32,000 nucleotides of DNA, from positions 1,500,001 through 1,532,000 of the forward strand of contig NC_020304.1 in the NCBI RefSeq assembly GCF_000341395.1, in the 5' to 3' direction. Position numbers and translations under genes: made by a program. The notes under the pieces are model-generated. The model ran no database searches, was not told the origin of the DNA, and saw nothing but the letters and a program-made list of their open reading frames with translations. This DNA is from Desulfocapsa sulfexigens DSM 10523. Its GTDB lineage: Bacteria > Desulfobacterota > Desulfobulbia > Desulfobulbales > Desulfocapsaceae. Positions within the stretch are counted from its first letter, which is position 1; every line of letters starts with the position of its first letter. Positions 1-32,000 of this stretch are shown here, one piece after another.

Positions 1-654
1 ACCACCCGTATTCTGGTGCCAGAACCCGAGCAGAGCCTGGATGTGGTTTTGCTGGCGGAACCGGGATTTGAAAAAAAACTCAAGTGTTCTCTGGATCAAC
101 ATGGCCACGTAACAGTGGCTCAGCATCTATCGCCAGATGGTAAAAAGCTTCAGGGGTTGAGCTGTAACCAGGTTAAAACCGTACTTGAATATCCCTTTGT
201 AGAGCGAATGATTGTTGAGGCTGATGGGGCAAGGCAATTATCGTTTAAGGCTCCGGGTGATAATGAGCCTGTGGTGCCCCAAATTACAGATGTATTTATC
301 AGCGTGGTTGGCCTGGATATCATTGGCAAGTTCTTAGAGGATGTAAACGTCTTTCGTGCCGGGTTGGTATCGTCTCTGACAGGCGTGGAAATGGGTACTG
401 AGATCACTCCTTTGATTGTGGCAAAACTGCTCGTCCATTCTAAGGGGTTGTTAAGGGGATGCCCGGAGAGTGCACGGAGTGTCCTGTTGCTCAATAAAGC
501 GGACATTTCAGGTGGCAGGCAAAAGGCACTTTCAGTGATGGAAGCAGTTGGAAAACTAGAGGGGAAGAAACCGGATTACTGGGTGAGTGGTTCGACGAGA
601 GAGGGTGTATTTAGGGGTAAAGGTGAATCTATTTGCAATCTATGGGAGAGATAA
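1..654 (+). CDS. YqeC-like protein (selenium-dependent hydroxylase accessory protein family), C-terminal part; 5' end lies outside the window
   Basis: Frame 1 is open from base 1. The listed start at 16 is a GTG and is probably internal. Stop TAA at 652-654. The motif pattern VEADGAR..FKAPGDNEPVVP..VVGLD..GK...LLLNKAD matches what I remember of YqeC/TIGR03172-type proteins. Family call is from memory only. Confidence 0.5.
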   Translation, partial: TTRILVPEPEQSLDVVLLAEPGFEKKLKCSLDQHGHVTVAQHLSPDGKKLQGLSCNQVKTVLEYPFVERMIVEADGARQLSFKAPGDNEPVVPQITDVFISVVGLDIIGKFLEDVNVFRAGLVSSLTGVEMGTEITPLIVAKLLVHSKGLLRGCPESARSVLLLNKADISGGRQKALSVMEAVGKLEGKKPDYWVSGSTREGVFRGKGESICNLWER

Positions 655-655
655 A

Positions 656-1219
656 ATGATTCAACAACTAGCGAAAAATCAGAATTGGGCAAAAATAACC
701 CCTGTTTTTGGAGTACTTTCTACGATTTGGTTATTGTGGTTTTTTAAACCAACCGATGTGCTGTTCTGGGCATATGTTAACATCCCTCTTTACTTTTTTC
801 ATCAGACGGAGGAACATTTCTGGCCTGGCGGGTTCAAGAATTATATTAATCGTGTCATTAACAAGCTGCCAGAAGGTCAAGAAACACTTACCGACATCAA
901 GATTTTCTGGGTAAATATCTTATTAGTATGGTTCGCCTTCAGTTTTTTTGGAGTTCTCTCACTTGTAAATATAGGATTTGGTCTGTTGATTATTGTTTTT
1001 AGTATTCTAAATTGCCTGACGCACATTTTTCAGGGTATAAGTCACAAACAATGGAATCCTGGGCTGGTAATGGCCAGCCTCCAATTTTTAATTTCAATCT
1101 ATGCCGCTTACTTTGTAACAGTAAACGGATTATCTGATCCTGTCATTTGGTGGATCGCCACTGTAGTTTTTTCAGTGTTCGTCCATGGTATGTTATTCAG
1201 GTTTGTGTTGAAAAAATGA
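656..1219 (+). CDS. HXXEE-domain integral membrane protein
   Basis: ATG at 656 lies 1 nt after the upstream stop. The track start at 587 would overlap the previous gene by 68 nt. It has a literal H-Q-T-E-E motif (FFHQTEEHFWP) and several hydrophobic helices. Confidence 0.65.
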   Translation: MIQQLAKNQNWAKITPVFGVLSTIWLLWFFKPTDVLFWAYVNIPLYFFHQTEEHFWPGGFKNYINRVINKLPEGQETLTDIKIFWVNILLVWFAFSFFGVLSLVNIGFGLLIIVFSILNCLTHIFQGISHKQWNPGLVMASLQFLISIYAAYFVTVNGLSDPVIWWIATVVFSVFVHGMLFRFVLKK

Positions 1220-1353
1220 CCGTGAATATCCGGGTGAACAATGCGCGGATAACCAGTACAACCGAGGACATCTATGATAAGTAAAGTCAAGTGGAAAACG
1301 GAGATTTCCTGTGTCCCAGCCTACCTGGTCTGGTTATTTCCAGCACAGAGTTC

Positions 1354-1415
1354 GGTGGAATAGGCCCTGCGACGGAGAACCCGTGAATATTCGTAGTCAC
1401 AGGGCCTATTCCACC
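1354..1415. repeat. Perfect 16-bp inverted repeat (GGTGGAATAGGCCCTG / CAGGGCCTATTCCACC) separated by 30 nt
   Basis: Read directly: arms at 1354-1369 and 1400-1415. It lies between the HXXEE gene and the 3' side of the IS110 transposase gene. Confidence 0.8.
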
Positions 1416-1671
1416 GGACGGGCATTGTGAAAAAACTGTCTTTTTCGTTACGTTTTGCCGCTTTGTTTTTTTCTACTATCCCTTGGGTCAACAAATGGCT
1501 TGTGACCAGACATCTATTTACAGTATCAGGCTGTTCGCCGTCACAGAAGATTGAGTTTGGATCAAAACCCGCTGACCTTTAAACACAATATCGGTGCATC
1601 ACCCTCAAGCTCGCACAGTCCCCAGAACGAAAGGATCAGCAGGAAAACCAAGCCGCAAAATCACAATTCAT

Positions 1672-2706
1672 TTAAGCTGCTTTGTCCAGTACCTCCTTTG
1701 GAGTAAATTTCTTTTGGCTTTTATCAACCGCCAGCATGTATGCCACCAGTTTCCGTGCAACGGCAAGAGTCGCTCTGTTGCGGTTGCCTTTTTTTAGCTC
1801 TCGTTCATGCACTTCAGCTAATTGAGGGTTCCAGTGCGGCGCCAGTTTGGCAGCCTCAATCAGTACGGTCTGTAAATGTTTATTCCGTTTCTTGGATAGC
1901 GGTCCTCGAATCTCTTTCCCTGCTGATTCTTTCTGTGCGCTACATAGTCCACAGTAACTGACCGCCTGGTTGATACGGCCAAATCGATAAACATCTCCGA
2001 TTTCAAGCACCCAGGTAAGAGCTGTTACCTCACCAATACCCCGGATACTCCTTAATAACTCAACTCGTTGACTGATCTGCGGATTATTGCCAAGTGCACT
2101 GATAAGTGATTTCTGCATTCTGTCAAAGAATTCCATGCTGCTTCGGCTCATCTGTAGAAGGTTGAGTACCGATTCGGGTACATATTCCAGGGTACTGAGC
2201 AGTTCCTGAAAATATTTACTCCCGTGAAGGCGTCGTTTGTTATACTCCGCTCCCACTTCCATCAAAAGGGTGGCAGTCTTGGTCTTCATCTTTGCCGCTT
2301 CTCTGACTAAAAGGTTCCGGTAACGGAGAATGCGACGTAGGTTGCGATGTTCCTCCGGGGCCATGTAGCATTCAGGGAGGAGGTTGCAGCGAAGCAAATC
2401 TGCGATCTTCTCCGCATCGGCCGCGTCATTTTTTTTCTTGGCGGCTGTTATTGCCTTGAGCATCTCAGGGTGAGCAACTTTTAGTTCCTGGGCATATGGT
2501 AGCAGGTAATCGTATATCCACCCGGTAAACAGAGTGGCTTCCATTGCACCAACCCAAGAGGTTTCTCGTTTTGCAACCCAATCAGTTAAACTGTCTCGCG
2601 TGGCTCGAATCATTCCTTGATCCACAGTAGTTCCATCAATCCGCTTTTCACAGAAACTGATAACCTTTTTGTGGATGTCAAATCCAATATAATGCATACT
2701 GTTCAT
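1672..2706 (-). CDS. IS110-family transposase/recombinase (DEDD-type)
   Basis: 344 aa. The N-terminus MHYIGFDIHKK has the first catalytic Asp context typical of IS110/IS1111 DEDD transposases. The C-terminal part (IPGIG-like SIRGIGEVTALTWV, YCGLCSAQKESAGK, LSKKRNKHLQTVLIEAA) is typical of the Transposase_20 domain. Strong SD AAGGAGG lies 6 nt upstream of the ATG. Confidence 0.9.
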   Translation of the reverse strand: MNSMHYIGFDIHKKVISFCEKRIDGTTVDQGMIRATRDSLTDWVAKRETSWVGAMEATLFTGWIYDYLLPYAQELKVAHPEMLKAITAAKKKNDAADAEKIADLLRCNLLPECYMAPEEHRNLRRILRYRNLLVREAAKMKTKTATLLMEVGAEYNKRRLHGSKYFQELLSTLEYVPESVLNLLQMSRSSMEFFDRMQKSLISALGNNPQISQRVELLRSIRGIGEVTALTWVLEIGDVYRFGRINQAVSYCGLCSAQKESAGKEIRGPLSKKRNKHLQTVLIEAAKLAPHWNPQLAEVHERELKKGNRNRATLAVARKLVAYMLAVDKSQKKFTPKEVLDKAA

Positions 2707-2707
2707 A

Positions 2708-2792
2708 AGAGACCTCCTTGTGGCTAATGATTCTGTGCGGCTTTATGCTGTCACGGTCAGCTCCTAAGCTAATTCTACCACAGGAGGTCTCT
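2708..2792 (-). promoter_or_regulatory. Hairpin that sequesters the transposase Shine-Dalgarno sequence, possibly part of a bridge-RNA-like structured leader
   Basis: On the plus strand, AGAGACCTCCTTGTGG (2708-2723) pairs with CCACAGGAGGTCTCT (2778-2792), giving 15 bp with one bulged T. On the minus-strand RNA, the arm next to the ATG contains the SD AAGGAGG. Confidence 0.55.
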
Positions 2793-3088
2793 TCTTGTTT
2801 TCTTCTTTCTGCTTATGCATTCAAACACAATACCATTTTACACACTATAATTGCTGCGTATATGGCTTTTCGCCGTAACCTTCTCATTTAGCACTACAGG
2901 TCAAATGTTTTTCCTTTAATAACTCCTGATTTTCTGATAAGCCATCAAGTAAGTACACAATAAAGAAGGTGCGTCTTCTCCTACTCCTGACAGGAACTTT
3001 TTCCTGTCGGATGATGGCTCGCTCTATTTTGCATTACGTAGTAATCGCCTGGTCTTTCTTTTTAACATATCTCAGTTGCAGGAAAAAT

Positions 3089-5299
3089 ATGTGTGCTAAG
3101 CGCCTCAGCGAAATTATGACTCCGGGGGTTGTTGGAGTTTCACCGGACACACCTGTCTTCACCGCCCTCGAACTTCTGCGCAATAAAAACATCAGCTGTA
3201 TTCTGGTGCTGGAAGACAATGAACCAGTGGGTATTTTCACGGAGCGCAAAGTGGTTCAGCTTGCAGCAGAGAAGGGACTGCAGCTTGACAGCTATGCAAT
3301 CAGTGACATCATGACCTCCCCTGTGCTGACCGCCAGCCGGGATATGGACATCTATTCGGCGTACAACATTCTCTCCACCCATAAAATCAGACATCTGGTA
3401 GTTGTTGACGAGAACAACAAACTCTGCGGCGTGGCGACCCAGTCGAACATAGTGGATCACCTCGGTTATGAATATTTTATTGAATTTAAGAAAATCTTTC
3501 AGGTTATGACCACGAACCTGTTCACTGTCTCCAGGGGCTATTCAGTGGAACAGACCCTCCAGGAAATGGCCAAAACGTCCACAAGTTGCCTATTGGTGGC
3601 GGAAAATGAGCGTCCCGTTGGCATTGTCACTGAACGAGACATGACCCGTCTGCTCATCAACGGTACCGATCTTAAAGGGCTGAATGTGGAAGACATCATG
3701 AGTCACCCGGTCCATACCGCCCATTTGACTCTGCCCCTGCTGGATGCCGCCAGGATCATGAAGGAGACCCGGATTCGACGGATCGTAGTGGTGGATGCGG
3801 ATGGGAAAATAGCCGGTTTGACAACCCAATCCGATATCATCAAGGGGCTTCACGGCCTATCCCTCCAGAATCTCAAACAGCTGGTAGTGGAAAAAGACCG
3901 GGAGTTGGAGCAAACAAGTAGAAAACTGGCAGAAAAAACCGTTTATCTCGACAACATCCTTCATTCCTCCGTAGATTTGGGAATGGTTGCCGCTGATTTG
4001 AATTATCATATCGTCTATTTTAACCCGGCAGCAGAAAAGATCCTGGATATTGCAGCCATTGAGGTGATTGGCCGTGATATTCGGACAATTCATAAAAAAA
4101 ATGAGGTTTTGGCTCCGCGTTTTGATAAACTTGTCGAGATGATTCAAAATAAAAAACGGCACGAGTTTACCTTTATTAAGGAGAAGGAAGCGATTCCCTG
4201 TTTTGTTAAGGCTCTAGTCACTGGGATATGGGATCCAGATCAAAGCCTTATCGGCTTTGTCCTTATGCTCCAGGACGTCACCGAACGCACTCTTGCCGAG
4301 AGGAAAATCAAGCGTCAGAAGTCGGATCTGGAGGTAATGAATGCTGAGCTGTCAGCTCTGTACGCGGTTTCTTCCAAGATAAGTCAGACACTGGAAATGG
4401 AGGTATTGCTCGATGAAGTTCTGGCTGTGATTACCAATATTGAGATTTTCAACTTTGAGCAGCAGGGAGGAATCTTTGTCGTTGATGGAGACAAGGTGCA
4501 GCTCGTTTCCCATATCGGGCTGGAGGAAAGCTGTCTTGGTTATCAAAATTCAAGGGGAATTAACGATTGTCCATGTGGCAGGGCTATCAGGAGTGGAGAA
4601 ACGCTTATTCTTGACAGTACGGAATTTGAAAAGACCGGGCTGACAGAAAAGAAATCCCATGGGGCCGTTATCGTTCCCATCAAAGCACAGGATAAGGTGA
4701 TCGGGGGACTCTGCCTCTTTACTCCTCCTGATTTTGCAGGCCTTGATGATGATAAGATCGTTTTACTCTCAACCATTGGCAACCAGATTGGAATTGCCAT
4801 GGAAAATGCCAGGCTCTATGAGCAGACGCGGTTTCTGTCCCTCTACGATCCCCTCACCAACGTGGCTAACAGACGCTTAATGACTAAGGGGCTTGAAAAA
4901 TATTTCTCCCTGGCCAAACGGTATAAGAAAATCTTCTCCATTATCATGCTGGATATTGATAATTTTAAGAAATATAATGACACCCATGGGCACAGTGCCG
5001 GGGACAAGATGCTTGTCAGGGTTGCCACGGTGCTGCTTGACGATATCCGCAATGCCGATGTTGTTGCCAGGTATGGCGGAGAGGAGTTCCTCATCATGCT
5101 TCCCGAAGCCACCCTGGAGACTGCTTTGCTCACAGCTGAAAGGATTCGGCAGAAAATTACCCACGAAACCGGCACCACCATAAGCCTTGGCGTTGCCACC
5201 TACGACTCAAGTATGACTAAAAATGAGCAACTGATAAACAAGGCGGACGAGGCCCTGTACCGTGCCAAGAAACGTGGTAAAAATCGGGTCGAATATTAA
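3089..5299 (+). CDS. Diguanylate cyclase with four CBS domains, PAS, GAF and GGDEF domains
   Basis: There are four CBS-like repeats (IMTPGVVGVSPD..., IMTSPVLTASRD..., VMTTNLFTVSRG..., IMSHPVHTAHLT...). These are followed by a PAS-like segment, a GAF-like segment and a C-terminal GGDEF domain with active site RYGGEEFLIML. An RxxD I-site (RNAD) lies 5 residues upstream of the active site. I prefer the ATG at 3089 (GGA about 6 nt upstream) over the track GTG at 2969, which abuts its putative SD and adds a non-conserved-looking 40 aa. Confidence 0.85.
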   Translation: MCAKRLSEIMTPGVVGVSPDTPVFTALELLRNKNISCILVLEDNEPVGIFTERKVVQLAAEKGLQLDSYAISDIMTSPVLTASRDMDIYSAYNILSTHKIRHLVVVDENNKLCGVATQSNIVDHLGYEYFIEFKKIFQVMTTNLFTVSRGYSVEQTLQEMAKTSTSCLLVAENERPVGIVTERDMTRLLINGTDLKGLNVEDIMSHPVHTAHLTLPLLDAARIMKETRIRRIVVVDADGKIAGLTTQSDIIKGLHGLSLQNLKQLVVEKDRELEQTSRKLAEKTVYLDNILHSSVDLGMVAADLNYHIVYFNPAAEKILDIAAIEVIGRDIRTIHKKNEVLAPRFDKLVEMIQNKKRHEFTFIKEKEAIPCFVKALVTGIWDPDQSLIGFVLMLQDVTERTLAERKIKRQKSDLEVMNAELSALYAVSSKISQTLEMEVLLDEVLAVITNIEIFNFEQQGGIFVVDGDKVQLVSHIGLEESCLGYQNSRGINDCPCGRAIRSGETLILDSTEFEKTGLTEKKSHGAVIVPIKAQDKVIGGLCLFTPPDFAGLDDDKIVLLSTIGNQIGIAMENARLYEQTRFLSLYDPLTNVANRRLMTKGLEKYFSLAKRYKKIFSIIMLDIDNFKKYNDTHGHSAGDKMLVRVATVLLDDIRNADVVARYGGEEFLIMLPEATLETALLTAERIRQKITHETGTTISLGVATYDSSMTKNEQLINKADEALYRAKKRGKNRVEY

Positions 5300-5778
5300 C
5301 GTGTTTCCCTGAGTCGTTTACACTGGTTCTTTGAGGTGAAAGAATGATACGGCCTGTGTCTAATTCGTATCCATTAGGCAGGAATACTGTCGTTGTTAGT
5401 CTCGCTTCTCAATTAAAAAATCATCATATATTAAAATCATATCTTGCTTAAAGAGCATAAATTCATTAATTATTTGCAGGATGTTGTTTTGTTTTTTTTT
5501 GAAGTATTTTGTAAAGGTACTTACTCCCCTTGGGGGGCGAACACTTTATAAACAAACAGCCTGCAGCGCAGATTTATGACAAAAAACAGCATATCTACTG
5601 CACCTCATTTTTTTTCAAAATATCAACCAAAAGCGAGTCGATGTGGTAGCATCTGCTTCGTCTCTGAGCTAACGACCATAGCCAACTCTCGGTTGTTAGC
5701 TCGTCCCTCGTATACGCAATCACCCCAACTCGTAAGAAATACGGGTTAAATCATTCACAAACCATTGGAGATCAGAAA

Positions 5779-7452
5779 ATGCAGAGTTTCAGGCAACCCA
5801 CGTTTTTTTTAATACTGTCCGCTGTTGTTTTGTTTTTCTATCCGTTCTATGCAATGGCAACTGATGCTAAAACTCTTGCCAGCCAGATCGACAAGGATTT
5901 ACGACAGGCAGAACGATTGATGTTCAACGGTAAAAAGACGGAGTCGGATGCATTACTGCAGCAGGTCAATGAAATGCTGGAACAACTGAAAGCTGTTGAT
6001 TCATCTTCAAAGGTAACAAGCCTGGAAAACAAATATAGCAGGACCCGAAAGGCGCTTGATAAAAAGATGGGTGGAGGAACAACAGCTCCAGCCATATCTG
6101 TTGCACCGAAGATGAGTGCGCCTGCTGTACCGGCAGTCAAGGGCGTTTCGCCATCTGGATCATCGCGTAAAGGTGGATATCAACAGCAAATGATGGAAAG
6201 AAACATCAAAAAAGCAGTTAAAGATGTTGATTACGAGATTGGTCGAGCAAGGGAAATGATGGAGCCGGACAATACGAACAGCAAATTTGGTATGGGTGCC
6301 GACGAAAAGGCAGCTAAAGGCGCAGACTACCTTGCCAAAGCAGAACAACATCTTGCAAAGACAGAACAGAAATATCCTGATTTATCACCCGAAAGTAAAG
6401 AGCAGTTTGCAGTAGCCAGAAAAAGTATTGCAGAGACTCAGGCGGCTCTGGATAGCTGGCAGAAAGAAGAACAGATAAAAACGGACAGCGCCGCCAGAGA
6501 AGCTGCGGTTACTGCAAATGCTGCGGCAGGCAAAATGGCAAAGATGAAAGATGATGCCGACTTGATTGTAGCGTTACATGAAAAATATTTTAATGCCTTT
6601 GAAAATATTCATGGTGGAACCCTTGTCCACGGTATGAAGATTGAGGAAGCTGATCAGGCTTTGGCGCTGGTGGCAAATGCAGAGAAAAGCATACCTTTGT
6701 TTGCCACGGATGTTGGTCGTCTCGCCCAGAGTTATGGTGAGACCTCCATGGATATTTACAACAAATTTCACGAAGGTGGCTACACCCTCAACAATGGTGA
6801 AGATCAGAAGATGAGCCAGTTGATTGAGGCGGTGGATAAACTGAAAAAAAGCAGGCAGGCATCGGCAGTTACCTTGGCTGGAAACGCAAAGGCACTATTG
6901 GGTGCATTTAATAATCAGTTGAATGATGCCAGGCTTCAGCGGATGGCTGAAGCTAAGAAACTTTTACTGGCTGGGCAACAGTTTGATCCGGAGAATGATC
7001 AGATTAAACAGATGCTGAATGATATTGACAGCCAGATGGAGCAGGTAGCCGATAAGATGACTGCCCAGATAGATGCGGCTAAATGGGCGGGAAATATCTC
7101 TGGATTTGCTGGGCCCGGTGATGTGACTGAGCTGGCGGCCGAAGCTAAGAAATATTTTGAGAATGACCGGGACTGGGGAGGCAAAAAAGATCGGGACATA
7201 AAAATTCTTGATGTTTGTATCCGTGGTCCCTGGAAGGTTGCGGAGACAGATGTGTTTGGACGGGTAATCAGCTGGCGACTGCCGATTCATGTCGCTGTTA
7301 CCGATGAAAAGCTGAAGCCACGAAACCTTGCCAGAGTATATGATTTATCCATTCTGGCCATGGAAGGACCTGCTGACAACGCACCTAAAAAACCACCATA
7401 TGATGGATTCTGGGTTGGAGATAGCTGGATGATGCGTCTGGATAAATTTTAA
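5779..7452 (+). CDS. Secreted protein of unknown function (signal peptide, long alpha-helical/coiled-coil-like region)
   Basis: 557 aa. SD GGAGA lies upstream. The hydrophobic N-terminus FFLILSAVVLFFYPFYAMA is followed by a charged, Ala/Lys/Glu/Gln-rich sequence. No family recognised. Confidence 0.7.
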   Translation: MQSFRQPTFFLILSAVVLFFYPFYAMATDAKTLASQIDKDLRQAERLMFNGKKTESDALLQQVNEMLEQLKAVDSSSKVTSLENKYSRTRKALDKKMGGGTTAPAISVAPKMSAPAVPAVKGVSPSGSSRKGGYQQQMMERNIKKAVKDVDYEIGRAREMMEPDNTNSKFGMGADEKAAKGADYLAKAEQHLAKTEQKYPDLSPESKEQFAVARKSIAETQAALDSWQKEEQIKTDSAAREAAVTANAAAGKMAKMKDDADLIVALHEKYFNAFENIHGGTLVHGMKIEEADQALALVANAEKSIPLFATDVGRLAQSYGETSMDIYNKFHEGGYTLNNGEDQKMSQLIEAVDKLKKSRQASAVTLAGNAKALLGAFNNQLNDARLQRMAEAKKLLLAGQQFDPENDQIKQMLNDIDSQMEQVADKMTAQIDAAKWAGNISGFAGPGDVTELAAEAKKYFENDRDWGGKKDRDIKILDVCIRGPWKVAETDVFGRVISWRLPIHVAVTDEKLKPRNLARVYDLSILAMEGPADNAPKKPPYDGFWVGDSWMMRLDKF

Positions 7453-7465
7453 TTACATGAATGAA

Positions 7466-7643
7466 CCTGATTACCATCGAAACTCAGCTTTGCAACCCGG
7501 AGTTGTTCCGTGTCGATTATATGGGACGCCATAAACCCATCCCTGGGGGCTCTGCTGCGGCCGTCCAGGCCGCAGATGCCCATATAATCAACACGAAAAA
7601 ACTCCTCATCAGGCGGGTAGGCTGAGGATTAGTGCTAATCAGG
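7466..7643 (+). mobile_element. MITE copy 1 (178 bp)
   Basis: Terminal inverted repeats are CCTGATTACCA ... (A)GTGCTAATCAGG. Flanking 8-mers are TGAATGAA (7458-7465) and TAAATGAA (7644-7651), matching at 7 of 8. It is about 95% identical to copy 2 and about 90% to copy 3, by eye. Confidence 0.85.
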
Positions 7644-7722
7644 TAAATGAATAGAGCAGGGGAATTTGTCGGATATAATTGATGCTCTTGCTTCGGAAAA
7701 CTGTGAAAAGGAGGAGGGAGTG

Positions 7723-8820
7723 ATGCGGAAGGATACGCGGAATTGCTGCATCTTTATGTGGGTTGTGTTTTTGGCTCTTTGTTGTTCTCCGGCATGGGGC
7801 TTTGATTTTGGCAAGATAGTGGATGGGGTGAGCAACGTTGTCGACAGTGCTCAGAAAGAAGTAAAAAAAGTCGTGAATTCGGAGAGTGAAAAAACATCCG
7901 GGGAAAAGTCATCACAATCGCAGTCCCAGCAGAGTAGTGCTCCCGATGCCGTGGTACAAAAATCCGGTACTGTAGGAAAGGCAGATCAGCCATTGGGAGA
8001 ATCGCTTTCTGTTTTTTCCACATCTCCCATTGATGTGAATGCTCCAGGAAACAGTGTTAGCAGTTTCAATGCAGGTGATCATATATACGGCCTGCTGCGT
8101 TCAAAGAAAAGCTGGAAACAGCAGGTGGGTGGCAGTAATTATCTGATCGTCTGGTTTTATCTTGACGGGGAGCAAAAGAGCTATAAGTCAGTTGGTTTGC
8201 AGAGGGCTGAGTTGTTAAATCAGGATTATTTTGTGTTGGATATCGCTCCTGATCCTGCGCGGATGACCAACTACAGTGATCCGGATGTTATCTTCCCTGA
8301 GGTAAAAGGAGACAAGTTTGGTCCTGAACTCTTCAGCCGTTATCTTGGTGAACTCAGTCCGGGCAAGCATACGGTGAGGATAGAGGTGAAGGCCTATAAT
8401 AAAGTGTATGCCTCTGGCTCATTTACGGTGGAGGGAAATGATTTTTCTTCTTATACCGCATTGTATAATTCTATTAAAAATAAGGCAGGGCAGATGGTGA
8501 CCATGCCGAAGGAGGGGTTGAGTAATCCGACCCTTGCAGCCGAGTTGGAAGGCATTTTGCAGCAGCACGGCTGGCCCCAGATCCAGAGATTAGTTATAGT
8601 TGATAAGGATTGGTGGATTGACAGAGTAGACGGGGGAGACACTGCGGTTAAATCAAGGCATATTGCAGCAGCGGCAGCCGCCCGTGGAACTGATGGGAAA
8701 CTCTTTTTCCAGGTGTTGACTTTTGAGCAGCCTATGCTGCTCAGTGGTGATTGGGGAAAACTGGATCTTAGTCATTCTGGTGAAAAAAAACCATTGCCAG
8801 AAGAAAACCTCAATAAATAA
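7723..8820 (+). CDS. Secreted protein of unknown function (signal peptide, Ser/Gln-rich linker)
   Basis: I prefer the ATG at 7723, preceded by AAGGAGGAGGGAG. This gives MRKDTRNCCIFMWVVFLALCCSPAWG as a signal peptide. The track start at 7666 lies next to the MITE. No family recognised. Confidence 0.7.
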   Translation: MRKDTRNCCIFMWVVFLALCCSPAWGFDFGKIVDGVSNVVDSAQKEVKKVVNSESEKTSGEKSSQSQSQQSSAPDAVVQKSGTVGKADQPLGESLSVFSTSPIDVNAPGNSVSSFNAGDHIYGLLRSKKSWKQQVGGSNYLIVWFYLDGEQKSYKSVGLQRAELLNQDYFVLDIAPDPARMTNYSDPDVIFPEVKGDKFGPELFSRYLGELSPGKHTVRIEVKAYNKVYASGSFTVEGNDFSSYTALYNSIKNKAGQMVTMPKEGLSNPTLAAELEGILQQHGWPQIQRLVIVDKDWWIDRVDGGDTAVKSRHIAAAAAARGTDGKLFFQVLTFEQPMLLSGDWGKLDLSHSGEKKPLPEENLNK

Positions 8821-8859
8821 GAGATTCGCCTAGTTGAAAAACTCAAAATGCGGCAGAGT

Positions 8860-8888
8860 TACCCCGCTTCCAAGATGGTGGCGGGGTA
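8860..8888. terminator. Hairpin between convergent genes (possible terminator)
   Basis: TACCCCGC (8860-8867) pairs with GCGGGGTA (8881-8888) around a 13-nt loop. U-tracts are weak on both strands. Confidence 0.35.
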
Positions 8889-8915
8889 GCGTGTGATGTT
8901 TGTAACGGATCGCCC

Positions 8916-11444
8916 TCAATTTGAGTCCAGCACTTTCCGGATCGTTCTTGAAAGCTCTTTGTTATCGACCGGCTTCATCAGAAAAGCTTTGATTCCAATT
9001 GAATCTGCTTTATCTGCATCAATTCTAGAACTATAACCAGTACACATAATAATTGGAATGTCAGGTCGAATGTGAAATAATTCCCCGGCTAGTTGTTCGC
9101 CTGTCATATACGGCATTGTCTGGTCCGTGATGACAAGGACGTAGTTTTTTGACTCAGTCCTGAAATGCTCAAGAGCTTCTTTGCTGCTTGTCATGGCAGT
9201 TGCCTTATATCCAAACATTTCTAATCGCTTTTTAGTAAGGGTAGCAAGGCTGGCATCGTCATCAACAATAAGAATTTTTCCCTTGCCTGGAGGAAGAGGA
9301 CTCGTATCGACTGCCTCAACTTCTTTAACTGCCTCTTTGATTTTTGGTAAGTACAGTTTGAATGTTGTTCCCTTGCCAGGGATACTCTCAACGGTAATCA
9401 TTCCTCCATGGCTATGAACAATTCCGTGAACTACGGATAAGCCCATGCCAGAACCTTTGCCAAACTCCTTTGTTGTAAAATAGGGGTCAAAAATTCGCCC
9501 CAGAATCTCTTTTTTTATACCAGTGCCAGTATCGCTGACAACTAGCAATATGTAAGGCCCTGGTTGTAAGTTTAAGTCAGCATCCAAGTCGTCACTTGTC
9601 AAATCAACAACACTTAAATCAATACCTAAAATCCCCCCATTTTCTTCCATGGCCTGAGCTGCGTTAGTACAGAGGTTCATGAGAATTTGATGGATTTGGG
9701 TGGGGTCAGCCAATGTGTTCCCACAGGAAGGAGCGATGTTCAGTTTAATGTCAATAGTAGTGGGGATTGAGGCTCGAAGGAAATTCAAGACCTCCTTAAT
9801 TACCAGATCAATTTGTACAGGTATTTGTTTTTGTTCCCCTTGGCGACTGAAAGATAATATCTGTTTCACCAGTTCCTTCGCACGAATTCCAGCTTTTAAA
9901 ACCTCCCCAATTTGATGTTTAGCCGGGCTCCAATCCGGAATATCATTCTTTGCCATTTCGGCATAGCCGATAATAGCAGCGAGAATATTGTTGAAATCAT
10001 GTGCTATCCCTCCAGAAAGTGTTCCGATGGCTTCCATTTTTTGAGTGTGAAGAAGTTGAGCCTGGAGCTTGTTTTTTTCTTCCTCTGCTTTGGTGCGGTC
10101 TGTAATATCCAGTGTGAAGCCAGCAAGCATATTGGGTTTGTTATTTATGAATATTGGGAATTTTGTGGTTTCGTAGATCCTTCCACCAAATTCTTCAATA
10201 ACATTTACAGTCACCCCTTCCTGAAGTATTTTCTTGTCATCTTCGATCATTTTTTTTGCCAGATCAGAAGGGAACAGGTCATCCATTGATCTGCCAATGA
10301 TTTTTTCGAGTGGCATGCCCAGCAGCTGTTCATAGTTTCTGCTCAACATTAAGGAGCGAATTTCGTGATCCTTAAAAAATATATATACGGGACTGTTTTC
10401 AAGGAATAATTGGAAAATTATCTGGTTTTCATATAAAGCATCTTCGGCCTGTTTTCGTTCTTCAACTTCTTTTTGGAGGGCTTCTGTCCGTTGACGCACC
10501 AATCGATTTAACATTCTGTTCCAGATGAGAAATGCACCTACAATTAGAAGCATGACTGAAACAGTATATAATGCCATTTTTTTCAGCTCTTGTTTAGTTA
10601 TGCCTGGAGTGGTGTCTAAACGTATCCATTTGTTTTGAATGTTTTTCCGTTCTTCTGCTGTTAGTAATGACACTCCTTTCTCTAGAATACTGCTGAGTTC
10701 CGGCCAATCAGAACGGACAGCAAATCCCGATATATTAGGTGGGTCAGTTTCTCCGGCTAGTTTTAAATTGGTAATCCCTTCTGATTCGATATAGAAACTA
10801 GCTGTTGCTAAATCACCCACAAAAGCATCTGCCATTCCAAAAGAGACTTTTCTCAGGGCAGCTTTCAGGTCAGAAACCAAATCAATCTCAATGTCAGGGT
10901 GGTTATTTCGGATCAGATCCACATAGCCATAACCGGAAACCATAACAACACGCATGCCTTTAAGCATGTCTAATGTGAGCTCTTTAGTCACGGTTTTTCT
11001 GACTATAATGACAGAAGGGATTTTTAAGTACGGTGGGGGAAATAATAGATATTTCTCACGTTGGGGGGTTTTGACAACGGCATTCAGTACATCCACTTCA
11101 CGCCTTTCCATCCTGGCGAGAACATCATCCCAACTTTTGCATTTCACAACTTCAAATTGAATACCGAGTTTTTTGGTGACAAGCCGCATATAGTCAGCGC
11201 CAATACCTTGATAATTTCCAGTCTTATCGAAAAACTCTATTGGTTCAAAATTCGGGTCCGGTGCCAAACGAATCGTTGGATGTGCCTTAATCCAGGCAAT
11301 TTCTTCTTTTGTGAGTTGTGCTTGGGTTACTCCAGTTTCTGCCAGGATCAATGAGATATCTAAAATAAGAATATTAACAAATGCAATGCATAGCATTAAC
11401 GTCATTGTTGCAAATTTTAGCCAGTTATGCCCACCACTTCTCAT
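8916..11444 (-). CDS. Hybrid sensor histidine kinase with a periplasmic solute-binding (SBP family 3-like) domain, TM, PAS, HisKA, HATPase and a C-terminal receiver
   Basis: 842 aa. It has an N-terminal TM helix and a periplasmic-binding-protein-like region. After a second TM helix come a PAS-like segment, the H-box GIAHDFNNILAAI, the N/G boxes (LMNLCTNAAQAM, DTGTGI, GKGSGMGL) and a receiver domain (ILIVDDD...TDQTMPYMTG...K). Confidence 0.9.
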   Translation of the reverse strand: MRSGGHNWLKFATMTLMLCIAFVNILILDISLILAETGVTQAQLTKEEIAWIKAHPTIRLAPDPNFEPIEFFDKTGNYQGIGADYMRLVTKKLGIQFEVVKCKSWDDVLARMERREVDVLNAVVKTPQREKYLLFPPPYLKIPSVIIVRKTVTKELTLDMLKGMRVVMVSGYGYVDLIRNNHPDIEIDLVSDLKAALRKVSFGMADAFVGDLATASFYIESEGITNLKLAGETDPPNISGFAVRSDWPELSSILEKGVSLLTAEERKNIQNKWIRLDTTPGITKQELKKMALYTVSVMLLIVGAFLIWNRMLNRLVRQRTEALQKEVEERKQAEDALYENQIIFQLFLENSPVYIFFKDHEIRSLMLSRNYEQLLGMPLEKIIGRSMDDLFPSDLAKKMIEDDKKILQEGVTVNVIEEFGGRIYETTKFPIFINNKPNMLAGFTLDITDRTKAEEEKNKLQAQLLHTQKMEAIGTLSGGIAHDFNNILAAIIGYAEMAKNDIPDWSPAKHQIGEVLKAGIRAKELVKQILSFSRQGEQKQIPVQIDLVIKEVLNFLRASIPTTIDIKLNIAPSCGNTLADPTQIHQILMNLCTNAAQAMEENGGILGIDLSVVDLTSDDLDADLNLQPGPYILLVVSDTGTGIKKEILGRIFDPYFTTKEFGKGSGMGLSVVHGIVHSHGGMITVESIPGKGTTFKLYLPKIKEAVKEVEAVDTSPLPPGKGKILIVDDDASLATLTKKRLEMFGYKATAMTSSKEALEHFRTESKNYVLVITDQTMPYMTGEQLAGELFHIRPDIPIIMCTGYSSRIDADKADSIGIKAFLMKPVDNKELSRTIRKVLDSN

Positions 11445-11740
11445 GGATTTTCCTTTTAAAAGAGGCTGATGATTAGAACTATGTTGTATGGAGATCTCAA
11501 GAGGAATCTTTGGATGTCATTAATTTAGCGTGATAAAGTACGATTCAGTTTCCTTGCCAGGTAACGAGCCACTTTAGAAATGATACCACAAGAAATGATA
11601 AGTGTGAAATTTAAATTCAGGTTGGTGTGAAGGGTTAAAGGTGATTCTCGTCACAAAGGGTCAAATTCTAAGAGAACTATTGGGGCAACTTCAGTATGGT
11701 TGGGAAATATATAGGGTAATGTCTTGTATAATAGGTTCTA

Positions 11741-11749
11741 TGTTATAAT
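11741..11749 (+). promoter_or_regulatory. Extended -10 promoter element TGTTATAAT
   Basis: It matches TGnTATAAT exactly. It sits 4 nt upstream of MITE copy 2 and overlaps that copy's left target-site duplication. No convincing -35 element. Confidence 0.45.
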
Positions 11750-11753
11750 GATT

Positions 11754-11930
11754 CCTGATTACCATCGAAACTCAGCTTTGCAACCTGGAGTTGTTTCGTG
11801 TCGATTATATGGGACGCCATAAACCCATCCCTGGGGCTCTGCTGCGGCCGTCCAGGCCGCAGATGCCCATATAATCAACACGAACCAACTCCTCCTCAGA
11901 CGGGTAGGCTGAGGATTAGTGGTAATCAGG
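11754..11930 (+). mobile_element. MITE copy 2 (177 bp)
   Basis: Terminal repeats CCTGATTACCA / TGGTAATCAGG are perfect. Flanking 8-mers TAATGATT (11746-11753) and TAATGATT (11931-11938) are identical. Confidence 0.9.
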
Positions 11931-12037
11931 TAATGATTTGCTGATGCTTACCATCCAAGCTCTATCCCATTTGTTGAAGATAAATGTGAATCTTTCTTTG
12001 ACTATTGGGATTTTCTTTATGAAAAAGGTGAAAGTTT

Positions 12038-12766
12038 ATGCAGAGCCATGATGAAATTGAAGAGCAGAAAAACTCTATCTATCTGTGTGCTCCCGTTAAT
12101 GCACTGGTTGAGGGTATCTTTGAAGAAAACATTCATCTTGCAGAAGTACTTAGGCATGGTGATTTCGGACTTGGTACTTTTGATGATCTGGATGGAGAGA
12201 TGCTTATCCTCGACGGACATTGCTACCAGATAAACTCCGCCGGGAAAGTAACTGAAGTTGATGGACAAGTGTTGACCCCCTTCGCTTCGGTGACTTTTTA
12301 TAAACCGGAGAACTTTTATGAGATCAACAAGGAAACTCCATTTGATGATTTTTTAAAACAGCTCAATAGCTTTATGCCATCACCGAATCTGTTCTATGCC
12401 GTGCGTATTGAGGGTGAGTTTTCTCACATCAAAGCACGCTCCGTTCCAAAGCAGGCTAATTATCATCCGCTTACAGATATAGTTAATGAGCAGATTGTCT
12501 TTGATTTTGATAATATCTGCGGAACCGTGGCAGGCTTTTTTACACCAGAGTTCATGTCATCATTGAGCGTCCATGGACTGCATCTGCACTTTCTCTCAGA
12601 GGACTTGCAGCACGGGGGACATATCCTTGGATGTGTGCCGCGTAAAGTGAAGATTGGGGTCCAGACAATTAACCGTTTAGAGCTTACATTGCCGATGACA
12701 AAGGATTACATGGGGTGTGATTTTCACAGGGATATTAACAGGGATCTGGATAAGGTTGAAAAGTAA
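12038..12766 (+). CDS. budA: Alpha-acetolactate decarboxylase
   Basis: 242 aa. The N-terminal pattern SIYLCAPVNALVEGIFE...GDFGLGTFDDLDGEMLILDG and the HGLHLHFLS metal-binding His motif are characteristic of AlsD/BudA. Confidence 0.85.
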   Translation: MQSHDEIEEQKNSIYLCAPVNALVEGIFEENIHLAEVLRHGDFGLGTFDDLDGEMLILDGHCYQINSAGKVTEVDGQVLTPFASVTFYKPENFYEINKETPFDDFLKQLNSFMPSPNLFYAVRIEGEFSHIKARSVPKQANYHPLTDIVNEQIVFDFDNICGTVAGFFTPEFMSSLSVHGLHLHFLSEDLQHGGHILGCVPRKVKIGVQTINRLELTLPMTKDYMGCDFHRDINRDLDKVEK

Positions 12767-12916
12767 GTGTGGAATTCCTGTAACAAGATAGATTGATTTT
12801 TGTGTACTTACCAATATAGGAACATTTTTGTTACTCCTTACAGTGTTTGGGAGCTGCTCGAGAGTGTGAAATACATTGGAAATGCTAATTTCTAAGTTGA
12901 GATAAAATCAGTTATC

Positions 12917-13690
12917 ATGGAAATACTTTGGTTCAAAATCATTTCGTTGCTGGTCATTTTTGCTGCAGGCTTGTTCGGTGGACTTGCACCGACAAAAATA
13001 AGCCTCACTCCCCAGGGAAAACGAAAACTTACATTGGGGAATGCCTTTTCCGGTGGAGTTTTTCTGGGCGCGGGATTACTGCACATGCTCCCTGATGCAC
13101 GTGAAAACTTCACTGCTTTTGCAGGCGACGTTGCCTATCCCTATGTCGCTCTCATCTGTGGCGGAGGATTTCTCCTGGTGATGCTTCTGGAAAAAGCTGT
13201 TCTTGGTGGTAGCGAGGACATTGGTGCGATGTCAAAAGGACGTTCCGTCTATCCTTATTTGTTGTGCGTTATCCTTTCTGTCCATTCAATTATTGTGGGA
13301 ACATCTTTAGGGTTGGAGGCCAGTCTGGTTGCTTCAGTAGGTATATTAGTGGCGATTCTCGCCCATAAATGGGCTGCGGCTTTTGCGTTAGGTGTCAGCC
13401 TGAGGGAAAATGGTTTCTCATTGTCACTTCATGTCCGACTTATCTGCTTTTTTGCGCTGATGGCTCCTTTGGGCGTGGTTCTCGGAACAATTTTCTCGGC
13501 CCTGTTTTCAGGAAAAGCGGCACTCCTGTTTGAAGCTGTCTTTGATGCTTTAGCAGCAGGGACTTTTCTCTATGTTGCCTGCGCCGATGTTATGGAAGAA
13601 GTCTTTAGAAAATCTGGGGATAACTGGAGAAAAGTCATTCTGATTATATGTGGCTTTTTTCTCATGGCACTGATAGCAATTTGGACATGA
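12917..13690 (+). CDS. ZIP-family divalent metal transporter
   Basis: 257 aa, about 8 TM helices, a variable central loop, and conserved His/Ala-rich helices (LHMLPDA, ILAHKWAAAFALG) typical of ZIP/ZupT-like permeases. Confidence 0.7.
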   Translation: MEILWFKIISLLVIFAAGLFGGLAPTKISLTPQGKRKLTLGNAFSGGVFLGAGLLHMLPDARENFTAFAGDVAYPYVALICGGGFLLVMLLEKAVLGGSEDIGAMSKGRSVYPYLLCVILSVHSIIVGTSLGLEASLVASVGILVAILAHKWAAAFALGVSLRENGFSLSLHVRLICFFALMAPLGVVLGTIFSALFSGKAALLFEAVFDALAAGTFLYVACADVMEEVFRKSGDNWRKVILIICGFFLMALIAIWT

Positions 13691-13796
13691 GCTGAGAAAG
13701 GGTGTTTATTGCGTCGCCCGTGTGATCGGTTATATGTTGTGTCTTAATGATTCGCTGATCGCTGCTGTTAATAATAACAGTGATTCAGTGTTCAAT

Positions 13797-13837
13797 AAAA
13801 AAAACCTCCAGGCTATCGATGAGATACCCTGAAGGTT
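13797..13837 (-). terminator. Rho-independent terminator of cassette A
   Basis: On the minus-strand RNA, AACCUUCAGG - 15-nt loop - CCUGGAGGUU forms a 10-bp stem with one G-U pair. U8 follows immediately. Confidence 0.8.
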
Positions 13838-13878
13838 CTAATGCGGGACAACATCCCAAAGAATTGTTTACTTTTTTC

Positions 13879-14178
13879 CTACTTTGAAGCTGTAACCTTT
13901 GCAGGGGCCTTGTTTACATATTTAAAGAATACGGGGAAGGCGACAAAGAAGGCTACACAGAGCAGGTATTCAATACCTTTGATATGAGTGTAGTAGTCAA
14001 CCAGAGTATGCAGAGGCTTTACCATTCCTATTGCCACCATATACTGTCCGGCAAGCTCACTTACTGACCAACCAACCGATGAAAGAGCACTGGTAAGGGC
14101 TGCGCCAACCCAGAGACACATGATTGAACCGGCTGCGAGAAGTATTCTTGATCCTGTTTTTGATGTATTTTGTTTCAT
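13879..14178 (-). CDS. Small membrane protein (99 aa, about 3 TM), family unknown
   Basis: SD AAGGA lies upstream. There are hydrophobic segments ILLAAGSIMCLWVGAALTSAL and YLLCVAFFVAFPVFF. It is second in a two-gene unit bounded by a sigma54-type promoter and a terminator. The copy at 19205-19504 encodes an identical protein. Confidence 0.7.
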   Translation of the reverse strand: MKQNTSKTGSRILLAAGSIMCLWVGAALTSALSSVGWSVSELAGQYMVAIGMVKPLHTLVDYYTHIKGIEYLLCVAFFVAFPVFFKYVNKAPAKVTASK

Positions 14179-14221
14179 GGTAGTGTCCTTATCTGTATAT
14201 GTTAATTTTAGAAAGAGTGTA

Positions 14222-14416
14222 TCAGCCGATAACTGCGGTCAGGTATCCTTTAACAACATTCAAATGTCCCATGCTTATCATTGCGCTTGCAAGACAGGCA
14301 AATCCCCAGATTCCAACAAGGGCAGCCATGGTCATTCCAGCACCAAGTGCAAATGAAGAAGTTTCGTATCCAGCTTTAACTTGAGTAGCAGTTGTGGTTT
14401 GAGTGTTTGTAGTCAT
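14222..14416 (-). CDS. Small membrane protein (64 aa, Thr-rich N-terminus, Gly/Ala-rich TM segment), family unknown
   Basis: Strong SD GGAGG lies 7 nt upstream of the ATG. It contains FALGAGMTMAALVGIWGFACLASAMI. The partner copy at 19548-19742 differs by one residue, His51 versus Pro51. Confidence 0.7.
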   Translation of the reverse strand: MTTNTQTTTATQVKAGYETSSFALGAGMTMAALVGIWGFACLASAMISMGHLNVVKGYLTAVIG

Positions 14417-14474
14417 GGTGTCCTCCGTATGGGTTTGATCTAGCTAAGTTTTTCTTTTCTTTGCCCTCTATGTA

Positions 14475-14489
14475 GCAGCAACCATGCCA
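14475..14489 (-). promoter_or_regulatory. Sigma54-type (-24/-12) promoter of cassette A
   Basis: The minus strand reads TGGCAT-GGTTG-CTGC against consensus TGGCAC-N5-TTGC. The invariant GG and GC have correct spacing. It lies about 60-70 nt upstream of the ATG at 14416. Confidence 0.6.
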
Positions 14490-14781
14490 GTTTTTGTTTT
14501 TCTTGCTGTGCTTTCACGAAAAACCAGGTAACACATTGGTACAACTCTGTATTTATGGAGAATGCTGTTGGAGTTTTCTTGCGACACATATGTGCCCTGG
14601 CAGTGTGGCAAAACTCGGAACTGTAGTTTTAGGAAGAGAATGTGTGGCTTGTGTTCTACGGAAGTGTTGCAGGTCTTGCAGATAGGTGTGGAATCAGAGA
14701 ATAGAAGAAGTAAGCACTGGCAAGCCCAATAACAGTTGCCTCCCCTTTGTTCAGCTTTGCCCAGAGCCCCGCAAGTTCTGT

Positions 14782-14811
14782 TTGACTTCCAGGATTGGCG
14801 TATGATAAAAT
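14782..14811 (+). promoter_or_regulatory. Candidate sigma70 promoter of the hydrogenase operon
   Basis: TTGACT (14782-14787), N18, TAAAAT (14806-14811), with a TG two bases upstream of the -10 box. It would give a leader of about 190 nt. Confidence 0.4.
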
Positions 14812-15010
14812 TTTTCTATTGAGGTGAGTTTTTTCCAGCGCTCTGTGTGGGCAAATTAGAATTACTAAATATTAAGATCGACCATATGGTATGAAGATCT
14901 GTCTTCAATGCCTCTCTTGCATGACTCTCTAAAAGAACGGGAAGTGTACCGATAACAAACCAGCCTCTCAATTTATTATACTCTACAACCCAAATCCAGT
15001 GAGGTAAGCC

Positions 15011-16057
15011 ATGCTATTTAAGGTCTTTCCCAGAGATCAGTTGGAGATTCTCTATGACATTTTGGCAGGCCATCATTTGGTTGGGCCACAAATCATAGGG
15101 ACAGACCGGAATGGGCAAGAGTTATTCGCCTTTGATTATATCCACAGTTTTACAGAACTTAGAATCGACTTCACCTCCACCGTTCATTCCTTGAAATCTT
15201 TTGTCCTTCCTCCCCGGGAAAATCTTAGTTCCTTTGCCCTGGCGAACAATGACTGGGAGAAAAATGTTGATTTGGGCATATACAAGCCTCATGTTTTTTT
15301 CGGCCTGCACCCCTGTGATATAAATGCTTTGAACAAACTGGACAAGGTTTTAACGGGTCCTGTTTATCCTGACCCTTTTTACACCGGAAAGCGGAAAAAC
15401 ATGTTCATTATAGGAGTCAACTGTATTCCGCAACCCTGGTGTTTTTGTAAATCCATGGGCACAGATACTGTGCTTTCCGGTTTTGATATGTTCCTCACCG
15501 ATTTGGGCGATAAATACTTTGTCGAGATCCAGTCAGCCACAGCTTATGATATCCTTATGGAGCTACCCATTACCGAGCCCACCGATGAGGATCATCGCAG
15601 ATTCGTTCAGTTAATGGATGAGCGAAACAGTAAATTCACCTGTCAGGTGGATAACTCCGACCTGACCAAGATCCTTGACTTGGAATTCCAGTCCCCGGTC
15701 TGGCAGGAGTGGGGAAAACGATGTATGTCCTGTGGTACCTGCGCAAATGTATGCCCTACCTGCTACTGCTATGGAGTAACGGAGCATGTTGACCTCGATT
15801 TGAAAAGTGCCACCAAACAGAAACAACTTTACTCTTGTAATCTTATAGATTTTGCCATGGTCTCTGGGGGCCACAACTTCAGACCTGATAGTGCCTCCCG
15901 CCTCAAATACCGTTATTACCACAAGCACCGCGGATTCCAGGAGGCATACGAAGAAGCGCTCTGCGTAGGCTGTGGTCGCTGTGGCCAGGCGTGTCTTGCT
16001 GGAATTACGGTGCCGGAAGTTATCGACAGTGTTCGCCGACAGGAGGTTCCTAAATGA
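15011..16057 (+). CDS. Group-3b-type NiFe hydrogenase beta subunit (4Fe-4S cluster protein)
   Basis: 348 aa. It has the Cys motifs CMSCGTCANVCPTCYC and CVGCGRCGQAC. It is first in a beta-gamma-delta-alpha gene order like the Pyrococcus-type sulfhydrogenase. Confidence 0.75.
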   Translation: MLFKVFPRDQLEILYDILAGHHLVGPQIIGTDRNGQELFAFDYIHSFTELRIDFTSTVHSLKSFVLPPRENLSSFALANNDWEKNVDLGIYKPHVFFGLHPCDINALNKLDKVLTGPVYPDPFYTGKRKNMFIIGVNCIPQPWCFCKSMGTDTVLSGFDMFLTDLGDKYFVEIQSATAYDILMELPITEPTDEDHRRFVQLMDERNSKFTCQVDNSDLTKILDLEFQSPVWQEWGKRCMSCGTCANVCPTCYCYGVTEHVDLDLKSATKQKQLYSCNLIDFAMVSGGHNFRPDSASRLKYRYYHKHRGFQEAYEEALCVGCGRCGQACLAGITVPEVIDSVRRQEVPK

Positions 16058-16956
16058 ACAAGCTTGATTTTGTCGATGTCCTGCCTGCAAGACAGATTTC
16101 TACACGAAAATCAGACCTATCCAGTTTTGAATATAGCTATAGGGCGGAAATCACCAATGTCTATGGTTTGACCAACACTGAAAAACTGTATCAGATAAGG
16201 ATAGTCGATTCCGATCAACGCCATCAGTTTACCTTCAAACCCGGACAATTTGTGATGCTTGAATTGCCTGGCATTGGAGAAGGCCCCTTTTCTATTTCTT
16301 CATCCCCAACCCGCCATGGTGATCTGGAGTTGTGTATTCGGGCTGTAGGCAATTTGACTAACTTTCTCAGCAGAGTACCCCGGGGCACGCTCGTCGGCAT
16401 TAGCGGACCATTTGGCACCAGTTTCCCGGTTGAAGACATGGAAAACAGCGACCTGATCCTTATTGCCGGAGGCCTTGGGATTGTTCCTCTGCGTGCTCCA
16501 CTCTTTTCTATACTTGAAAATCGCAGTCGCTATAAGCAGATAGATATTATCTACGGTGCTCGTAATCCATCCGAACTTCTTTTCACCTATCAGTATCAGA
16601 TGTGGCGGCAGTTTGACATAAATCTGGAAATTATTGTCGACCAGGCCGACGAAAAGTGGCAAGGGCCTGTTGGTCTAATCACCGAAATTCTAAAACATCG
16701 ACTTGAAGCCGCCGGAAATAACCTGTCTAGCAACACCTATGCAATTGTTTGCGGACCACCTGTAATGTTCCATTTTGTTTGCGATATGCTGATCAACGCC
16801 CAGTTACCCATGCAAAAGATCTTTGTCTCTCTGGAACGGCGGATGCATTGCGGGCGCGGAAAATGCTGCCGATGTAACATCGGTGCGACCTATACCTGTC
16901 TCAGCGGACCGGTCTTTGATTACTGGTCGGTATTGAATATGAAGGAGGCCATCTAG
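16054..16956 (+). CDS. Hydrogenase gamma subunit, FAD/NAD(P)-binding oxidoreductase with a C-terminal 2Fe-2S Cys cluster
   Basis: 300 aa. ATGA overlap with the upstream gene. It has a ferredoxin-NADP-reductase-like pattern (GQFVMLELPG, GPFSISS, LIAGGLGIVPL, VCGPPVM) and the C-terminal motif CGRGKCCRCN...C. Confidence 0.8.
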   Translation: MNKLDFVDVLPARQISTRKSDLSSFEYSYRAEITNVYGLTNTEKLYQIRIVDSDQRHQFTFKPGQFVMLELPGIGEGPFSISSSPTRHGDLELCIRAVGNLTNFLSRVPRGTLVGISGPFGTSFPVEDMENSDLILIAGGLGIVPLRAPLFSILENRSRYKQIDIIYGARNPSELLFTYQYQMWRQFDINLEIIVDQADEKWQGPVGLITEILKHRLEAAGNNLSSNTYAIVCGPPVMFHFVCDMLINAQLPMQKIFVSLERRMHCGRGKCCRCNIGATYTCLSGPVFDYWSVLNMKEAI

Positions 16957-16963
16957 GGACACC

Positions 16964-17746
16964 ATGGAGAAAAGTAAAACGTATCTGGGAGTGGAAATAA
17001 AACGACCCAGGACCGCCTTTTTTGAGTTGTCATCCTGTGAGGGCTGCCAGTTACAGATTCTCAATAAAGAGGCCAGCCTCCTGAATTTTCTTGATCTTCT
17101 TGAGATTGTCAATTTCCGCGAAGCGATGTCCAATGGGAGCGATGATTACGAGATAGCTTTTGTGGAGGGCAGTGTAACCAGAGCCGATGAAGAAGAGAGA
17201 CTTCTGAAGATCCGGAAACAGGCAACAACTCTTGTAGCTCTCGGATCCTGTGCCTGCTTTGGCGGAGTGAACCAACTGAAAAATCGTTTTCATGACCTGG
17301 AGTGGGTAAAAAATGAGGTCTATGGGGGCCATCCCATAGAGACTCAGGAGGTAAGACCTCTGTCGGACTTTGTTATAGTTGATCTCTCAATATACGGCTG
17401 TCCAATCAAAAAAGAAGAAGTGGAAGAGATCGTCACTAATCTGGTGCTTGGTAAATCAATTGACCATCCACGCTATCCCGTCTGCATGGAATGTACGGCA
17501 AATGGCAACATCTGTCTCTTCAACCTGGGTGAACCATGCCTTGGGCCAGTAACCAGGGCTGGCTGTGATGCCTGGTGCCCAAATAACCGCATGGGTTGCT
17601 GGGGGTGCCGTGGACCTTCCGATGAGGCCAATTTCAGCCAGCTTCAGGAGATCATGGACAGCCACAACATCCCCAGGCAGGCCATGCTTGATCGACTCGA
17701 ATGTTTTGGTGGTTTCAGCAGTGCAATCAGGGAAATGGAAAAATAA
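16964..17746 (+). CDS. NiFe hydrogenase small (delta) subunit
   Basis: 260 aa. It has NuoB-like Cys motifs (SSCEGCQ, GSCACFGG) and a Cys-rich C-terminal region (CMECTANGNICLFNLGEPCLGPVTRAGCDAWCP...CWGCRGP). Confidence 0.85.
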   Translation: MEKSKTYLGVEIKRPRTAFFELSSCEGCQLQILNKEASLLNFLDLLEIVNFREAMSNGSDDYEIAFVEGSVTRADEEERLLKIRKQATTLVALGSCACFGGVNQLKNRFHDLEWVKNEVYGGHPIETQEVRPLSDFVIVDLSIYGCPIKKEEVEEIVTNLVLGKSIDHPRYPVCMECTANGNICLFNLGEPCLGPVTRAGCDAWCPNNRMGCWGCRGPSDEANFSQLQEIMDSHNIPRQAMLDRLECFGGFSSAIREMEK

Positions 17747-17757
17747 ACGAGGCGATC

Positions 17758-19038
17758 ATGGGTGAATCAATAAGCTGCGATATCAATATCAACCATCTGA
17801 CCAGAGTCGAGGGGCACGGTAACATCCGGATTCGCATTAAAAACGGGAAGGTGGAAAATGCAAGTTGGGATGTGGTGGAGACCCCACGCTTTTTTGAGGC
17901 CATTCTGGTGGGAAAACATTGGGAGAATGCGCCTATCCTTTGTGGGCGTATCTGCGGGATATGCTCCATCGGCCACACACTGGCATCCATAAGGGCTGTT
18001 GAAAATGCCTTTGCCATGGTTCCCAGTCTGCAGACTCAAAGACTCCGGCTACTGCTCAAGCATATGGAGACGTTACAAAGTCATATCCTCCACCTCTACT
18101 TCCTGGTAGCTCCTGACTTTCTTGGCACAGACAGTGTGCTCGAACTTATAAAACCTCATGGTGATGAAGTACAACGGGCGGCCAGGCTTAAGTTGCTGGC
18201 CAATGACGGTGGTGACTTGATAGGTGGCCGCAGACTCCATCCAACCAGAACCGTTGTGGGTGGCTTTACCATGCTACCCGATCGCATAAAACTGGCAACC
18301 CTCAGGCAACGTCTCCATGCTGCACTGGCCGACCTCAACAAGACAGCAGAGCTCTTTGGCTCCTTTGCCATCCCAGATTTTACCCGAGAGACCGAGTTTG
18401 TTTCCCTGAAAAGCGATGGCAATTACCCTTTTATCGGTGGACAACTGGTCTCCAGTGACGGAGTGCTCAGAGAGGAAGAGGAGTACCTGACCATGAGTAA
18501 TGAATATATGGTCAGTCATTCCACTTCTAAATGGAGCAAACTCTCAAGACCAAGCCTGGCAGTGGGTGCTCTGGCCAGGATAAATAACAACTTTGCCAGC
18601 CTTCACCCTCATGCTCAGGATATTGCCAATAATTTAGGCCTCCACCCGGTCAGTCACAACCCATTTATGAACAATGTTGCACAGCTTGTGGAATGTGTTC
18701 ATGTTGTTCAGGATTCAATTTCACTTATTGACGAGTTGCTGGGGAGTGAGTGGCAGGAGCCTCGCCAAACTGTCACACCGAGGGCAGGTGCGGGAACTGG
18801 AGCCGTGGAAGTTCCCCGGGGAATTCTCTATCACTGGTATCAGTTTGACAAGGATGGTCGAATCACCAGGGCTGATTGCGTCATCCCCACCAGTCAGAAT
18901 AACGCCAATATTCACTACGATATCATTGCTCTTGCGCAGAAACTTGCCGCCCAGGGTAAGGACGATCAGGAAATTCGTTTGCTGGCCGAGATGCTTGTCC
19001 GATCCTATGATCCCTGCATTTCCTGCTCGGTTCATTAA
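17758..19038 (+). CDS. NiFe hydrogenase large (alpha) subunit
   Basis: ATG at 17758 has GAGG about 6 nt upstream. The track start at 17701 overlaps the small-subunit gene. The N-terminal Ni-binding motif is RICGICSIGH (RxCGxCxxxH) and the C-terminal motif is DPCISCSVH (DPCxxCxxH), followed directly by the stop. Confidence 0.9.
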   Translation: MGESISCDININHLTRVEGHGNIRIRIKNGKVENASWDVVETPRFFEAILVGKHWENAPILCGRICGICSIGHTLASIRAVENAFAMVPSLQTQRLRLLLKHMETLQSHILHLYFLVAPDFLGTDSVLELIKPHGDEVQRAARLKLLANDGGDLIGGRRLHPTRTVVGGFTMLPDRIKLATLRQRLHAALADLNKTAELFGSFAIPDFTRETEFVSLKSDGNYPFIGGQLVSSDGVLREEEEYLTMSNEYMVSHSTSKWSKLSRPSLAVGALARINNNFASLHPHAQDIANNLGLHPVSHNPFMNNVAQLVECVHVVQDSISLIDELLGSEWQEPRQTVTPRAGAGTGAVEVPRGILYHWYQFDKDGRITRADCVIPTSQNNANIHYDIIALAQKLAAQGKDDQEIRLLAEMLVRSYDPCISCSVH

Positions 19039-19122
19039 TAAATTACGGTTGTGTATCCAATGCTGGCATAATTCAGACACCTGTCGATGGCGATTGTAAA
19101 TAACAGTGATTCAGTGTTCAAT

Positions 19123-19163
19123 AAAAAAAACCTCCAGGCTATCGATGAGATACCCTGAAGGTT
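19123..19163 (-). terminator. Rho-independent terminator of cassette B
   Basis: Same stem and U8 tract as at 13797-13837. Confidence 0.8.
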
Positions 19164-19204
19164 CTTATGCGGGACAACATCCCAAAGAATTGTTTACTTT
19201 TTTC

Positions 19205-19504
19205 CTACTTTGAAGCTGTAACCTTTGCAGGGGCCTTGTTTACATATTTAAAGAATACGGGGAAGGCGACAAAGAAGGCCACACAGAGCAGGTATTCAAT
19301 ACCTTTGATATGAGTGTAGTAGTCAACCAGAGTATGCAGAGGCTTTACCATTCCTATTGCCACCATATACTGTCCGGCAAGCTCACTTACTGACCAACCA
19401 ACCGATGAAAGAGCACTGGTAAGGGCTGCGCCAACCCAGAGACACATGATTGAACCGGCTGCGAGAAGTATTCTTGATCCTGTTTTTGATGTATTTTGTT
19501 TCAT
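19205..19504 (-). CDS. Small membrane protein (99 aa), duplicate of 13879-14178
   Basis: The protein is identical to copy A. There is one synonymous difference, at 19280. Confidence 0.7.
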   Translation of the reverse strand: MKQNTSKTGSRILLAAGSIMCLWVGAALTSALSSVGWSVSELAGQYMVAIGMVKPLHTLVDYYTHIKGIEYLLCVAFFVAFPVFFKYVNKAPAKVTASK

Positions 19505-19547
19505 GGTAGTGTCCTTATCTGTATATGTTAATTTTAGAAAGAGTGTA

Positions 19548-19742
19548 TCAGCCGATAACTGCGGTCAGGTATCCTTTAACAACATTCAAAGGTCCCATGC
19601 TTATCATTGCGCTTGCAAGACAGGCAAATCCCCAGATTCCAACAAGGGCAGCCATGGTCATTCCAGCACCAAGTGCAAATGAAGAAGTTTCGTATCCAGC
19701 TTTAACTTGAGTAGCAGTTGTGGTTTGAGTGTTTGTAGTCAT
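19548..19742 (-). CDS. Small membrane protein (64 aa), duplicate of 14222-14416
   Basis: It is identical to copy A except Pro51 instead of His51 (19591). Confidence 0.7.
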   Translation of the reverse strand: MTTNTQTTTATQVKAGYETSSFALGAGMTMAALVGIWGFACLASAMISMGPLNVVKGYLTAVIG

Positions 19743-19800
19743 GGTGTCCTCCGTATGGGTTTGATCTAGCTAAGTTTTTCTTTTCTTTGCCCTCTATGTA

Positions 19801-19815
19801 GCAGCAACCATGCCA
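19801..19815 (-). promoter_or_regulatory. Sigma54-type promoter of cassette B
   Basis: Identical sequence to 14475-14489. Confidence 0.6.
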
Positions 19816-20149
19816 GTTTTTGTTTTTCTTGCTGTGCTTTTGTGGAAACAAGTGCAAAGTACTGGTATAACACTGTATTTGTGAGTGGCGTTGCTGGAAA
19901 TCTCTTGCGACACTTGTGTGTTCCGGTAGTGTGGTAAAACTCGGAACTGTAGTTTTGGGACGAGAATGTGTAGTTTAAATTCTACGGTTGTGTTGCAGGT
20001 CTTGCGGATAGGTGTGGCAACGAGAAGTAATTTGTTTATTTTATTGCATTACTGTTTTTTTTAGGAAATACATTTCAGTTATCAGATCTTCGATTAGAGA
20101 ATGATTTTGATCGTCTTGAAGAATCACCTTAAACAAGGAGAAAGAAAAA

Positions 20150-21598
20150 ATGTCTAAAGCTGATATCGGCCTGATCGGACTGGCTGTTATGGGACAGAAT
20201 CTGGTGCTGAACATCAACGACCACGACTTTACGGCGTCCGTGTATAACCGTACAATATCGAAGGTGGATTCCTTTCTGGATGGTCGTGCCAGGGGGACAA
20301 ATGTCATTGGCGCCCATTCAATTGAAGAGTTGGTCGGCACGCTCAAAAAACCGCGTCGGGTAATGCTGATGGTCAAGGCAGGAGCTGTGGTTGACTCCTT
20401 TATTGAACAGTTGGTGCCATATCTTGAGACAGGTGACATTATTATTGATGGTGGGAATTCACTCTATAGTGATACCAACCGCCGCAGCACTACTCTTGCT
20501 GAAAATGGTATCCTTTATATAGGCACTGGCATTTCCGGTGGTGAAGAGGGGGCCCGCAAGGGGCCATCCATAATGCCGGGTGGCAATCCCGAGGCATGGC
20601 CCCATGTGAAGGATATCTTTCAGGCCATCGCCGCCAAAGTCGATGGGCAGCCATGCTGTGACTGGGTTGGTGAGGGAGGAGCCGGACATTTTGTGAAGAT
20701 GGTGCATAATGGCATCGAATATGGTGATATGCAGCTTATTTGTGAGGCCTACGATTTTATGCGTCGGGGACTTGGAATGAGTGAAGAGAGCATGCAGAAG
20801 GTGTTTTCCCGTTGGAATAAGGGACTGCTCGATTCCTACTTGATAGAGATCACGTCCCATATTCTGGGCTTCAAGGATGACGATGGTATACCTTTAACAG
20901 AAAAGATTCTTGATACCGCAGGCCAGAAAGGTACCGGGAAATGGACCGGGATAAATGCCCTTGATCTGGGTATTCCCCTTACCCTGATCAGTGAAGCGGT
21001 ATTTGCCCGCTGTCTCTCTGCAATGAAACCGGAACGGGTAAAGGCGGCTGCCATTTTCAAGGGACCAGTTCCTGGTTTTACAGGTGATACAGACGAGTTG
21101 GTCAATGACGTACATGATGCCCTGTATGCTGCTAAGATAATTTCCTACGCCCAGGGGTACATGCTGCTGAGGGAAGCAGCAAAGGAACATGGCTGGAATT
21201 TAAACTACGGCAGCATTGCCCTTATGTGGAGAGGCGGCTGTATTATCCGCAGTGCCTTTCTTGCCAATATTAAACAGGCCTTTGATGCAAATCCAGATCT
21301 GGAAAATTTGCTGCTGGACGACTTTTTTCGTTCTGCTATTCAGTCAGCTCAGGCGGGATGGCGCAGAATTGCGGTTAAGGCCATCGAATTTGGTATTCCA
21401 ATTCCGGCCATTTCCTCAGGTCTTTCTTATTATGACGGCTATCGCAGTGAGCGTTTACCGGCTAACCTCCTTCAGGCCCAGCGGGATTATTTTGGAGCAC
21501 ATACCTATGAGCGGATAGATCAGCCTCGTGGTGATTTTTTTCACACCGACTGGATCGGGAGTGGCGGAAAGGTATCCTCAACTACTTATACTGTCTAG
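20150..21598 (+). CDS. gnd: 6-phosphogluconate dehydrogenase (decarboxylating)
   Basis: 482 aa. It has the N-terminal Rossmann motif IGLIGLAVMGQNLVLN and the conserved blocks GGNSLYSDT, GISGGEEGARKGPSIMPGG, HFVKMVHNGIEYGDMQLI and AQRDYFGAHTYER. Confidence 0.95.
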   Translation: MSKADIGLIGLAVMGQNLVLNINDHDFTASVYNRTISKVDSFLDGRARGTNVIGAHSIEELVGTLKKPRRVMLMVKAGAVVDSFIEQLVPYLETGDIIIDGGNSLYSDTNRRSTTLAENGILYIGTGISGGEEGARKGPSIMPGGNPEAWPHVKDIFQAIAAKVDGQPCCDWVGEGGAGHFVKMVHNGIEYGDMQLICEAYDFMRRGLGMSEESMQKVFSRWNKGLLDSYLIEITSHILGFKDDDGIPLTEKILDTAGQKGTGKWTGINALDLGIPLTLISEAVFARCLSAMKPERVKAAAIFKGPVPGFTGDTDELVNDVHDALYAAKIISYAQGYMLLREAAKEHGWNLNYGSIALMWRGGCIIRSAFLANIKQAFDANPDLENLLLDDFFRSAIQSAQAGWRRIAVKAIEFGIPIPAISSGLSYYDGYRSERLPANLLQAQRDYFGAHTYERIDQPRGDFFHTDWIGSGGKVSSTTYTV

Positions 21599-21625
21599 TT
21601 ATAAACAAATTTTAAGGAGGACAGG

Positions 21626-21721
21626 ATGGGTAGGATCATTCTAAGAATAATTTTAAATATTTTATTCTTTTCGATGGTTCTTGCTACTGATAACGGTCTT
21701 GTCTGTGTCAAAGGTAGGTAA
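21626..21721 (+). CDS. Possible small hydrophobic peptide (31 aa)
   Basis: Not in the ORF track because it is under 60 aa. AAGGAGG lies 5 nt upstream of the ATG. The product is MGRIILRIILNILFFSMVLATDNGLVCVKGR, with stop TAA at 19719+2002=21719-21721. No other support. Confidence 0.3.
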   Translation: MGRIILRIILNILFFSMVLATDNGLVCVKGR

Positions 21722-21840
21722 AGTGTAAAAGAACCAGAAGCGTGAGGTTTTAGCTGTTTATATTGACAGACTTTCCAGAAACACTTGTTGCAAGGGGACA
21801 ATAGGTGTTGCTGGACCCTTCATGCTCACAAGGATAAGAA

Positions 21841-23307
21841 ATGACAAAATATGATTATGATATTGCTGTGATTGGTGGTGGTGCAGCGGGACTGACCGTT
21901 AGTGCGGGAGCAGCTCAACTCGGGGCTAAAACACTCATCATTGAAAAAGAATCGGCCCTGGGAGGTGACTGCCTTCATTATGGTTGTGTGCCCTCAAAAA
22001 CCCTGGTCAAATCGGCACATGTATATCACACCATGCAGCGGGCCACAGATTTTGGTTTGCCGGGAATCGAATTGCCACCCGTTGATTTCACAAAAGTTGC
22101 GGCCCGTATCAAATCCGTGATAGAAAAGATTCAAGTCCATGATTCGGTGGAGAGATTCTGTAAACTGGGAGCTAAGGTGGAATTTGGTGCGCCCAGGTTT
22201 GTTGATGAGCATGCGGTGGAACTCAACGGTAAAAGGGTCTCTGCCAAACACTGGGTGGTGGCCACGGGTTCCTCATCGTCAACGCCTCCCTTTCCTGGCC
22301 TTGAGAGTACGCCCTATATAACCAATAAGGAAATCTTCTCCCTGGCCTCTCTGCCAAAATCGCTCATTGTTTTGGGTGCAGGTCCCATTGCAGTTGAGAT
22401 GGCCCAGGCTTTTTCCCGATTGGGAAGCGAAGTGACCGTGATCCAGCGTTCAGACCAGATCCTCAGTAAAGAAGATAAGGATATGGCAGATATTGCCATG
22501 GTAGCCATGAAGGATGAGGGCGTTCGTTTTTATCTGGGAGCCAGTATCAAACAGATAAAAGATCTGGGTAATGAACGACAGGTTGAAATCACCGATGCCA
22601 ATGGAGAGGATGTGACTCTCAAAGCATCGACGCTTCTGGTGGCTCTCGGGCGGCAACCTAACATAGAAGGTCTTGGTCTTGAAGAGATAGGAGTTGAAAT
22701 GACCAGGAAAGGGATTGTGGTGGACAACCGTATCCGCACTAACCATTCACATATCTATGCTCCCGGCGATATTAATGGTGCTTACCAATTCACTCATGCT
22801 GCAGGATATGAAGGGGGCATTGTGGTGAGCAATGCTATTTTTCATCTACCACGTAAGGCCGATTATACCTGGATGCCATGGGCCACTTATTGTGATCCGG
22901 AACTTGCATCCATTGGCATGAATGAAAAGGCAGCTAAGGCAGCTGGAATCGACTACCAGATCTGGACGGAGAACTTTGCAGATAATGATCGGGCTCTGGC
23001 TGAAGATGAGGGCCGTGGCAGGATCAAAATGATACTCGATGCTTCTGAAAAACCACTTGGTGTTCAGATAGTTGGTCCTAGAGCCGGAGATCTGCTGGGT
23101 GAATGGATTGCCATCTTAAACGGCAAGGTGAAGCTCTCGACACTTGCGGGTGCCATCCATCCTTATCCGACTCTGGTGGAGATCAACAAGCGGGTTGCGG
23201 GAACATACTTTTCGCCTAAGATCTTTTCACCAACCATCAAAAAAGGATTAAAATTCTTCTTTAATCTCAAAGGAGCCGCCTGCGATCCATCATCGGATAT
23301 CCGTTGA
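21841..23307 (+). CDS. Pyridine nucleotide-disulfide oxidoreductase (dihydrolipoyl dehydrogenase / mercuric reductase-like family)
   Basis: 488 aa. It has the FAD motif VIGGGAAG, the redox-active disulfide GGDCLHYGCVPSK, the NAD motif VLGAGPIAVEMA and a C-terminal dimerisation-domain pattern (HPYPT). It lacks a metal-binding N-domain and a C-terminal Cys pair, so I do not call it MerA. Confidence 0.85.
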   Translation: MTKYDYDIAVIGGGAAGLTVSAGAAQLGAKTLIIEKESALGGDCLHYGCVPSKTLVKSAHVYHTMQRATDFGLPGIELPPVDFTKVAARIKSVIEKIQVHDSVERFCKLGAKVEFGAPRFVDEHAVELNGKRVSAKHWVVATGSSSSTPPFPGLESTPYITNKEIFSLASLPKSLIVLGAGPIAVEMAQAFSRLGSEVTVIQRSDQILSKEDKDMADIAMVAMKDEGVRFYLGASIKQIKDLGNERQVEITDANGEDVTLKASTLLVALGRQPNIEGLGLEEIGVEMTRKGIVVDNRIRTNHSHIYAPGDINGAYQFTHAAGYEGGIVVSNAIFHLPRKADYTWMPWATYCDPELASIGMNEKAAKAAGIDYQIWTENFADNDRALAEDEGRGRIKMILDASEKPLGVQIVGPRAGDLLGEWIAILNGKVKLSTLAGAIHPYPTLVEINKRVAGTYFSPKIFSPTIKKGLKFFFNLKGAACDPSSDIR

Positions 23308-23323
23308 GAGGAGGAGAGGATTT

Positions 23324-24019
23324 ATGAATACAAACCTCATTAAGAAAATAGCAATGGTGGTTGCAGGAGCTGTTCTGGTGGCCATTTTTTTTGGACTGGA
23401 TCTCCAGCAGTATCTGACTCTTGATTATCTGAAAGAGTCCCAGGCACGTTTTGCAGATTTGTATCATGCAAAGCCAGTTCTGGTGATCGGTGCCTATATG
23501 GTGATTTATATCCTGATGACTGCGCTTTCTCTGCCGGGTGCTGTTATCCTTACTCTGGCGGGTGGGGCCCTCTTTGGGTTTGTCACAGGGCTTATTGTGG
23601 TCTCATTTGCCTCTACCATAGGTGCTACCCTTGCCTGTTTTGTGGCTCGTTTTGTACTACGTGACTGGGTGCAGAAAAAGTTTGGAGACAAACTCGGCAC
23701 TATTAATGAAGGGATTGCCAGAGAAGGAGCCTTTTACCTCTTTACTCTGCGTCTGATCCCGGTTTTTCCCTTCTTTGTTATTAATCTGGTTATGGGGTTG
23801 ACCAGAATGTCGCTCCTCACTTTTTACTGGGTCTCTCAAATTGGGATGCTGGCCGGGACGGCTGTCTTTGTTAATGCCGGAAAGGAATTGGCTAAAATTG
23901 ACTCGTTGTCAGGGATCCTCTCTCCGGGGGTGCTCGGTTCCTTTGTTATTCTTGGGTTGTTTCCTTTAGTTGTTAAAAAAGTGGTTACCTTTATCCAAGG
24001 GAGAAAAAATGAAACATAA
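23324..24019 (+). CDS. TVP38/TMEM64 (DedA/SNARE-associated-like) membrane protein
   Basis: 231 aa and multi-TM, with the pattern LPGAVILTLAGGALFG...LRLIPVFPFFVINLVMGLT typical of the family. This family is commonly found next to, or fused with, the upstream type of flavoprotein. Confidence 0.8.
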   Translation: MNTNLIKKIAMVVAGAVLVAIFFGLDLQQYLTLDYLKESQARFADLYHAKPVLVIGAYMVIYILMTALSLPGAVILTLAGGALFGFVTGLIVVSFASTIGATLACFVARFVLRDWVQKKFGDKLGTINEGIAREGAFYLFTLRLIPVFPFFVINLVMGLTRMSLLTFYWVSQIGMLAGTAVFVNAGKELAKIDSLSGILSPGVLGSFVILGLFPLVVKKVVTFIQGRKNET

Positions 24020-24107
24020 ACCAGGAAATGACTCTATAATTTGGTTCGAAGAGTATGGAGACAGGCTGTGCCGATGGTCAGAGTACATGTCAACGACGCT
24101 GATGCTT

Positions 24108-24674
24108 TCAGCTTTTAGGTAAATAATTTTTCATGATTTCATAAATAGCAGGTCGATTTTCCCGTATCTCATCCGCGCTCAAACCTTCCAGTGAATGAGG
24201 GTATTTAAGCCAGTCTGCGGTTTCGTGTACAGTATAATCCGGTGCCTTGCCTGTCTGATTACGAGATGGCTTGTAATAGGGTACGGCAATGCGGATATCT
24301 TCAGGAGTGTTTAAGCGTAATCTGCGTTGTAATTCATTGATAATGGCTTCAACCGAGCGGCCCGTGTCAAAGACATCGTCTACAATCAAGAGCCGATCGC
24401 TGTGTTGAAGGTTTTTTACCAGATAGTTGAGTCCAAACAGCTTTATTTCACGTGTTTTATTGTCAATCCCACTGTAGGAGGAGGTACGGATTGCGATATT
24501 GTCAGATACTATGCCGTGAAAAGCCAGAAACTCCTGAACGGCGATACCTATGGGGACCCCGCCACGCCATACGGCGATGATAAACGTGGGCCGAAAGCCA
24601 CTATCAAGGATCTGACGACCAAGCTTAAAGGAATCTTCCAGCAGACCCTGGGCGGTGAGGTAGACTTTATCCAT
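24108..24674 (-). CDS. Type-I phosphoribosyltransferase (purine PRTase-like)
   Basis: 188 aa, with the PRPP-binding motif LLIVDDVFDTGRS. Confidence 0.8.
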   Translation of the reverse strand: MDKVYLTAQGLLEDSFKLGRQILDSGFRPTFIIAVWRGGVPIGIAVQEFLAFHGIVSDNIAIRTSSYSGIDNKTREIKLFGLNYLVKNLQHSDRLLIVDDVFDTGRSVEAIINELQRRLRLNTPEDIRIAVPYYKPSRNQTGKAPDYTVHETADWLKYPHSLEGLSADEIRENRPAIYEIMKNYLPKS

Positions 24675-24834
24675 TGCTAACCTTAAAGTTTTCTTATCGA
24701 AGGCTCATTCATCCTGTAACCACTGTAAATATCTATTTTATACAAGTAATGTTCTAAAAAGGGTATCTTAAAAGCCATGATTCTACTGTGTAATAACGAA
24801 CTTTTTCTGGAGAGTATTATCCAAGGGCGAATGT

Positions 24835-25407
24835 ATGAACAAAATTTTTCTTGATGAAGAAACCCTGATTCTCGATTCCTTCAAACTGGGAGTGCAGGTT
24901 TTTGAAAGCGGCTTTCGGCCCACGTTTATCGTGGGACTGTGGCGGGGAGGCAGTTCCGTTGCCATTTATGTTCAGGAATGTCTGCAGACGCTGGGGGTGG
25001 AGACAAATCATATCTCACTTCGTACATCCTATCGCGGCCAGCCCTCTTATCAGGAGGCGGTCGCAGCGGCTAATGCTGAGATAAGGGTTCACGGTACCCA
25101 GTATCTTCTTGAAAACCTCAACGCTGACGATGCGCTGCTGCTGGTAGACGATGTCTTCAGCACCGGTAAAAGTATAGAAGCAGTCATAAACCGGTTGAGC
25201 CGTCATCTGAAACGCAATATGCCCAGGGAGGTCAAGATTGCCACTCTCTGGGATAGACCTTCTTTCAGGGAATCTGAGATAGATCCGGATTTCTACCAGC
25301 ATCGAACGGAGGACTGGCTGGTTTTTCCTTACGAAATGAGTGGTCTCACAATGGATGAAATCCAGGAGCACAAACCTTTTCTTGTCCCATTCCTGCAGAA
25401 TGGTTGA
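24835..25407 (+). CDS. Type-I phosphoribosyltransferase paralogue, first gene of the kinase/cyclase operon
   Basis: 190 aa, with the PRPP motif LLLVDDVFSTGKS. It aligns with the divergent neighbour over its full length, roughly 35-45% identical by eye. Its stop, TGA at 25405-25407, overlaps the TTG at 25404 of the next ORF. Confidence 0.8.
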   Translation: MNKIFLDEETLILDSFKLGVQVFESGFRPTFIVGLWRGGSSVAIYVQECLQTLGVETNHISLRTSYRGQPSYQEAVAAANAEIRVHGTQYLLENLNADDALLLVDDVFSTGKSIEAVINRLSRHLKRNMPREVKIATLWDRPSFRESEIDPDFYQHRTEDWLVFPYEMSGLTMDEIQEHKPFLVPFLQNG

Positions 25408-26387
25408 ATAATTCAATGAATTATTGCGTCTATGGTCTGCTGCTTGAGAGTAATGTAGAGCTCTCCGGACTTCAATCTTGCAAGGCAGCAGGTGAGAAAA
25501 TTGATGTAACCGCTACAATGGGGGACTTTCCGGGCGAGATAGAACGGCTTTTCCACCACTCCATGCCGCAAAGGTATTATGCTGAACCGGGATATATAGA
25601 GGGTGATCCACCCCGTCTTGTTGTAAATACTCTGGCTGATGGCCAATATTATCATTTTTCCTATGCGGTTGGGGTACAGTTTGTTTGTGATAAACTGGCA
25701 ACGAGTGTATGGGGAAGGTGGCAGGATCCTTTGACCCTTATGGATGCTACCCTTTTTCTGGTGGGTCCGATTCTTGGCTTTATGCTGCGACTGCAGGGTG
25801 TTACATGTTTGCATGCAAGTGGGGTTGTTATAGAAGGACGAGCGCTGGCTATCACAGGGCCGTCGGGCAGTGGGAAATCTACCCTGGCTGCAGCATTTGC
25901 AGCGGCTGGATTTCCCATATTAAGTGATGATATCTTGCCGTTGCAGTTTGAACAGGGAAGCCCGCAGGCACTCCCGGGATATTCCCGTCTACGTCTTTAT
26001 CCAAGATCTTTTAAGGGCATCACTCAATTACCCGACGATTTACCCGCTCTTTCACCACACTGGAGTAAGTGCTATCTTGACGTTGGTTCCGCTCCCTATT
26101 CATTTCACCACCTTTCCATACCCCTGCACGTTGTTTATTTTCTGGATTGGAAGAAGAGTGACGCCGCTGTTTCCCAAATAATGCCCGTAAAACCAATTTC
26201 TGCTGTGCCTCTCCTGGCTGCAAACACCTATCGCAATGAGGTACTGGATTCTGACATGAGAAAAAAAGAATTTTTTTTCCTCAGCCAGCTTGCTTCAAAA
26301 GTTACTGTAAGAACAATTCGGATGCGTGATGATCTCCATGGGATATCAAATCTTGTTGATGTGATCCGCAAGGATTTTAAGGGCTAG
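25404..26387 (+). CDS. HPr-kinase-like P-loop protein (lasso-peptide kinase-like)
   Basis: 327 aa. CLHASGVVIEGRALAITGPSGSGKSTLAAAFAAAGFPILSDD is the HPrK/P-type Walker A region. The start is either TTG 25404 or ATG 25416. Confidence 0.75.
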   Translation: MNNSMNYCVYGLLLESNVELSGLQSCKAAGEKIDVTATMGDFPGEIERLFHHSMPQRYYAEPGYIEGDPPRLVVNTLADGQYYHFSYAVGVQFVCDKLATSVWGRWQDPLTLMDATLFLVGPILGFMLRLQGVTCLHASGVVIEGRALAITGPSGSGKSTLAAAFAAAGFPILSDDILPLQFEQGSPQALPGYSRLRLYPRSFKGITQLPDDLPALSPHWSKCYLDVGSAPYSFHHLSIPLHVVYFLDWKKSDAAVSQIMPVKPISAVPLLAANTYRNEVLDSDMRKKEFFFLSQLASKVTVRTIRMRDDLHGISNLVDVIRKDFKG

Positions 26388-26394
26388 AAACTCT

Positions 26395-28233
26395 ATGAGT
26401 GGTTTTGTTGCCATTATTAACACGAACGGTGCGCCCGTTGATTGCGAAATCTTGAAATGGTTAACCGATGCTCTGCATTTTCGAGGAACAGACAGGCAGA
26501 AAGTTTGGTCGGAGGGACATGTAGGGTTCGGTCATGCGCTGTATGGCACAACATTTGAATCACACTATGAGTTTCAGCCTTCCAGTCTTGATGGTGAGTT
26601 CTGGATTACTGGAACTGCGCGCATTGATGCTCGTTCCGACTTGCTCAATAAGCTTGGCCTGCAATCGGAACTCAGGCTGGATCAGATTCCGGATTCTGAC
26701 CTCATCCTTTATGCATATCGTGCCTGGGGAGAAAGATGTCTTGATTATCTTCTTGGGGATTTTTCCTTTGTAATCTGGGACAAAGGGCGAAAAAAAGTCT
26801 TTTGTGCCCGTGACCAGTTTGGTATGCGTCAGCTGTATTATTCCCAAATCAGAGAATCCCTGATAATCAGCAACAGTCTCTACTGCATACAGCAACACCC
26901 CGCTGTTTCCAAAACCCTTGATGAAGGGGCTATGGCAGGATTTCTTCTCTTTGGTGACCACACCTGGCTGGATAAAGAGCTGACCGTTTATGCTGATGTC
27001 AAATCTCTCTTGCCAGCGCACTCTCTTGTCCTCAGCAGTGACGGATTTATGGTCAGGAAAAAATATTGGGATATTCCTGCCAATATACCACTACTTCGTT
27101 ATCGAAACGAAAATGATTACAGAGAGCATTTTCGTGAAGTTTTTAAAAAGGCTGTTTGTGATAGAATTCGCACCGATCGTGTGGTCCTTGCAATGAGCGG
27201 TGGTATGGACTCATCCTCTATTGCAGCCATGCTCTGTGAAATTCAGAATGAGGATAACCACCCCTTCCATATCAGCCCCGTTACTGTTGTTTACAATACT
27301 GTTCATCCGTGTCGGGAACATTATTTTGCTGGTCTTGTAGCTAGAAGACTTGGGTTGTCAATTCATTATATTGATGGTGATCTGTATCCTTTCCTTGGTG
27401 AGGCTATCAATACAACACGCCCTCTTGAAATTGACCAACCGTCACTCTGGATGGATATTATGCGTCAGGAGAGTCTTCTCGGGCGGGTTGTGCTAACAGG
27501 TGCTGCGGCTGATAATCTTCTCAGCTATCCGGCCAGTCTGGCTTCCTTAAGAGCAGCAGGTAATCCATTTAAAATTGTATATGATAGTATTCAATTGCGG
27601 AAACGATATGGGAAATTTCCGGGTCTGGGAACCGGTTTGCTCAACAAATTTCGAAATATCTGGCCCATAAATGGGAGCGGCGGATCTGCCCCTTATCCCT
27701 ATCCATCGTGGATAAAGAGTGAATTTGAAGAGAAAATGTGCTTGAAGGATGTTTGGGCGGAAAGATGGGCTTCTTCCGGGCGGCTGTTTGAGCTTCGTTC
27801 CAGGGCGTCTCTGCTCCATGAGTCGTTGTTGACCATGGATTGGTGTAGCGATGATAGTGTAATGAAGAACGAATTTCCACCGCCTGAAAAGCGAGATCCC
27901 TATCTCGATATACGAATGGTTGAGTTTGTACTCTCTCTTCCAGCAATTCCCTGGCTTTTCAATAAACATGTTTTGCGTTGTTCCATGAAAGGGAAATTGC
28001 CGGGCGAAGTGATAGAACGTCCCAAAACCCCTTTAGGCATGTTACAGCAGTCCTTGTTGGAATTACCAGGGACACAGTGGGTGGATGAATGGAAAGCTGT
28101 TCCAGGGCTCAAACCGTACATTGAAAGATCCAAAATACCCAGACTGGCGGGAGGCGTTCAGGGAGCAGTCTCTTCTTACATAAATCTACGACCGCTTATG
28201 TTGAACAGATGGTTGGGATGTTTGTCTATCTGA
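26395..28233 (+). CDS. Asparagine-synthetase-B-like protein, probable lasso cyclase (macrolactam synthetase)
   Basis: 612 aa, with the PP-loop ATP pyrophosphatase motif LAMSGGMDSSS. The N-terminus is M-S-G rather than M-C-G, so the glutaminase nucleophile Cys is missing, as in lasso cyclases. A kinase gene and a precursor-like gene lie next to it. Confidence 0.75.
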   Translation: MSGFVAIINTNGAPVDCEILKWLTDALHFRGTDRQKVWSEGHVGFGHALYGTTFESHYEFQPSSLDGEFWITGTARIDARSDLLNKLGLQSELRLDQIPDSDLILYAYRAWGERCLDYLLGDFSFVIWDKGRKKVFCARDQFGMRQLYYSQIRESLIISNSLYCIQQHPAVSKTLDEGAMAGFLLFGDHTWLDKELTVYADVKSLLPAHSLVLSSDGFMVRKKYWDIPANIPLLRYRNENDYREHFREVFKKAVCDRIRTDRVVLAMSGGMDSSSIAAMLCEIQNEDNHPFHISPVTVVYNTVHPCREHYFAGLVARRLGLSIHYIDGDLYPFLGEAINTTRPLEIDQPSLWMDIMRQESLLGRVVLTGAAADNLLSYPASLASLRAAGNPFKIVYDSIQLRKRYGKFPGLGTGLLNKFRNIWPINGSGGSAPYPYPSWIKSEFEEKMCLKDVWAERWASSGRLFELRSRASLLHESLLTMDWCSDDSVMKNEFPPPEKRDPYLDIRMVEFVLSLPAIPWLFNKHVLRCSMKGKLPGEVIERPKTPLGMLQQSLLELPGTQWVDEWKAVPGLKPYIERSKIPRLAGGVQGAVSSYINLRPLMLNRWLGCLSI

Positions 28234-28257
28234 TTGATAGCAAAAAGTGGTGACAGC

Positions 28258-28410
28258 TCAGGATGCGTGGTATGGATGTTCGCCATTGTCTCTTGGCGGA
28301 CCACCTTTGTTCATTCGGGTAAGCTCTTTTACTGAGCCGAAGACTTTCAGTTTGGGGCAGTGATAGTTCTTTCTGGTTGTCTTCTCTTGTTTTTTAGGTG
28401 TTGGCTTCAA
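28258..28410 (-). CDS. Candidate lasso-type RiPP precursor peptide (50 aa: 32-aa leader plus 18-aa core MNKGGPPRDNGEHPYHAS)
   Basis: TTG at 28410 has GGGGA 7 nt upstream. The leader YHCPKLKVFGSVKELTR fits YxxPxLx3Gx5Tx exactly, with Thr at -2. The core has Asp at position 9 and a C-terminal Ser. A near-consensus promoter lies inside the upstream part of the 72-aa track ORF. Confidence 0.6.
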   Translation of the reverse strand: MKPTPKKQEKTTRKNYHCPKLKVFGSVKELTRMNKGGPPRDNGEHPYHAS

Positions 28411-28462
28411 GTTTATTTCCCCATATGTGCCAGTTGGTATTCCTTCCCGTCTTCCCTTAACA

Positions 28463-28490
28463 TATATATTAAACAAATTTGTTTTGTCAA
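28463..28490 (-). promoter_or_regulatory. Near-consensus sigma70 promoter of the precursor gene, with a palindromic spacer
   Basis: The minus strand reads TTGACA (28490-28485), N16, TATATA (28468-28463). The spacer contains the perfect 14-bp palindrome AAACAAATTTGTTT (28471-28484). Confidence 0.6.
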
Positions 28491-28718
28491 TATAGAAGAG
28501 TACAGTTCATTCTATCCGTCCCTTACAGCATATAACAGCAAAAAGGTGACAAAAGAATTGGACTTTTAATAAAAAGAACAGTACCCGTTATTGGTATTGT
28601 TTACACTGTTTTGTTATAGATAACTGATTCGTGCTATCGTCTTCTGCCTAGAAGAAGATGGTTGAATCGGCTTCAATGCAATACCTGCGCATTGCCAGAG
28701 AATCACCAGCTTTAAGGA

Positions 28719-29066
28719 GTGTTCAACAAGTATATGTCAGAAGACAATAAACATGATGTTGCGGCTGCAGTCACCGATATACAGCTTCTTCTTGCTGAGA
28801 AACGAACCTCTCTTGCTCTGATGCGTACAGGGATTGCAGTCCTGGCTCTTCCACTGTCAGTCTTGAGCTTACTGATTGCCACATCGAAGTATTATGAAGC
28901 TATAGATGTACTCTCTTTTCTTATACCATTGGCCATATTACTTTCTTTTCTGGTTGGCTTAGGGCTGTATCTTATCATTCGCTCCATTCGCCGTATGCAT
29001 CGTAATGATGCTTTGATTCATAGAATAAAGTTGAAGTATGAAGAGATTGCAGAGTATGTGGATTGA
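28719..29066 (+). CDS. DUF202 (YidH-like) small membrane protein
   Basis: 115 aa. LLAEKRTSLALMRTGIAVLAL matches the LAxERTxLAWxRT-type DUF202 signature and is followed by 2 more TM helices. The start is GTG 28719 or ATG 28734. Confidence 0.65.
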   Translation: MFNKYMSEDNKHDVAAAVTDIQLLLAEKRTSLALMRTGIAVLALPLSVLSLLIATSKYYEAIDVLSFLIPLAILLSFLVGLGLYLIIRSIRRMHRNDALIHRIKLKYEEIAEYVD

Positions 29067-29380
29067 TGATATTTCGTTCATTTTTTTTCATTCTGCTGCT
29101 GTCTCTGCTGGTTGTCCCTAAGCTCTATTCTGATGAGCTGGGTAACTGGCCAGAGGAAGTCAGCGTTTCGTCTGGTACAGTTACGATCTATCAACCTCAG
29201 GTTGAATCACTAACAGGCAACCCAGAAATCAAACCGTCACAGCAGACCAAGCTATGGCATGCATGCATTCTGGTGGTGGCGGCGGACGACGTCATTAATC
29301 GTCTTAAAAAAACTGATTACCATCGAAACTCAGTTTTGCAACCCGGAGCTGTCCCGTGTCGATTATATGGGACACTATAA
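29066..29380 (+). CDS. Short secreted ORF whose 3' end runs into MITE copy 3
   Basis: ATG 29066 overlaps the upstream TGA, and a signal-peptide-like sequence FFFILLLSLLVVPKLYS follows. From codon 83 onward the reading frame is MITE sequence. Coding status is uncertain. Confidence 0.35.
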   Translation: MIFRSFFFILLLSLLVVPKLYSDELGNWPEEVSVSSGTVTIYQPQVESLTGNPEIKPSQQTKLWHACILVVAADDVINRLKKTDYHRNSVLQPGAVPCRLYGTL

Positions 29381-29489
29381 ACCCATCCCTGGGGGCTCTG
29401 CTGCGGCCGTCCAGGCCGCAGATGCTCATATAATCAACACGAAACCACTGCTCCTCAGGCGGGTAGGCTGAGGAGCAGTGGTAATCAGG
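29312..29489 (+). mobile_element. MITE copy 3 (178 bp)
   Basis: Flanking 8-mers TTAAAAAA (29304-29311) and TTAAAAAA (29490-29497) are identical. The terminal repeats are (A)CTGATTACCA / TGGTAATCAGG. Confidence 0.9.
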
Positions 29490-29839
29490 TTAAAAAATGC
29501 AGTCTGGGGTGGGAATAGTGAAATCCGGGCTGTCTGATACGTCAAATTTATCTGATTTTTTACGATTCTATTTATTACTCTTATTGGCTTTACATACTTT
29601 CTGCTATGCGGTGCTTTCAGCACTTCTTGAGATATCAGGGTCCCCTGCCGGTGTTTGCCACAAAAAAATCTCCTTCAAACTTGCTTTATGGATTGGATTT
29701 TTCCTGCCGGAATCCGGCAAAGCATCCGATAATACTGTTTGTATATTGCTTGCTCAGATGATACGCTGACCCCTGTAAAACGAGAAAAAACCGTTTTCGA
29801 AATAAGAGCGGCGTAATTTTTTTTAATTCCCTTGTAATC

Positions 29840-30196
29840 ATGAAAATAGAAAGCAGAACAAATGGTTCGGTCCTTATTGCAACCATACTTGAAGAACGTT
29901 TTGATGCCACCTGTGCCCCCGACTTTATTGTTGTTATGAAGGAGTGGATAGCTGCCGGTAATATACAGATAATCCTCGATTTTGGCCATGTTGACTTTAT
30001 GGACAGTACGGCCCTTGGTGTTGTAATTAAAAGTTTTAAATGGTTGCGACAGGCCGATAACGGAAATGGAGAACTGGGCCTTTGCAGTGTCAATGACAAG
30101 ATAATGAGCCTCCTGCAGTTGACTCGAATGGATAGAGTTTTTCTCGTTTTTCCCGATAGTCAGGAAGCAATAAAAACAATAACTGAATCCAGATGA
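29840..30196 (+). CDS. STAS-domain anti-sigma-factor antagonist (SpoIIAA/RsbV-like)
   Basis: 118 aa, with DFGHVDFMDSTALGVVI containing the conserved phosphorylatable Ser context (DSxxLG). Confidence 0.85.
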   Translation: MKIESRTNGSVLIATILEERFDATCAPDFIVVMKEWIAAGNIQIILDFGHVDFMDSTALGVVIKSFKWLRQADNGNGELGLCSVNDKIMSLLQLTRMDRVFLVFPDSQEAIKTITESR

Positions 30197-30636
30197 GTTC
30201 TCCTGAAAGTCACTATTTACAACTGATTATTCCAAGCGAAAAGGAGGACTCTCGCCTTATTGGCAGGGCCGTGTATTCATTTTGTCTTCATATGGGATTT
30301 GATGAGGTTCAAAGTTATCAGATTGAGTTGGCAACGGTTGAGGTTACACATAATATTGTTGGTCACGCCTATGATAATTGTCCCGACTGTGTGATCGAGC
30401 TTCATGCGCAGGGATTGGCTGACAGGATTATTTTCACCATAATTGATAACGGTAAATCTGCAGACGCTTTTGCGTTCCCTGCCTGTTGTCCCGTTGATCC
30501 GGGGAGTGCGATTGACAGGTTGCCGGAGTCTTCCATGGGACTCTATATTATAGCTTCTGTTATGGATACCGTGGAGTACGAGGTGTATGAAAATTCTAAT
30601 ATACTGACCATGATGAAGTATCTGCCCAAATCATGA
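30193..30636 (+). CDS. RsbW/SpoIIAB-like anti-sigma factor serine kinase (HATPase_c)
   Basis: 147 aa. ATGA overlap with the STAS gene. It has an N-box-like EVTHNIVGHAY, then IIDNGKS and SMGLYII, which are G-box-like. Confidence 0.75.
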   Translation: MSSPESHYLQLIIPSEKEDSRLIGRAVYSFCLHMGFDEVQSYQIELATVEVTHNIVGHAYDNCPDCVIELHAQGLADRIIFTIIDNGKSADAFAFPACCPVDPGSAIDRLPESSMGLYIIASVMDTVEYEVYENSNILTMMKYLPKS

Positions 30637-32000
30637 ACGTTAACGGGTTCTTTTCTCAAAAAAACTGGTTAGCTCCTGTTGTTATTGGTTGTCTGCTGCT
30701 GACCACTCCTCTATTCCTCTCAGGAGTTATCACCCGCCTTACCACCAAAGAGCAGTTTTTTTTCGCCTGGGGACTGATCTTTCTGGTTCTTGTTTTACGG
30801 AAGGTGGCCCATCATTTTTCTGTCTTTTTTGGTATCCTTATTTCCTTCTGCACTCTGTTTCTGCTGAGCCGATATTTCTTTTTTCGTCTGAGTTCGACCC
30901 TGCTTTACACCTCAACTCTGGAGTTTTTCTTTATTCTGGTTCTTTTTGCGGCGGAAATCTACGGTATGTTTATTCAGGTGATGGGGATGATCATCAATGT
31001 AATGCCTCTGTATCGACCGGCAGTGCAATCCATTGAACTTAGTGATCCCGATCTCCCCGTTGTCGATGTCCTTATTCCCACCTACAATGAGCCGGAACAG
31101 ATGGTTGCCATTACCGCCAGTGCCTGTACGCTTTTTGATTATCCTCGGGAAAAACTCAACATTTATATTCTCGATGATGGAGGAACAACTCAGAAACGTA
31201 ATGCTGCTGACCCGAAAAGTGCCGCCGCTGCCCTCGTTCGTCACGAAACCCTCAAGGTGCTGGCTGAATATCTTGAAGTGAATTACCTGACCAGAGAGGA
31301 AAATATATCTGCAAAGGCAGGAAATATTAATGCCGCGCTCTACACAAGCGACGATGGTCAGCAACATCCCAGTGGAGATCTAGTCCTGGTTCTGGACTGT
31401 GATCACGTGCCCACAAGGGATTTTCTTCAGAATACGGTTGGCTACTTTTTGAAAGATCCGAAGCTGTTTCTGGTACAGACTCCGCATTTCTTTATTAACC
31501 CTGACCCGGTGGAAAAGAATCTCGATACCTTCAATAAGATTCCGGGAGATAATGTGATGTTTTACGGGAAGGTACTTCCCGGACTTGATTTATGGAATGC
31601 GGCGTTTTTTTGCGGTTCTGCCGCTGTGCTCCGCAGAAGCTGTCTCGATGAAGTTGGAGGTATCGTAGGGGAAACCATCACCGAAGATGCGGAAACTGCT
31701 TTGACCATGCATGGTCGGGGGTACAATTCTGTCTATGTTGGCAAACCAATGGTTTGCGGACTCTGTCCAGAAACTTTTGAGGACTTTATAATTCAGCGAA
31801 ACAGATGGGCTCAGGGGATGGCTCAGATTTTGTTGCTTAAGAATCCTCTTTTTGCCCGTGGACTCAGTCTGATTCAGCGACTTTGTTATCTGAACTCTGC
31901 CGGATTCTGGTTTTTCAGTTTTTCCAGGCTGATGTTTATGCTGGCCCCGTTTTTTTATCTTTATGGAGATCTGCAGATATATCATGCAACCCTGTTACAG
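30633..32000 (+). CDS. bcsA: Cellulose synthase catalytic subunit-like family-2 glycosyltransferase (3' end outside the window)
   Basis: Not in the ORF track because no stop is reached. I translated it by hand from ATG 30633, which has an ATGA overlap with the kinase gene. It has N-terminal TM helices, then VDVLIPTYNEP, YILDDGG, LVLDCDH, VQTPHFFINPDPVEKNL, FFCGSAAVLRR, TEDAETAL and QRNRWAQG (QxxRW). Confidence 0.8.
   Translation, partial: MNVNGFFSQKNWLAPVVIGCLLLTTPLFLSGVITRLTTKEQFFFAWGLIFLVLVLRKVAHHFSVFFGILISFCTLFLLSRYFFFRLSSTLLYTSTLEFFFILVLFAAEIYGMFIQVMGMIINVMPLYRPAVQSIELSDPDLPVVDVLIPTYNEPEQMVAITASACTLFDYPREKLNIYILDDGGTTQKRNAADPKSAAAALVRHETLKVLAEYLEVNYLTREENISAKAGNINAALYTSDDGQQHPSGDLVLVLDCDHVPTRDFLQNTVGYFLKDPKLFLVQTPHFFINPDPVEKNLDTFNKIPGDNVMFYGKVLPGLDLWNAAFFCGSAAVLRRSCLDEVGGIVGETITEDAETALTMHGRGYNSVYVGKPMVCGLCPETFEDFIIQRNRWAQGMAQILLLKNPLFARGLSLIQRLCYLNSAGFWFFSFSRLMFMLAPFFYLYGDLQIYHATLLQ

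Follow-up and report, generated by a model that had tools for sequence, protein, structure and literature searches.

The 32,000-nt stretch of the Desulfocapsa sulfexigens DSM 10523 genome analysed here (hereafter, the window) contains three closely similar repeats of about 178 bp, which raise the question of how they came to their sites and what their interiors represent. The three repeats are miniature transposons with ends taken from an IS1595-family insertion sequence, and the structured module inside them is an independent, evolutionarily maintained element. We consider it likely that the complete repeat is a non-autonomous, IS1595-mobilized miniature inverted-repeat transposable element (MITE) carrying such a module. 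What this adds to the first reading of the locus is the conserved and covarying interior, its existence without transposon ends, and its probable reading on the minus strand of the window.

The preliminary description had reported three plus-oriented repeats of 178 bp with 11-bp terminal inverted repeats and 8-bp AT-rich target-site duplications, and each of these features was found. Copy 1 (7466–7643, plus strand) and copy 3 (29312–29489, plus strand) were 178 bp long, and copy 2 (11754–11930, plus strand) was 177 bp long owing to a 1-nt deletion in the G-run of hairpin P2; copies 2 and 3 showed 96.0 and 92.1% identity, respectively, with copy 1. The terminal repeats, CCTGATTACCA and TGGTAATCAGG, were present at all six ends, two of which had a single mismatch: the right end of copy 1 (TGCTAATCAGG) carried a G-to-C change, and the left end of copy 3 (ACTGATTACCA) had A instead of C as base 1. 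P2 of copy 3 was also partly disrupted. When one mismatch was permitted, the 11-mer occurred six times in the window, every time at the end of a copy, compared with 0.55 occurrences in shuffled sequences. The left duplication of copy 1 (7458–7465, TGAATGAA) agreed at seven of eight positions with its right counterpart (7644–7651, TAAATGAA), and the duplications of copy 2 (11746–11753, TAATGATT, and 11931–11938) and copy 3 (29304–29311, TTAAAAAA, and 29490–29497) were identical at all eight. In alignment A1, the similarity among the copies ended exactly at the terminal repeats, which indicated that no longer conserved unit extends into the flanks. The copies are shorter than about 300 bp and have no transposase ORF, as in other MITEs. 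Public assemblies of the window loci (L001 and L242–L244) stopped within the element, as expected of a dispersed repeat, and a search for empty sites through look-ups of neighbouring proteins returned only contigs ending within it. A 25-codon minus-strand frame following GAGGAG was considered as a small peptide and rejected, being broken by the 1-nt deletion of copy 2 and by indels in locus L004.

The sole transposase gene in the window, an IS110-family gene at 1672–2706 (minus strand), had no copy of the MITE ends beside it and is unrelated to the MITE, in agreement with the earlier statements that this IS110 element has no such ends and that the window holds no transposase with matching ends. 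A scan of a genome collection with the end pattern yielded at least 120 loci, distributed among Desulfocapsa, Desulfopila, Desulfofustis, Desulfobulbaceae MAGs, Photobacterium, Endozoicomonas, Kistimonas, and Tolumonas. The paired-end elements fell into two size classes of 83–530 bp and 907–1353 bp, and 27 of 40 paired elements had perfect 8-bp duplications. The preliminary description had proposed a search for a longer element with the same ends; CCTGATTACCA with the inner CTCAG indeed also bounded elements of 1.03–1.06 kb in Desulfobulbaceae MAGs and gammaproteobacteria. Three of them (L005, L022, and L096; 1033–1063 bp), each with perfect 8-bp duplications, encoded a protein of 315–316 amino acids with the domains PF12760 (Zn_ribbon_IS1595) and PF12762 (DDE_Tnp_IS1595), and the proteins of L005 and L096 matched NCBIfam NF033547 with 180–188 bits (cut-off, 75 bits). 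A further element, L009, was 1056 bp long, encoded an IS1595-family transposase, and was flanked on either side by the duplication AAAAACTT. Its left end shared 22 of 23 bases with the window MITE and its inner right end, ACCACTAATCCTCAG, was identical, so that L009 matched both of the asymmetric MITE ends. The transposases of the same-ended relatives contained the motif E-x3-R-x2-R (EFCFRFNR). The IS1595 subgroup of this family reportedly has the ends CcTGATT with an 8-bp direct repeat in ISfinder, and is said to have the catalytic residues DDNK plus ER4R7; we take the ends and the 8-bp repeat of the window MITE to fit that entry exactly.

The full copies of the window-type MITE family (n = 34) retained the terminal repeats, and 21 of them had perfect 8-bp duplications and five had duplications matching at 7 of 8 positions. 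These duplications lay in unrelated flanks and directly abutted the 11-bp terminal repeats. Copies with more than 92% identity were present in the JGI samples JGI11705J14877 and JGI10211J34971. The target logo, constructed from 146 termini, showed C (50%) or T (29%) at position −10 and A (74%) at position −9; the preferred target site was YA|WWNNNNWW|TR. Many other MITE families had the same ends around unrelated, very long, perfect palindromes, and one element (L024) was of the internal-deletion type, retaining the 5′ end of the transposase gene. No match was found when the MITE, two GC-rich module copies, and one Shewanella copy were compared with 72,556 plasmids by blastn. AT-rich 8-bp direct repeats have been reported for an IS1595-family IS (PMC12561309), and a 165-bp IS1595-family MITE of Haloquadratum walsbyi with an 8-bp direct repeat was assigned to ISHwa6 (PMC3852290, Table 4). 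Like IS1595-derived MITEs, the window copies are small, lack an ORF, have the terminal repeats of a family that generates 8-bp AT-rich duplications, and have full-length same-ended relatives encoding a transposase with a zinc ribbon and DDE_Tnp_IS1595. They differ in their host group, the Desulfobulbaceae, and in their interior, which is not a simple internal-deletion remnant as in L024 but a separately conserved structured module that is present also outside transposons.

From these comparisons, a plausible course of events can be proposed. The structured module would have been captured between IS1595 ends and spread by transposition, with mobilization in trans by an IS1595-family DDE transposase encoded outside the window; a transposase like that of L009 may be the actual mobilizer in this host. 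The transposase would bind the ends of approximately 23 bp, consisting of CCTGATTACCA, six variable bases, and CTCAG, and would insert the element into AT-rich DNA at the preferred target through a staggered 8-bp cut, the repair of which would leave the 8-bp duplications.

In place of a transposase gene, the copies had an interior of about 120 nt, a three-way junction composed of a long stem, P1, and two hairpins, P3 and P2/P2a, with the loops of both hairpins reading (N)GGA on the minus strand of the window. Covariance model R1 placed the core module, which comprises the inner part of P1 and both hairpins, on the minus strand at 7497–7620 in copy 1 (113.1 bits), 11785–11907 in copy 2 (102.4 bits), and 29343–29466 in copy 3 (87.2 bits). 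In copy 1, P3 was located at 7555–7575 with the loop UGGAC, and P2/P2a at 7528–7550 with the loop GGGA and a UUUAU bulge; the corresponding hairpins were at 11842–11862 and 11816–11837 in copy 2, and at 29401–29421 and 29374–29396 in copy 3. P2/P2a had the form GCC-CCCA-(N)GGA-UGGG-UUUAU-GGC, and the P3 loop contained GGA. The folding energies were −84 and −87 kcal/mol, with z-scores of −8 and −7. In alignment A2, 26 of 52 pairs were compensated, and the paired proportion was 94.5%, as against 36–45% when the partners were slid; in alignment A4, compensated pairs amounted to 31 of 33. The loops were strongly retained among module copies, NGGA in the P2a loop of 96 of 98 copies and GGA in the P3 loop of 88 of 93, P3 being outside the search pattern by which the module copies were found. 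Among 63 distinct hairpins that differed in their stems, 54 kept the P3 loop motif (TCC on the plus strand and GGA on the minus strand).

The strand on which the module is read was addressed by counting single mismatches in a fold in which G·U pairs were disallowed. A·C mismatches on the plus strand, equivalent to G·U pairs on the minus strand, numbered 85, compared with 33 G·T mismatches. The same asymmetry was seen when distinct events were counted in 45 clusters (68 versus 30) and when it was scored by cluster (25 versus 7), and it was limited to the inner stem; the main stem in the MITE-only alignment had 29 G·U and 31 A·C pairs. These counts replaced an earlier strand test based on the RNAalifold structure of A2 (85 G·U versus 42 A·C overall), because that structure had been predicted on the plus strand and was hence biased. 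The module is therefore probably read on the minus strand of the window, and may act there as an RNA.

The module was also present without transposon ends on many metagenome contigs and in varied gene contexts. A single contig, L133, carried three module copies with unrelated flanks and different stems, and the hosts of free-standing and MITE-borne modules together spanned 43–68% GC. Conversely, only 4 of the genome loci selected by their terminal repeats (L002–L101) contained the module, which indicated that the ends and the module are separable parts. An Rfam 15 scan of the whole window and 20 module-bearing loci gave no family at gathering thresholds, and only spurious matches to snoRNAs and miRNA hairpins at sub-threshold E-values up to 1 or 10. 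There was likewise no match to the core pattern in viral contigs, and an exact string search of the literature for the core sequence found nothing.

The preliminary description had suggested that the repeat might coincide with a described RNA motif, such as Desulfotalea-1. The 2010 publication of this motif counted 229 representatives, from Desulfotalea psychrophila, Shewanella, and other taxa, and its table lists no Rfam accession for it (Weinberg et al. 2010, PMC2864571), so that the negative Rfam scan cannot exclude it. The suggestion proved a good lead, as the motif lies within a Shewanella element homologous to the MITE core, but the published consensus itself, GGYCGYUCYYUnRCAUCCRUGYnAYCRCGRCAUUYGYRnRUCCnUnYRC (PMC2864571), was unmatched. 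In the Shewanella row, the published motif took the place of P3 in a larger stem-loop. The P1 and P2/P2a (GCC-CUCA-GGGA-UGAG-UUAAU-GGC) of this stem-loop matched the window module in the same orientation (nhmmer E = 1.4e-8), and the two had an identical predicted architecture. The module profile gave only a 16-nt match with the D. psychrophila row (E = 0.0017). Both are multi-copy elements of the same bacterial groups with a pair of hairpins that show UCC in their loops on one strand and GGA on the opposite strand; the plus strand of the window contained CCCA-UCCC-UGGG and GGCC-GUCCA-GGCC, two neighbouring hairpins with UCC-containing loops as on the published strand of Desulfotalea-1. The window P3, however, is one hairpin rather than a two-hairpin domain, and the hairpins are ordered and nested differently from those of Desulfotalea-1 (hairpin 1 in an outer CGY/RCG stem, AUUY, and hairpin 2). 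In the Shewanella relative, UCC and GGA loops occurred together on one strand, which indicated that GGA recognition is not the sole reading of the loops.

The paired GGA loops resemble binding sites of CsrA, which recognizes GGA in a hairpin loop with the SELEX consensus RUACARGGAUGU and, as a dimer, bridges two sites 10–63 nt apart (PMC7652899); in the high-affinity form, a stem carries an ANGGAX hexaloop (PMC4005645). As in Csr/Rsm RNAs (CsrB, RsmZ, and the hcnA site), the module has two GGA loops, about 24 nt apart and within the 10–63-nt range, and exact A(N)GGAX loops on a stem are found in many copies of the module (such as CA-GGGA-UG, ACAGGAUGU, and CAUGGAUG). The module stems are, however, much longer and more stable than those of typical CsrA sites, and the P3 loop of the window (CC-UGGAC-GG) is a weaker fit: it has no 5′ A as in the ANGGAX consensus, and its stem is GC-rich and 8 bp long, which has been reported to be unfavourable to CsrA binding (PMC7652899). 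The Rfam Csr/Rsm and TwoAYGGAY models gave no match at gathering thresholds or at sub-threshold E-values up to 1 or 10, and no csrA-like ORF was found in the window or the collected loci. By analogy with the known sites, we tentatively suggest that the two A(N)GGA(X)-type loops might bind a dimeric CsrA/Rsm-type or other GGA-recognizing protein, although we would not expect this to be so. Doubtful, and less probable again, is the combined proposal in which the MITE would be the vehicle of a widespread and selectively maintained RNA module, Desulfotalea-1 would be one elaborated branch of it, and the GGA strand would bind a CsrA/Rsm-type or other factor.

A rival account would be an ordinary selfish MITE with an interior that serves no function at the RNA or host level. 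DNA-level processes, for example hairpin-templated repair or conversion between the arms, would then preserve the fold-back, and the apical core would be conserved only as an aid to transposition, for instance by drawing the ends together or by binding a host factor that bends DNA. Gene conversion between the arms of a palindrome could indeed be a selection-free source of compensated changes, and the unrelated, very long, perfect palindromes in other same-ended MITE families suggested that folding back is a general habit of this transposon group. The nearly equal numbers of G·U and A·C pairs in the main stem agree with this account, as does the weak bias of orientation relative to flanking ORFs (left gene, 52 versus 31; right gene, 34 versus 41). 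A scan of all three insertion sites likewise found no promoter-like or terminator-like sites inside the copies, and the TATAAT strings in both arms had no usable −35 partner. On the other side, the module occurs without IS1595 ends, with unrelated flanks and different covarying stems on one contig, and transposition by an IS1595-type transposase therefore cannot be what maintains it. The strand asymmetry, confined to the inner stem, would not arise from a DNA-level process acting on both strands, and GGA was retained in the loops while the stems varied. We accordingly regard a purely selfish MITE as possible, but rather unlikely.

Much further down in probability stand two accounts that dispense with an IS1595-type transposase. 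The repeats might be a Desulfotalea-1-type small-RNA gene family spread by duplication or recombination, with the terminal repeats and 8-mers being incidental; the core module does resemble that multi-copy candidate small-RNA motif, and it occurs elsewhere as a stand-alone repeat (L133). Nevertheless, 26 of 34 copies had flanking repeats with at least 7 of 8 matching positions that abutted the terminal repeats, the same ends bound transposase-encoding elements with duplications of equal length, and few of the loci selected by terminal repeats had the module, which together make this account very improbable. The extended hairpin and the IS110-family gene in the window might instead point to a hairpin-dependent single-strand system (REP/RAYT or IS200/IS605-type) or to that IS110 element. 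To our knowledge, the REP/RAYT, IS200/IS605, and IS110 families make no fixed 8-bp target duplications and have no DDE-type terminal inverted repeats, whereas the window MITE shows both; REP/RAYT or IS200/IS605-type elements are instead marked by sub-terminal hairpins and association with a Y1 transposase. Since the ends are those of IS1595-family DDE elements and none adjoins the IS110 gene, this origin appears the least credible of all. The IS1595-mobilized MITE with an independently maintained module therefore remained the preferred reading.

Taken by itself, such a MITE is a routine addition to the catalogue, with the practical use of explaining the assembly breaks at these sites, naming the transposase family, and supplying a target rule. 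The cargo of about 120 nt goes beyond this, with its invariant GGA loops, heavy covariation, strand-specific G·U signature, and absence of an Rfam match, and ties to a candidate motif of 2010, Desulfotalea-1, the nature of which had not been settled. If the module functions as an RNA, it would offer a clear example of a regulatory RNA element being spread by a DNA transposon, and would provide a testable hypothesis for the Desulfotalea-1 problem. If, moreover, the CsrA-type reading were true, IS1595-type transposition would distribute binding or decoy sites for a global post-transcriptional regulator across Desulfobulbaceae genomes, and the module family would make up a class of structured bacterial RNA that has not been described before.

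The ERIC/IRU elements of enterobacteria are imperfect palindromic repeats of 100–200 bp in or beside transcription units, which show compensated changes in evolution and may have an orientation-dependent effect on mRNA fate. The window MITE has no sequence relationship to them and differs in having a clearly defined transposase family, terminal repeats, and duplications, and in its apical core, which is asymmetric and common to non-transposon elements. Copy 2 lies in the divergent intergenic region between a sensor kinase gene (8916–11444, minus strand) and an acetolactate decarboxylase gene (12038–12766, plus strand), and in copies 1 and 3 the minus strand runs antisense to adjacent genes of the window. 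The insertion of copy 3 exchanged the last 7 codons of the ORF at 29063–29380 for 22 codons encoded by the element, and the final A of its right duplication is the A of the ATG of the ORF at 29497–29769.

The three repeat copies noted in the preliminary description were all found, at 7466–7643 (copy 1), 11754–11930 (copy 2), and 29312–29489 (copy 3), and copies 2 and 3 showed 96.0 and 92.1% identity with copy 1, respectively. In a MAFFT alignment (A1), the similarity started and stopped exactly at the terminal repeats, beyond which the flanks were mutually unrelated and so not part of a longer unit. Allowing up to one mismatch, the 11-mer CCTGATTACCA had six matches in the window, precisely the six element ends, compared with 0.55 occurrences in shuffled sequence. 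The flanking 8-mers were TGAATGAA/TAAATGAA for copy 1, TAATGATT/TAATGATT for copy 2, and TTAAAAAA/TTAAAAAA for copy 3. The sole transposase gene in the window was an IS110-family gene at 1672–2706 on the minus strand (PF01548 and PF02371), which lacked MITE-type ends, as had been noted from the sequence; this gene was unrelated to the MITE. Every public contig carrying the neighbouring genes of the copies (L001 and L242–L244) ended inside the element, the usual outcome for dispersed repeats in short-read assemblies.

The end pattern CCTGATTACCAYYRNWMCTCAG matched at least 120 loci in a genome collection. Among the matches listed, the hosts were Desulfobulbaceae (Desulfocapsa, Desulfopila, Desulfofustis, Desulfosediminicola, and others) and, outside this family, Photobacterium, Endozoicomonas, Kistimonas, Sansalvadorimonas, and Tolumonas; pairing of the end with its inverted partner gave two size classes of 83–530 and 907–1353 bp, and perfect 8-bp duplications were present in 27 of 40 paired elements. 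The longer, transposase-encoding elements with MITE-type ends for which a search had been proposed were found, and belonged to the IS1595 family: L005, L022, and L096 (1033–1063 bp) had perfect 8-bp duplications and each coded for a 315–316-aa protein with Zn_ribbon_IS1595 (PF12760) and DDE_Tnp_IS1595 (PF12762) domains. The L005 and L096 proteins matched NCBIfam NF033547 at 180–188 bits (cut-off 75), and tblastn located the same IS1595 transposase beside the end pattern in at least 12 further loci. The inner six bases of the MITE were unlike at the two ends (left, TCGAAA; right, read inward, CTAATC). The same asymmetry was seen in L009, a 1056-bp element of a Desulfobulbaceae MAG that is flanked on both sides by the duplication AAAAACTT: 22 of 23 bases matched at the left end, and the inner right end, ACCACTAATCCTCAG, was identical to that of the MITE. 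Of the elements found, L009 best models the parent. ISfinder lists CcTGATT ends and 8-bp direct repeats for the IS1595 subgroup, an exact fit to the elements here. ISApl4 of the IS1595 family makes AT-rich 8-bp repeats (PMC12561309), and a published MITE that was placed with an IS of this family measures 165 bp and has an 8-bp direct repeat (PMC3852290). The three repeats are thus very probably a MITE of the IS1595 family, which upholds the earlier MITE interpretation and refines it. Other MITE families (L015, L018, L030, L045, L046, and L084) had the IS1595-type ends in common but not the cargo; very long perfect palindromes (GTAGGAGCTCGCCCCTGCGAGCG…) were frequent in such families, and GTCATTCCCGCGCAGGCGGGAATC-type hairpins also occurred. 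L024 was a plain deletion derivative in which the opening codons of the transposase gene were retained.

A metagenome scan with the core pattern ATAAACCCATCCNTGGGGGC gave at least 34 distinct full MITE copies with recognisable ends and 60–97% identity to copy 1. Among the matches listed, the 8-bp duplications were perfect in 21 of 34 copies and agreed at 7 of 8 positions in 5 of 34, and the flanks of duplication-bearing copies differed every time; the additional copies therefore did not refute the MITE reading by lacking duplications or terminal repeats. Target preference was determined from the outward flanks of 146 element termini (L002–L121 and the window). Position −10 was C in 50% and T in 29% of the termini, position −9 was A in 74%, and the octamer inside −9 was AT-rich with W at either edge, giving an overall YA|WWNNNNWW|TR; CAT and CAA were the commonest triplets spanning −10 to −8, where −8 already belongs to the duplicated octamer as its first base. 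Copy 1 begins 13 nt past the stop codon of the ORF at 5779–7452, and copy 2 occupies the space between two divergent genes, one for a hybrid sensor kinase (8916–11444, minus strand) and one for acetolactate decarboxylase. Copy 3, between two plus-strand ORFs (29304–29500), looks to be located within an operon. The upstream ORF (29063–29380) terminates within the element (…KK-TDYHRNSVLQPGAVPCRLYGTL*), its last 7 codons having been exchanged for 22 codons encoded by copy 3; the final base of the right target duplication is the A of the ATG of the ORF at 29497–29769, and the terminal CAGG of copy 3 is therefore 8 nt upstream of this start codon.

On each strand, the whole element folded into a single long hairpin, with energies of −84 and −87 kcal/mol (z-scores of −8 and −7). 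In an alignment of 33 MITE copies (A2), 26 of 52 predicted pairs had compensated double changes, and 94.5% of cells were paired, versus 36–45% when the partners were slid; the observed pairing values were not reached by any shuffle. The apex was asymmetric and conserved far better than the stems, with the minus-strand order of inner P1 stem, P3, P2/P2a, and P1 return strand. On this strand, the P3 hairpin in the window was CUGCGGCC-UGGAC-GGCCGCAG and the P2/P2a hairpin GCC-CCCA-GGGA-UGGG-UUUAU-GGC. P3 lay outside the search pattern. Its stem sequence varied freely, yet the loop motif (TCC on the plus strand, GGA on the minus strand) was kept in 93 of 102 instances and, with only distinct hairpins counted, in 54 of 63. 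Searched with a covariance model built for the module (R1), the window gave exactly three matches, each on the minus strand (87–113 bits); the metagenome loci gave 100, some without the exact core pattern. In the alignment of module copies fitted to R1 (A4), which leans towards the model for that reason, 31 of 33 pairs were compensated, including two P2a pairs; the P3 loop had GGA in 88 of 93 copies, and the P2a loop NGGA in 96 of 98. The cargo is a conserved, covarying module with no match in Rfam 15, making the element more than simply another member of its family.

To favour neither strand, 89 distinct instances were refolded with G·U pairs disallowed, and single mismatches flanked by Watson–Crick pairs were counted. 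A·C mismatches, equivalent to G·U on the minus strand, numbered 85 against 33 G·T; after clustering at 80% identity, the distinct events were 68 and 30, and by cluster A·C prevailed over G·T by 25 to 7 (p ~0.002). The asymmetry was within the inner stem, 13–35 nt from the core, and absent from the outer stem beside the terminal repeats. No such difference between the strands would be expected of a process working on DNA, whether double-stranded or cruciform; the asymmetry therefore suggests a constraint acting on RNA of minus-strand sense, the strand with the GGA loops. Against such an RNA, however, no promoter or terminator consensus was found inside the element, its orientation relative to neighbouring ORFs was only weakly biased, and a minus-strand RNA of copies 1 and 3 in the window would be antisense to their neighbours.

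Among the TIR-selected genome loci (L002–L101), only four (L004, L037, L031, and L059) contained the module, and it occurred without IS1595 ends in metagenome contigs of 43–68% GC, in unrelated gene neighbourhoods (L171 versus L236). Ends and module can thus exist apart, and the window element is a module captured between IS1595 ends. The three module copies on contig L133 differed in their stems, which were compensated, and had unrelated flanks; the P2a variant of these copies, UAC-ACGGAC-GUA, retained the GGA loop. Back-to-back inverted module pairs, 30–95 nt apart, were frequent in GC-rich metagenome contigs (L171, 2137–2421; L142, 2234–2522; L197, 112–407; L198, 2520–2797; L155, 963–1301; L156, 576–894), so that a transcript in either direction would carry one module in the GGA orientation.

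The preliminary description had raised the Desulfotalea-1 motif (Weinberg et al. 2010, PMC2864571), which consists of two hairpins with UCC tetraloops and whose 229 representatives include sequences of Desulfotalea psychrophila and Shewanella among other taxa. As the original table gave it no Rfam accession, we compared the published alignment directly. In one Shewanella row, the motif was nested in a larger stem-loop, whose P1 and hairpin GCC-CUCA-GGGA-UGAG-UUAAU-GGC are the counterparts of P1 and P2/P2a in the window module and lie on the same strand. The module sequence profile matched this region (E = 1.4e-8), which was predicted to fold with the same architecture, the Desulfotalea-1 motif occupying the P3 position. 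A D. psychrophila row had only a 16-nt stretch in common with the module (E = 0.0017). We conclude that the module and Desulfotalea-1 form one broader element family and that the module is not a member of Desulfotalea-1 as published. In the rRNA-linked D. psychrophila rows, the hairpin annotated as "terminator" had an 8-U tail only on the 5S rRNA strand, opposite to the published motif orientation, and so does not settle the orientation of Desulfotalea-1. The row NC_006138.1/2050051-2049588 also held an IS1595-type end, GCUGAGUGGUAAUCAGG, ~190 nt off.

CsrA/Rsm proteins recognize GGA in hairpin loops (SELEX consensus RUACARGGAUGU), and a CsrA dimer can bridge two sites 10–63 nt apart (PMC7652899); affinity is high for an ANGGAX hexaloop set directly on a stem (PMC4005645). 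Loops of this type were exact in many module copies (CA-GGGA-UG, ACAGGAUGU, and CAUGGAUG), and the two GGA loops in the window copies were ~24 nt apart. On the other hand, the P3 loop in the window, UGGAC, sits on a long GC-rich stem, and no Csr/Rsm or TwoAYGGAY model of Rfam 15 matched the module. Binding of a CsrA/Rsm-type protein is a putative and rather doubtful function. Loop–loop pairing is suggested as an alternative to protein binding by the Shewanella relative, in which a single strand bears both UCC and GGA loops.

Apart from the MITE, the window contained a direct duplication of ~740 bp with ~99% identity (13773–14515 and 19099–19841), with weaker similarity extending past 14515, that bracketed a four-gene NiFe-hydrogenase-like cluster (15011–19038); each copy had the same membrane-protein-like 99-aa ORF on the minus strand (13879–14178 and 19205–19504). 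Two divergent phosphoribosyltransferase-domain genes, at 24108–24674 (minus strand) and 24835–25407 (plus strand), were linked by inverted repeats with 74% complementarity (24361–24399/25128–25166 and 24559–24635/24874–24950), and this pair looks like an old inverted gene duplication.

Follow-up and report, generated by a model that had tools for sequence, protein, structure and literature searches.

Desulfocapsa sulfexigens DSM 10523, a sulfur-disproportionating bacterium whose genome is finished, carries a hydrogenase operon exactly between two nearly identical direct repeats. Does this near identity mean that the operon arrived recently, or are the repeats old and kept alike by some other process? 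An earlier note on this DNA took the layout as what recombination of a circular molecule into the chromosome, or else duplication of the repeat around an acquired block, would produce, and pointed out that the operon could be lost or amplified through the repeats. Here we analysed a 32-kb stretch of the genome around the locus (the window), together with related sequences. Our results make it likely that two old copies of a self-contained, sigma-54-driven operon flank the group-3b-type hydrogenase operon, that the copies are homogenised within each lineage, and that one copy together with the hydrogenase operon forms a deletable and amplifiable unit.

Results

Geometry of the repeats

The left repeat, copy A, occupies 13773-14692 and the right one, copy B, 19099-20018. 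Both are read on the minus strand and lie in direct orientation, with corresponding positions 5326 bp apart throughout. Copy A comprises UWK_01336-01337 (AGF77897.1, AGF77898.1) with their control regions, a complete transcription unit; copy B comprises UWK_01342-01343 with theirs. Between 13773-14514 and 19099-19840, 739 of the 742 positions are identical (99.6%), with mismatches at 13840, 13954, and 14265. The adjoining stretches, 14515-14692 and 19841-20018, are ~74% identical (132/178), and outside both repeat edges the similarity falls to background. The sole content between the repeats is a unique block, X (14693-19098, plus strand), consisting of a spacer, the hydrogenase promoter and leader, the four hydrogenase genes, and a 60-bp spacer; 318 bp precede the beta gene. 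The locus is flanked on the left by a ZIP metal transporter gene (UWK_01335, AGF77896.1; 12917-13690, plus strand) and on the right by a 6-phosphogluconate dehydrogenase (6PGD) gene (AGF77905.1; 20150-21598, plus strand), which is divergent from copy B. Direct comparison thus bears out the description in the earlier note, namely the coordinates, orientation, and offset of the repeats, the 742 bp with three differences, the enclosure of the hydrogenase promoter region and operon alone, and the R-X-R geometry (R, repeat) around a group-3b-type beta-gamma-delta-alpha operon with its own promoter.

The source genome was finished by 454 and fosmid/Sanger sequencing with 2-kb and 40-kb clone libraries (PMC3739170). 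In an independent short-read assembly (Logan SRR25712206), three contigs are 100% identical to the window, L012 at 11905-13802, L093 at 14605-19128, and L094 at 19890-29406. They show all four repeat/unique junctions and end at the borders of the identical core. With the finished genome and these junctions in agreement, the duplication is not an artefact of this record, a concern that had been raised before.

Anatomy and distribution of the cassette

Each repeat is a complete two-gene unit on the minus strand, neither noncoding DNA nor an insertion sequence. This unit, the cassette, consists of conserved upstream blocks, a sigma-54-type promoter, a 64-aa gene, a 99-aa gene, and a strong terminator. 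In copy A, the upstream control region (14515-14692) contains the blocks conserved across the cassette family and corresponds to the ~74%-identical part of the repeat. The sigma-54-type -24/-12 element follows at 14474-14489 (TGGCATGGTTGCTGCT). The 64-aa gene (14222-14416), with a GGAGG ribosome-binding site, encodes a small membrane protein with one predicted hydrophobic helix, and the 99-aa gene (13879-14178) encodes another with two. The unit closes with an intrinsic terminator (13797-13839), a 16-bp interrupted hairpin followed by U8, which in plus-strand position lies just downstream of the ZIP gene. It folds at -22.6 kcal/mol (z = -3.3), and 0 of 200 shuffles fold equally well. In copy B, also on the minus strand, the corresponding parts are the upstream region (19841-20018), the sigma-54-type site (19800-19815), the 64-aa gene (19548-19742), the 99-aa gene (19205-19504), and the terminator (about 19123-19165). 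The earlier note had overlooked that the repeat contains two genuine genes, complete with promoter and terminator.

The pattern CTGGCAY-N5-yTGC upstream of the 64-aa gene is found in register in cassettes from five different genomic contexts. Within the window the GG-N10-GC motif occurs 4 times against 3.2 expected, which does not exceed chance, and the candidate sigma-54-dependent promoter is therefore called from the conservation across the five contexts and not from this count. Domain and profile searches of the 32-kb window found no enhancer-binding-protein gene.

The 99-aa protein has 555 homologues and is 78-98% identical across the family. Its gene differs from that in L001, a contig of the sister lineage described below, by 16 synonymous and 0 nonsynonymous codon changes, and from that in L003, from an unrelated neighbourhood, by 31 and 2. 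The C-terminal helix weakly resembles HmcD (NF045712, 21.8 bits against a cutoff of 34, residues 57-84 only), and the match to PF28260 (DVU_0533) is also weak. An assignment as HmcD was rejected on the score, which lies under the curated cut-off; no genes of an hmcABCDEF operon adjoin any cassette examined. Copy A has diverged at two places of its own. In its 64-aa protein a proline that all other copies examined retain is replaced (P51H), and 20 private substitutions lie within 14540-14692, for which conversion from a third paralogue, UWK_02539, could be the source.

Among Desulfocapsa relatives the cassette is dispersed in many contexts, including unrelated neighbourhoods (L003/L004, L009/L010, and L008), and it is absent beside the hydrogenase genes at 80 other hydrogenase loci. 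Judged by this distribution, the cassette is a stand-alone unit. The repeat borders are the natural borders of this functional unit, with the outermost conserved upstream block at one end and the terminator at the other, so similarity would stop there whatever the original event. The exact bracketing that would suit a circle is therefore real, but its weight as evidence for a circle is weakened.

The hydrogenase operon

The operon (UWK_01338-01341, plus strand) has the order beta-gamma-delta-alpha. It is preceded by a candidate sigma-70-type promoter at 14782-14811 (TTGACT, an 18-nt spacer, and TAAAAT with an extended -10 TG; score 10/12), whose -35/-10 block is also conserved in front of the orthologous operons of three further loci (L098, L095, and L096). 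The beta subunit (15011-16057) is a 4Fe-4S, AsrA-like protein with a Fer4_22 domain and matches to ShyB (7e-74) and HydB (1.5e-62). The gamma subunit (UWK_01339; 16054-16956) contains NAD_binding_1, FAD_binding_6, and DHODB_Fe-S_bind domains, and the delta, or small, subunit (UWK_01340; 16964-17746) matches Oxidored_q6 (5.5e-23). The alpha, or large, subunit (UWK_01341; 17758-19038, in a reading frame open from 17701) is a NiFeSe_Hases protein of 426 aa, identical at 426/426 residues to AGF77902.1. It has both Ni-Fe ligand motifs, RICGICSIGH (RxCGxCxxxH) at the N-terminus and DPCISCSVH (DPCxxCxxH) at the C-terminus. The protein ends in ...DPCISCSVH-stop, at the His of the second motif, and so has no C-terminal extension to cleave. 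Its best profile matches are HydA (2.2e-83) and ShyA (2.2e-73), against 5e-39 for FrhA and 9e-39 for VhuA. The best similarity is to sulfhydrogenase subunits, ahead of groups 3a, 3c, 3d, 1, and 4. With 281 bits against the sulfhydrogenase equivalog cut-off of 880, the operon is group-3b-type by group-level similarity of its sequence, not by equivalence to the archaeal enzymes. As the earlier note stated, no hyp maturation or endopeptidase genes accompany the operon, a result that domain and profile searches give for the whole 32-kb window.

The same layout in a diverged lineage

A second lineage, ~6% diverged from DSM 10523, is represented by two contigs, L098 and L181, of the metagenome-assembled genome (MAG) GCA_975001335.1. 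L098 aligns at 92.6% to 14577-19421, crossing both X/R junctions. L181, the 63.9-kb contig with the 6PGD gene, ends inside the cassette upstream region; the 165 nt at its start and the 165 nt at the start of L098 are 97.6% identical. Between the lineages, X is 92.6-94% identical and the flanks 93-94%. These alignments indicate that the R-X-R arrangement is already that of the common ancestor of DSM 10523 and the ~6%-diverged lineage.

The substitutions tell the same story within the repeats. Over the ~470 of 920 bp that could be compared, with lineage 2 represented by contig ends that hold neither copy completely, 19 + 13 sites are of the lineage type, at which copies A and B of DSM 10523 agree and differ from the two lineage-2 sequences, and 0 + 1 are of the position type. 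Among the 19 lineage-type sites in the left part are synonymous positions in the 99-aa gene and noncoding positions beside the terminator, at which both copies agree. The copies within the genome thus carry substitutions that set them apart from the orthologous copies of the relative, as expected for concerted evolution. Since these lineage-specific substitutions are common to both copies, the 99.6% identity reflects homogenisation of old repeats and not recency. By contrast, the last ~25 nt of the upstream region are A-type or B-type by position in both lineages. The youth that the earlier note implied is not supported by the shared junctions at the same locus, by the divergence of X at the level of the flanks, or by the 32 sites against 1. 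The note had also set against its own reading a case in which relatives have two copies that diverged independently. The two-copy layout is indeed found in the MAG, but the copies appear to be homogenised.

Contigs without the hydrogenase

Contigs L001 and L101, from two metagenomes, carry aldC, ZIP, a single cassette, and 6PGD, without the hydrogenase. They are 99.7% identical to each other and 98.2-98.4% identical to L181. A protein search found no lineage-2 hydrogenase alpha subunit from JGI metagenomes. The one-cassette locus that the earlier note suggested looking for is present in these two contigs of the sister lineage, with repeat-induced misassembly as a possible source: in both, the assembler may have run through a collapsed repeat or merged contigs across it. 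The 99-aa gene holds all 8 of the ambiguous bases in L101, which means that at least two cassette variants were collapsed at this place. From its gene order, this locus appears to be the predicted product of repeat-mediated deletion in part of the sister lineage.

Discussion

Our data suggest that the repeats are old and that only their identity is renewed. The cassette copies would be homogenised within each lineage, whether by gene conversion or by repeated amplification and reduction through unequal crossing-over. The lineages would differ in where the tracts end, with 742 bp covered in DSM 10523 and almost all of the ~0.9 kb in lineage 2. Homogenisation would leave long perfect homology, through which the 5326-bp unit of one cassette and the hydrogenase operon may be deleted or amplified by homologous recombination, presumably RecA-dependent. 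In part of the sister lineage, exactly such a form, with the 5326-bp unit deleted, may exist if L001 and L101 represent real genomes. Of the loss through the repeats proposed earlier, the repeats stand as a plausible substrate, and the loss itself has putative examples in these two contigs. The structure is of an ordinary kind, documented more fully than usual.

Several other histories could produce a similar locus. In the most obvious one, a circle with one cassette and the hydrogenase operon entered a resident cassette recently by a single crossover, and the 99.6% identity reflects youth. The insert is exactly bracketed by direct repeats, a relative has a single-cassette site, and more distant relatives have the operon elsewhere (L095 and L096), so it has moved at some time. 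However, the identical junctions of L098 and L181 at the same locus, at ~6% divergence, largely refute this history. The divergence of X equals that of the flanks, lineage-specific changes are common to both copies, 74% identity over the adjoining 178 bp is unexpected for a recent 920-bp duplication, and no PLSDB plasmid carries any part of the unit. We therefore regard a recent arrival as very unlikely. Horizontal spread, although unlikely too, is less strained. Here the ancestral order would be ZIP-R-6PGD, as in L001 and L101, and lineage 1 and part of lineage 2 would each have gained R+X on their own, through homologous recombination at the cassette. The X-less contigs within lineage 2 fit this idea, as do cassettes widespread and conserved enough to provide portable homology. 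Yet X differs between lineages as much as the flanks do, as in vertical descent. Two insertions would have to yield the same junctions, down to the 77-nt and 58-nt spacers, and the position-specific last ~25 nt are common to both lineages.

The remaining alternatives concern the repeats themselves. The true topology might be a one-cassette chromosome with a separate R-X circle or a tandem array, or a collapsed repeat might have been duplicated in the record. Integrated and excised forms give the same four junction types, and short-read contigs break at the repeat. The probability of such a topology is nevertheless even smaller than that of a recent arrival, given the clone libraries used for finishing. 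In addition, the copy differences are 67-311 nt apart, within ~400-nt reads, so the copies can be phased and were not copy-pasted, and a 5.3-kb circle would be without a replication gene. Finally, the copies might be two old independent paralogues that purifying selection alone, with no exchange of sequence, keeps alike. The proteins are extremely conserved, and the repeat borders are functional borders. But the identity reaches synonymous sites, the intergenic spacer, the leader, and the terminator flank, and the 19 left-part sites of the lineage type contradict selection alone, which makes this the least credible of the explanations.

Beyond homogenised old repeats, a bolder idea can be considered, which we judge quite improbable: the cassette family as a whole would serve as portable homology, and operons such as this one would be integrated, excised, and amplified in turn and pass from one Desulfocapsa genome to another at cassette copies. 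If so, a metabolic module could be gained and lost without a transposase, and the hydrogenase-plus and hydrogenase-minus alleles of lineage 2 would be a standing polymorphism kept by the cassette route. In a weaker variant, the small membrane proteins would have a functional link with the hydrogenase, for instance by anchoring it in the membrane.

Comparison with known systems

The enzyme shares gene order, domain content, and Ni-binding motifs with the group 3b [NiFe]-hydrogenase of Pyrococcus furiosus, the hydBGDA sulfhydrogenase. Unlike the latter, it is bacterial, and it falls far under the Thermococcales equivalog cut-offs.

As in a composite transposon (IS-X-IS), the operon lies between two copies of a genome-dispersed element. 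This classification was rejected: the repeat encodes only the 64-aa and 99-aa membrane proteins and matches no transposase family. The repeat ends show no terminal inverted repeats. A target-site duplication is absent as well, since the sequences just outside the repeats differ (...GTTAATAAT ahead of 13773, TTTGTTTAT... following 20018). Unlike in a composite transposon, the 'empty' site in the relative keeps one repeat. Such a single-R site (L001 and L101, possible assembly paths) and the R-X-R geometry are also features of Campbell-type integration. In contrast to that case, X shows no recency, foreign composition, or replicon or integrase gene, and it predates the ~6% divergence.

Closer parallels are amplifiable and deletable units with long direct repeats, such as the AUD elements of Streptomyces lividans, with ~1-kb repeats around a 4.7-kb unit, and the rrn- or IS-flanked duplications of enterobacteria. 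Here, too, ~1-kb direct repeats surround a block of a few kb, and the expected outcomes are alike, a pop-out that leaves one hybrid repeat or a tandem amplification. The Desulfocapsa repeats differ in being a functional two-gene operon instead of an IS or an rRNA operon, and what is known here is only a putative deletion allele of a related lineage, with no amplification observed. The tufA and tufB genes of Salmonella are duplicated genes under concerted evolution by gene conversion. As in that pair, the copies of one genome resemble each other more than they do their orthologues in another; identity falls abruptly where a tract ends, and the tracts of different lineages are not the same. In contrast to tufA and tufB, the Desulfocapsa copies are 4.4 kb apart in direct orientation, so unequal crossing-over would be an equally good homogenising route, with deletion of the operon as its by-product.

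Results

The 0.92-kb direct repeats of DSM 10523

Position-by-position comparison places copy A (13773-14692) and copy B (19099-20018) of the repeat at a constant offset of 5326 bp. Positions 13773-14514 are the same as 19099-19840 except at three sites (13840, 13954 and 14265), the adjoining 178 bp (14515-14692 and 19841-20018) are ~74% identical, and outside both repeat ends the similarity is at background. Between the copies, 14693-19098 contains nothing but the four hydrogenase genes, a region of 318 bp upstream of them and a 60-bp spacer. The earlier note, which described a hydrogenase block enclosed alone by repeats with this offset and three differing sites, was right in these observations. 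The order of genes is the ZIP transporter (UWK_01335, 12917-13690), the 99-aa and 64-aa genes of copy A (UWK_01336 and UWK_01337), hydrogenase beta, gamma, delta and alpha (UWK_01338-01341), the 99-aa and 64-aa genes of copy B (UWK_01342 and UWK_01343) and, directly after these, the 6PGD gene (20150-21598), whose product has 100% identity to AGF77905.1.

Measured from the left border, the copies differ at 67, 181 and 492 nt, and a further 250 nt separate the last of these sites from the diverged segment, so that reads of ~400 nt could have phased the copies. An independent short-read assembly (SRR25712206) has three contigs at 100% identity to the window, which end ~30 nt inside the identical core or within the diverged upstream segments and jointly recover all four repeat junctions. 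By themselves, these junctions fit equally a chromosome with one cassette and a separate circle of repeat plus hydrogenase block; such a circle, however, would be without replication function, and the finished DSM 10523 assembly was built with clone libraries, from 454 reads, fosmid ends and Sanger gap closure (PMC3739170). Through the difference at 14265 in copy A (19591 in copy B), the copy A version of the 64-aa protein has His in place of Pro51, a proline invariant in every other cassette copy examined. The substitution may be mildly deleterious and not yet removed by conversion, or it may reflect an error in sequencing.

Each repeat is a cassette of two small membrane-protein genes

Each repeat copy is a complete transcription unit on the minus strand, and neither noncoding DNA nor a mobile element. 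An RNA gene was ruled out as well, as neither Rfam at its gathering thresholds nor tRNA scans gave a match in the window. The conserved upstream blocks start precisely at the right repeat border (CCACACCTATC...). They are followed by a candidate -24/-12 promoter element, CTGGCAT-GGTTG-CTGCT, whose GG-N10-GC geometry and position are kept in cassettes of five unrelated neighbourhoods; the gene pair is probably sigma-54-controlled, with a predicted start ~60 nt upstream of the 64-aa gene. The 64-aa gene has the ribosome-binding site GGAGG, the 99-aa gene is next downstream, and the unit closes with a terminator of a 16-bp hairpin and a U8 tail (-22.6 kcal/mol, z = -3.3). Given this anatomy from upstream blocks to terminator, the repeat borders are the borders of a conserved functional module. 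The exact bracketing of the operon, from which integration of a circle had been argued, loses weight accordingly, since these borders are natural to the cassette. A composite transposon was also rejected for the repeats. An IS110-family transposase gene (1672-2706, minus strand; DEDD_Tnp_IS110 and Transposase_20) is 11 kb away and unrelated to them.

Codon changes in the 99-aa gene point to strong purifying selection, with 16 synonymous and 0 nonsynonymous against contig L001 and 31 and 2 against contig L003. Pfam gave no match for either small protein and PDB sequence searches with both gave none; the C-terminal helix of the 99-aa protein has a weak likeness to HmcD (21.8 bits, cutoff 34). 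The protein family counts 555 members or more; those with a named organism are from Desulfocapsa or other Desulfobulbales-type Thermodesulfobacteriota. In the database contigs L003/L004 and L009/L010 the pair stands alone as a unit amid quite different genes, and at least one further paralogue, UWK_02539, is present in D. sulfexigens. Cassette copies can also adjoin one another: in contig L008 (79-797) of a relative, two are arranged tail-to-tail, with a plus-strand 99-aa gene followed on the minus strand by a partial 99-aa gene and then a 64-aa gene.

The enclosed hydrogenase operon

The assignment of the enclosed genes to group 3b is supported by domain content, gene order, the alpha-subunit motifs RICGICSIGH and DPCISCSVH, and best matches to sulfhydrogenase alpha and beta subunits. 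The alpha subunit is 100% identical to AGF77902.1, whose annotated start lies 19 codons inside a 445-aa ORF. The candidate sigma-70-type promoter (TTGACT, 18-nt spacer, TAAAAT, extended -10), with a predicted start near 14820, is kept upstream of orthologous operons, even at other loci. At the 3' end of hydA (19012-19038) the large subunit stops exactly at the His of DPCISCSVH, without a C-terminal extension. Such a subunit needs no endopeptidase cleavage in maturation, which would explain why no endopeptidase gene is found beside the operon. Homologues of 424-426 aa suggest that the lack of an extension is general in this bacterial clade. In the literature searched, the operon is discussed only in the 2013 genome paper, which names it 'sulfur reductase/hydrogenase', possibly for H2 oxidation coupled to sulfur reduction, and leaves the flanking repeats unmentioned (PMC3739170).

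Relatives carry operons ~83% identical to that of the window in other neighbourhoods, between a response regulator (left) and PsiE (right) in contig L095 and between cation efflux (left) and HTH/YoeB (right) in contig L096. Neither has adjoining cassettes, and in both, homology with the window is confined to the stretch that starts at the promoter and ends at the alpha stop codon. From these positions, the operon has changed place at least once within the genus Desulfocapsa. Among GTDB species representatives the closest alpha subunit has 73% identity, and the window operon is therefore absent from that set. None of 80 hydrogenase loci scanned there has a cassette nearby, which together with the cassette-free L095 and L096 argues against a conserved functional linkage of cassette and hydrogenase. 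A PLSDB plasmid search gave no match.

Age of the arrangement and probable concerted evolution of its copies

In a second lineage, the metagenome-assembled genome GCA_975001335.1, one 4902-bp contig (L098) aligns to 14577-19421 of the window at 92.6%, running from the copy A upstream segment through the hydrogenase block into 322 bp of copy B. A 63.9-kb contig of the same genome, with the 6PGD gene (L181), terminates within the cassette upstream region, at 284 bp upstream of 6PGD; the initial 165 nt of L181 and of L098 are 97.6% identical. Taken together, the two contigs indicate that both junctions and the chromosomal position are common to DSM 10523 and lineage 2. The simplest reading is that the repeat-block-repeat layout (R-X-R) would already have been present in their common ancestor. 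The origin proposed before, by integration of a circle or by duplication, is not borne out as a recent event, as the enclosed block has diverged between the lineages (92.6-94% identity) like the flanking genes (93-94%).

Site classes were scored where both copies of both lineages are comparable, a lineage-type site being one at which the DSM 10523 copies agree and differ from lineage 2. There are 19 lineage-type and 0 position-type sites in 13773-14090, and 13 and 1 in 14540-14692. A-type and B-type identity survives in both lineages only over the final ~25 nt next to the right border. Between the two copies, the upstream segments are ~98% alike in lineage 2 versus 74% in DSM 10523, and the left repeat border is shifted by ~10 nt between lineages. 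These patterns appear to be the signature of concerted evolution, with tract end-points that differ by lineage. Homogenisation would proceed by gene conversion or by cycles of unequal crossover, in which amplification is followed by reduction; either would yield the observed pattern. Private substitutions in 14540-14692 number 20 in copy A and 9 in copy B, and the lineage 2 copies have almost none between them. The divergent segment of copy A could come from conversion by a third paralogue, or its divergence could be tied to the intergenic region shared with the hydrogenase promoter; nothing similar was found among the other cassettes retrieved.

Apparent loss of the operon

Contigs L001 (9.4 kb, JGI metagenome 3300001419) and L101 (14.1 kb, contig JGI10211J34971_10002800), from different JGI metagenomes, are 99.7% identical to each other and 98.2-98.4% identical to the lineage 2 genome. 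Both have the order aldC-ZIP-one cassette-6PGD, and the single cassette joins the ZIP-side left flank to a B-type right end. This arrangement is the exact product expected of recombination between the two repeats. Since the hydrogenase block appears ancestral, it would be a deletion, not an unoccupied site. The same contig would also result from misassembly, if a path or merge ran through the ~0.9-kb repeat in collapsed form. Both assemblies are older ones, and all eight ambiguous bases of L101 (2451-2522) fall in the 99-aa gene, mostly spaced by multiples of 3, which points to the collapse of a diverged paralogue or of strain variants into the consensus. In favour of a real deletion allele, the protein search gave no lineage 2 hydrogenase alpha from JGI metagenomes, the only such cluster coming from NCBI and Logan. 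We hold with fair confidence that the lineage 2 deletion allele is real. Loss of the operon through its repeats, put forward in the earlier note as a corollary, thus gains support from this apparent deletion product.

Two further contigs, L002 (1-206) and L097 (3146-3343), from the JGI sister samples 3300009480 and 3300009451, were not taken as evidence of rearrangement. They are 99.3-99.4% identical to the window, with an abrupt change to unrelated GC-rich sequence (55-64% GC) at window 20008 and 18864, respectively. They are probably chimeric metagenome contigs.

Other features of the neighbourhood

An intergenic element of ~180 nt is present in three copies (7468-7643, 11755-11930 and 29313-29490), with terminal inverted repeats (CCTGATTACCA...TGGTAATCAGG) and nested internal palindromes. 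Folded as single-stranded DNA it reaches -44.7 kcal/mol (z = -6.45), it has no Rfam match, and it resembles palindromic repeats of the MITE/REP type. Short-read contigs from SRR25712206 stop within its copies, which indicates that it occurs in multiple copies across the genome. Upstream of aldC in L101 lies a copy that is nearer to the 7468 copy than expected of an orthologue.

Compared with window 25582-28566, L181 is without ~3 kb containing HprK-related kinase-like (25404-26387) and asparagine-synthase/lasso-cyclase-like (26395-28233) genes; L101, also of lineage 2, retains both. With this segment, the neighbourhood has a second polymorphism of presence and absence. Identity to L181 is 97.6% over 29625-32000 and ~94% elsewhere. 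In addition, a 77-nt inverted repeat (24559-24635 and 24874-24950, 74% complementary) sits near the start of two divergent paralogous phosphoribosyltransferase genes (24108-24674, minus strand; 24835-25407, plus strand).

Discussion

D. sulfexigens is the model marine sulfur disproportionator. If the R-X-R unit that holds its hydrogenase operon is prone to recombination, strains may differ in whether they have the enzyme, even within cultures, and some natural relatives would be without it. This variability bears on the interpretation of physiology and on trait inference from metagenomes. The layout also bears on assembly, as contigs of metagenome-assembled genomes break or mis-join at the locus. 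In addition, the locus draws attention to a very conserved, multi-copy pair of small membrane-protein genes, and it offers a small, clean example of concerted evolution of nearby repeats in a clade rich in uncultured members.

The structure belongs to a well-known class, in which long direct repeats make the enclosed DNA deletable or amplifiable and evolve in concert. Particular to this locus, the repeat is an operon, probably sigma-54-controlled, for two highly conserved small membrane proteins, and the enclosed DNA is a whole hydrogenase transcription unit, of which intact and apparent deletion alleles are both found in public data.

Follow-up and report, generated by a model that had tools for sequence, protein, structure and literature searches.

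Lasso-type precursors carry a leader in which the YxxPxL motif mediates binding of the RRE (B1) and Thr(-2) serves cleavage by the leader peptidase (B2). The described systems closest to the locus reported here are the kinase-associated pathways of pseudomycoidin, paeninodin and Bsf. In the pseudomycoidin pathway, PsmK phosphorylates the terminal Ser, and psmB1 and psmB2 are dispensable for production in two hosts, E. coli and B. subtilis (PMC6993621). Because B1 and B2 are experimentally dispensable, a kinase, a cyclase and a precursor (plus the exporter D) are sufficient for pseudomycoidin in these hosts. Unmodified pseudomycoidin is reported as not threaded (PMC6993621). The His-Lys-Asp-Asp motif is essential in the kinases PadeK and ThcoK (PMC9266682), and in the Bsf pathway the leader residue at position -2 influences the kinase action (PMC10368454).

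Architecture and gene products of the locus

The window analyzed here is a 32,000-nucleotide stretch of DNA from Desulfocapsa sulfexigens DSM 10523 (NC_020304.1:1500001-1532000). Positions 25404–28410 comprise three genes: K, for an HprK-like kinase; C, for a lasso-type cyclase resembling Asn synthetase; and A, for a precursor of 50 codons that is convergent with the other two. K lies on the plus strand (25404–26387) and is separated by 7 nt from C (26395–28233, plus strand), the stop codon of which is 24 nt from that of A (28258–28410, minus strand). Upstream, a purine-phosphoribosyltransferase (PRTase)-like gene of 190 codons (24835–25407, plus strand) abuts K, with a 4-nt overlap between its stop codon and the TTG start of K, and a second paralog (24108–24674, minus strand; 43% identical to the plus-strand copy) is located divergently upstream. 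An earlier sequence-only reading had claimed four ORFs (PRTase, kinase, AsnB-like protein and small ORF), all of which are present at these coordinates, and had regarded them as a lasso-type RiPP locus. This classification is upheld by the best family match of C, the signature residues of K and the conservation of A at orthologous loci.

K comprises 327 residues when read from the TTG codon, or 323 residues from the alternative NCBI start (ATG 25416), and its sequence is identical (100%) to UWK_01350, annotated as a hypothetical protein in D. sulfexigens. Family scans returned weak matches to HprK_rel_A/B and Hpr_kinase_C. The AF2 model (pLDDT 94), whose Foldseek matches are PEPCK and HprK/P, indicates that K has the PEPCK/HprK fold. 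The His-Lys-Asp-Asp signature of lasso kinases is present, with His137, Lys158, Asp175 and Asp176 invariant among 37 homologs. The fold and these invariant residues agree with the HPr-kinase-like P-loop protein proposed earlier. Assignment of K to the HprK-related kinase A system (TIGR04352) was rejected, as the match scores 38.7 bits against a curated cut-off of 200 and covers the P-loop region only.

C is a 612-residue candidate lasso macrolactam synthetase. It begins with MSGF, in which residue 2 is Ser and no Cys follows the Met, and its PP-loop (SGGMDS, residue 268) is intact. Its best family match is the lasso cyclase model NF033535 at 294 bits, a score below the curated cut-off of 525, compared with 162 bits for the asparagine synthase model TIGR01536; the earlier description of an AsnB-like protein without the N-terminal Cys holds. 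Over its full length, C is 43–53% identical to the cyclases of complete B1-B2-K-C-A clusters, including those of loci L168 (49.5%) and L090 (53%). A glutamine-hydrolysing asparagine synthetase (AsnB) was considered and rejected, given the missing N-terminal Cys nucleophile and a TIGR01536 score below the cut-off of 267.

Translation of A from its TTG start, which is preceded by GGGGA with a 7-nt gap, yields a 50-residue precursor consisting of a 32-residue leader (MKPTPKKQEKTTRKNYHCPKLKVFGSVKELTR) and an 18-residue core (MNKGGPPRDNGEHPYHAS). The leader stretch YHCPKLKVFGSVKELTR is followed by MNKGGPPRD.... The complete lasso leader motif YxxPxLx3Gx5Tx is present, and the core carries Asp at position 9 and a C-terminal Ser; the motif, Asp and Ser positions were compared with those of ~100 homologous precursors. 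The lasso_cyano model (NCBIfam NF033528) matches A with 24 bits, below its cut-off of 33. In many other genomes, orthologous K-C pairs are likewise accompanied by a homologous small ORF in convergent position, and the terminal Ser is conserved in relatives with the K-C order. The ortholog at L086 has an identical leader over the motif region and a core differing at three sites. The leader motif, Asp9, the C-terminal Ser, the lasso_cyano match and the convergent homologs together rule out a chance ORF, and the earlier identification of A as a lasso precursor is sustained. A ring between Met1 and Asp9 is predicted, with Ser18 as the predicted phospho-acceptor. A putative promoter and ribosome-binding region (28411–28495, minus strand) was read by eye, with TTGACA at ~28490–28485 and TATATA after 16 nt; a stricter consensus scan did not report this promoter.

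Leader-processing genes and the ancestral cluster

The sequence-only reading had found no B1, B2 or exporter in the window, and broader searches gave the same result. Pfam scans of every large ORF in the window detected no PqqD-like B1, transglutaminase-like B2 or ABC exporter, and custom B1 and B2 HMMs matched none of the six-frame window fragments, even at E<1. In Pfam, B1 corresponds to PF05402 (PqqD) and B2 to PF13471 (Transglut_core3). A further 10 kb of downstream DNA in L170, a close relative, contains only STAS/anti-sigma genes and a bcs cellulose operon, with no ABC transporter. Taken together, the window and this downstream DNA are free of B2 from -25 kb to about +14 kb relative to the cassette. 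B1 and B2 are likewise absent from L001, L003, L007, L092 and L093, within flanks of 4–10 kb per side, and neither has a Desulfocapsa plasmid match. When the B1 and B2 of the nearest (sister) clade were used as the query against a 5.8-billion-protein database, none of the 88 matches came from D. sulfexigens, and this species is absent from the best 120 of 194 matches to the group B2 profile in the same database. Since these protein searches rely on shared 5-residue words, which a divergent B1/B2 pair could escape, and one of them covers the best 120 of 194 matches, such a pair may yet reside elsewhere in the 4-Mb genome.

The gene order in L168 is NT-D-B1-B2-K-C-A-PRMT, and the complete form is also found in L005, L090 and L091. 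Comparison of the loci shows that the ancestral layout in this lineage consisted of NTP_transf_5, an ABC exporter, the PqqD protein B1, the transglutaminase-like B2, K and C, followed by a convergent A and a PRMT-like methyltransferase. By the same comparison, the Desulfocapsa copy is shown to be a reduced remnant, in which only K, C and A have been kept. An ABC exporter is present in L168, L015 and L172. Two clades of K-C-A loci, with bootstrap support of 85% and 100%, lack B1 and B2; the Pyrinomonadaceae loci have kept B1 and lack B2, and the Acidoferrales locus L042 has neither. Of the unique precursors, 15 belong to loci that lack any B gene and have flanks of 5 kb or more, 36 to loci with B1 alone and 49 to loci carrying B1 and B2. 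As judged from this gene content, peptidase loss recurs within the family.

Some B-less relatives have a decayed look: the core of L003 is 8 residues long, and L004 and L006 have fragmented cyclases, for which long-read assembly errors may account. The clusters are repeatedly close to exopolysaccharide or cellulose loci, a pattern hinting that they may have a physiological function linked to the cell envelope and not an antibiotic one.

Candidate pathway and competing explanations

We tentatively favor, with a probability of about 40%, a functional but dispensable reduced cassette of the paeninodin/pseudomycoidin/Bsf type, whose leader would be removed by a non-dedicated protease outside the cassette. 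By analogy with the described pathways, K would use ATP to place a phosphate on the side chain of the C-terminal Ser18 of the linear 50-residue precursor, the 32-residue leader would be cut after Arg(-1), and C would adenylate the Asp9 side chain and join Asp9 to the freed Met1 amine. Since B1 and B2 are gone, the cut would fall to a protease not dedicated to the pathway, as happens to the pseudomycoidin leader in E. coli and B. subtilis, and this is the weakest step of the scheme. The predicted product has a macrolactam ring of nine residues and a phosphorylated tail of nine more, and would be either a threaded lasso or a branched-cyclic peptide, with predicted monoisotopic masses of 1944.86 Da when cyclised and 2024.83 Da with one phosphate. 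As the cassette encodes no exporter, the product might be retained intracellularly or exit by another route.

The blastn alignment between the window and L170 ends at 25581 and restarts at 28567. The segment absent from L170 (25582–28566) spans the larger part of K, the entire C gene, and A together with its putative promoter; the deletion therefore marks the limits of a dispensable cassette, which is thus non-essential. Relative to L086, the dN/dS values are 0.19 for K and 0.18 for C, with 0.06–0.22 for the flanking genes and a higher value of 0.47 for A. By this measure (about 0.18 over roughly 940 codons, far below neutrality), K and C are under purifying selection.

The YxxPxL motif and Thr(-2) are strictly retained in every B-less lineage, which argues for a B1/B2-like partner somewhere and against the preferred reading. 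Such a pair, one of the two explanations offered in the sequence-only reading, could be encoded elsewhere in the genome, in another RiPP cluster or alone, and recognize and cut the leader in trans, with export also in trans. The purifying selection on K and C fits this possibility, as do the acceleration by BsfB1 of both kinase and peptidase (PMC10368454) and the existence of multi-cyclase, multi-precursor loci with one shared B1-B2 pair (e.g., L013 and L020). We nevertheless consider it somewhat less likely than a non-dedicated protease, as D. sulfexigens appears neither among the 88 B1 and B2 matches nor among the best 120 of 194 B2-profile matches, no pair lies within the -25 kb to about +14 kb region, and every B2 homolog whose context was inspected adjoins K and/or C and never stands alone. 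The clean deletion in L170, the missing exporter, the elevated dN/dS of the precursor, the truncated core of L003 and the fragmented cyclases of L004 and L006 would instead suit a non-producing remnant heading for deletion after the loss of B1, B2, exporter and tailoring genes, or K and C kept for another substrate. This seems improbable in view of the low dN/dS of K and C, the retention of the catalytic motifs, leader motif, Asp9 and terminal Ser, and the preservation of all three genes, full-length and intact, in both the window and L001 within the B-less clade, with K and C 58–61% identical.

Because the core starts with Met, the 18-mer could also be translated directly, from ATG 28311–28309, and cyclised by C without a protease. 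A core with Met1 is confined to B-less lineages (window/L086 and L092) and is seen in none of 89 unique precursors from B-containing loci, and PsmC can cyclise a leaderless core made by the ribosome (PMC6993621). However, the Shine-Dalgarno-like AAAGAG 9 nt upstream is weak in the window and has no counterpart in L092, position 1 is His, Thr, Ala or Gln at other B-less loci, and the conserved leader would not be required, making leaderless translation highly improbable. The sequence-only reading had, as its other explanation, proposed the PRTase as a possible pathway member, which would modify the (phospho)peptide using PRPP, and had suggested checking its co-occurrence with kinase and cyclase in relatives. 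In an iterated PRTase HMM search, homologs next to K/C were found in 2 of 166 K-containing sources, namely the window and the 94%-identical L086, and in none of the other 164 loci searched; the association is confined to near-identical Desulfocapsa DNA, and the tailoring reading is refuted because synteny with K/C fails. Only physical adjacency, including the 4-nt overlap with the K start kept in L086, speaks for it. L170 retains both PRTase genes after the 3-kb deletion of K-C-A, and the upstream neighbors at more distant K-C-A loci are unrelated (e.g., PurL and CpsB). The PRTase dN/dS values of 0.08–0.09 (0.09 for the plus-strand copy, relative to L086) indicate stronger constraint than on K and C. 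The plus-strand product matches Pfam Pribosyltran with 43 bits, and among solved structures the purine PRTase 1vdm is the closest. On these comparisons, both PRTase genes are unrelated, purine-salvage-like neighbors outside the system, and their participation is exceedingly improbable.

A broader and similarly tentative proposal is that kinase-associated lasso-type pathways may in nature dispense with a leader peptidase and RRE of their own. K-C-A would then be a minimal RiPP system, self-sufficient through housekeeping proteolysis, that would have evolved several times as B2, or B1 and B2 together, were lost. If true, this would affect Desulfocapsa, Halieaceae-like Gammaproteobacteria, Pyrinomonadaceae and Acidoferrales, and genome-mining rules requiring a B protein would systematically miss such systems.

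Comparison with known systems

The complete marine and sediment relatives L168, L005 and L090 share with the window an orthologous K (40–51% identity) and C (43–53% identity), the K-C order, a convergent A, the leader motif, an Asp at core position 8–10 and the terminal Ser. These relatives additionally encode B1, B2, NTP_transf_5, a PRMT-like methyltransferase and usually an ABC exporter, and are situated inside EPS loci, whereas the window carries K-C-A only. The Bsf cluster of Bradymonas sediminis (PMC10368454) is likewise a kinase-bearing lasso cluster from a former 'Deltaproteobacteria' lineage. In contrast to the C-terminal Ser predicted here, BsfK targets Ser3 in the ring; its substrate has Ile(-2) in place of the Thr(-2) of Desulfocapsa, and BsfB1 and BsfB2, which have no counterparts in the window, are present and required for in vitro cleavage.

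In the paeninodin pathway of Paenibacillus dendritiformis, PadeK acts on the C-terminal Ser of the linear precursor (Zhu et al. 2016, as recounted in PMC9266682), as is predicted here for K. [quoted passage not shown] The pseudomycoidin cluster of Bacillus pseudomycoides (psmCAB1B2NDK; PMC6993621) includes genes for a nucleotidyltransferase (N) and an exporter (D) as well as for B1 and B2, all four naturally lost in Desulfocapsa. Its gene order differs from that of the Desulfocapsa cassette, where the precursor gene is convergent, and its host belongs to Bacillota rather than Desulfobacterota. The two systems share an HprK-like kinase, which in Psm (poly)phosphorylates the C-terminal Ser, an Asn-synthetase-like cyclase, a precursor ending in Ser and a macrolactam between residues 1 and 9, formed by Glu9 and Ala1 in pseudomycoidin and predicted to involve Asp9 and Met1 in Desulfocapsa.

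Kinase, cyclase and precursor genes and their relatives

The ORF table contains every gene proposed by the sequence-only reading: a phosphoribosyltransferase (PRTase)-like gene (24835–25407, plus strand), the P-loop protein gene K (25404–26387, plus strand), the AsnB-like gene C (26395–28233, plus strand) and the small minus-strand gene A (TTG start at 28410, end at 28258), whose start codon is preceded by GGGGA. Reading from this TTG gives the product MKPTPKKQEKTTRKNYHCPKLKVFGSVKELTRMNKGGPPRDNGEHPYHAS. K is 100% identical to the D. sulfexigens hypothetical protein UWK_01350 and matches HprK-related models weakly. The structural matches of its AlphaFold model (pLDDT 94, pTM 0.91) are PEP carboxykinases and HprK/P. 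Residues H137, K158, D175 and D176 of K are invariant in alignments of 34–37 homologues and constitute the His-Lys-Asp-Asp motif of lasso kinases, which is essential in PadeK and ThcoK (PMC9266682). The top NCBIfam model for C is the lasso cyclase NF033535 at 294 bits, ahead of asparagine synthase at 162 bits; neither score reaches its curated cut-off. The protein begins with MSGF and thus lacks the Cys nucleophile, while the SGGMDS PP-loop is kept. The A product contains the full leader motif YxxPxLx3Gx5Tx, has Asp as its ninth core residue, ends in Ser, and scores 24 bits against NF033528, under the cut-off of 33. This motif, Asp9 and the terminal Ser are traits of paeninodin-type precursors. 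The proposed lasso-type character of the locus is therefore upheld, with C nearer to lasso cyclases than to true asparagine synthetases. A promoter and terminator scan of the window yielded nothing beyond shuffled expectation; a candidate A promoter, which the scanning tool did not call, is visible by eye.

Loci with K homologues (denoted L plus a number) were collected through exact-protein look-ups and from GTDB genomes and metagenomes, and were annotated by iterated HMMs. They exhibit two architectures. The widespread type, found in Acidobacteriota, cyanobacteria and others, comprises B1 (a PqqD-like RRE), B2 (a transglutaminase-like leader peptidase), C, A, K, a PRMT-like methyltransferase and NTP_transf_5. 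In the window's type, K is followed by C, with A convergent. The complete form of the latter, represented by L168, consists of NTP_transf_5, an ABC exporter, PqqD, Transglut_core3, K, C, convergent A and a PRMT-like gene, and is found again in L005, L090 and L091. Since the window C shares full-length identities of 49.5%, 42.7% and 53.2% with the cyclases of L168, L005 and L090, respectively, it is orthologous to genuine lasso cyclases. The small ORF is likewise conserved: orthologous loci carry homologous precursors in the same convergent position, with the leader motif kept, Asp at core position 8–10 and a C-terminal Ser.

One hybrid cluster (L166, 4442–10013) combines B1-B2-K, two unknown genes, an unrelated lasso cyclase and a plus-strand precursor; its kinase is 59% identical to the window K and its cyclase 28% identical to the window C. 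Exopolysaccharide or capsule loci almost always host or adjoin kinase-type lasso clusters (L003, L004, L005, L042, L168, L172 and L175), the surrounding genes including Wzz, Wzy_C, Poly_export, BBP2_2 and glycosyltransferases. In Desulfocapsa, STAS/anti-sigma genes and a bcsA-B-Z-C cellulose operon lie about 2 kb downstream of K-C-A (window 29840–32000; 8717–17822 in the MAG contig L170).

Phosphoribosyltransferase genes and other features of the window

A second, divergent PRTase paralogue (24108–24674) is 43% identical to the first. The sequence-only reading had considered a variant pathway in which a PRTase tailors the peptide. Among 166 sources, PRTase HMM matches next to K and C occur in the window and in L086 only, the latter being a metagenome contig that encodes a kinase with 94% identity to the window K; upstream of more distant K-C-A loci lie PurL, CpsB or other genes. 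The most telling evidence against PRTase membership comes from L170 (about 93% nucleotide identity), in which 6PGD, oxidoreductase, DedA, PRTase (minus), PRTase (plus) and then DUF202 follow one another. This contig lacks the equivalent of window 25582–28566, and the first ~178 nt of the kinase gene remain. This gene order and the missing segment indicate that the PRTase pair outlasts K-C-A and that the cassette was lost by simple deletion. Synteny and the deletion variant thus lead us to reject the PRTase as a pathway member and effectively refute the tailoring idea. Judged from these comparisons, the link is an artefact of adjacency, and a false lead to a new RiPP tailoring enzyme is removed. 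The PRTases are most similar to purine PRTases (1vdm), and their dN/dS of 0.08–0.09 reflects tighter constraint than that on K and C. Rfam finds no RNA family in the window, and hence no purine riboswitch ahead of these genes. A StiP reading of the minus-strand paralogue was set aside, as the faint match (E=0.05) spans the PRTase fold only.

Several repeats occur elsewhere in the window. A ~930-bp direct repeat (13773–14701 and 19099–20026, 94.9% identical) brackets a NiFe-hydrogenase-like operon (15011–19038), which is absent between the corresponding flanks of L086; this arrangement suggests gain or loss of the operon via the repeat. A ~190-bp repeat in three copies (7460–7650, 11747–11936 and 29310–29494; 92–94% identical) lies in intergenic or disrupted regions and may be a small mobile or repetitive element. 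One copy sits at the break of a gene of unknown function (29063–29625), which encodes 737 aa in relatives (L170 6264–8477; L086 from 11992) and is truncated here to a 105-aa ORF. An IS110-family transposase gene (1672–2706, minus strand; DEDD_Tnp_IS110 and Transposase_20) is also present, and the ORFs at 5779–7452 (557 aa) and 7666–8820 (384 aa) have no Pfam match at E≤0.001.

Missing B genes and leader removal

The local absence of B1, B2 and an exporter, noted earlier from the sequence, is confirmed. Pfam scans detect no PqqD, Transglut_core3 or ABC exporter in the other sizeable ORFs of the window, and custom B1 and B2 HMMs give no match even at E<1 in its six-frame fragments, which rejects hidden remnants. 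Fusion of a B domain into K or C is likewise rejected by the protein lengths (327 aa versus 324–326 aa for K and 612 aa versus 605–627 aa for C in B-containing clusters). The N-terminal domain of K is predicted by the model to be beta-rich and of the PEPCK/HprK type, not a winged-helix RRE.

In the proposed mechanism, K would phosphorylate Ser18 of the linear precursor, some factor not encoded in the cassette would remove the leader behind Arg(-1), and C would then adenylate Asp9 to close the Met1–Asp9 macrolactam. The predicted monoisotopic masses of the product are 1944.86 Da when cyclised and 2024.83 Da with one additional phosphate. For leader removal, we tentatively favor a non-dedicated protease, with a probability of roughly 0.4. 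The second choice, a divergent B1/B2 pair acting in trans, is somewhat less likely; in its favor, all B-less lineages have kept the RRE-binding YxxPxL motif and Thr(-2). The D. sulfexigens chromosome is absent among the best 120 of 194 matches to a group-specific B2 profile, and the species accounts for none of all 88 matches, down to 37% identity, to a B1+B2 query from the sister-clade locus L166. A tblastn search of PLSDB found no Desulfocapsa plasmid with B2, the matches being Tistrella, Antarctobacter and Bacillus only. Furthermore, every B2 homologue whose context was inspected adjoins K and/or C, and stand-alone B1-B2 loci were accordingly rejected as support for split clusters. Together, the protein, plasmid and context results argue against an orthologous pair elsewhere in the genome, though a divergent one may have evaded these searches. 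Leaderless translation directly from the core Met is unlikely: any Shine-Dalgarno-like sequence ahead of it is weak or missing, and not all B-less loci have Met1.

That the genes are a non-producing remnant is our third choice and more doubtful than a pair in trans. Relative to L086, K and C have dN/dS values of 0.19 and 0.18, with 0.06–0.22 for flanking genes; the value for A is 0.47, from a short gene with changes mainly in the core. The cassette lacks B genes but, by these measures, does not appear dead. In the kinase tree, B-less loci form two clades lying among B-containing relatives, one with the window, L086 and L001 (85% support) and the other with L003, L004, L006, L007, L092 and L093 (100% support). 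At least one B1/B2 loss is secure on this tree; two losses are only suggested, and their independence was set aside because the nodes between the clades are weak (12–47%). Members of the window's clade have kept K, C and A intact at protein identities of 58–61%, an indication that the genes were maintained over a long time with no B genes linked to them. In the other clade, some loci look degraded. The precursor of the Halieaceae-like, B-less L003 (10980–11117) has an 8-residue core, TNTINDES, compared with 21 residues in its near relative L007, and is probably decaying. In L004 and L006 the cyclase is broken into fragments, for which long-read assembly errors may be responsible.

Peptidase loss and the pseudomycoidin precedent

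Sorted by locus, the unique precursors number 49 with B1 and B2, 36 with B1 only, four with B2 only and 15 with neither, the last taken from loci flanked on either side by 5 kb or more. As read from these gene contents, peptidase loss recurs in nature. A Pyrinomonadaceae MAG locus (L015, 7668–14576) keeps a PqqD-like B1, and Transglut_core3 is absent. This locus and ~35 similar ones share the order B1, C, A, K, PRMT-like, ABC exporter and NTP_transf_5, without B2. Cyclases of B1-only loci are shortened to 487–520 aa (487 aa in L015), with a truncated GATase-like N-domain. C-A-K-PRMT-NT modules of the other architecture, with C-K order rather than the window's K-C order, occur in L042, L022, L059, L084, L118 and L161, with B1 and B2 undetected within 10 kb; this was checked with Pfam for L042 only (7964–13409, a Candidatus Acidoferrum MAG of the Acidoferrales).

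The gene family and chemistry of the cassette are already known. The literature search returned no paper tying Desulfocapsa to lasso peptides, and as far as it shows, a natural, selection-maintained three-gene K-C-A cassette without B1, B2 and an exporter is undescribed. Such cassettes bear on what this RiPP class truly needs. They offer small three-gene systems for testing what the cyclase and kinase recognize in the leader, and whether phosphorylation can take the place of steric locking of the lasso. Textbooks and mining tools (RODEO, antiSMASH) treat the pair of B (or B1/B2) and C as the hallmark of lasso-peptide biosynthesis. Tools requiring B miss B-less cassettes, which suggests that current surveys undercount the family.

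To our knowledge, pseudomycoidin, made without B1/B2 in heterologous hosts, is the one experimental exception to this rule, and its B independence had looked an oddity. Its cluster also carries a kinase: PsmK phosphorylates the terminal Ser, PsmC is able to cyclize a leaderless core made by the ribosome, and production in both E. coli and B. subtilis continued when psmB1/B2 were deleted (PMC6993621). Natural, selection-maintained K-C-A cassettes without B1/B2 would represent the genomic counterpart of the pseudomycoidin experiment, as would the Pyrinomonadaceae B1-only clusters.

Follow-up and report, generated by a model that had tools for sequence, protein, structure and literature searches.

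Does the short minus-strand open reading frame at 28258–28410 of this DNA encode the precursor of a lasso peptide, and, if it does, how would such a precursor be matured at a locus where neither a leader peptidase (B2) nor an RRE (B1) gene is found? The sequence considered here, referred to as the window, is a 32,000-nt stretch of the genome of Desulfocapsa sulfexigens DSM 10523 (NC_020304.1, positions 1,500,001 to 1,532,000), and all coordinates are those of the window unless another locus is named. The annotation of the ORF as a lasso precursor gene, designated A, draws on its translation, on a match of its leader to the model NF033528, on orthologous small ORFs beside related cyclases and on the divergence of its core from that of a near-identical locus, L088. 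Together with a kinase gene (K) and a cyclase gene (C), it forms what is termed here the K-C-A cassette.

Precursor gene and translation start

Gene A (28258..28410, minus strand) encodes 50 aa from a TTG start codon at 28410–28408 to a stop codon at 28258–28260. Its translation is (TTG)MKPTPKKQEKTTRKNYHCPKLKVFGSVKELTR for the 32-aa leader (28315–28410), followed by MNKGGPPRDNGEHPYHAS for the 18-aa core (28261–28314); written by segments, the precursor is (TTG)M-KPTPKKQEKTTRKN-YHCPKLKVFGSVKELTR-MNKGGPPRDNGEHPYHAS-stop. This is identical to the hand translation given in an earlier, sequence-only reading of the same DNA. A public protein set contains a 50-aa protein of identical sequence that likewise begins at this TTG, and an exact look-up of the 50-aa peptide across assemblies returned no match.

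The mechanical ORF for A reaches farther, to a TTG at 28476, from which a 72-aa product would be made. In the orthologous precursors, which use ATG whereas the window precursor uses TTG, the start codon is found 15–18 residues N-terminal of the Tyr of the leader motif; TTG 28410 is therefore favoured over TTG 28476, whose 22 extra residues are without counterpart, and as judged from these alignments it is likely to be the translation start of A. A possible Shine-Dalgarno sequence, GGGGAA (28422–28417, minus strand), can be read 6 nt upstream of it. No credible minus-strand gene was found upstream of A, and the divergent intergenic region at 28411..28718 must contain its own promoter. A strict sigma-70 promoter scan upstream of A yielded zero sites; a weak sigma-70-like candidate, TTGACA (28490–28485) and TATATA (28468–28463) separated by 16 nt, can be read from the minus strand. 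An Rfam search of the whole window gave no match.

Leader motif and core

The leader segment YHCPKLKVFGSVKELTR had been read as a position-for-position fit to the lasso leader signature YxxPxLx3Gx5Tx, and it does match this signature at every fixed position, with Tyr at −17, Pro at −14, Leu at −12 and Thr at −2 as in lasso precursor leaders. The core of 18 aa has an Asp at position 9 and a C-terminal Ser (...YHAS), within the range of ~15–25 residues with an Asp or Glu at positions 7–9 that is looked for in lasso cores. In all six reading frames of the window the strict motif is found a single time, against a chance expectation of 0.007 per simulated 32 kb (first-order Markov, 300 simulations), and the motif followed by a 12–30 aa core with D/E at positions 7–9 occurred in none of the 300 simulations. 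These statistics, together with the conservation of the ORF at the same position in related loci, lead us to reject a chance ORF. The leader is also matched by the NF033528 lasso-peptide model (E=2.4e-5, 23.3–24.2 bits, model positions 3–22 only); the curated cut-off of this model is 33 bits, so that by the NCBI rule A is related to the family and not a member of it. The same model matches 7 of the 10 precursors of the closest clade described below.

Cyclase

The plus-strand gene C (26395..28233) encodes a 612-aa asparagine-synthetase-like macrolactam synthetase with Pfam Asn_synthase and GATase_6/7 domains, and it adjoins A tail to tail, the two stop codons being separated by a 24-nt gap. Among NCBIfam models it scores best against the lasso cyclase model NF033535, with 293.6 bits where the curated cut-off is 525 bits; the asparagine synthase model reaches 162 bits. 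The protein begins MSG, with Ser in place of the glutaminase Cys2, and it keeps an intact PP-loop, SGGMDSS, at residue 268. Cyclase homologues are numerous. A profile search of genome contigs with the single cyclase as query gave no match, and the same kind of search with a cyclase alignment retrieved mostly distant relatives; the identity of C to these, as to cyanobacterial and acidobacterial cyclases, is 33–38%.

Kinase

The third gene of the cassette, K (25416..26387, plus strand), encodes an HPr-kinase-like peptide kinase of 323 aa from an ATG at 25416, the mechanical ORF starting at a TTG at 25404. It contains a Walker A sequence, GPSGSGKST, at residue 148 and an SDD motif at residue 170, and it matches TIGR04352 (HprK-related kinase A) with E=5.8e-10, which places a kinase of this type within the cluster. 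The match to Pfam Hpr_kinase_C is weak (E=0.005), and the window protein alone falls below the Pfam cut-off; a family HMM ties K to the kinases of 77–78 of the 84 loci compared below. When a profile of 28 cassette kinases was built, its best PDB matches were the HPr kinase/phosphorylase structures 1jb1, 2qmh and 1ko7 (E~1e-9), over a region spanning the His, the Walker A motif and the Asp-Asp region. In paeninodin and pseudomycoidin it is homologues of HPr kinase that phosphorylate the last Ser of the core, at the stage of the linear precursor (PMC8498205, PMC6993621).

The closest match to K (51% identity) is the kinase of a complete cluster, L087 (350 aa, L087 4536–5588). K is only ~20–27% identical to the 294–299-aa kinases of L001, L002 and L085 (L085 183–1082), despite the cyclases of those loci being closer to C. 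Two kinase lineages are thus associated with one cyclase clade, which suggests module shuffling.

Related loci and conservation of the precursor

The comparison set consists of 84 loci with homologous cyclases, in almost all of which a motif-bearing small ORF lies directly beside the cyclase. By iterated HMMs the usual gene order in these loci is B1(PqqD)-B2(Transglut_core3)-C-A-K, a kinase being present in 77–78 of them, B1 in 66 and B2 in 59. In the closest clade, whose cyclases are 53–99% identical to C (L001, L002, L004, L084, L085, L087, L088 and L089), the precursor is always on the strand opposite the cyclase, usually 11–41 nt from the cyclase stop.

Alignment of the small ORFs beside these orthologous cyclases, a check proposed by the sequence-only reading, showed that the ORF, the leader motif, Asp9 and the terminal Ser are conserved in the clade. 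Across the 10 clade precursors exactly seven columns are invariant, namely Tyr-17, Pro-14, Leu-12 and Thr-2 in the leader and Asp9, Gly11 and the C-terminal Ser in the core. The leader/core boundary, the Met1-Asp9 ring and the terminal Ser as kinase target, all proposed from the letters of the window, agree well with this alignment, in which Thr-2, Asp9 and Ser are unchanged throughout; Asp9 is moreover the commonest acceptor position across the 84-locus family, and the HPr-kinase-like gene lies in the same cassette as the Ser-ending core. Elsewhere, B1 recognises Y-17, P-14 and L-12 of the leader and cleavage needs T-2; in the lasso literature these positions and the Asp are given roles in RRE binding, cleavage and ring closure (PMC10368454). 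The alternative register also put forward, a ring from Gly4 to Glu12, can be rejected, as position 12 is Tyr in L088, beside a 99% identical cyclase, and is non-acidic in the other relatives.

The Met at core position 1 had been called unusual. This is true of lasso peptides generally, in which the first core residue is usually Gly, Ala, Ser or Cys, but not of this family, in which position 1 is highly variable (Ala, Thr, Ser, Glu, Met, Lys, Asn, Arg and others, with Gly rare); it is Met in the window, Glu in L088 and Ala in most relatives. Near the C terminus, an aromatic residue followed by His (Y/W/F-x0-1-H-x-S) is common among the clade precursors, a pattern that fits a putative role of these side chains as steric plugs. 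In the distant acidobacterial and cyanobacterial precursors (L005–L083), the core usually ends in Lys/Arg-Thr plus 0–3 residues and not in a terminal Ser; a kinase is still present at nearly all of these loci, and the phospho-acceptor there may be the near-terminal Thr.

Several arrangements within the clade were observed in addition. Convergence of C and A, usually with 11–41 nt between the stops, was seen in L001, L002, L004, L084, L085 and L089; the corresponding gap in the window (28234–28257) leaves no room for a terminator, and transcripts reading through from C or A would be antisense to the partner gene, with a possible regulatory effect. L002, a Desulfobulbaceae MAG, carries at 3937–6014 and 7001–11283 two cyclases and two precursors with one B2 and one full and one short PqqD gene; its second precursor reads ...AYSAPKLTLLGKVNNMTQ/AAALEFRVDGTFSMGS. 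In L087 (2146–2676 and 3342–4487) an IS200-like transposase separates B1 from B2 and a PRMT-like methyltransferase adjoins the kinase, and at 3043–5654 of L084 toxin-antitoxin pairs and a truncated GATase fragment are found between C-A and B2.

Core divergence between near-identical strains

The metagenome contig L088 encodes a cyclase 99% identical to C and thus offers a comparison at short range. The two sequences differ in 23 columns of 2,682 aligned nt, and 10 of the 23 fall within the 60-nt core, including an in-frame 3-nt indel; this is a ~35-fold enrichment of the differences in the core (Fisher p=1.3e-11). The leader, by comparison, has one amino-acid change and the 407 nt upstream one substitution, and the two cyclases are separated by 5 differences that are nonsynonymous and 4 that are synonymous, numbers too low to reveal constraint. 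The core is MNKGGPPRDNGEHPYHAS in the window and ENKGGPPKDGGYNNPFHAS in L088, seven changes apart including the in-frame codon insertion, and both cores keep the frame, Asp9 and the terminal Ser. A conserved leader joined to a hypervariable core is the typical pattern of a RiPP precursor, and the presence of this pattern between the two loci argues that A is under selection. Fast core evolution between near-identical strains is also what would be expected of a secreted, biologically active RiPP. A terminator-like hairpin was flagged on the plus strand at 28278–28301; it lies inside the hypervariable core, its sequence is not conserved in L088, and as a plus-strand terminator it is probably a chance structure.

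Taken on its own sequence and that of its relatives, the minus-strand ORF at 28258–28410 is a lasso-peptide precursor gene.

Strain variability and genomic backbone

The sister genome L090 (GCA_975001335.1) aligns to window positions 24107–25581 and resumes at 28567 (junction at L090 5722–5729). It is without the intervening 2.98-kb segment (25582..28566), which contains most of K, all of C and A, and the upstream region of A, and it retains the first ~170 nt of the kinase gene as a deletion scar. This alignment shows that the K-C-A cassette, which is thus strain-variable, has been lost by deletion in one lineage, and the cassette is therefore dispensable. The surrounding backbone of L090 is 93–98% identical to the window and includes 6PGD, a pyridine-nucleotide oxidoreductase, a VTT-domain protein, two PRTase-like genes, a STAS/RsbW-like pair and the bcs operon. 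Named relatives of the 6-phosphogluconate dehydrogenase (6PGD), 77–79% identical to it, come from Desulfobulbaceae and Desulfurivibrio MAGs, from which a Desulfobulbales-like host is deduced.

The neighbours of the cassette belong to this backbone. The two PRTase-like genes, paralogous and divergent and each encoding ~190 aa (24108–24674, minus strand; 24835–25407, plus strand), were considered as tailoring enzymes and rejected, being absent from the other 83 loci, and the DUF202-like gene at 28719–29066 was likewise rejected as a part of the cassette; all three are kept in L090, which lacks K-C-A, and are therefore assigned to the backbone and not to the pathway. The plus-strand PRTase-like gene ends 8 nt before the kinase ATG and may be co-transcribed with K-C.

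To the right, a STAS anti-sigma antagonist and an RsbW-like kinase (29840–30636) immediately precede a bcsA-bcsB-GH8-bcsC operon (30633–32000 and on into the overlapping sequence L092), whose start they overlap. The L092 extension carries the cellulose-synthase operon, a response regulator and an outer-membrane factor; the response regulator, which has a SpoIIE phosphatase domain, follows the bcs operon. This STAS/RsbW-like/SpoIIE set looks like a partner-switching control of cellulose synthesis. Elsewhere in the window there is an IS110-family transposase (DEDD_Tnp_IS110 and Transposase_20; 1672–2706, minus strand), and two long plus-strand ORFs, 5779–7452 (557 aa) and 7666–8820 (384 aa), have no Pfam match at E<=0.001.

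Absence of B1 and B2 from the locus

By Pfam, neither the leader peptidase B2 (Transglut_core3) nor the RRE protein B1 (PqqD-like) is encoded in the 32-kb window, and family HMMs for these proteins, built from 59–69 family members, found no B1, B2 or remnant in its six-frame translation (all E>1). The search could be carried farther with L092, a contig of Logan run SRR25712206, which is 100% identical to window positions 29512–32000 and runs 8.6 kb beyond the right end; no B1 or B2 was found in those 8.6 kb. B1 and B2 are thus missing from the ~28 kb that flank gene A to one side and the ~12 kb to the other, and the locus is not a canonical A-B-C cluster.

The orthologous loci L002, L004, L084 and L087 do have B1/B2. 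In the complete L087 cluster the order is B1, the IS200-like transposase, B2, the PRMT-like methyltransferase, K, C and a convergent A, and in gene content and order the cassette of the window resembles the K-C-A end of a cluster of this type. The B genes can be distant: B2 is 7.5 kb from C-A-K in L039, and B genes are ~3 kb away in L084, L042 and L065, with B2 behind the toxin-antitoxin genes in the case of L084; in L002 a single B1/B2 set accompanies two C-A pairs. From the arrangements in L002, L084 and L039 it follows that B genes need not adjoin C-A-K. Six further loci with full flanks, L001, L025, L026, L027, L036 and L070, have no B genes within 7–8 kb; they come from unrelated lineages and keep the leader motif. 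A cyanobacterial C-A-K cluster without B genes was already pointed out by Zyubko et al. (PMC6993621). When metagenomes were scanned for close relatives of B2, none of the contigs retrieved belonged to the scaffold sets of L001 or L088. Recognisable precursors were present on few of these short contigs, and the scan is uninformative on B1/B2 in trans.

How the precursor could be matured

Most likely, and as an assumption on our part, B1 and B2 are supplied in trans from elsewhere in the genome. The sequence-only reading had likewise supposed, from the retained leader motif, that an RRE is encoded somewhere in the genome, which is a reasonable supposition. This reading is ranked first because the residues recognised by the RRE and the protease stay invariant, and it is followed by a non-productive relic and then by natural independence of B1/B2. 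We regard A, with good confidence, as a functional class II-type lasso precursor matured with trans-encoded B1/B2; its identity as a lasso precursor by descent holds under all three readings.

It is unlikely that the cassette is a relic, in which A would be a true precursor by descent in a pathway that no longer yields product, the B1-B2 part of an L087-type cluster (B1-B2-methyltransferase-K-C-A) having been lost and the rest heading to deletion. Such a history would accommodate the lack of B1/B2 in ~40 kb around A, the affinity of K to a kinase that, in its own complete cluster, is preceded by both B1 and B2, the kinase stub left where a sister strain has deleted K-C-A, the TTG that stands in place of the ATG of orthologues and the 5 to 4 ratio of cyclase differences from L088, which are too few to show constraint. 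It fits poorly with ORFs of K, C and A that are all intact and retain every family-invariant residue, and uniform neutral decay would not concentrate inter-strain changes ~35-fold in the core while frame, Asp9 and terminal Ser are kept. B-less cassettes with intact leader motifs, moreover, recur in the unrelated lineages of L001, L025, L026, L027, L036 and L070.

Very unlikely, in our estimate, is a self-sufficient cassette in which a housekeeping protease removes the leader and the cyclase alone makes the lasso. There is precedent in pseudomycoidin, for which a lasso was formed in vivo, in both E. coli and B. subtilis, with neither B1/B2 nor the leader, and in the cyanobacterial C-A-K cluster without B genes (Zyubko et al., PMC6993621); B-independence has so far been seen only in heterologous expression of pseudomycoidin (PMC6993621). 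C-A-K loci without B genes do recur among the 84 loci, but the RRE-binding residues and Thr-2 are invariant in them, which is hard to explain without an RRE or B2, and K (323 aa) and C (612 aa) are no longer than their counterparts in B-containing loci, so that a fused RRE is not evident. The Met1-Asn2 pair would in addition be a poor context for methionine aminopeptidase, whose specificity does not favour it. A version of this idea that treats K-C-A as a naturally B1/B2-independent pathway, a housekeeping protease removing the leader, and the core turnover (Met1 versus Glu1, the in-frame indel) as diversifying selection on an active secreted peptide is likewise distinctly improbable. Leaderless translation, with the real product beginning at core Met1 (28314–28312) and needing no leader removal, has in its favour that this first core codon is the only ATG in frame and that the locus is without B genes, but we reject it as having a negligible probability, since L088, with its 99% identical cyclase, has GAG (Glu) there while keeping the TTG and a nearly identical leader, and since the leader motif is conserved across the clade.

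With B1 and B2 supplied in trans, established lasso biochemistry would lead to the following course. The 50-aa peptide would be translated from TTG 28410, and Ser18 of the core would be phosphorylated, presumably by K, on the linear precursor. An RRE (B1) would bind the leader at Tyr-17, at Pro-14 and at Leu-12, and the B2 cysteine protease would cut after Thr-2-Arg-1. C would then adenylate Asp9 and join it to the alpha-amine of Met1 to give a 9-residue macrolactam, through which the tail NGEHPYHAS would be threaded, with Tyr15 and His16 as the likely plugs. For this lasso a monoisotopic M of 1944.865 is predicted, rising to 2024.831 when a single phosphate is added.

Relation to known lasso peptides

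The nearest described type is that of paeninodin from Paenibacillus dendritiformis, which shares with the window an HPr-kinase-like gene in the cluster, a leader with YxxPxL and Thr-2, an Asn-synthetase-like C protein and a core ending in Ser, the residue phosphorylated on the linear precursor by those kinases (PMC8498205). Unlike it, the window locus is without B1, B2 and an ABC exporter, its precursor is convergent with the cyclase, its core starts with Met (Glu or Ala in relatives), its kinase matches Pfam Hpr_kinase_C only weakly (E=0.005) and its host is Desulfobulbaceae-like and not a Firmicute.

Pseudomycoidin, from the psm cluster of Bacillus pseudomycoides, also has a macrolactam between positions 1 and 9 (Ala1-Glu9), and PsmK phosphorylates its C-terminal Ser; by description, the DD metal-binding motif of PsmK resembles the SDD of K (PMC6993621). 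In contrast to the window locus, which has no nucleotidyltransferase or glycosyltransferase, psm encodes functional B1/B2, its B-independence having been shown only in heterologous hosts (PMC6993621). Stanieria cyanosphaera PCC 7437, again as described, combines a cyclase, a precursor and a kinase with no B proteins and so matches the window cassette in gene content (PMC6993621). The best-scoring curated models for the leader and for C, NF033528 (lasso_cyano precursor) and NF033535 (lasso cyclase, cyanobacterial type), are both matched below their cut-offs, and the window precursor differs from the 35-position NF033528 model in a 14-residue Lys-rich N-terminal extension. The bsf lasso cluster of Bradymonas sediminis, deltaproteobacterial in type, likewise has a kinase and a leader with YxxPxL; it has Ile at −2, Ser3 as the kinase target, a Gly1-Asp8 ring and B1, B2, D and N genes (PMC10368454), whereas the window has Thr at −2, presumably the C-terminal Ser as target and a predicted Met1-Asp9 ring.

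Gene A adds a further member to a class already known, that of the kinase-associated and presumably phosphorylated lasso peptides, and is not a new kind of system. Its less common features, namely the convergent A and C, the locus without B1, B2 or exporter, Met or Glu at core position 1 and the Desulfobulbaceae-like host, do not place it outside that class. The prediction is of an 18-residue, probably C-terminally phosphorylated lasso peptide from a sulfur-cycle lineage. Such cases would be expected to escape mining rules that demand a Gly, Ala, Ser or Cys start or a B gene close by. Between them, the complete clusters, the cassettes that lack B genes, the locus lost by deletion and the two near-identical strains whose cores differ provide a natural comparison bearing on whether B1/B2 may work in trans or can be dispensed with.
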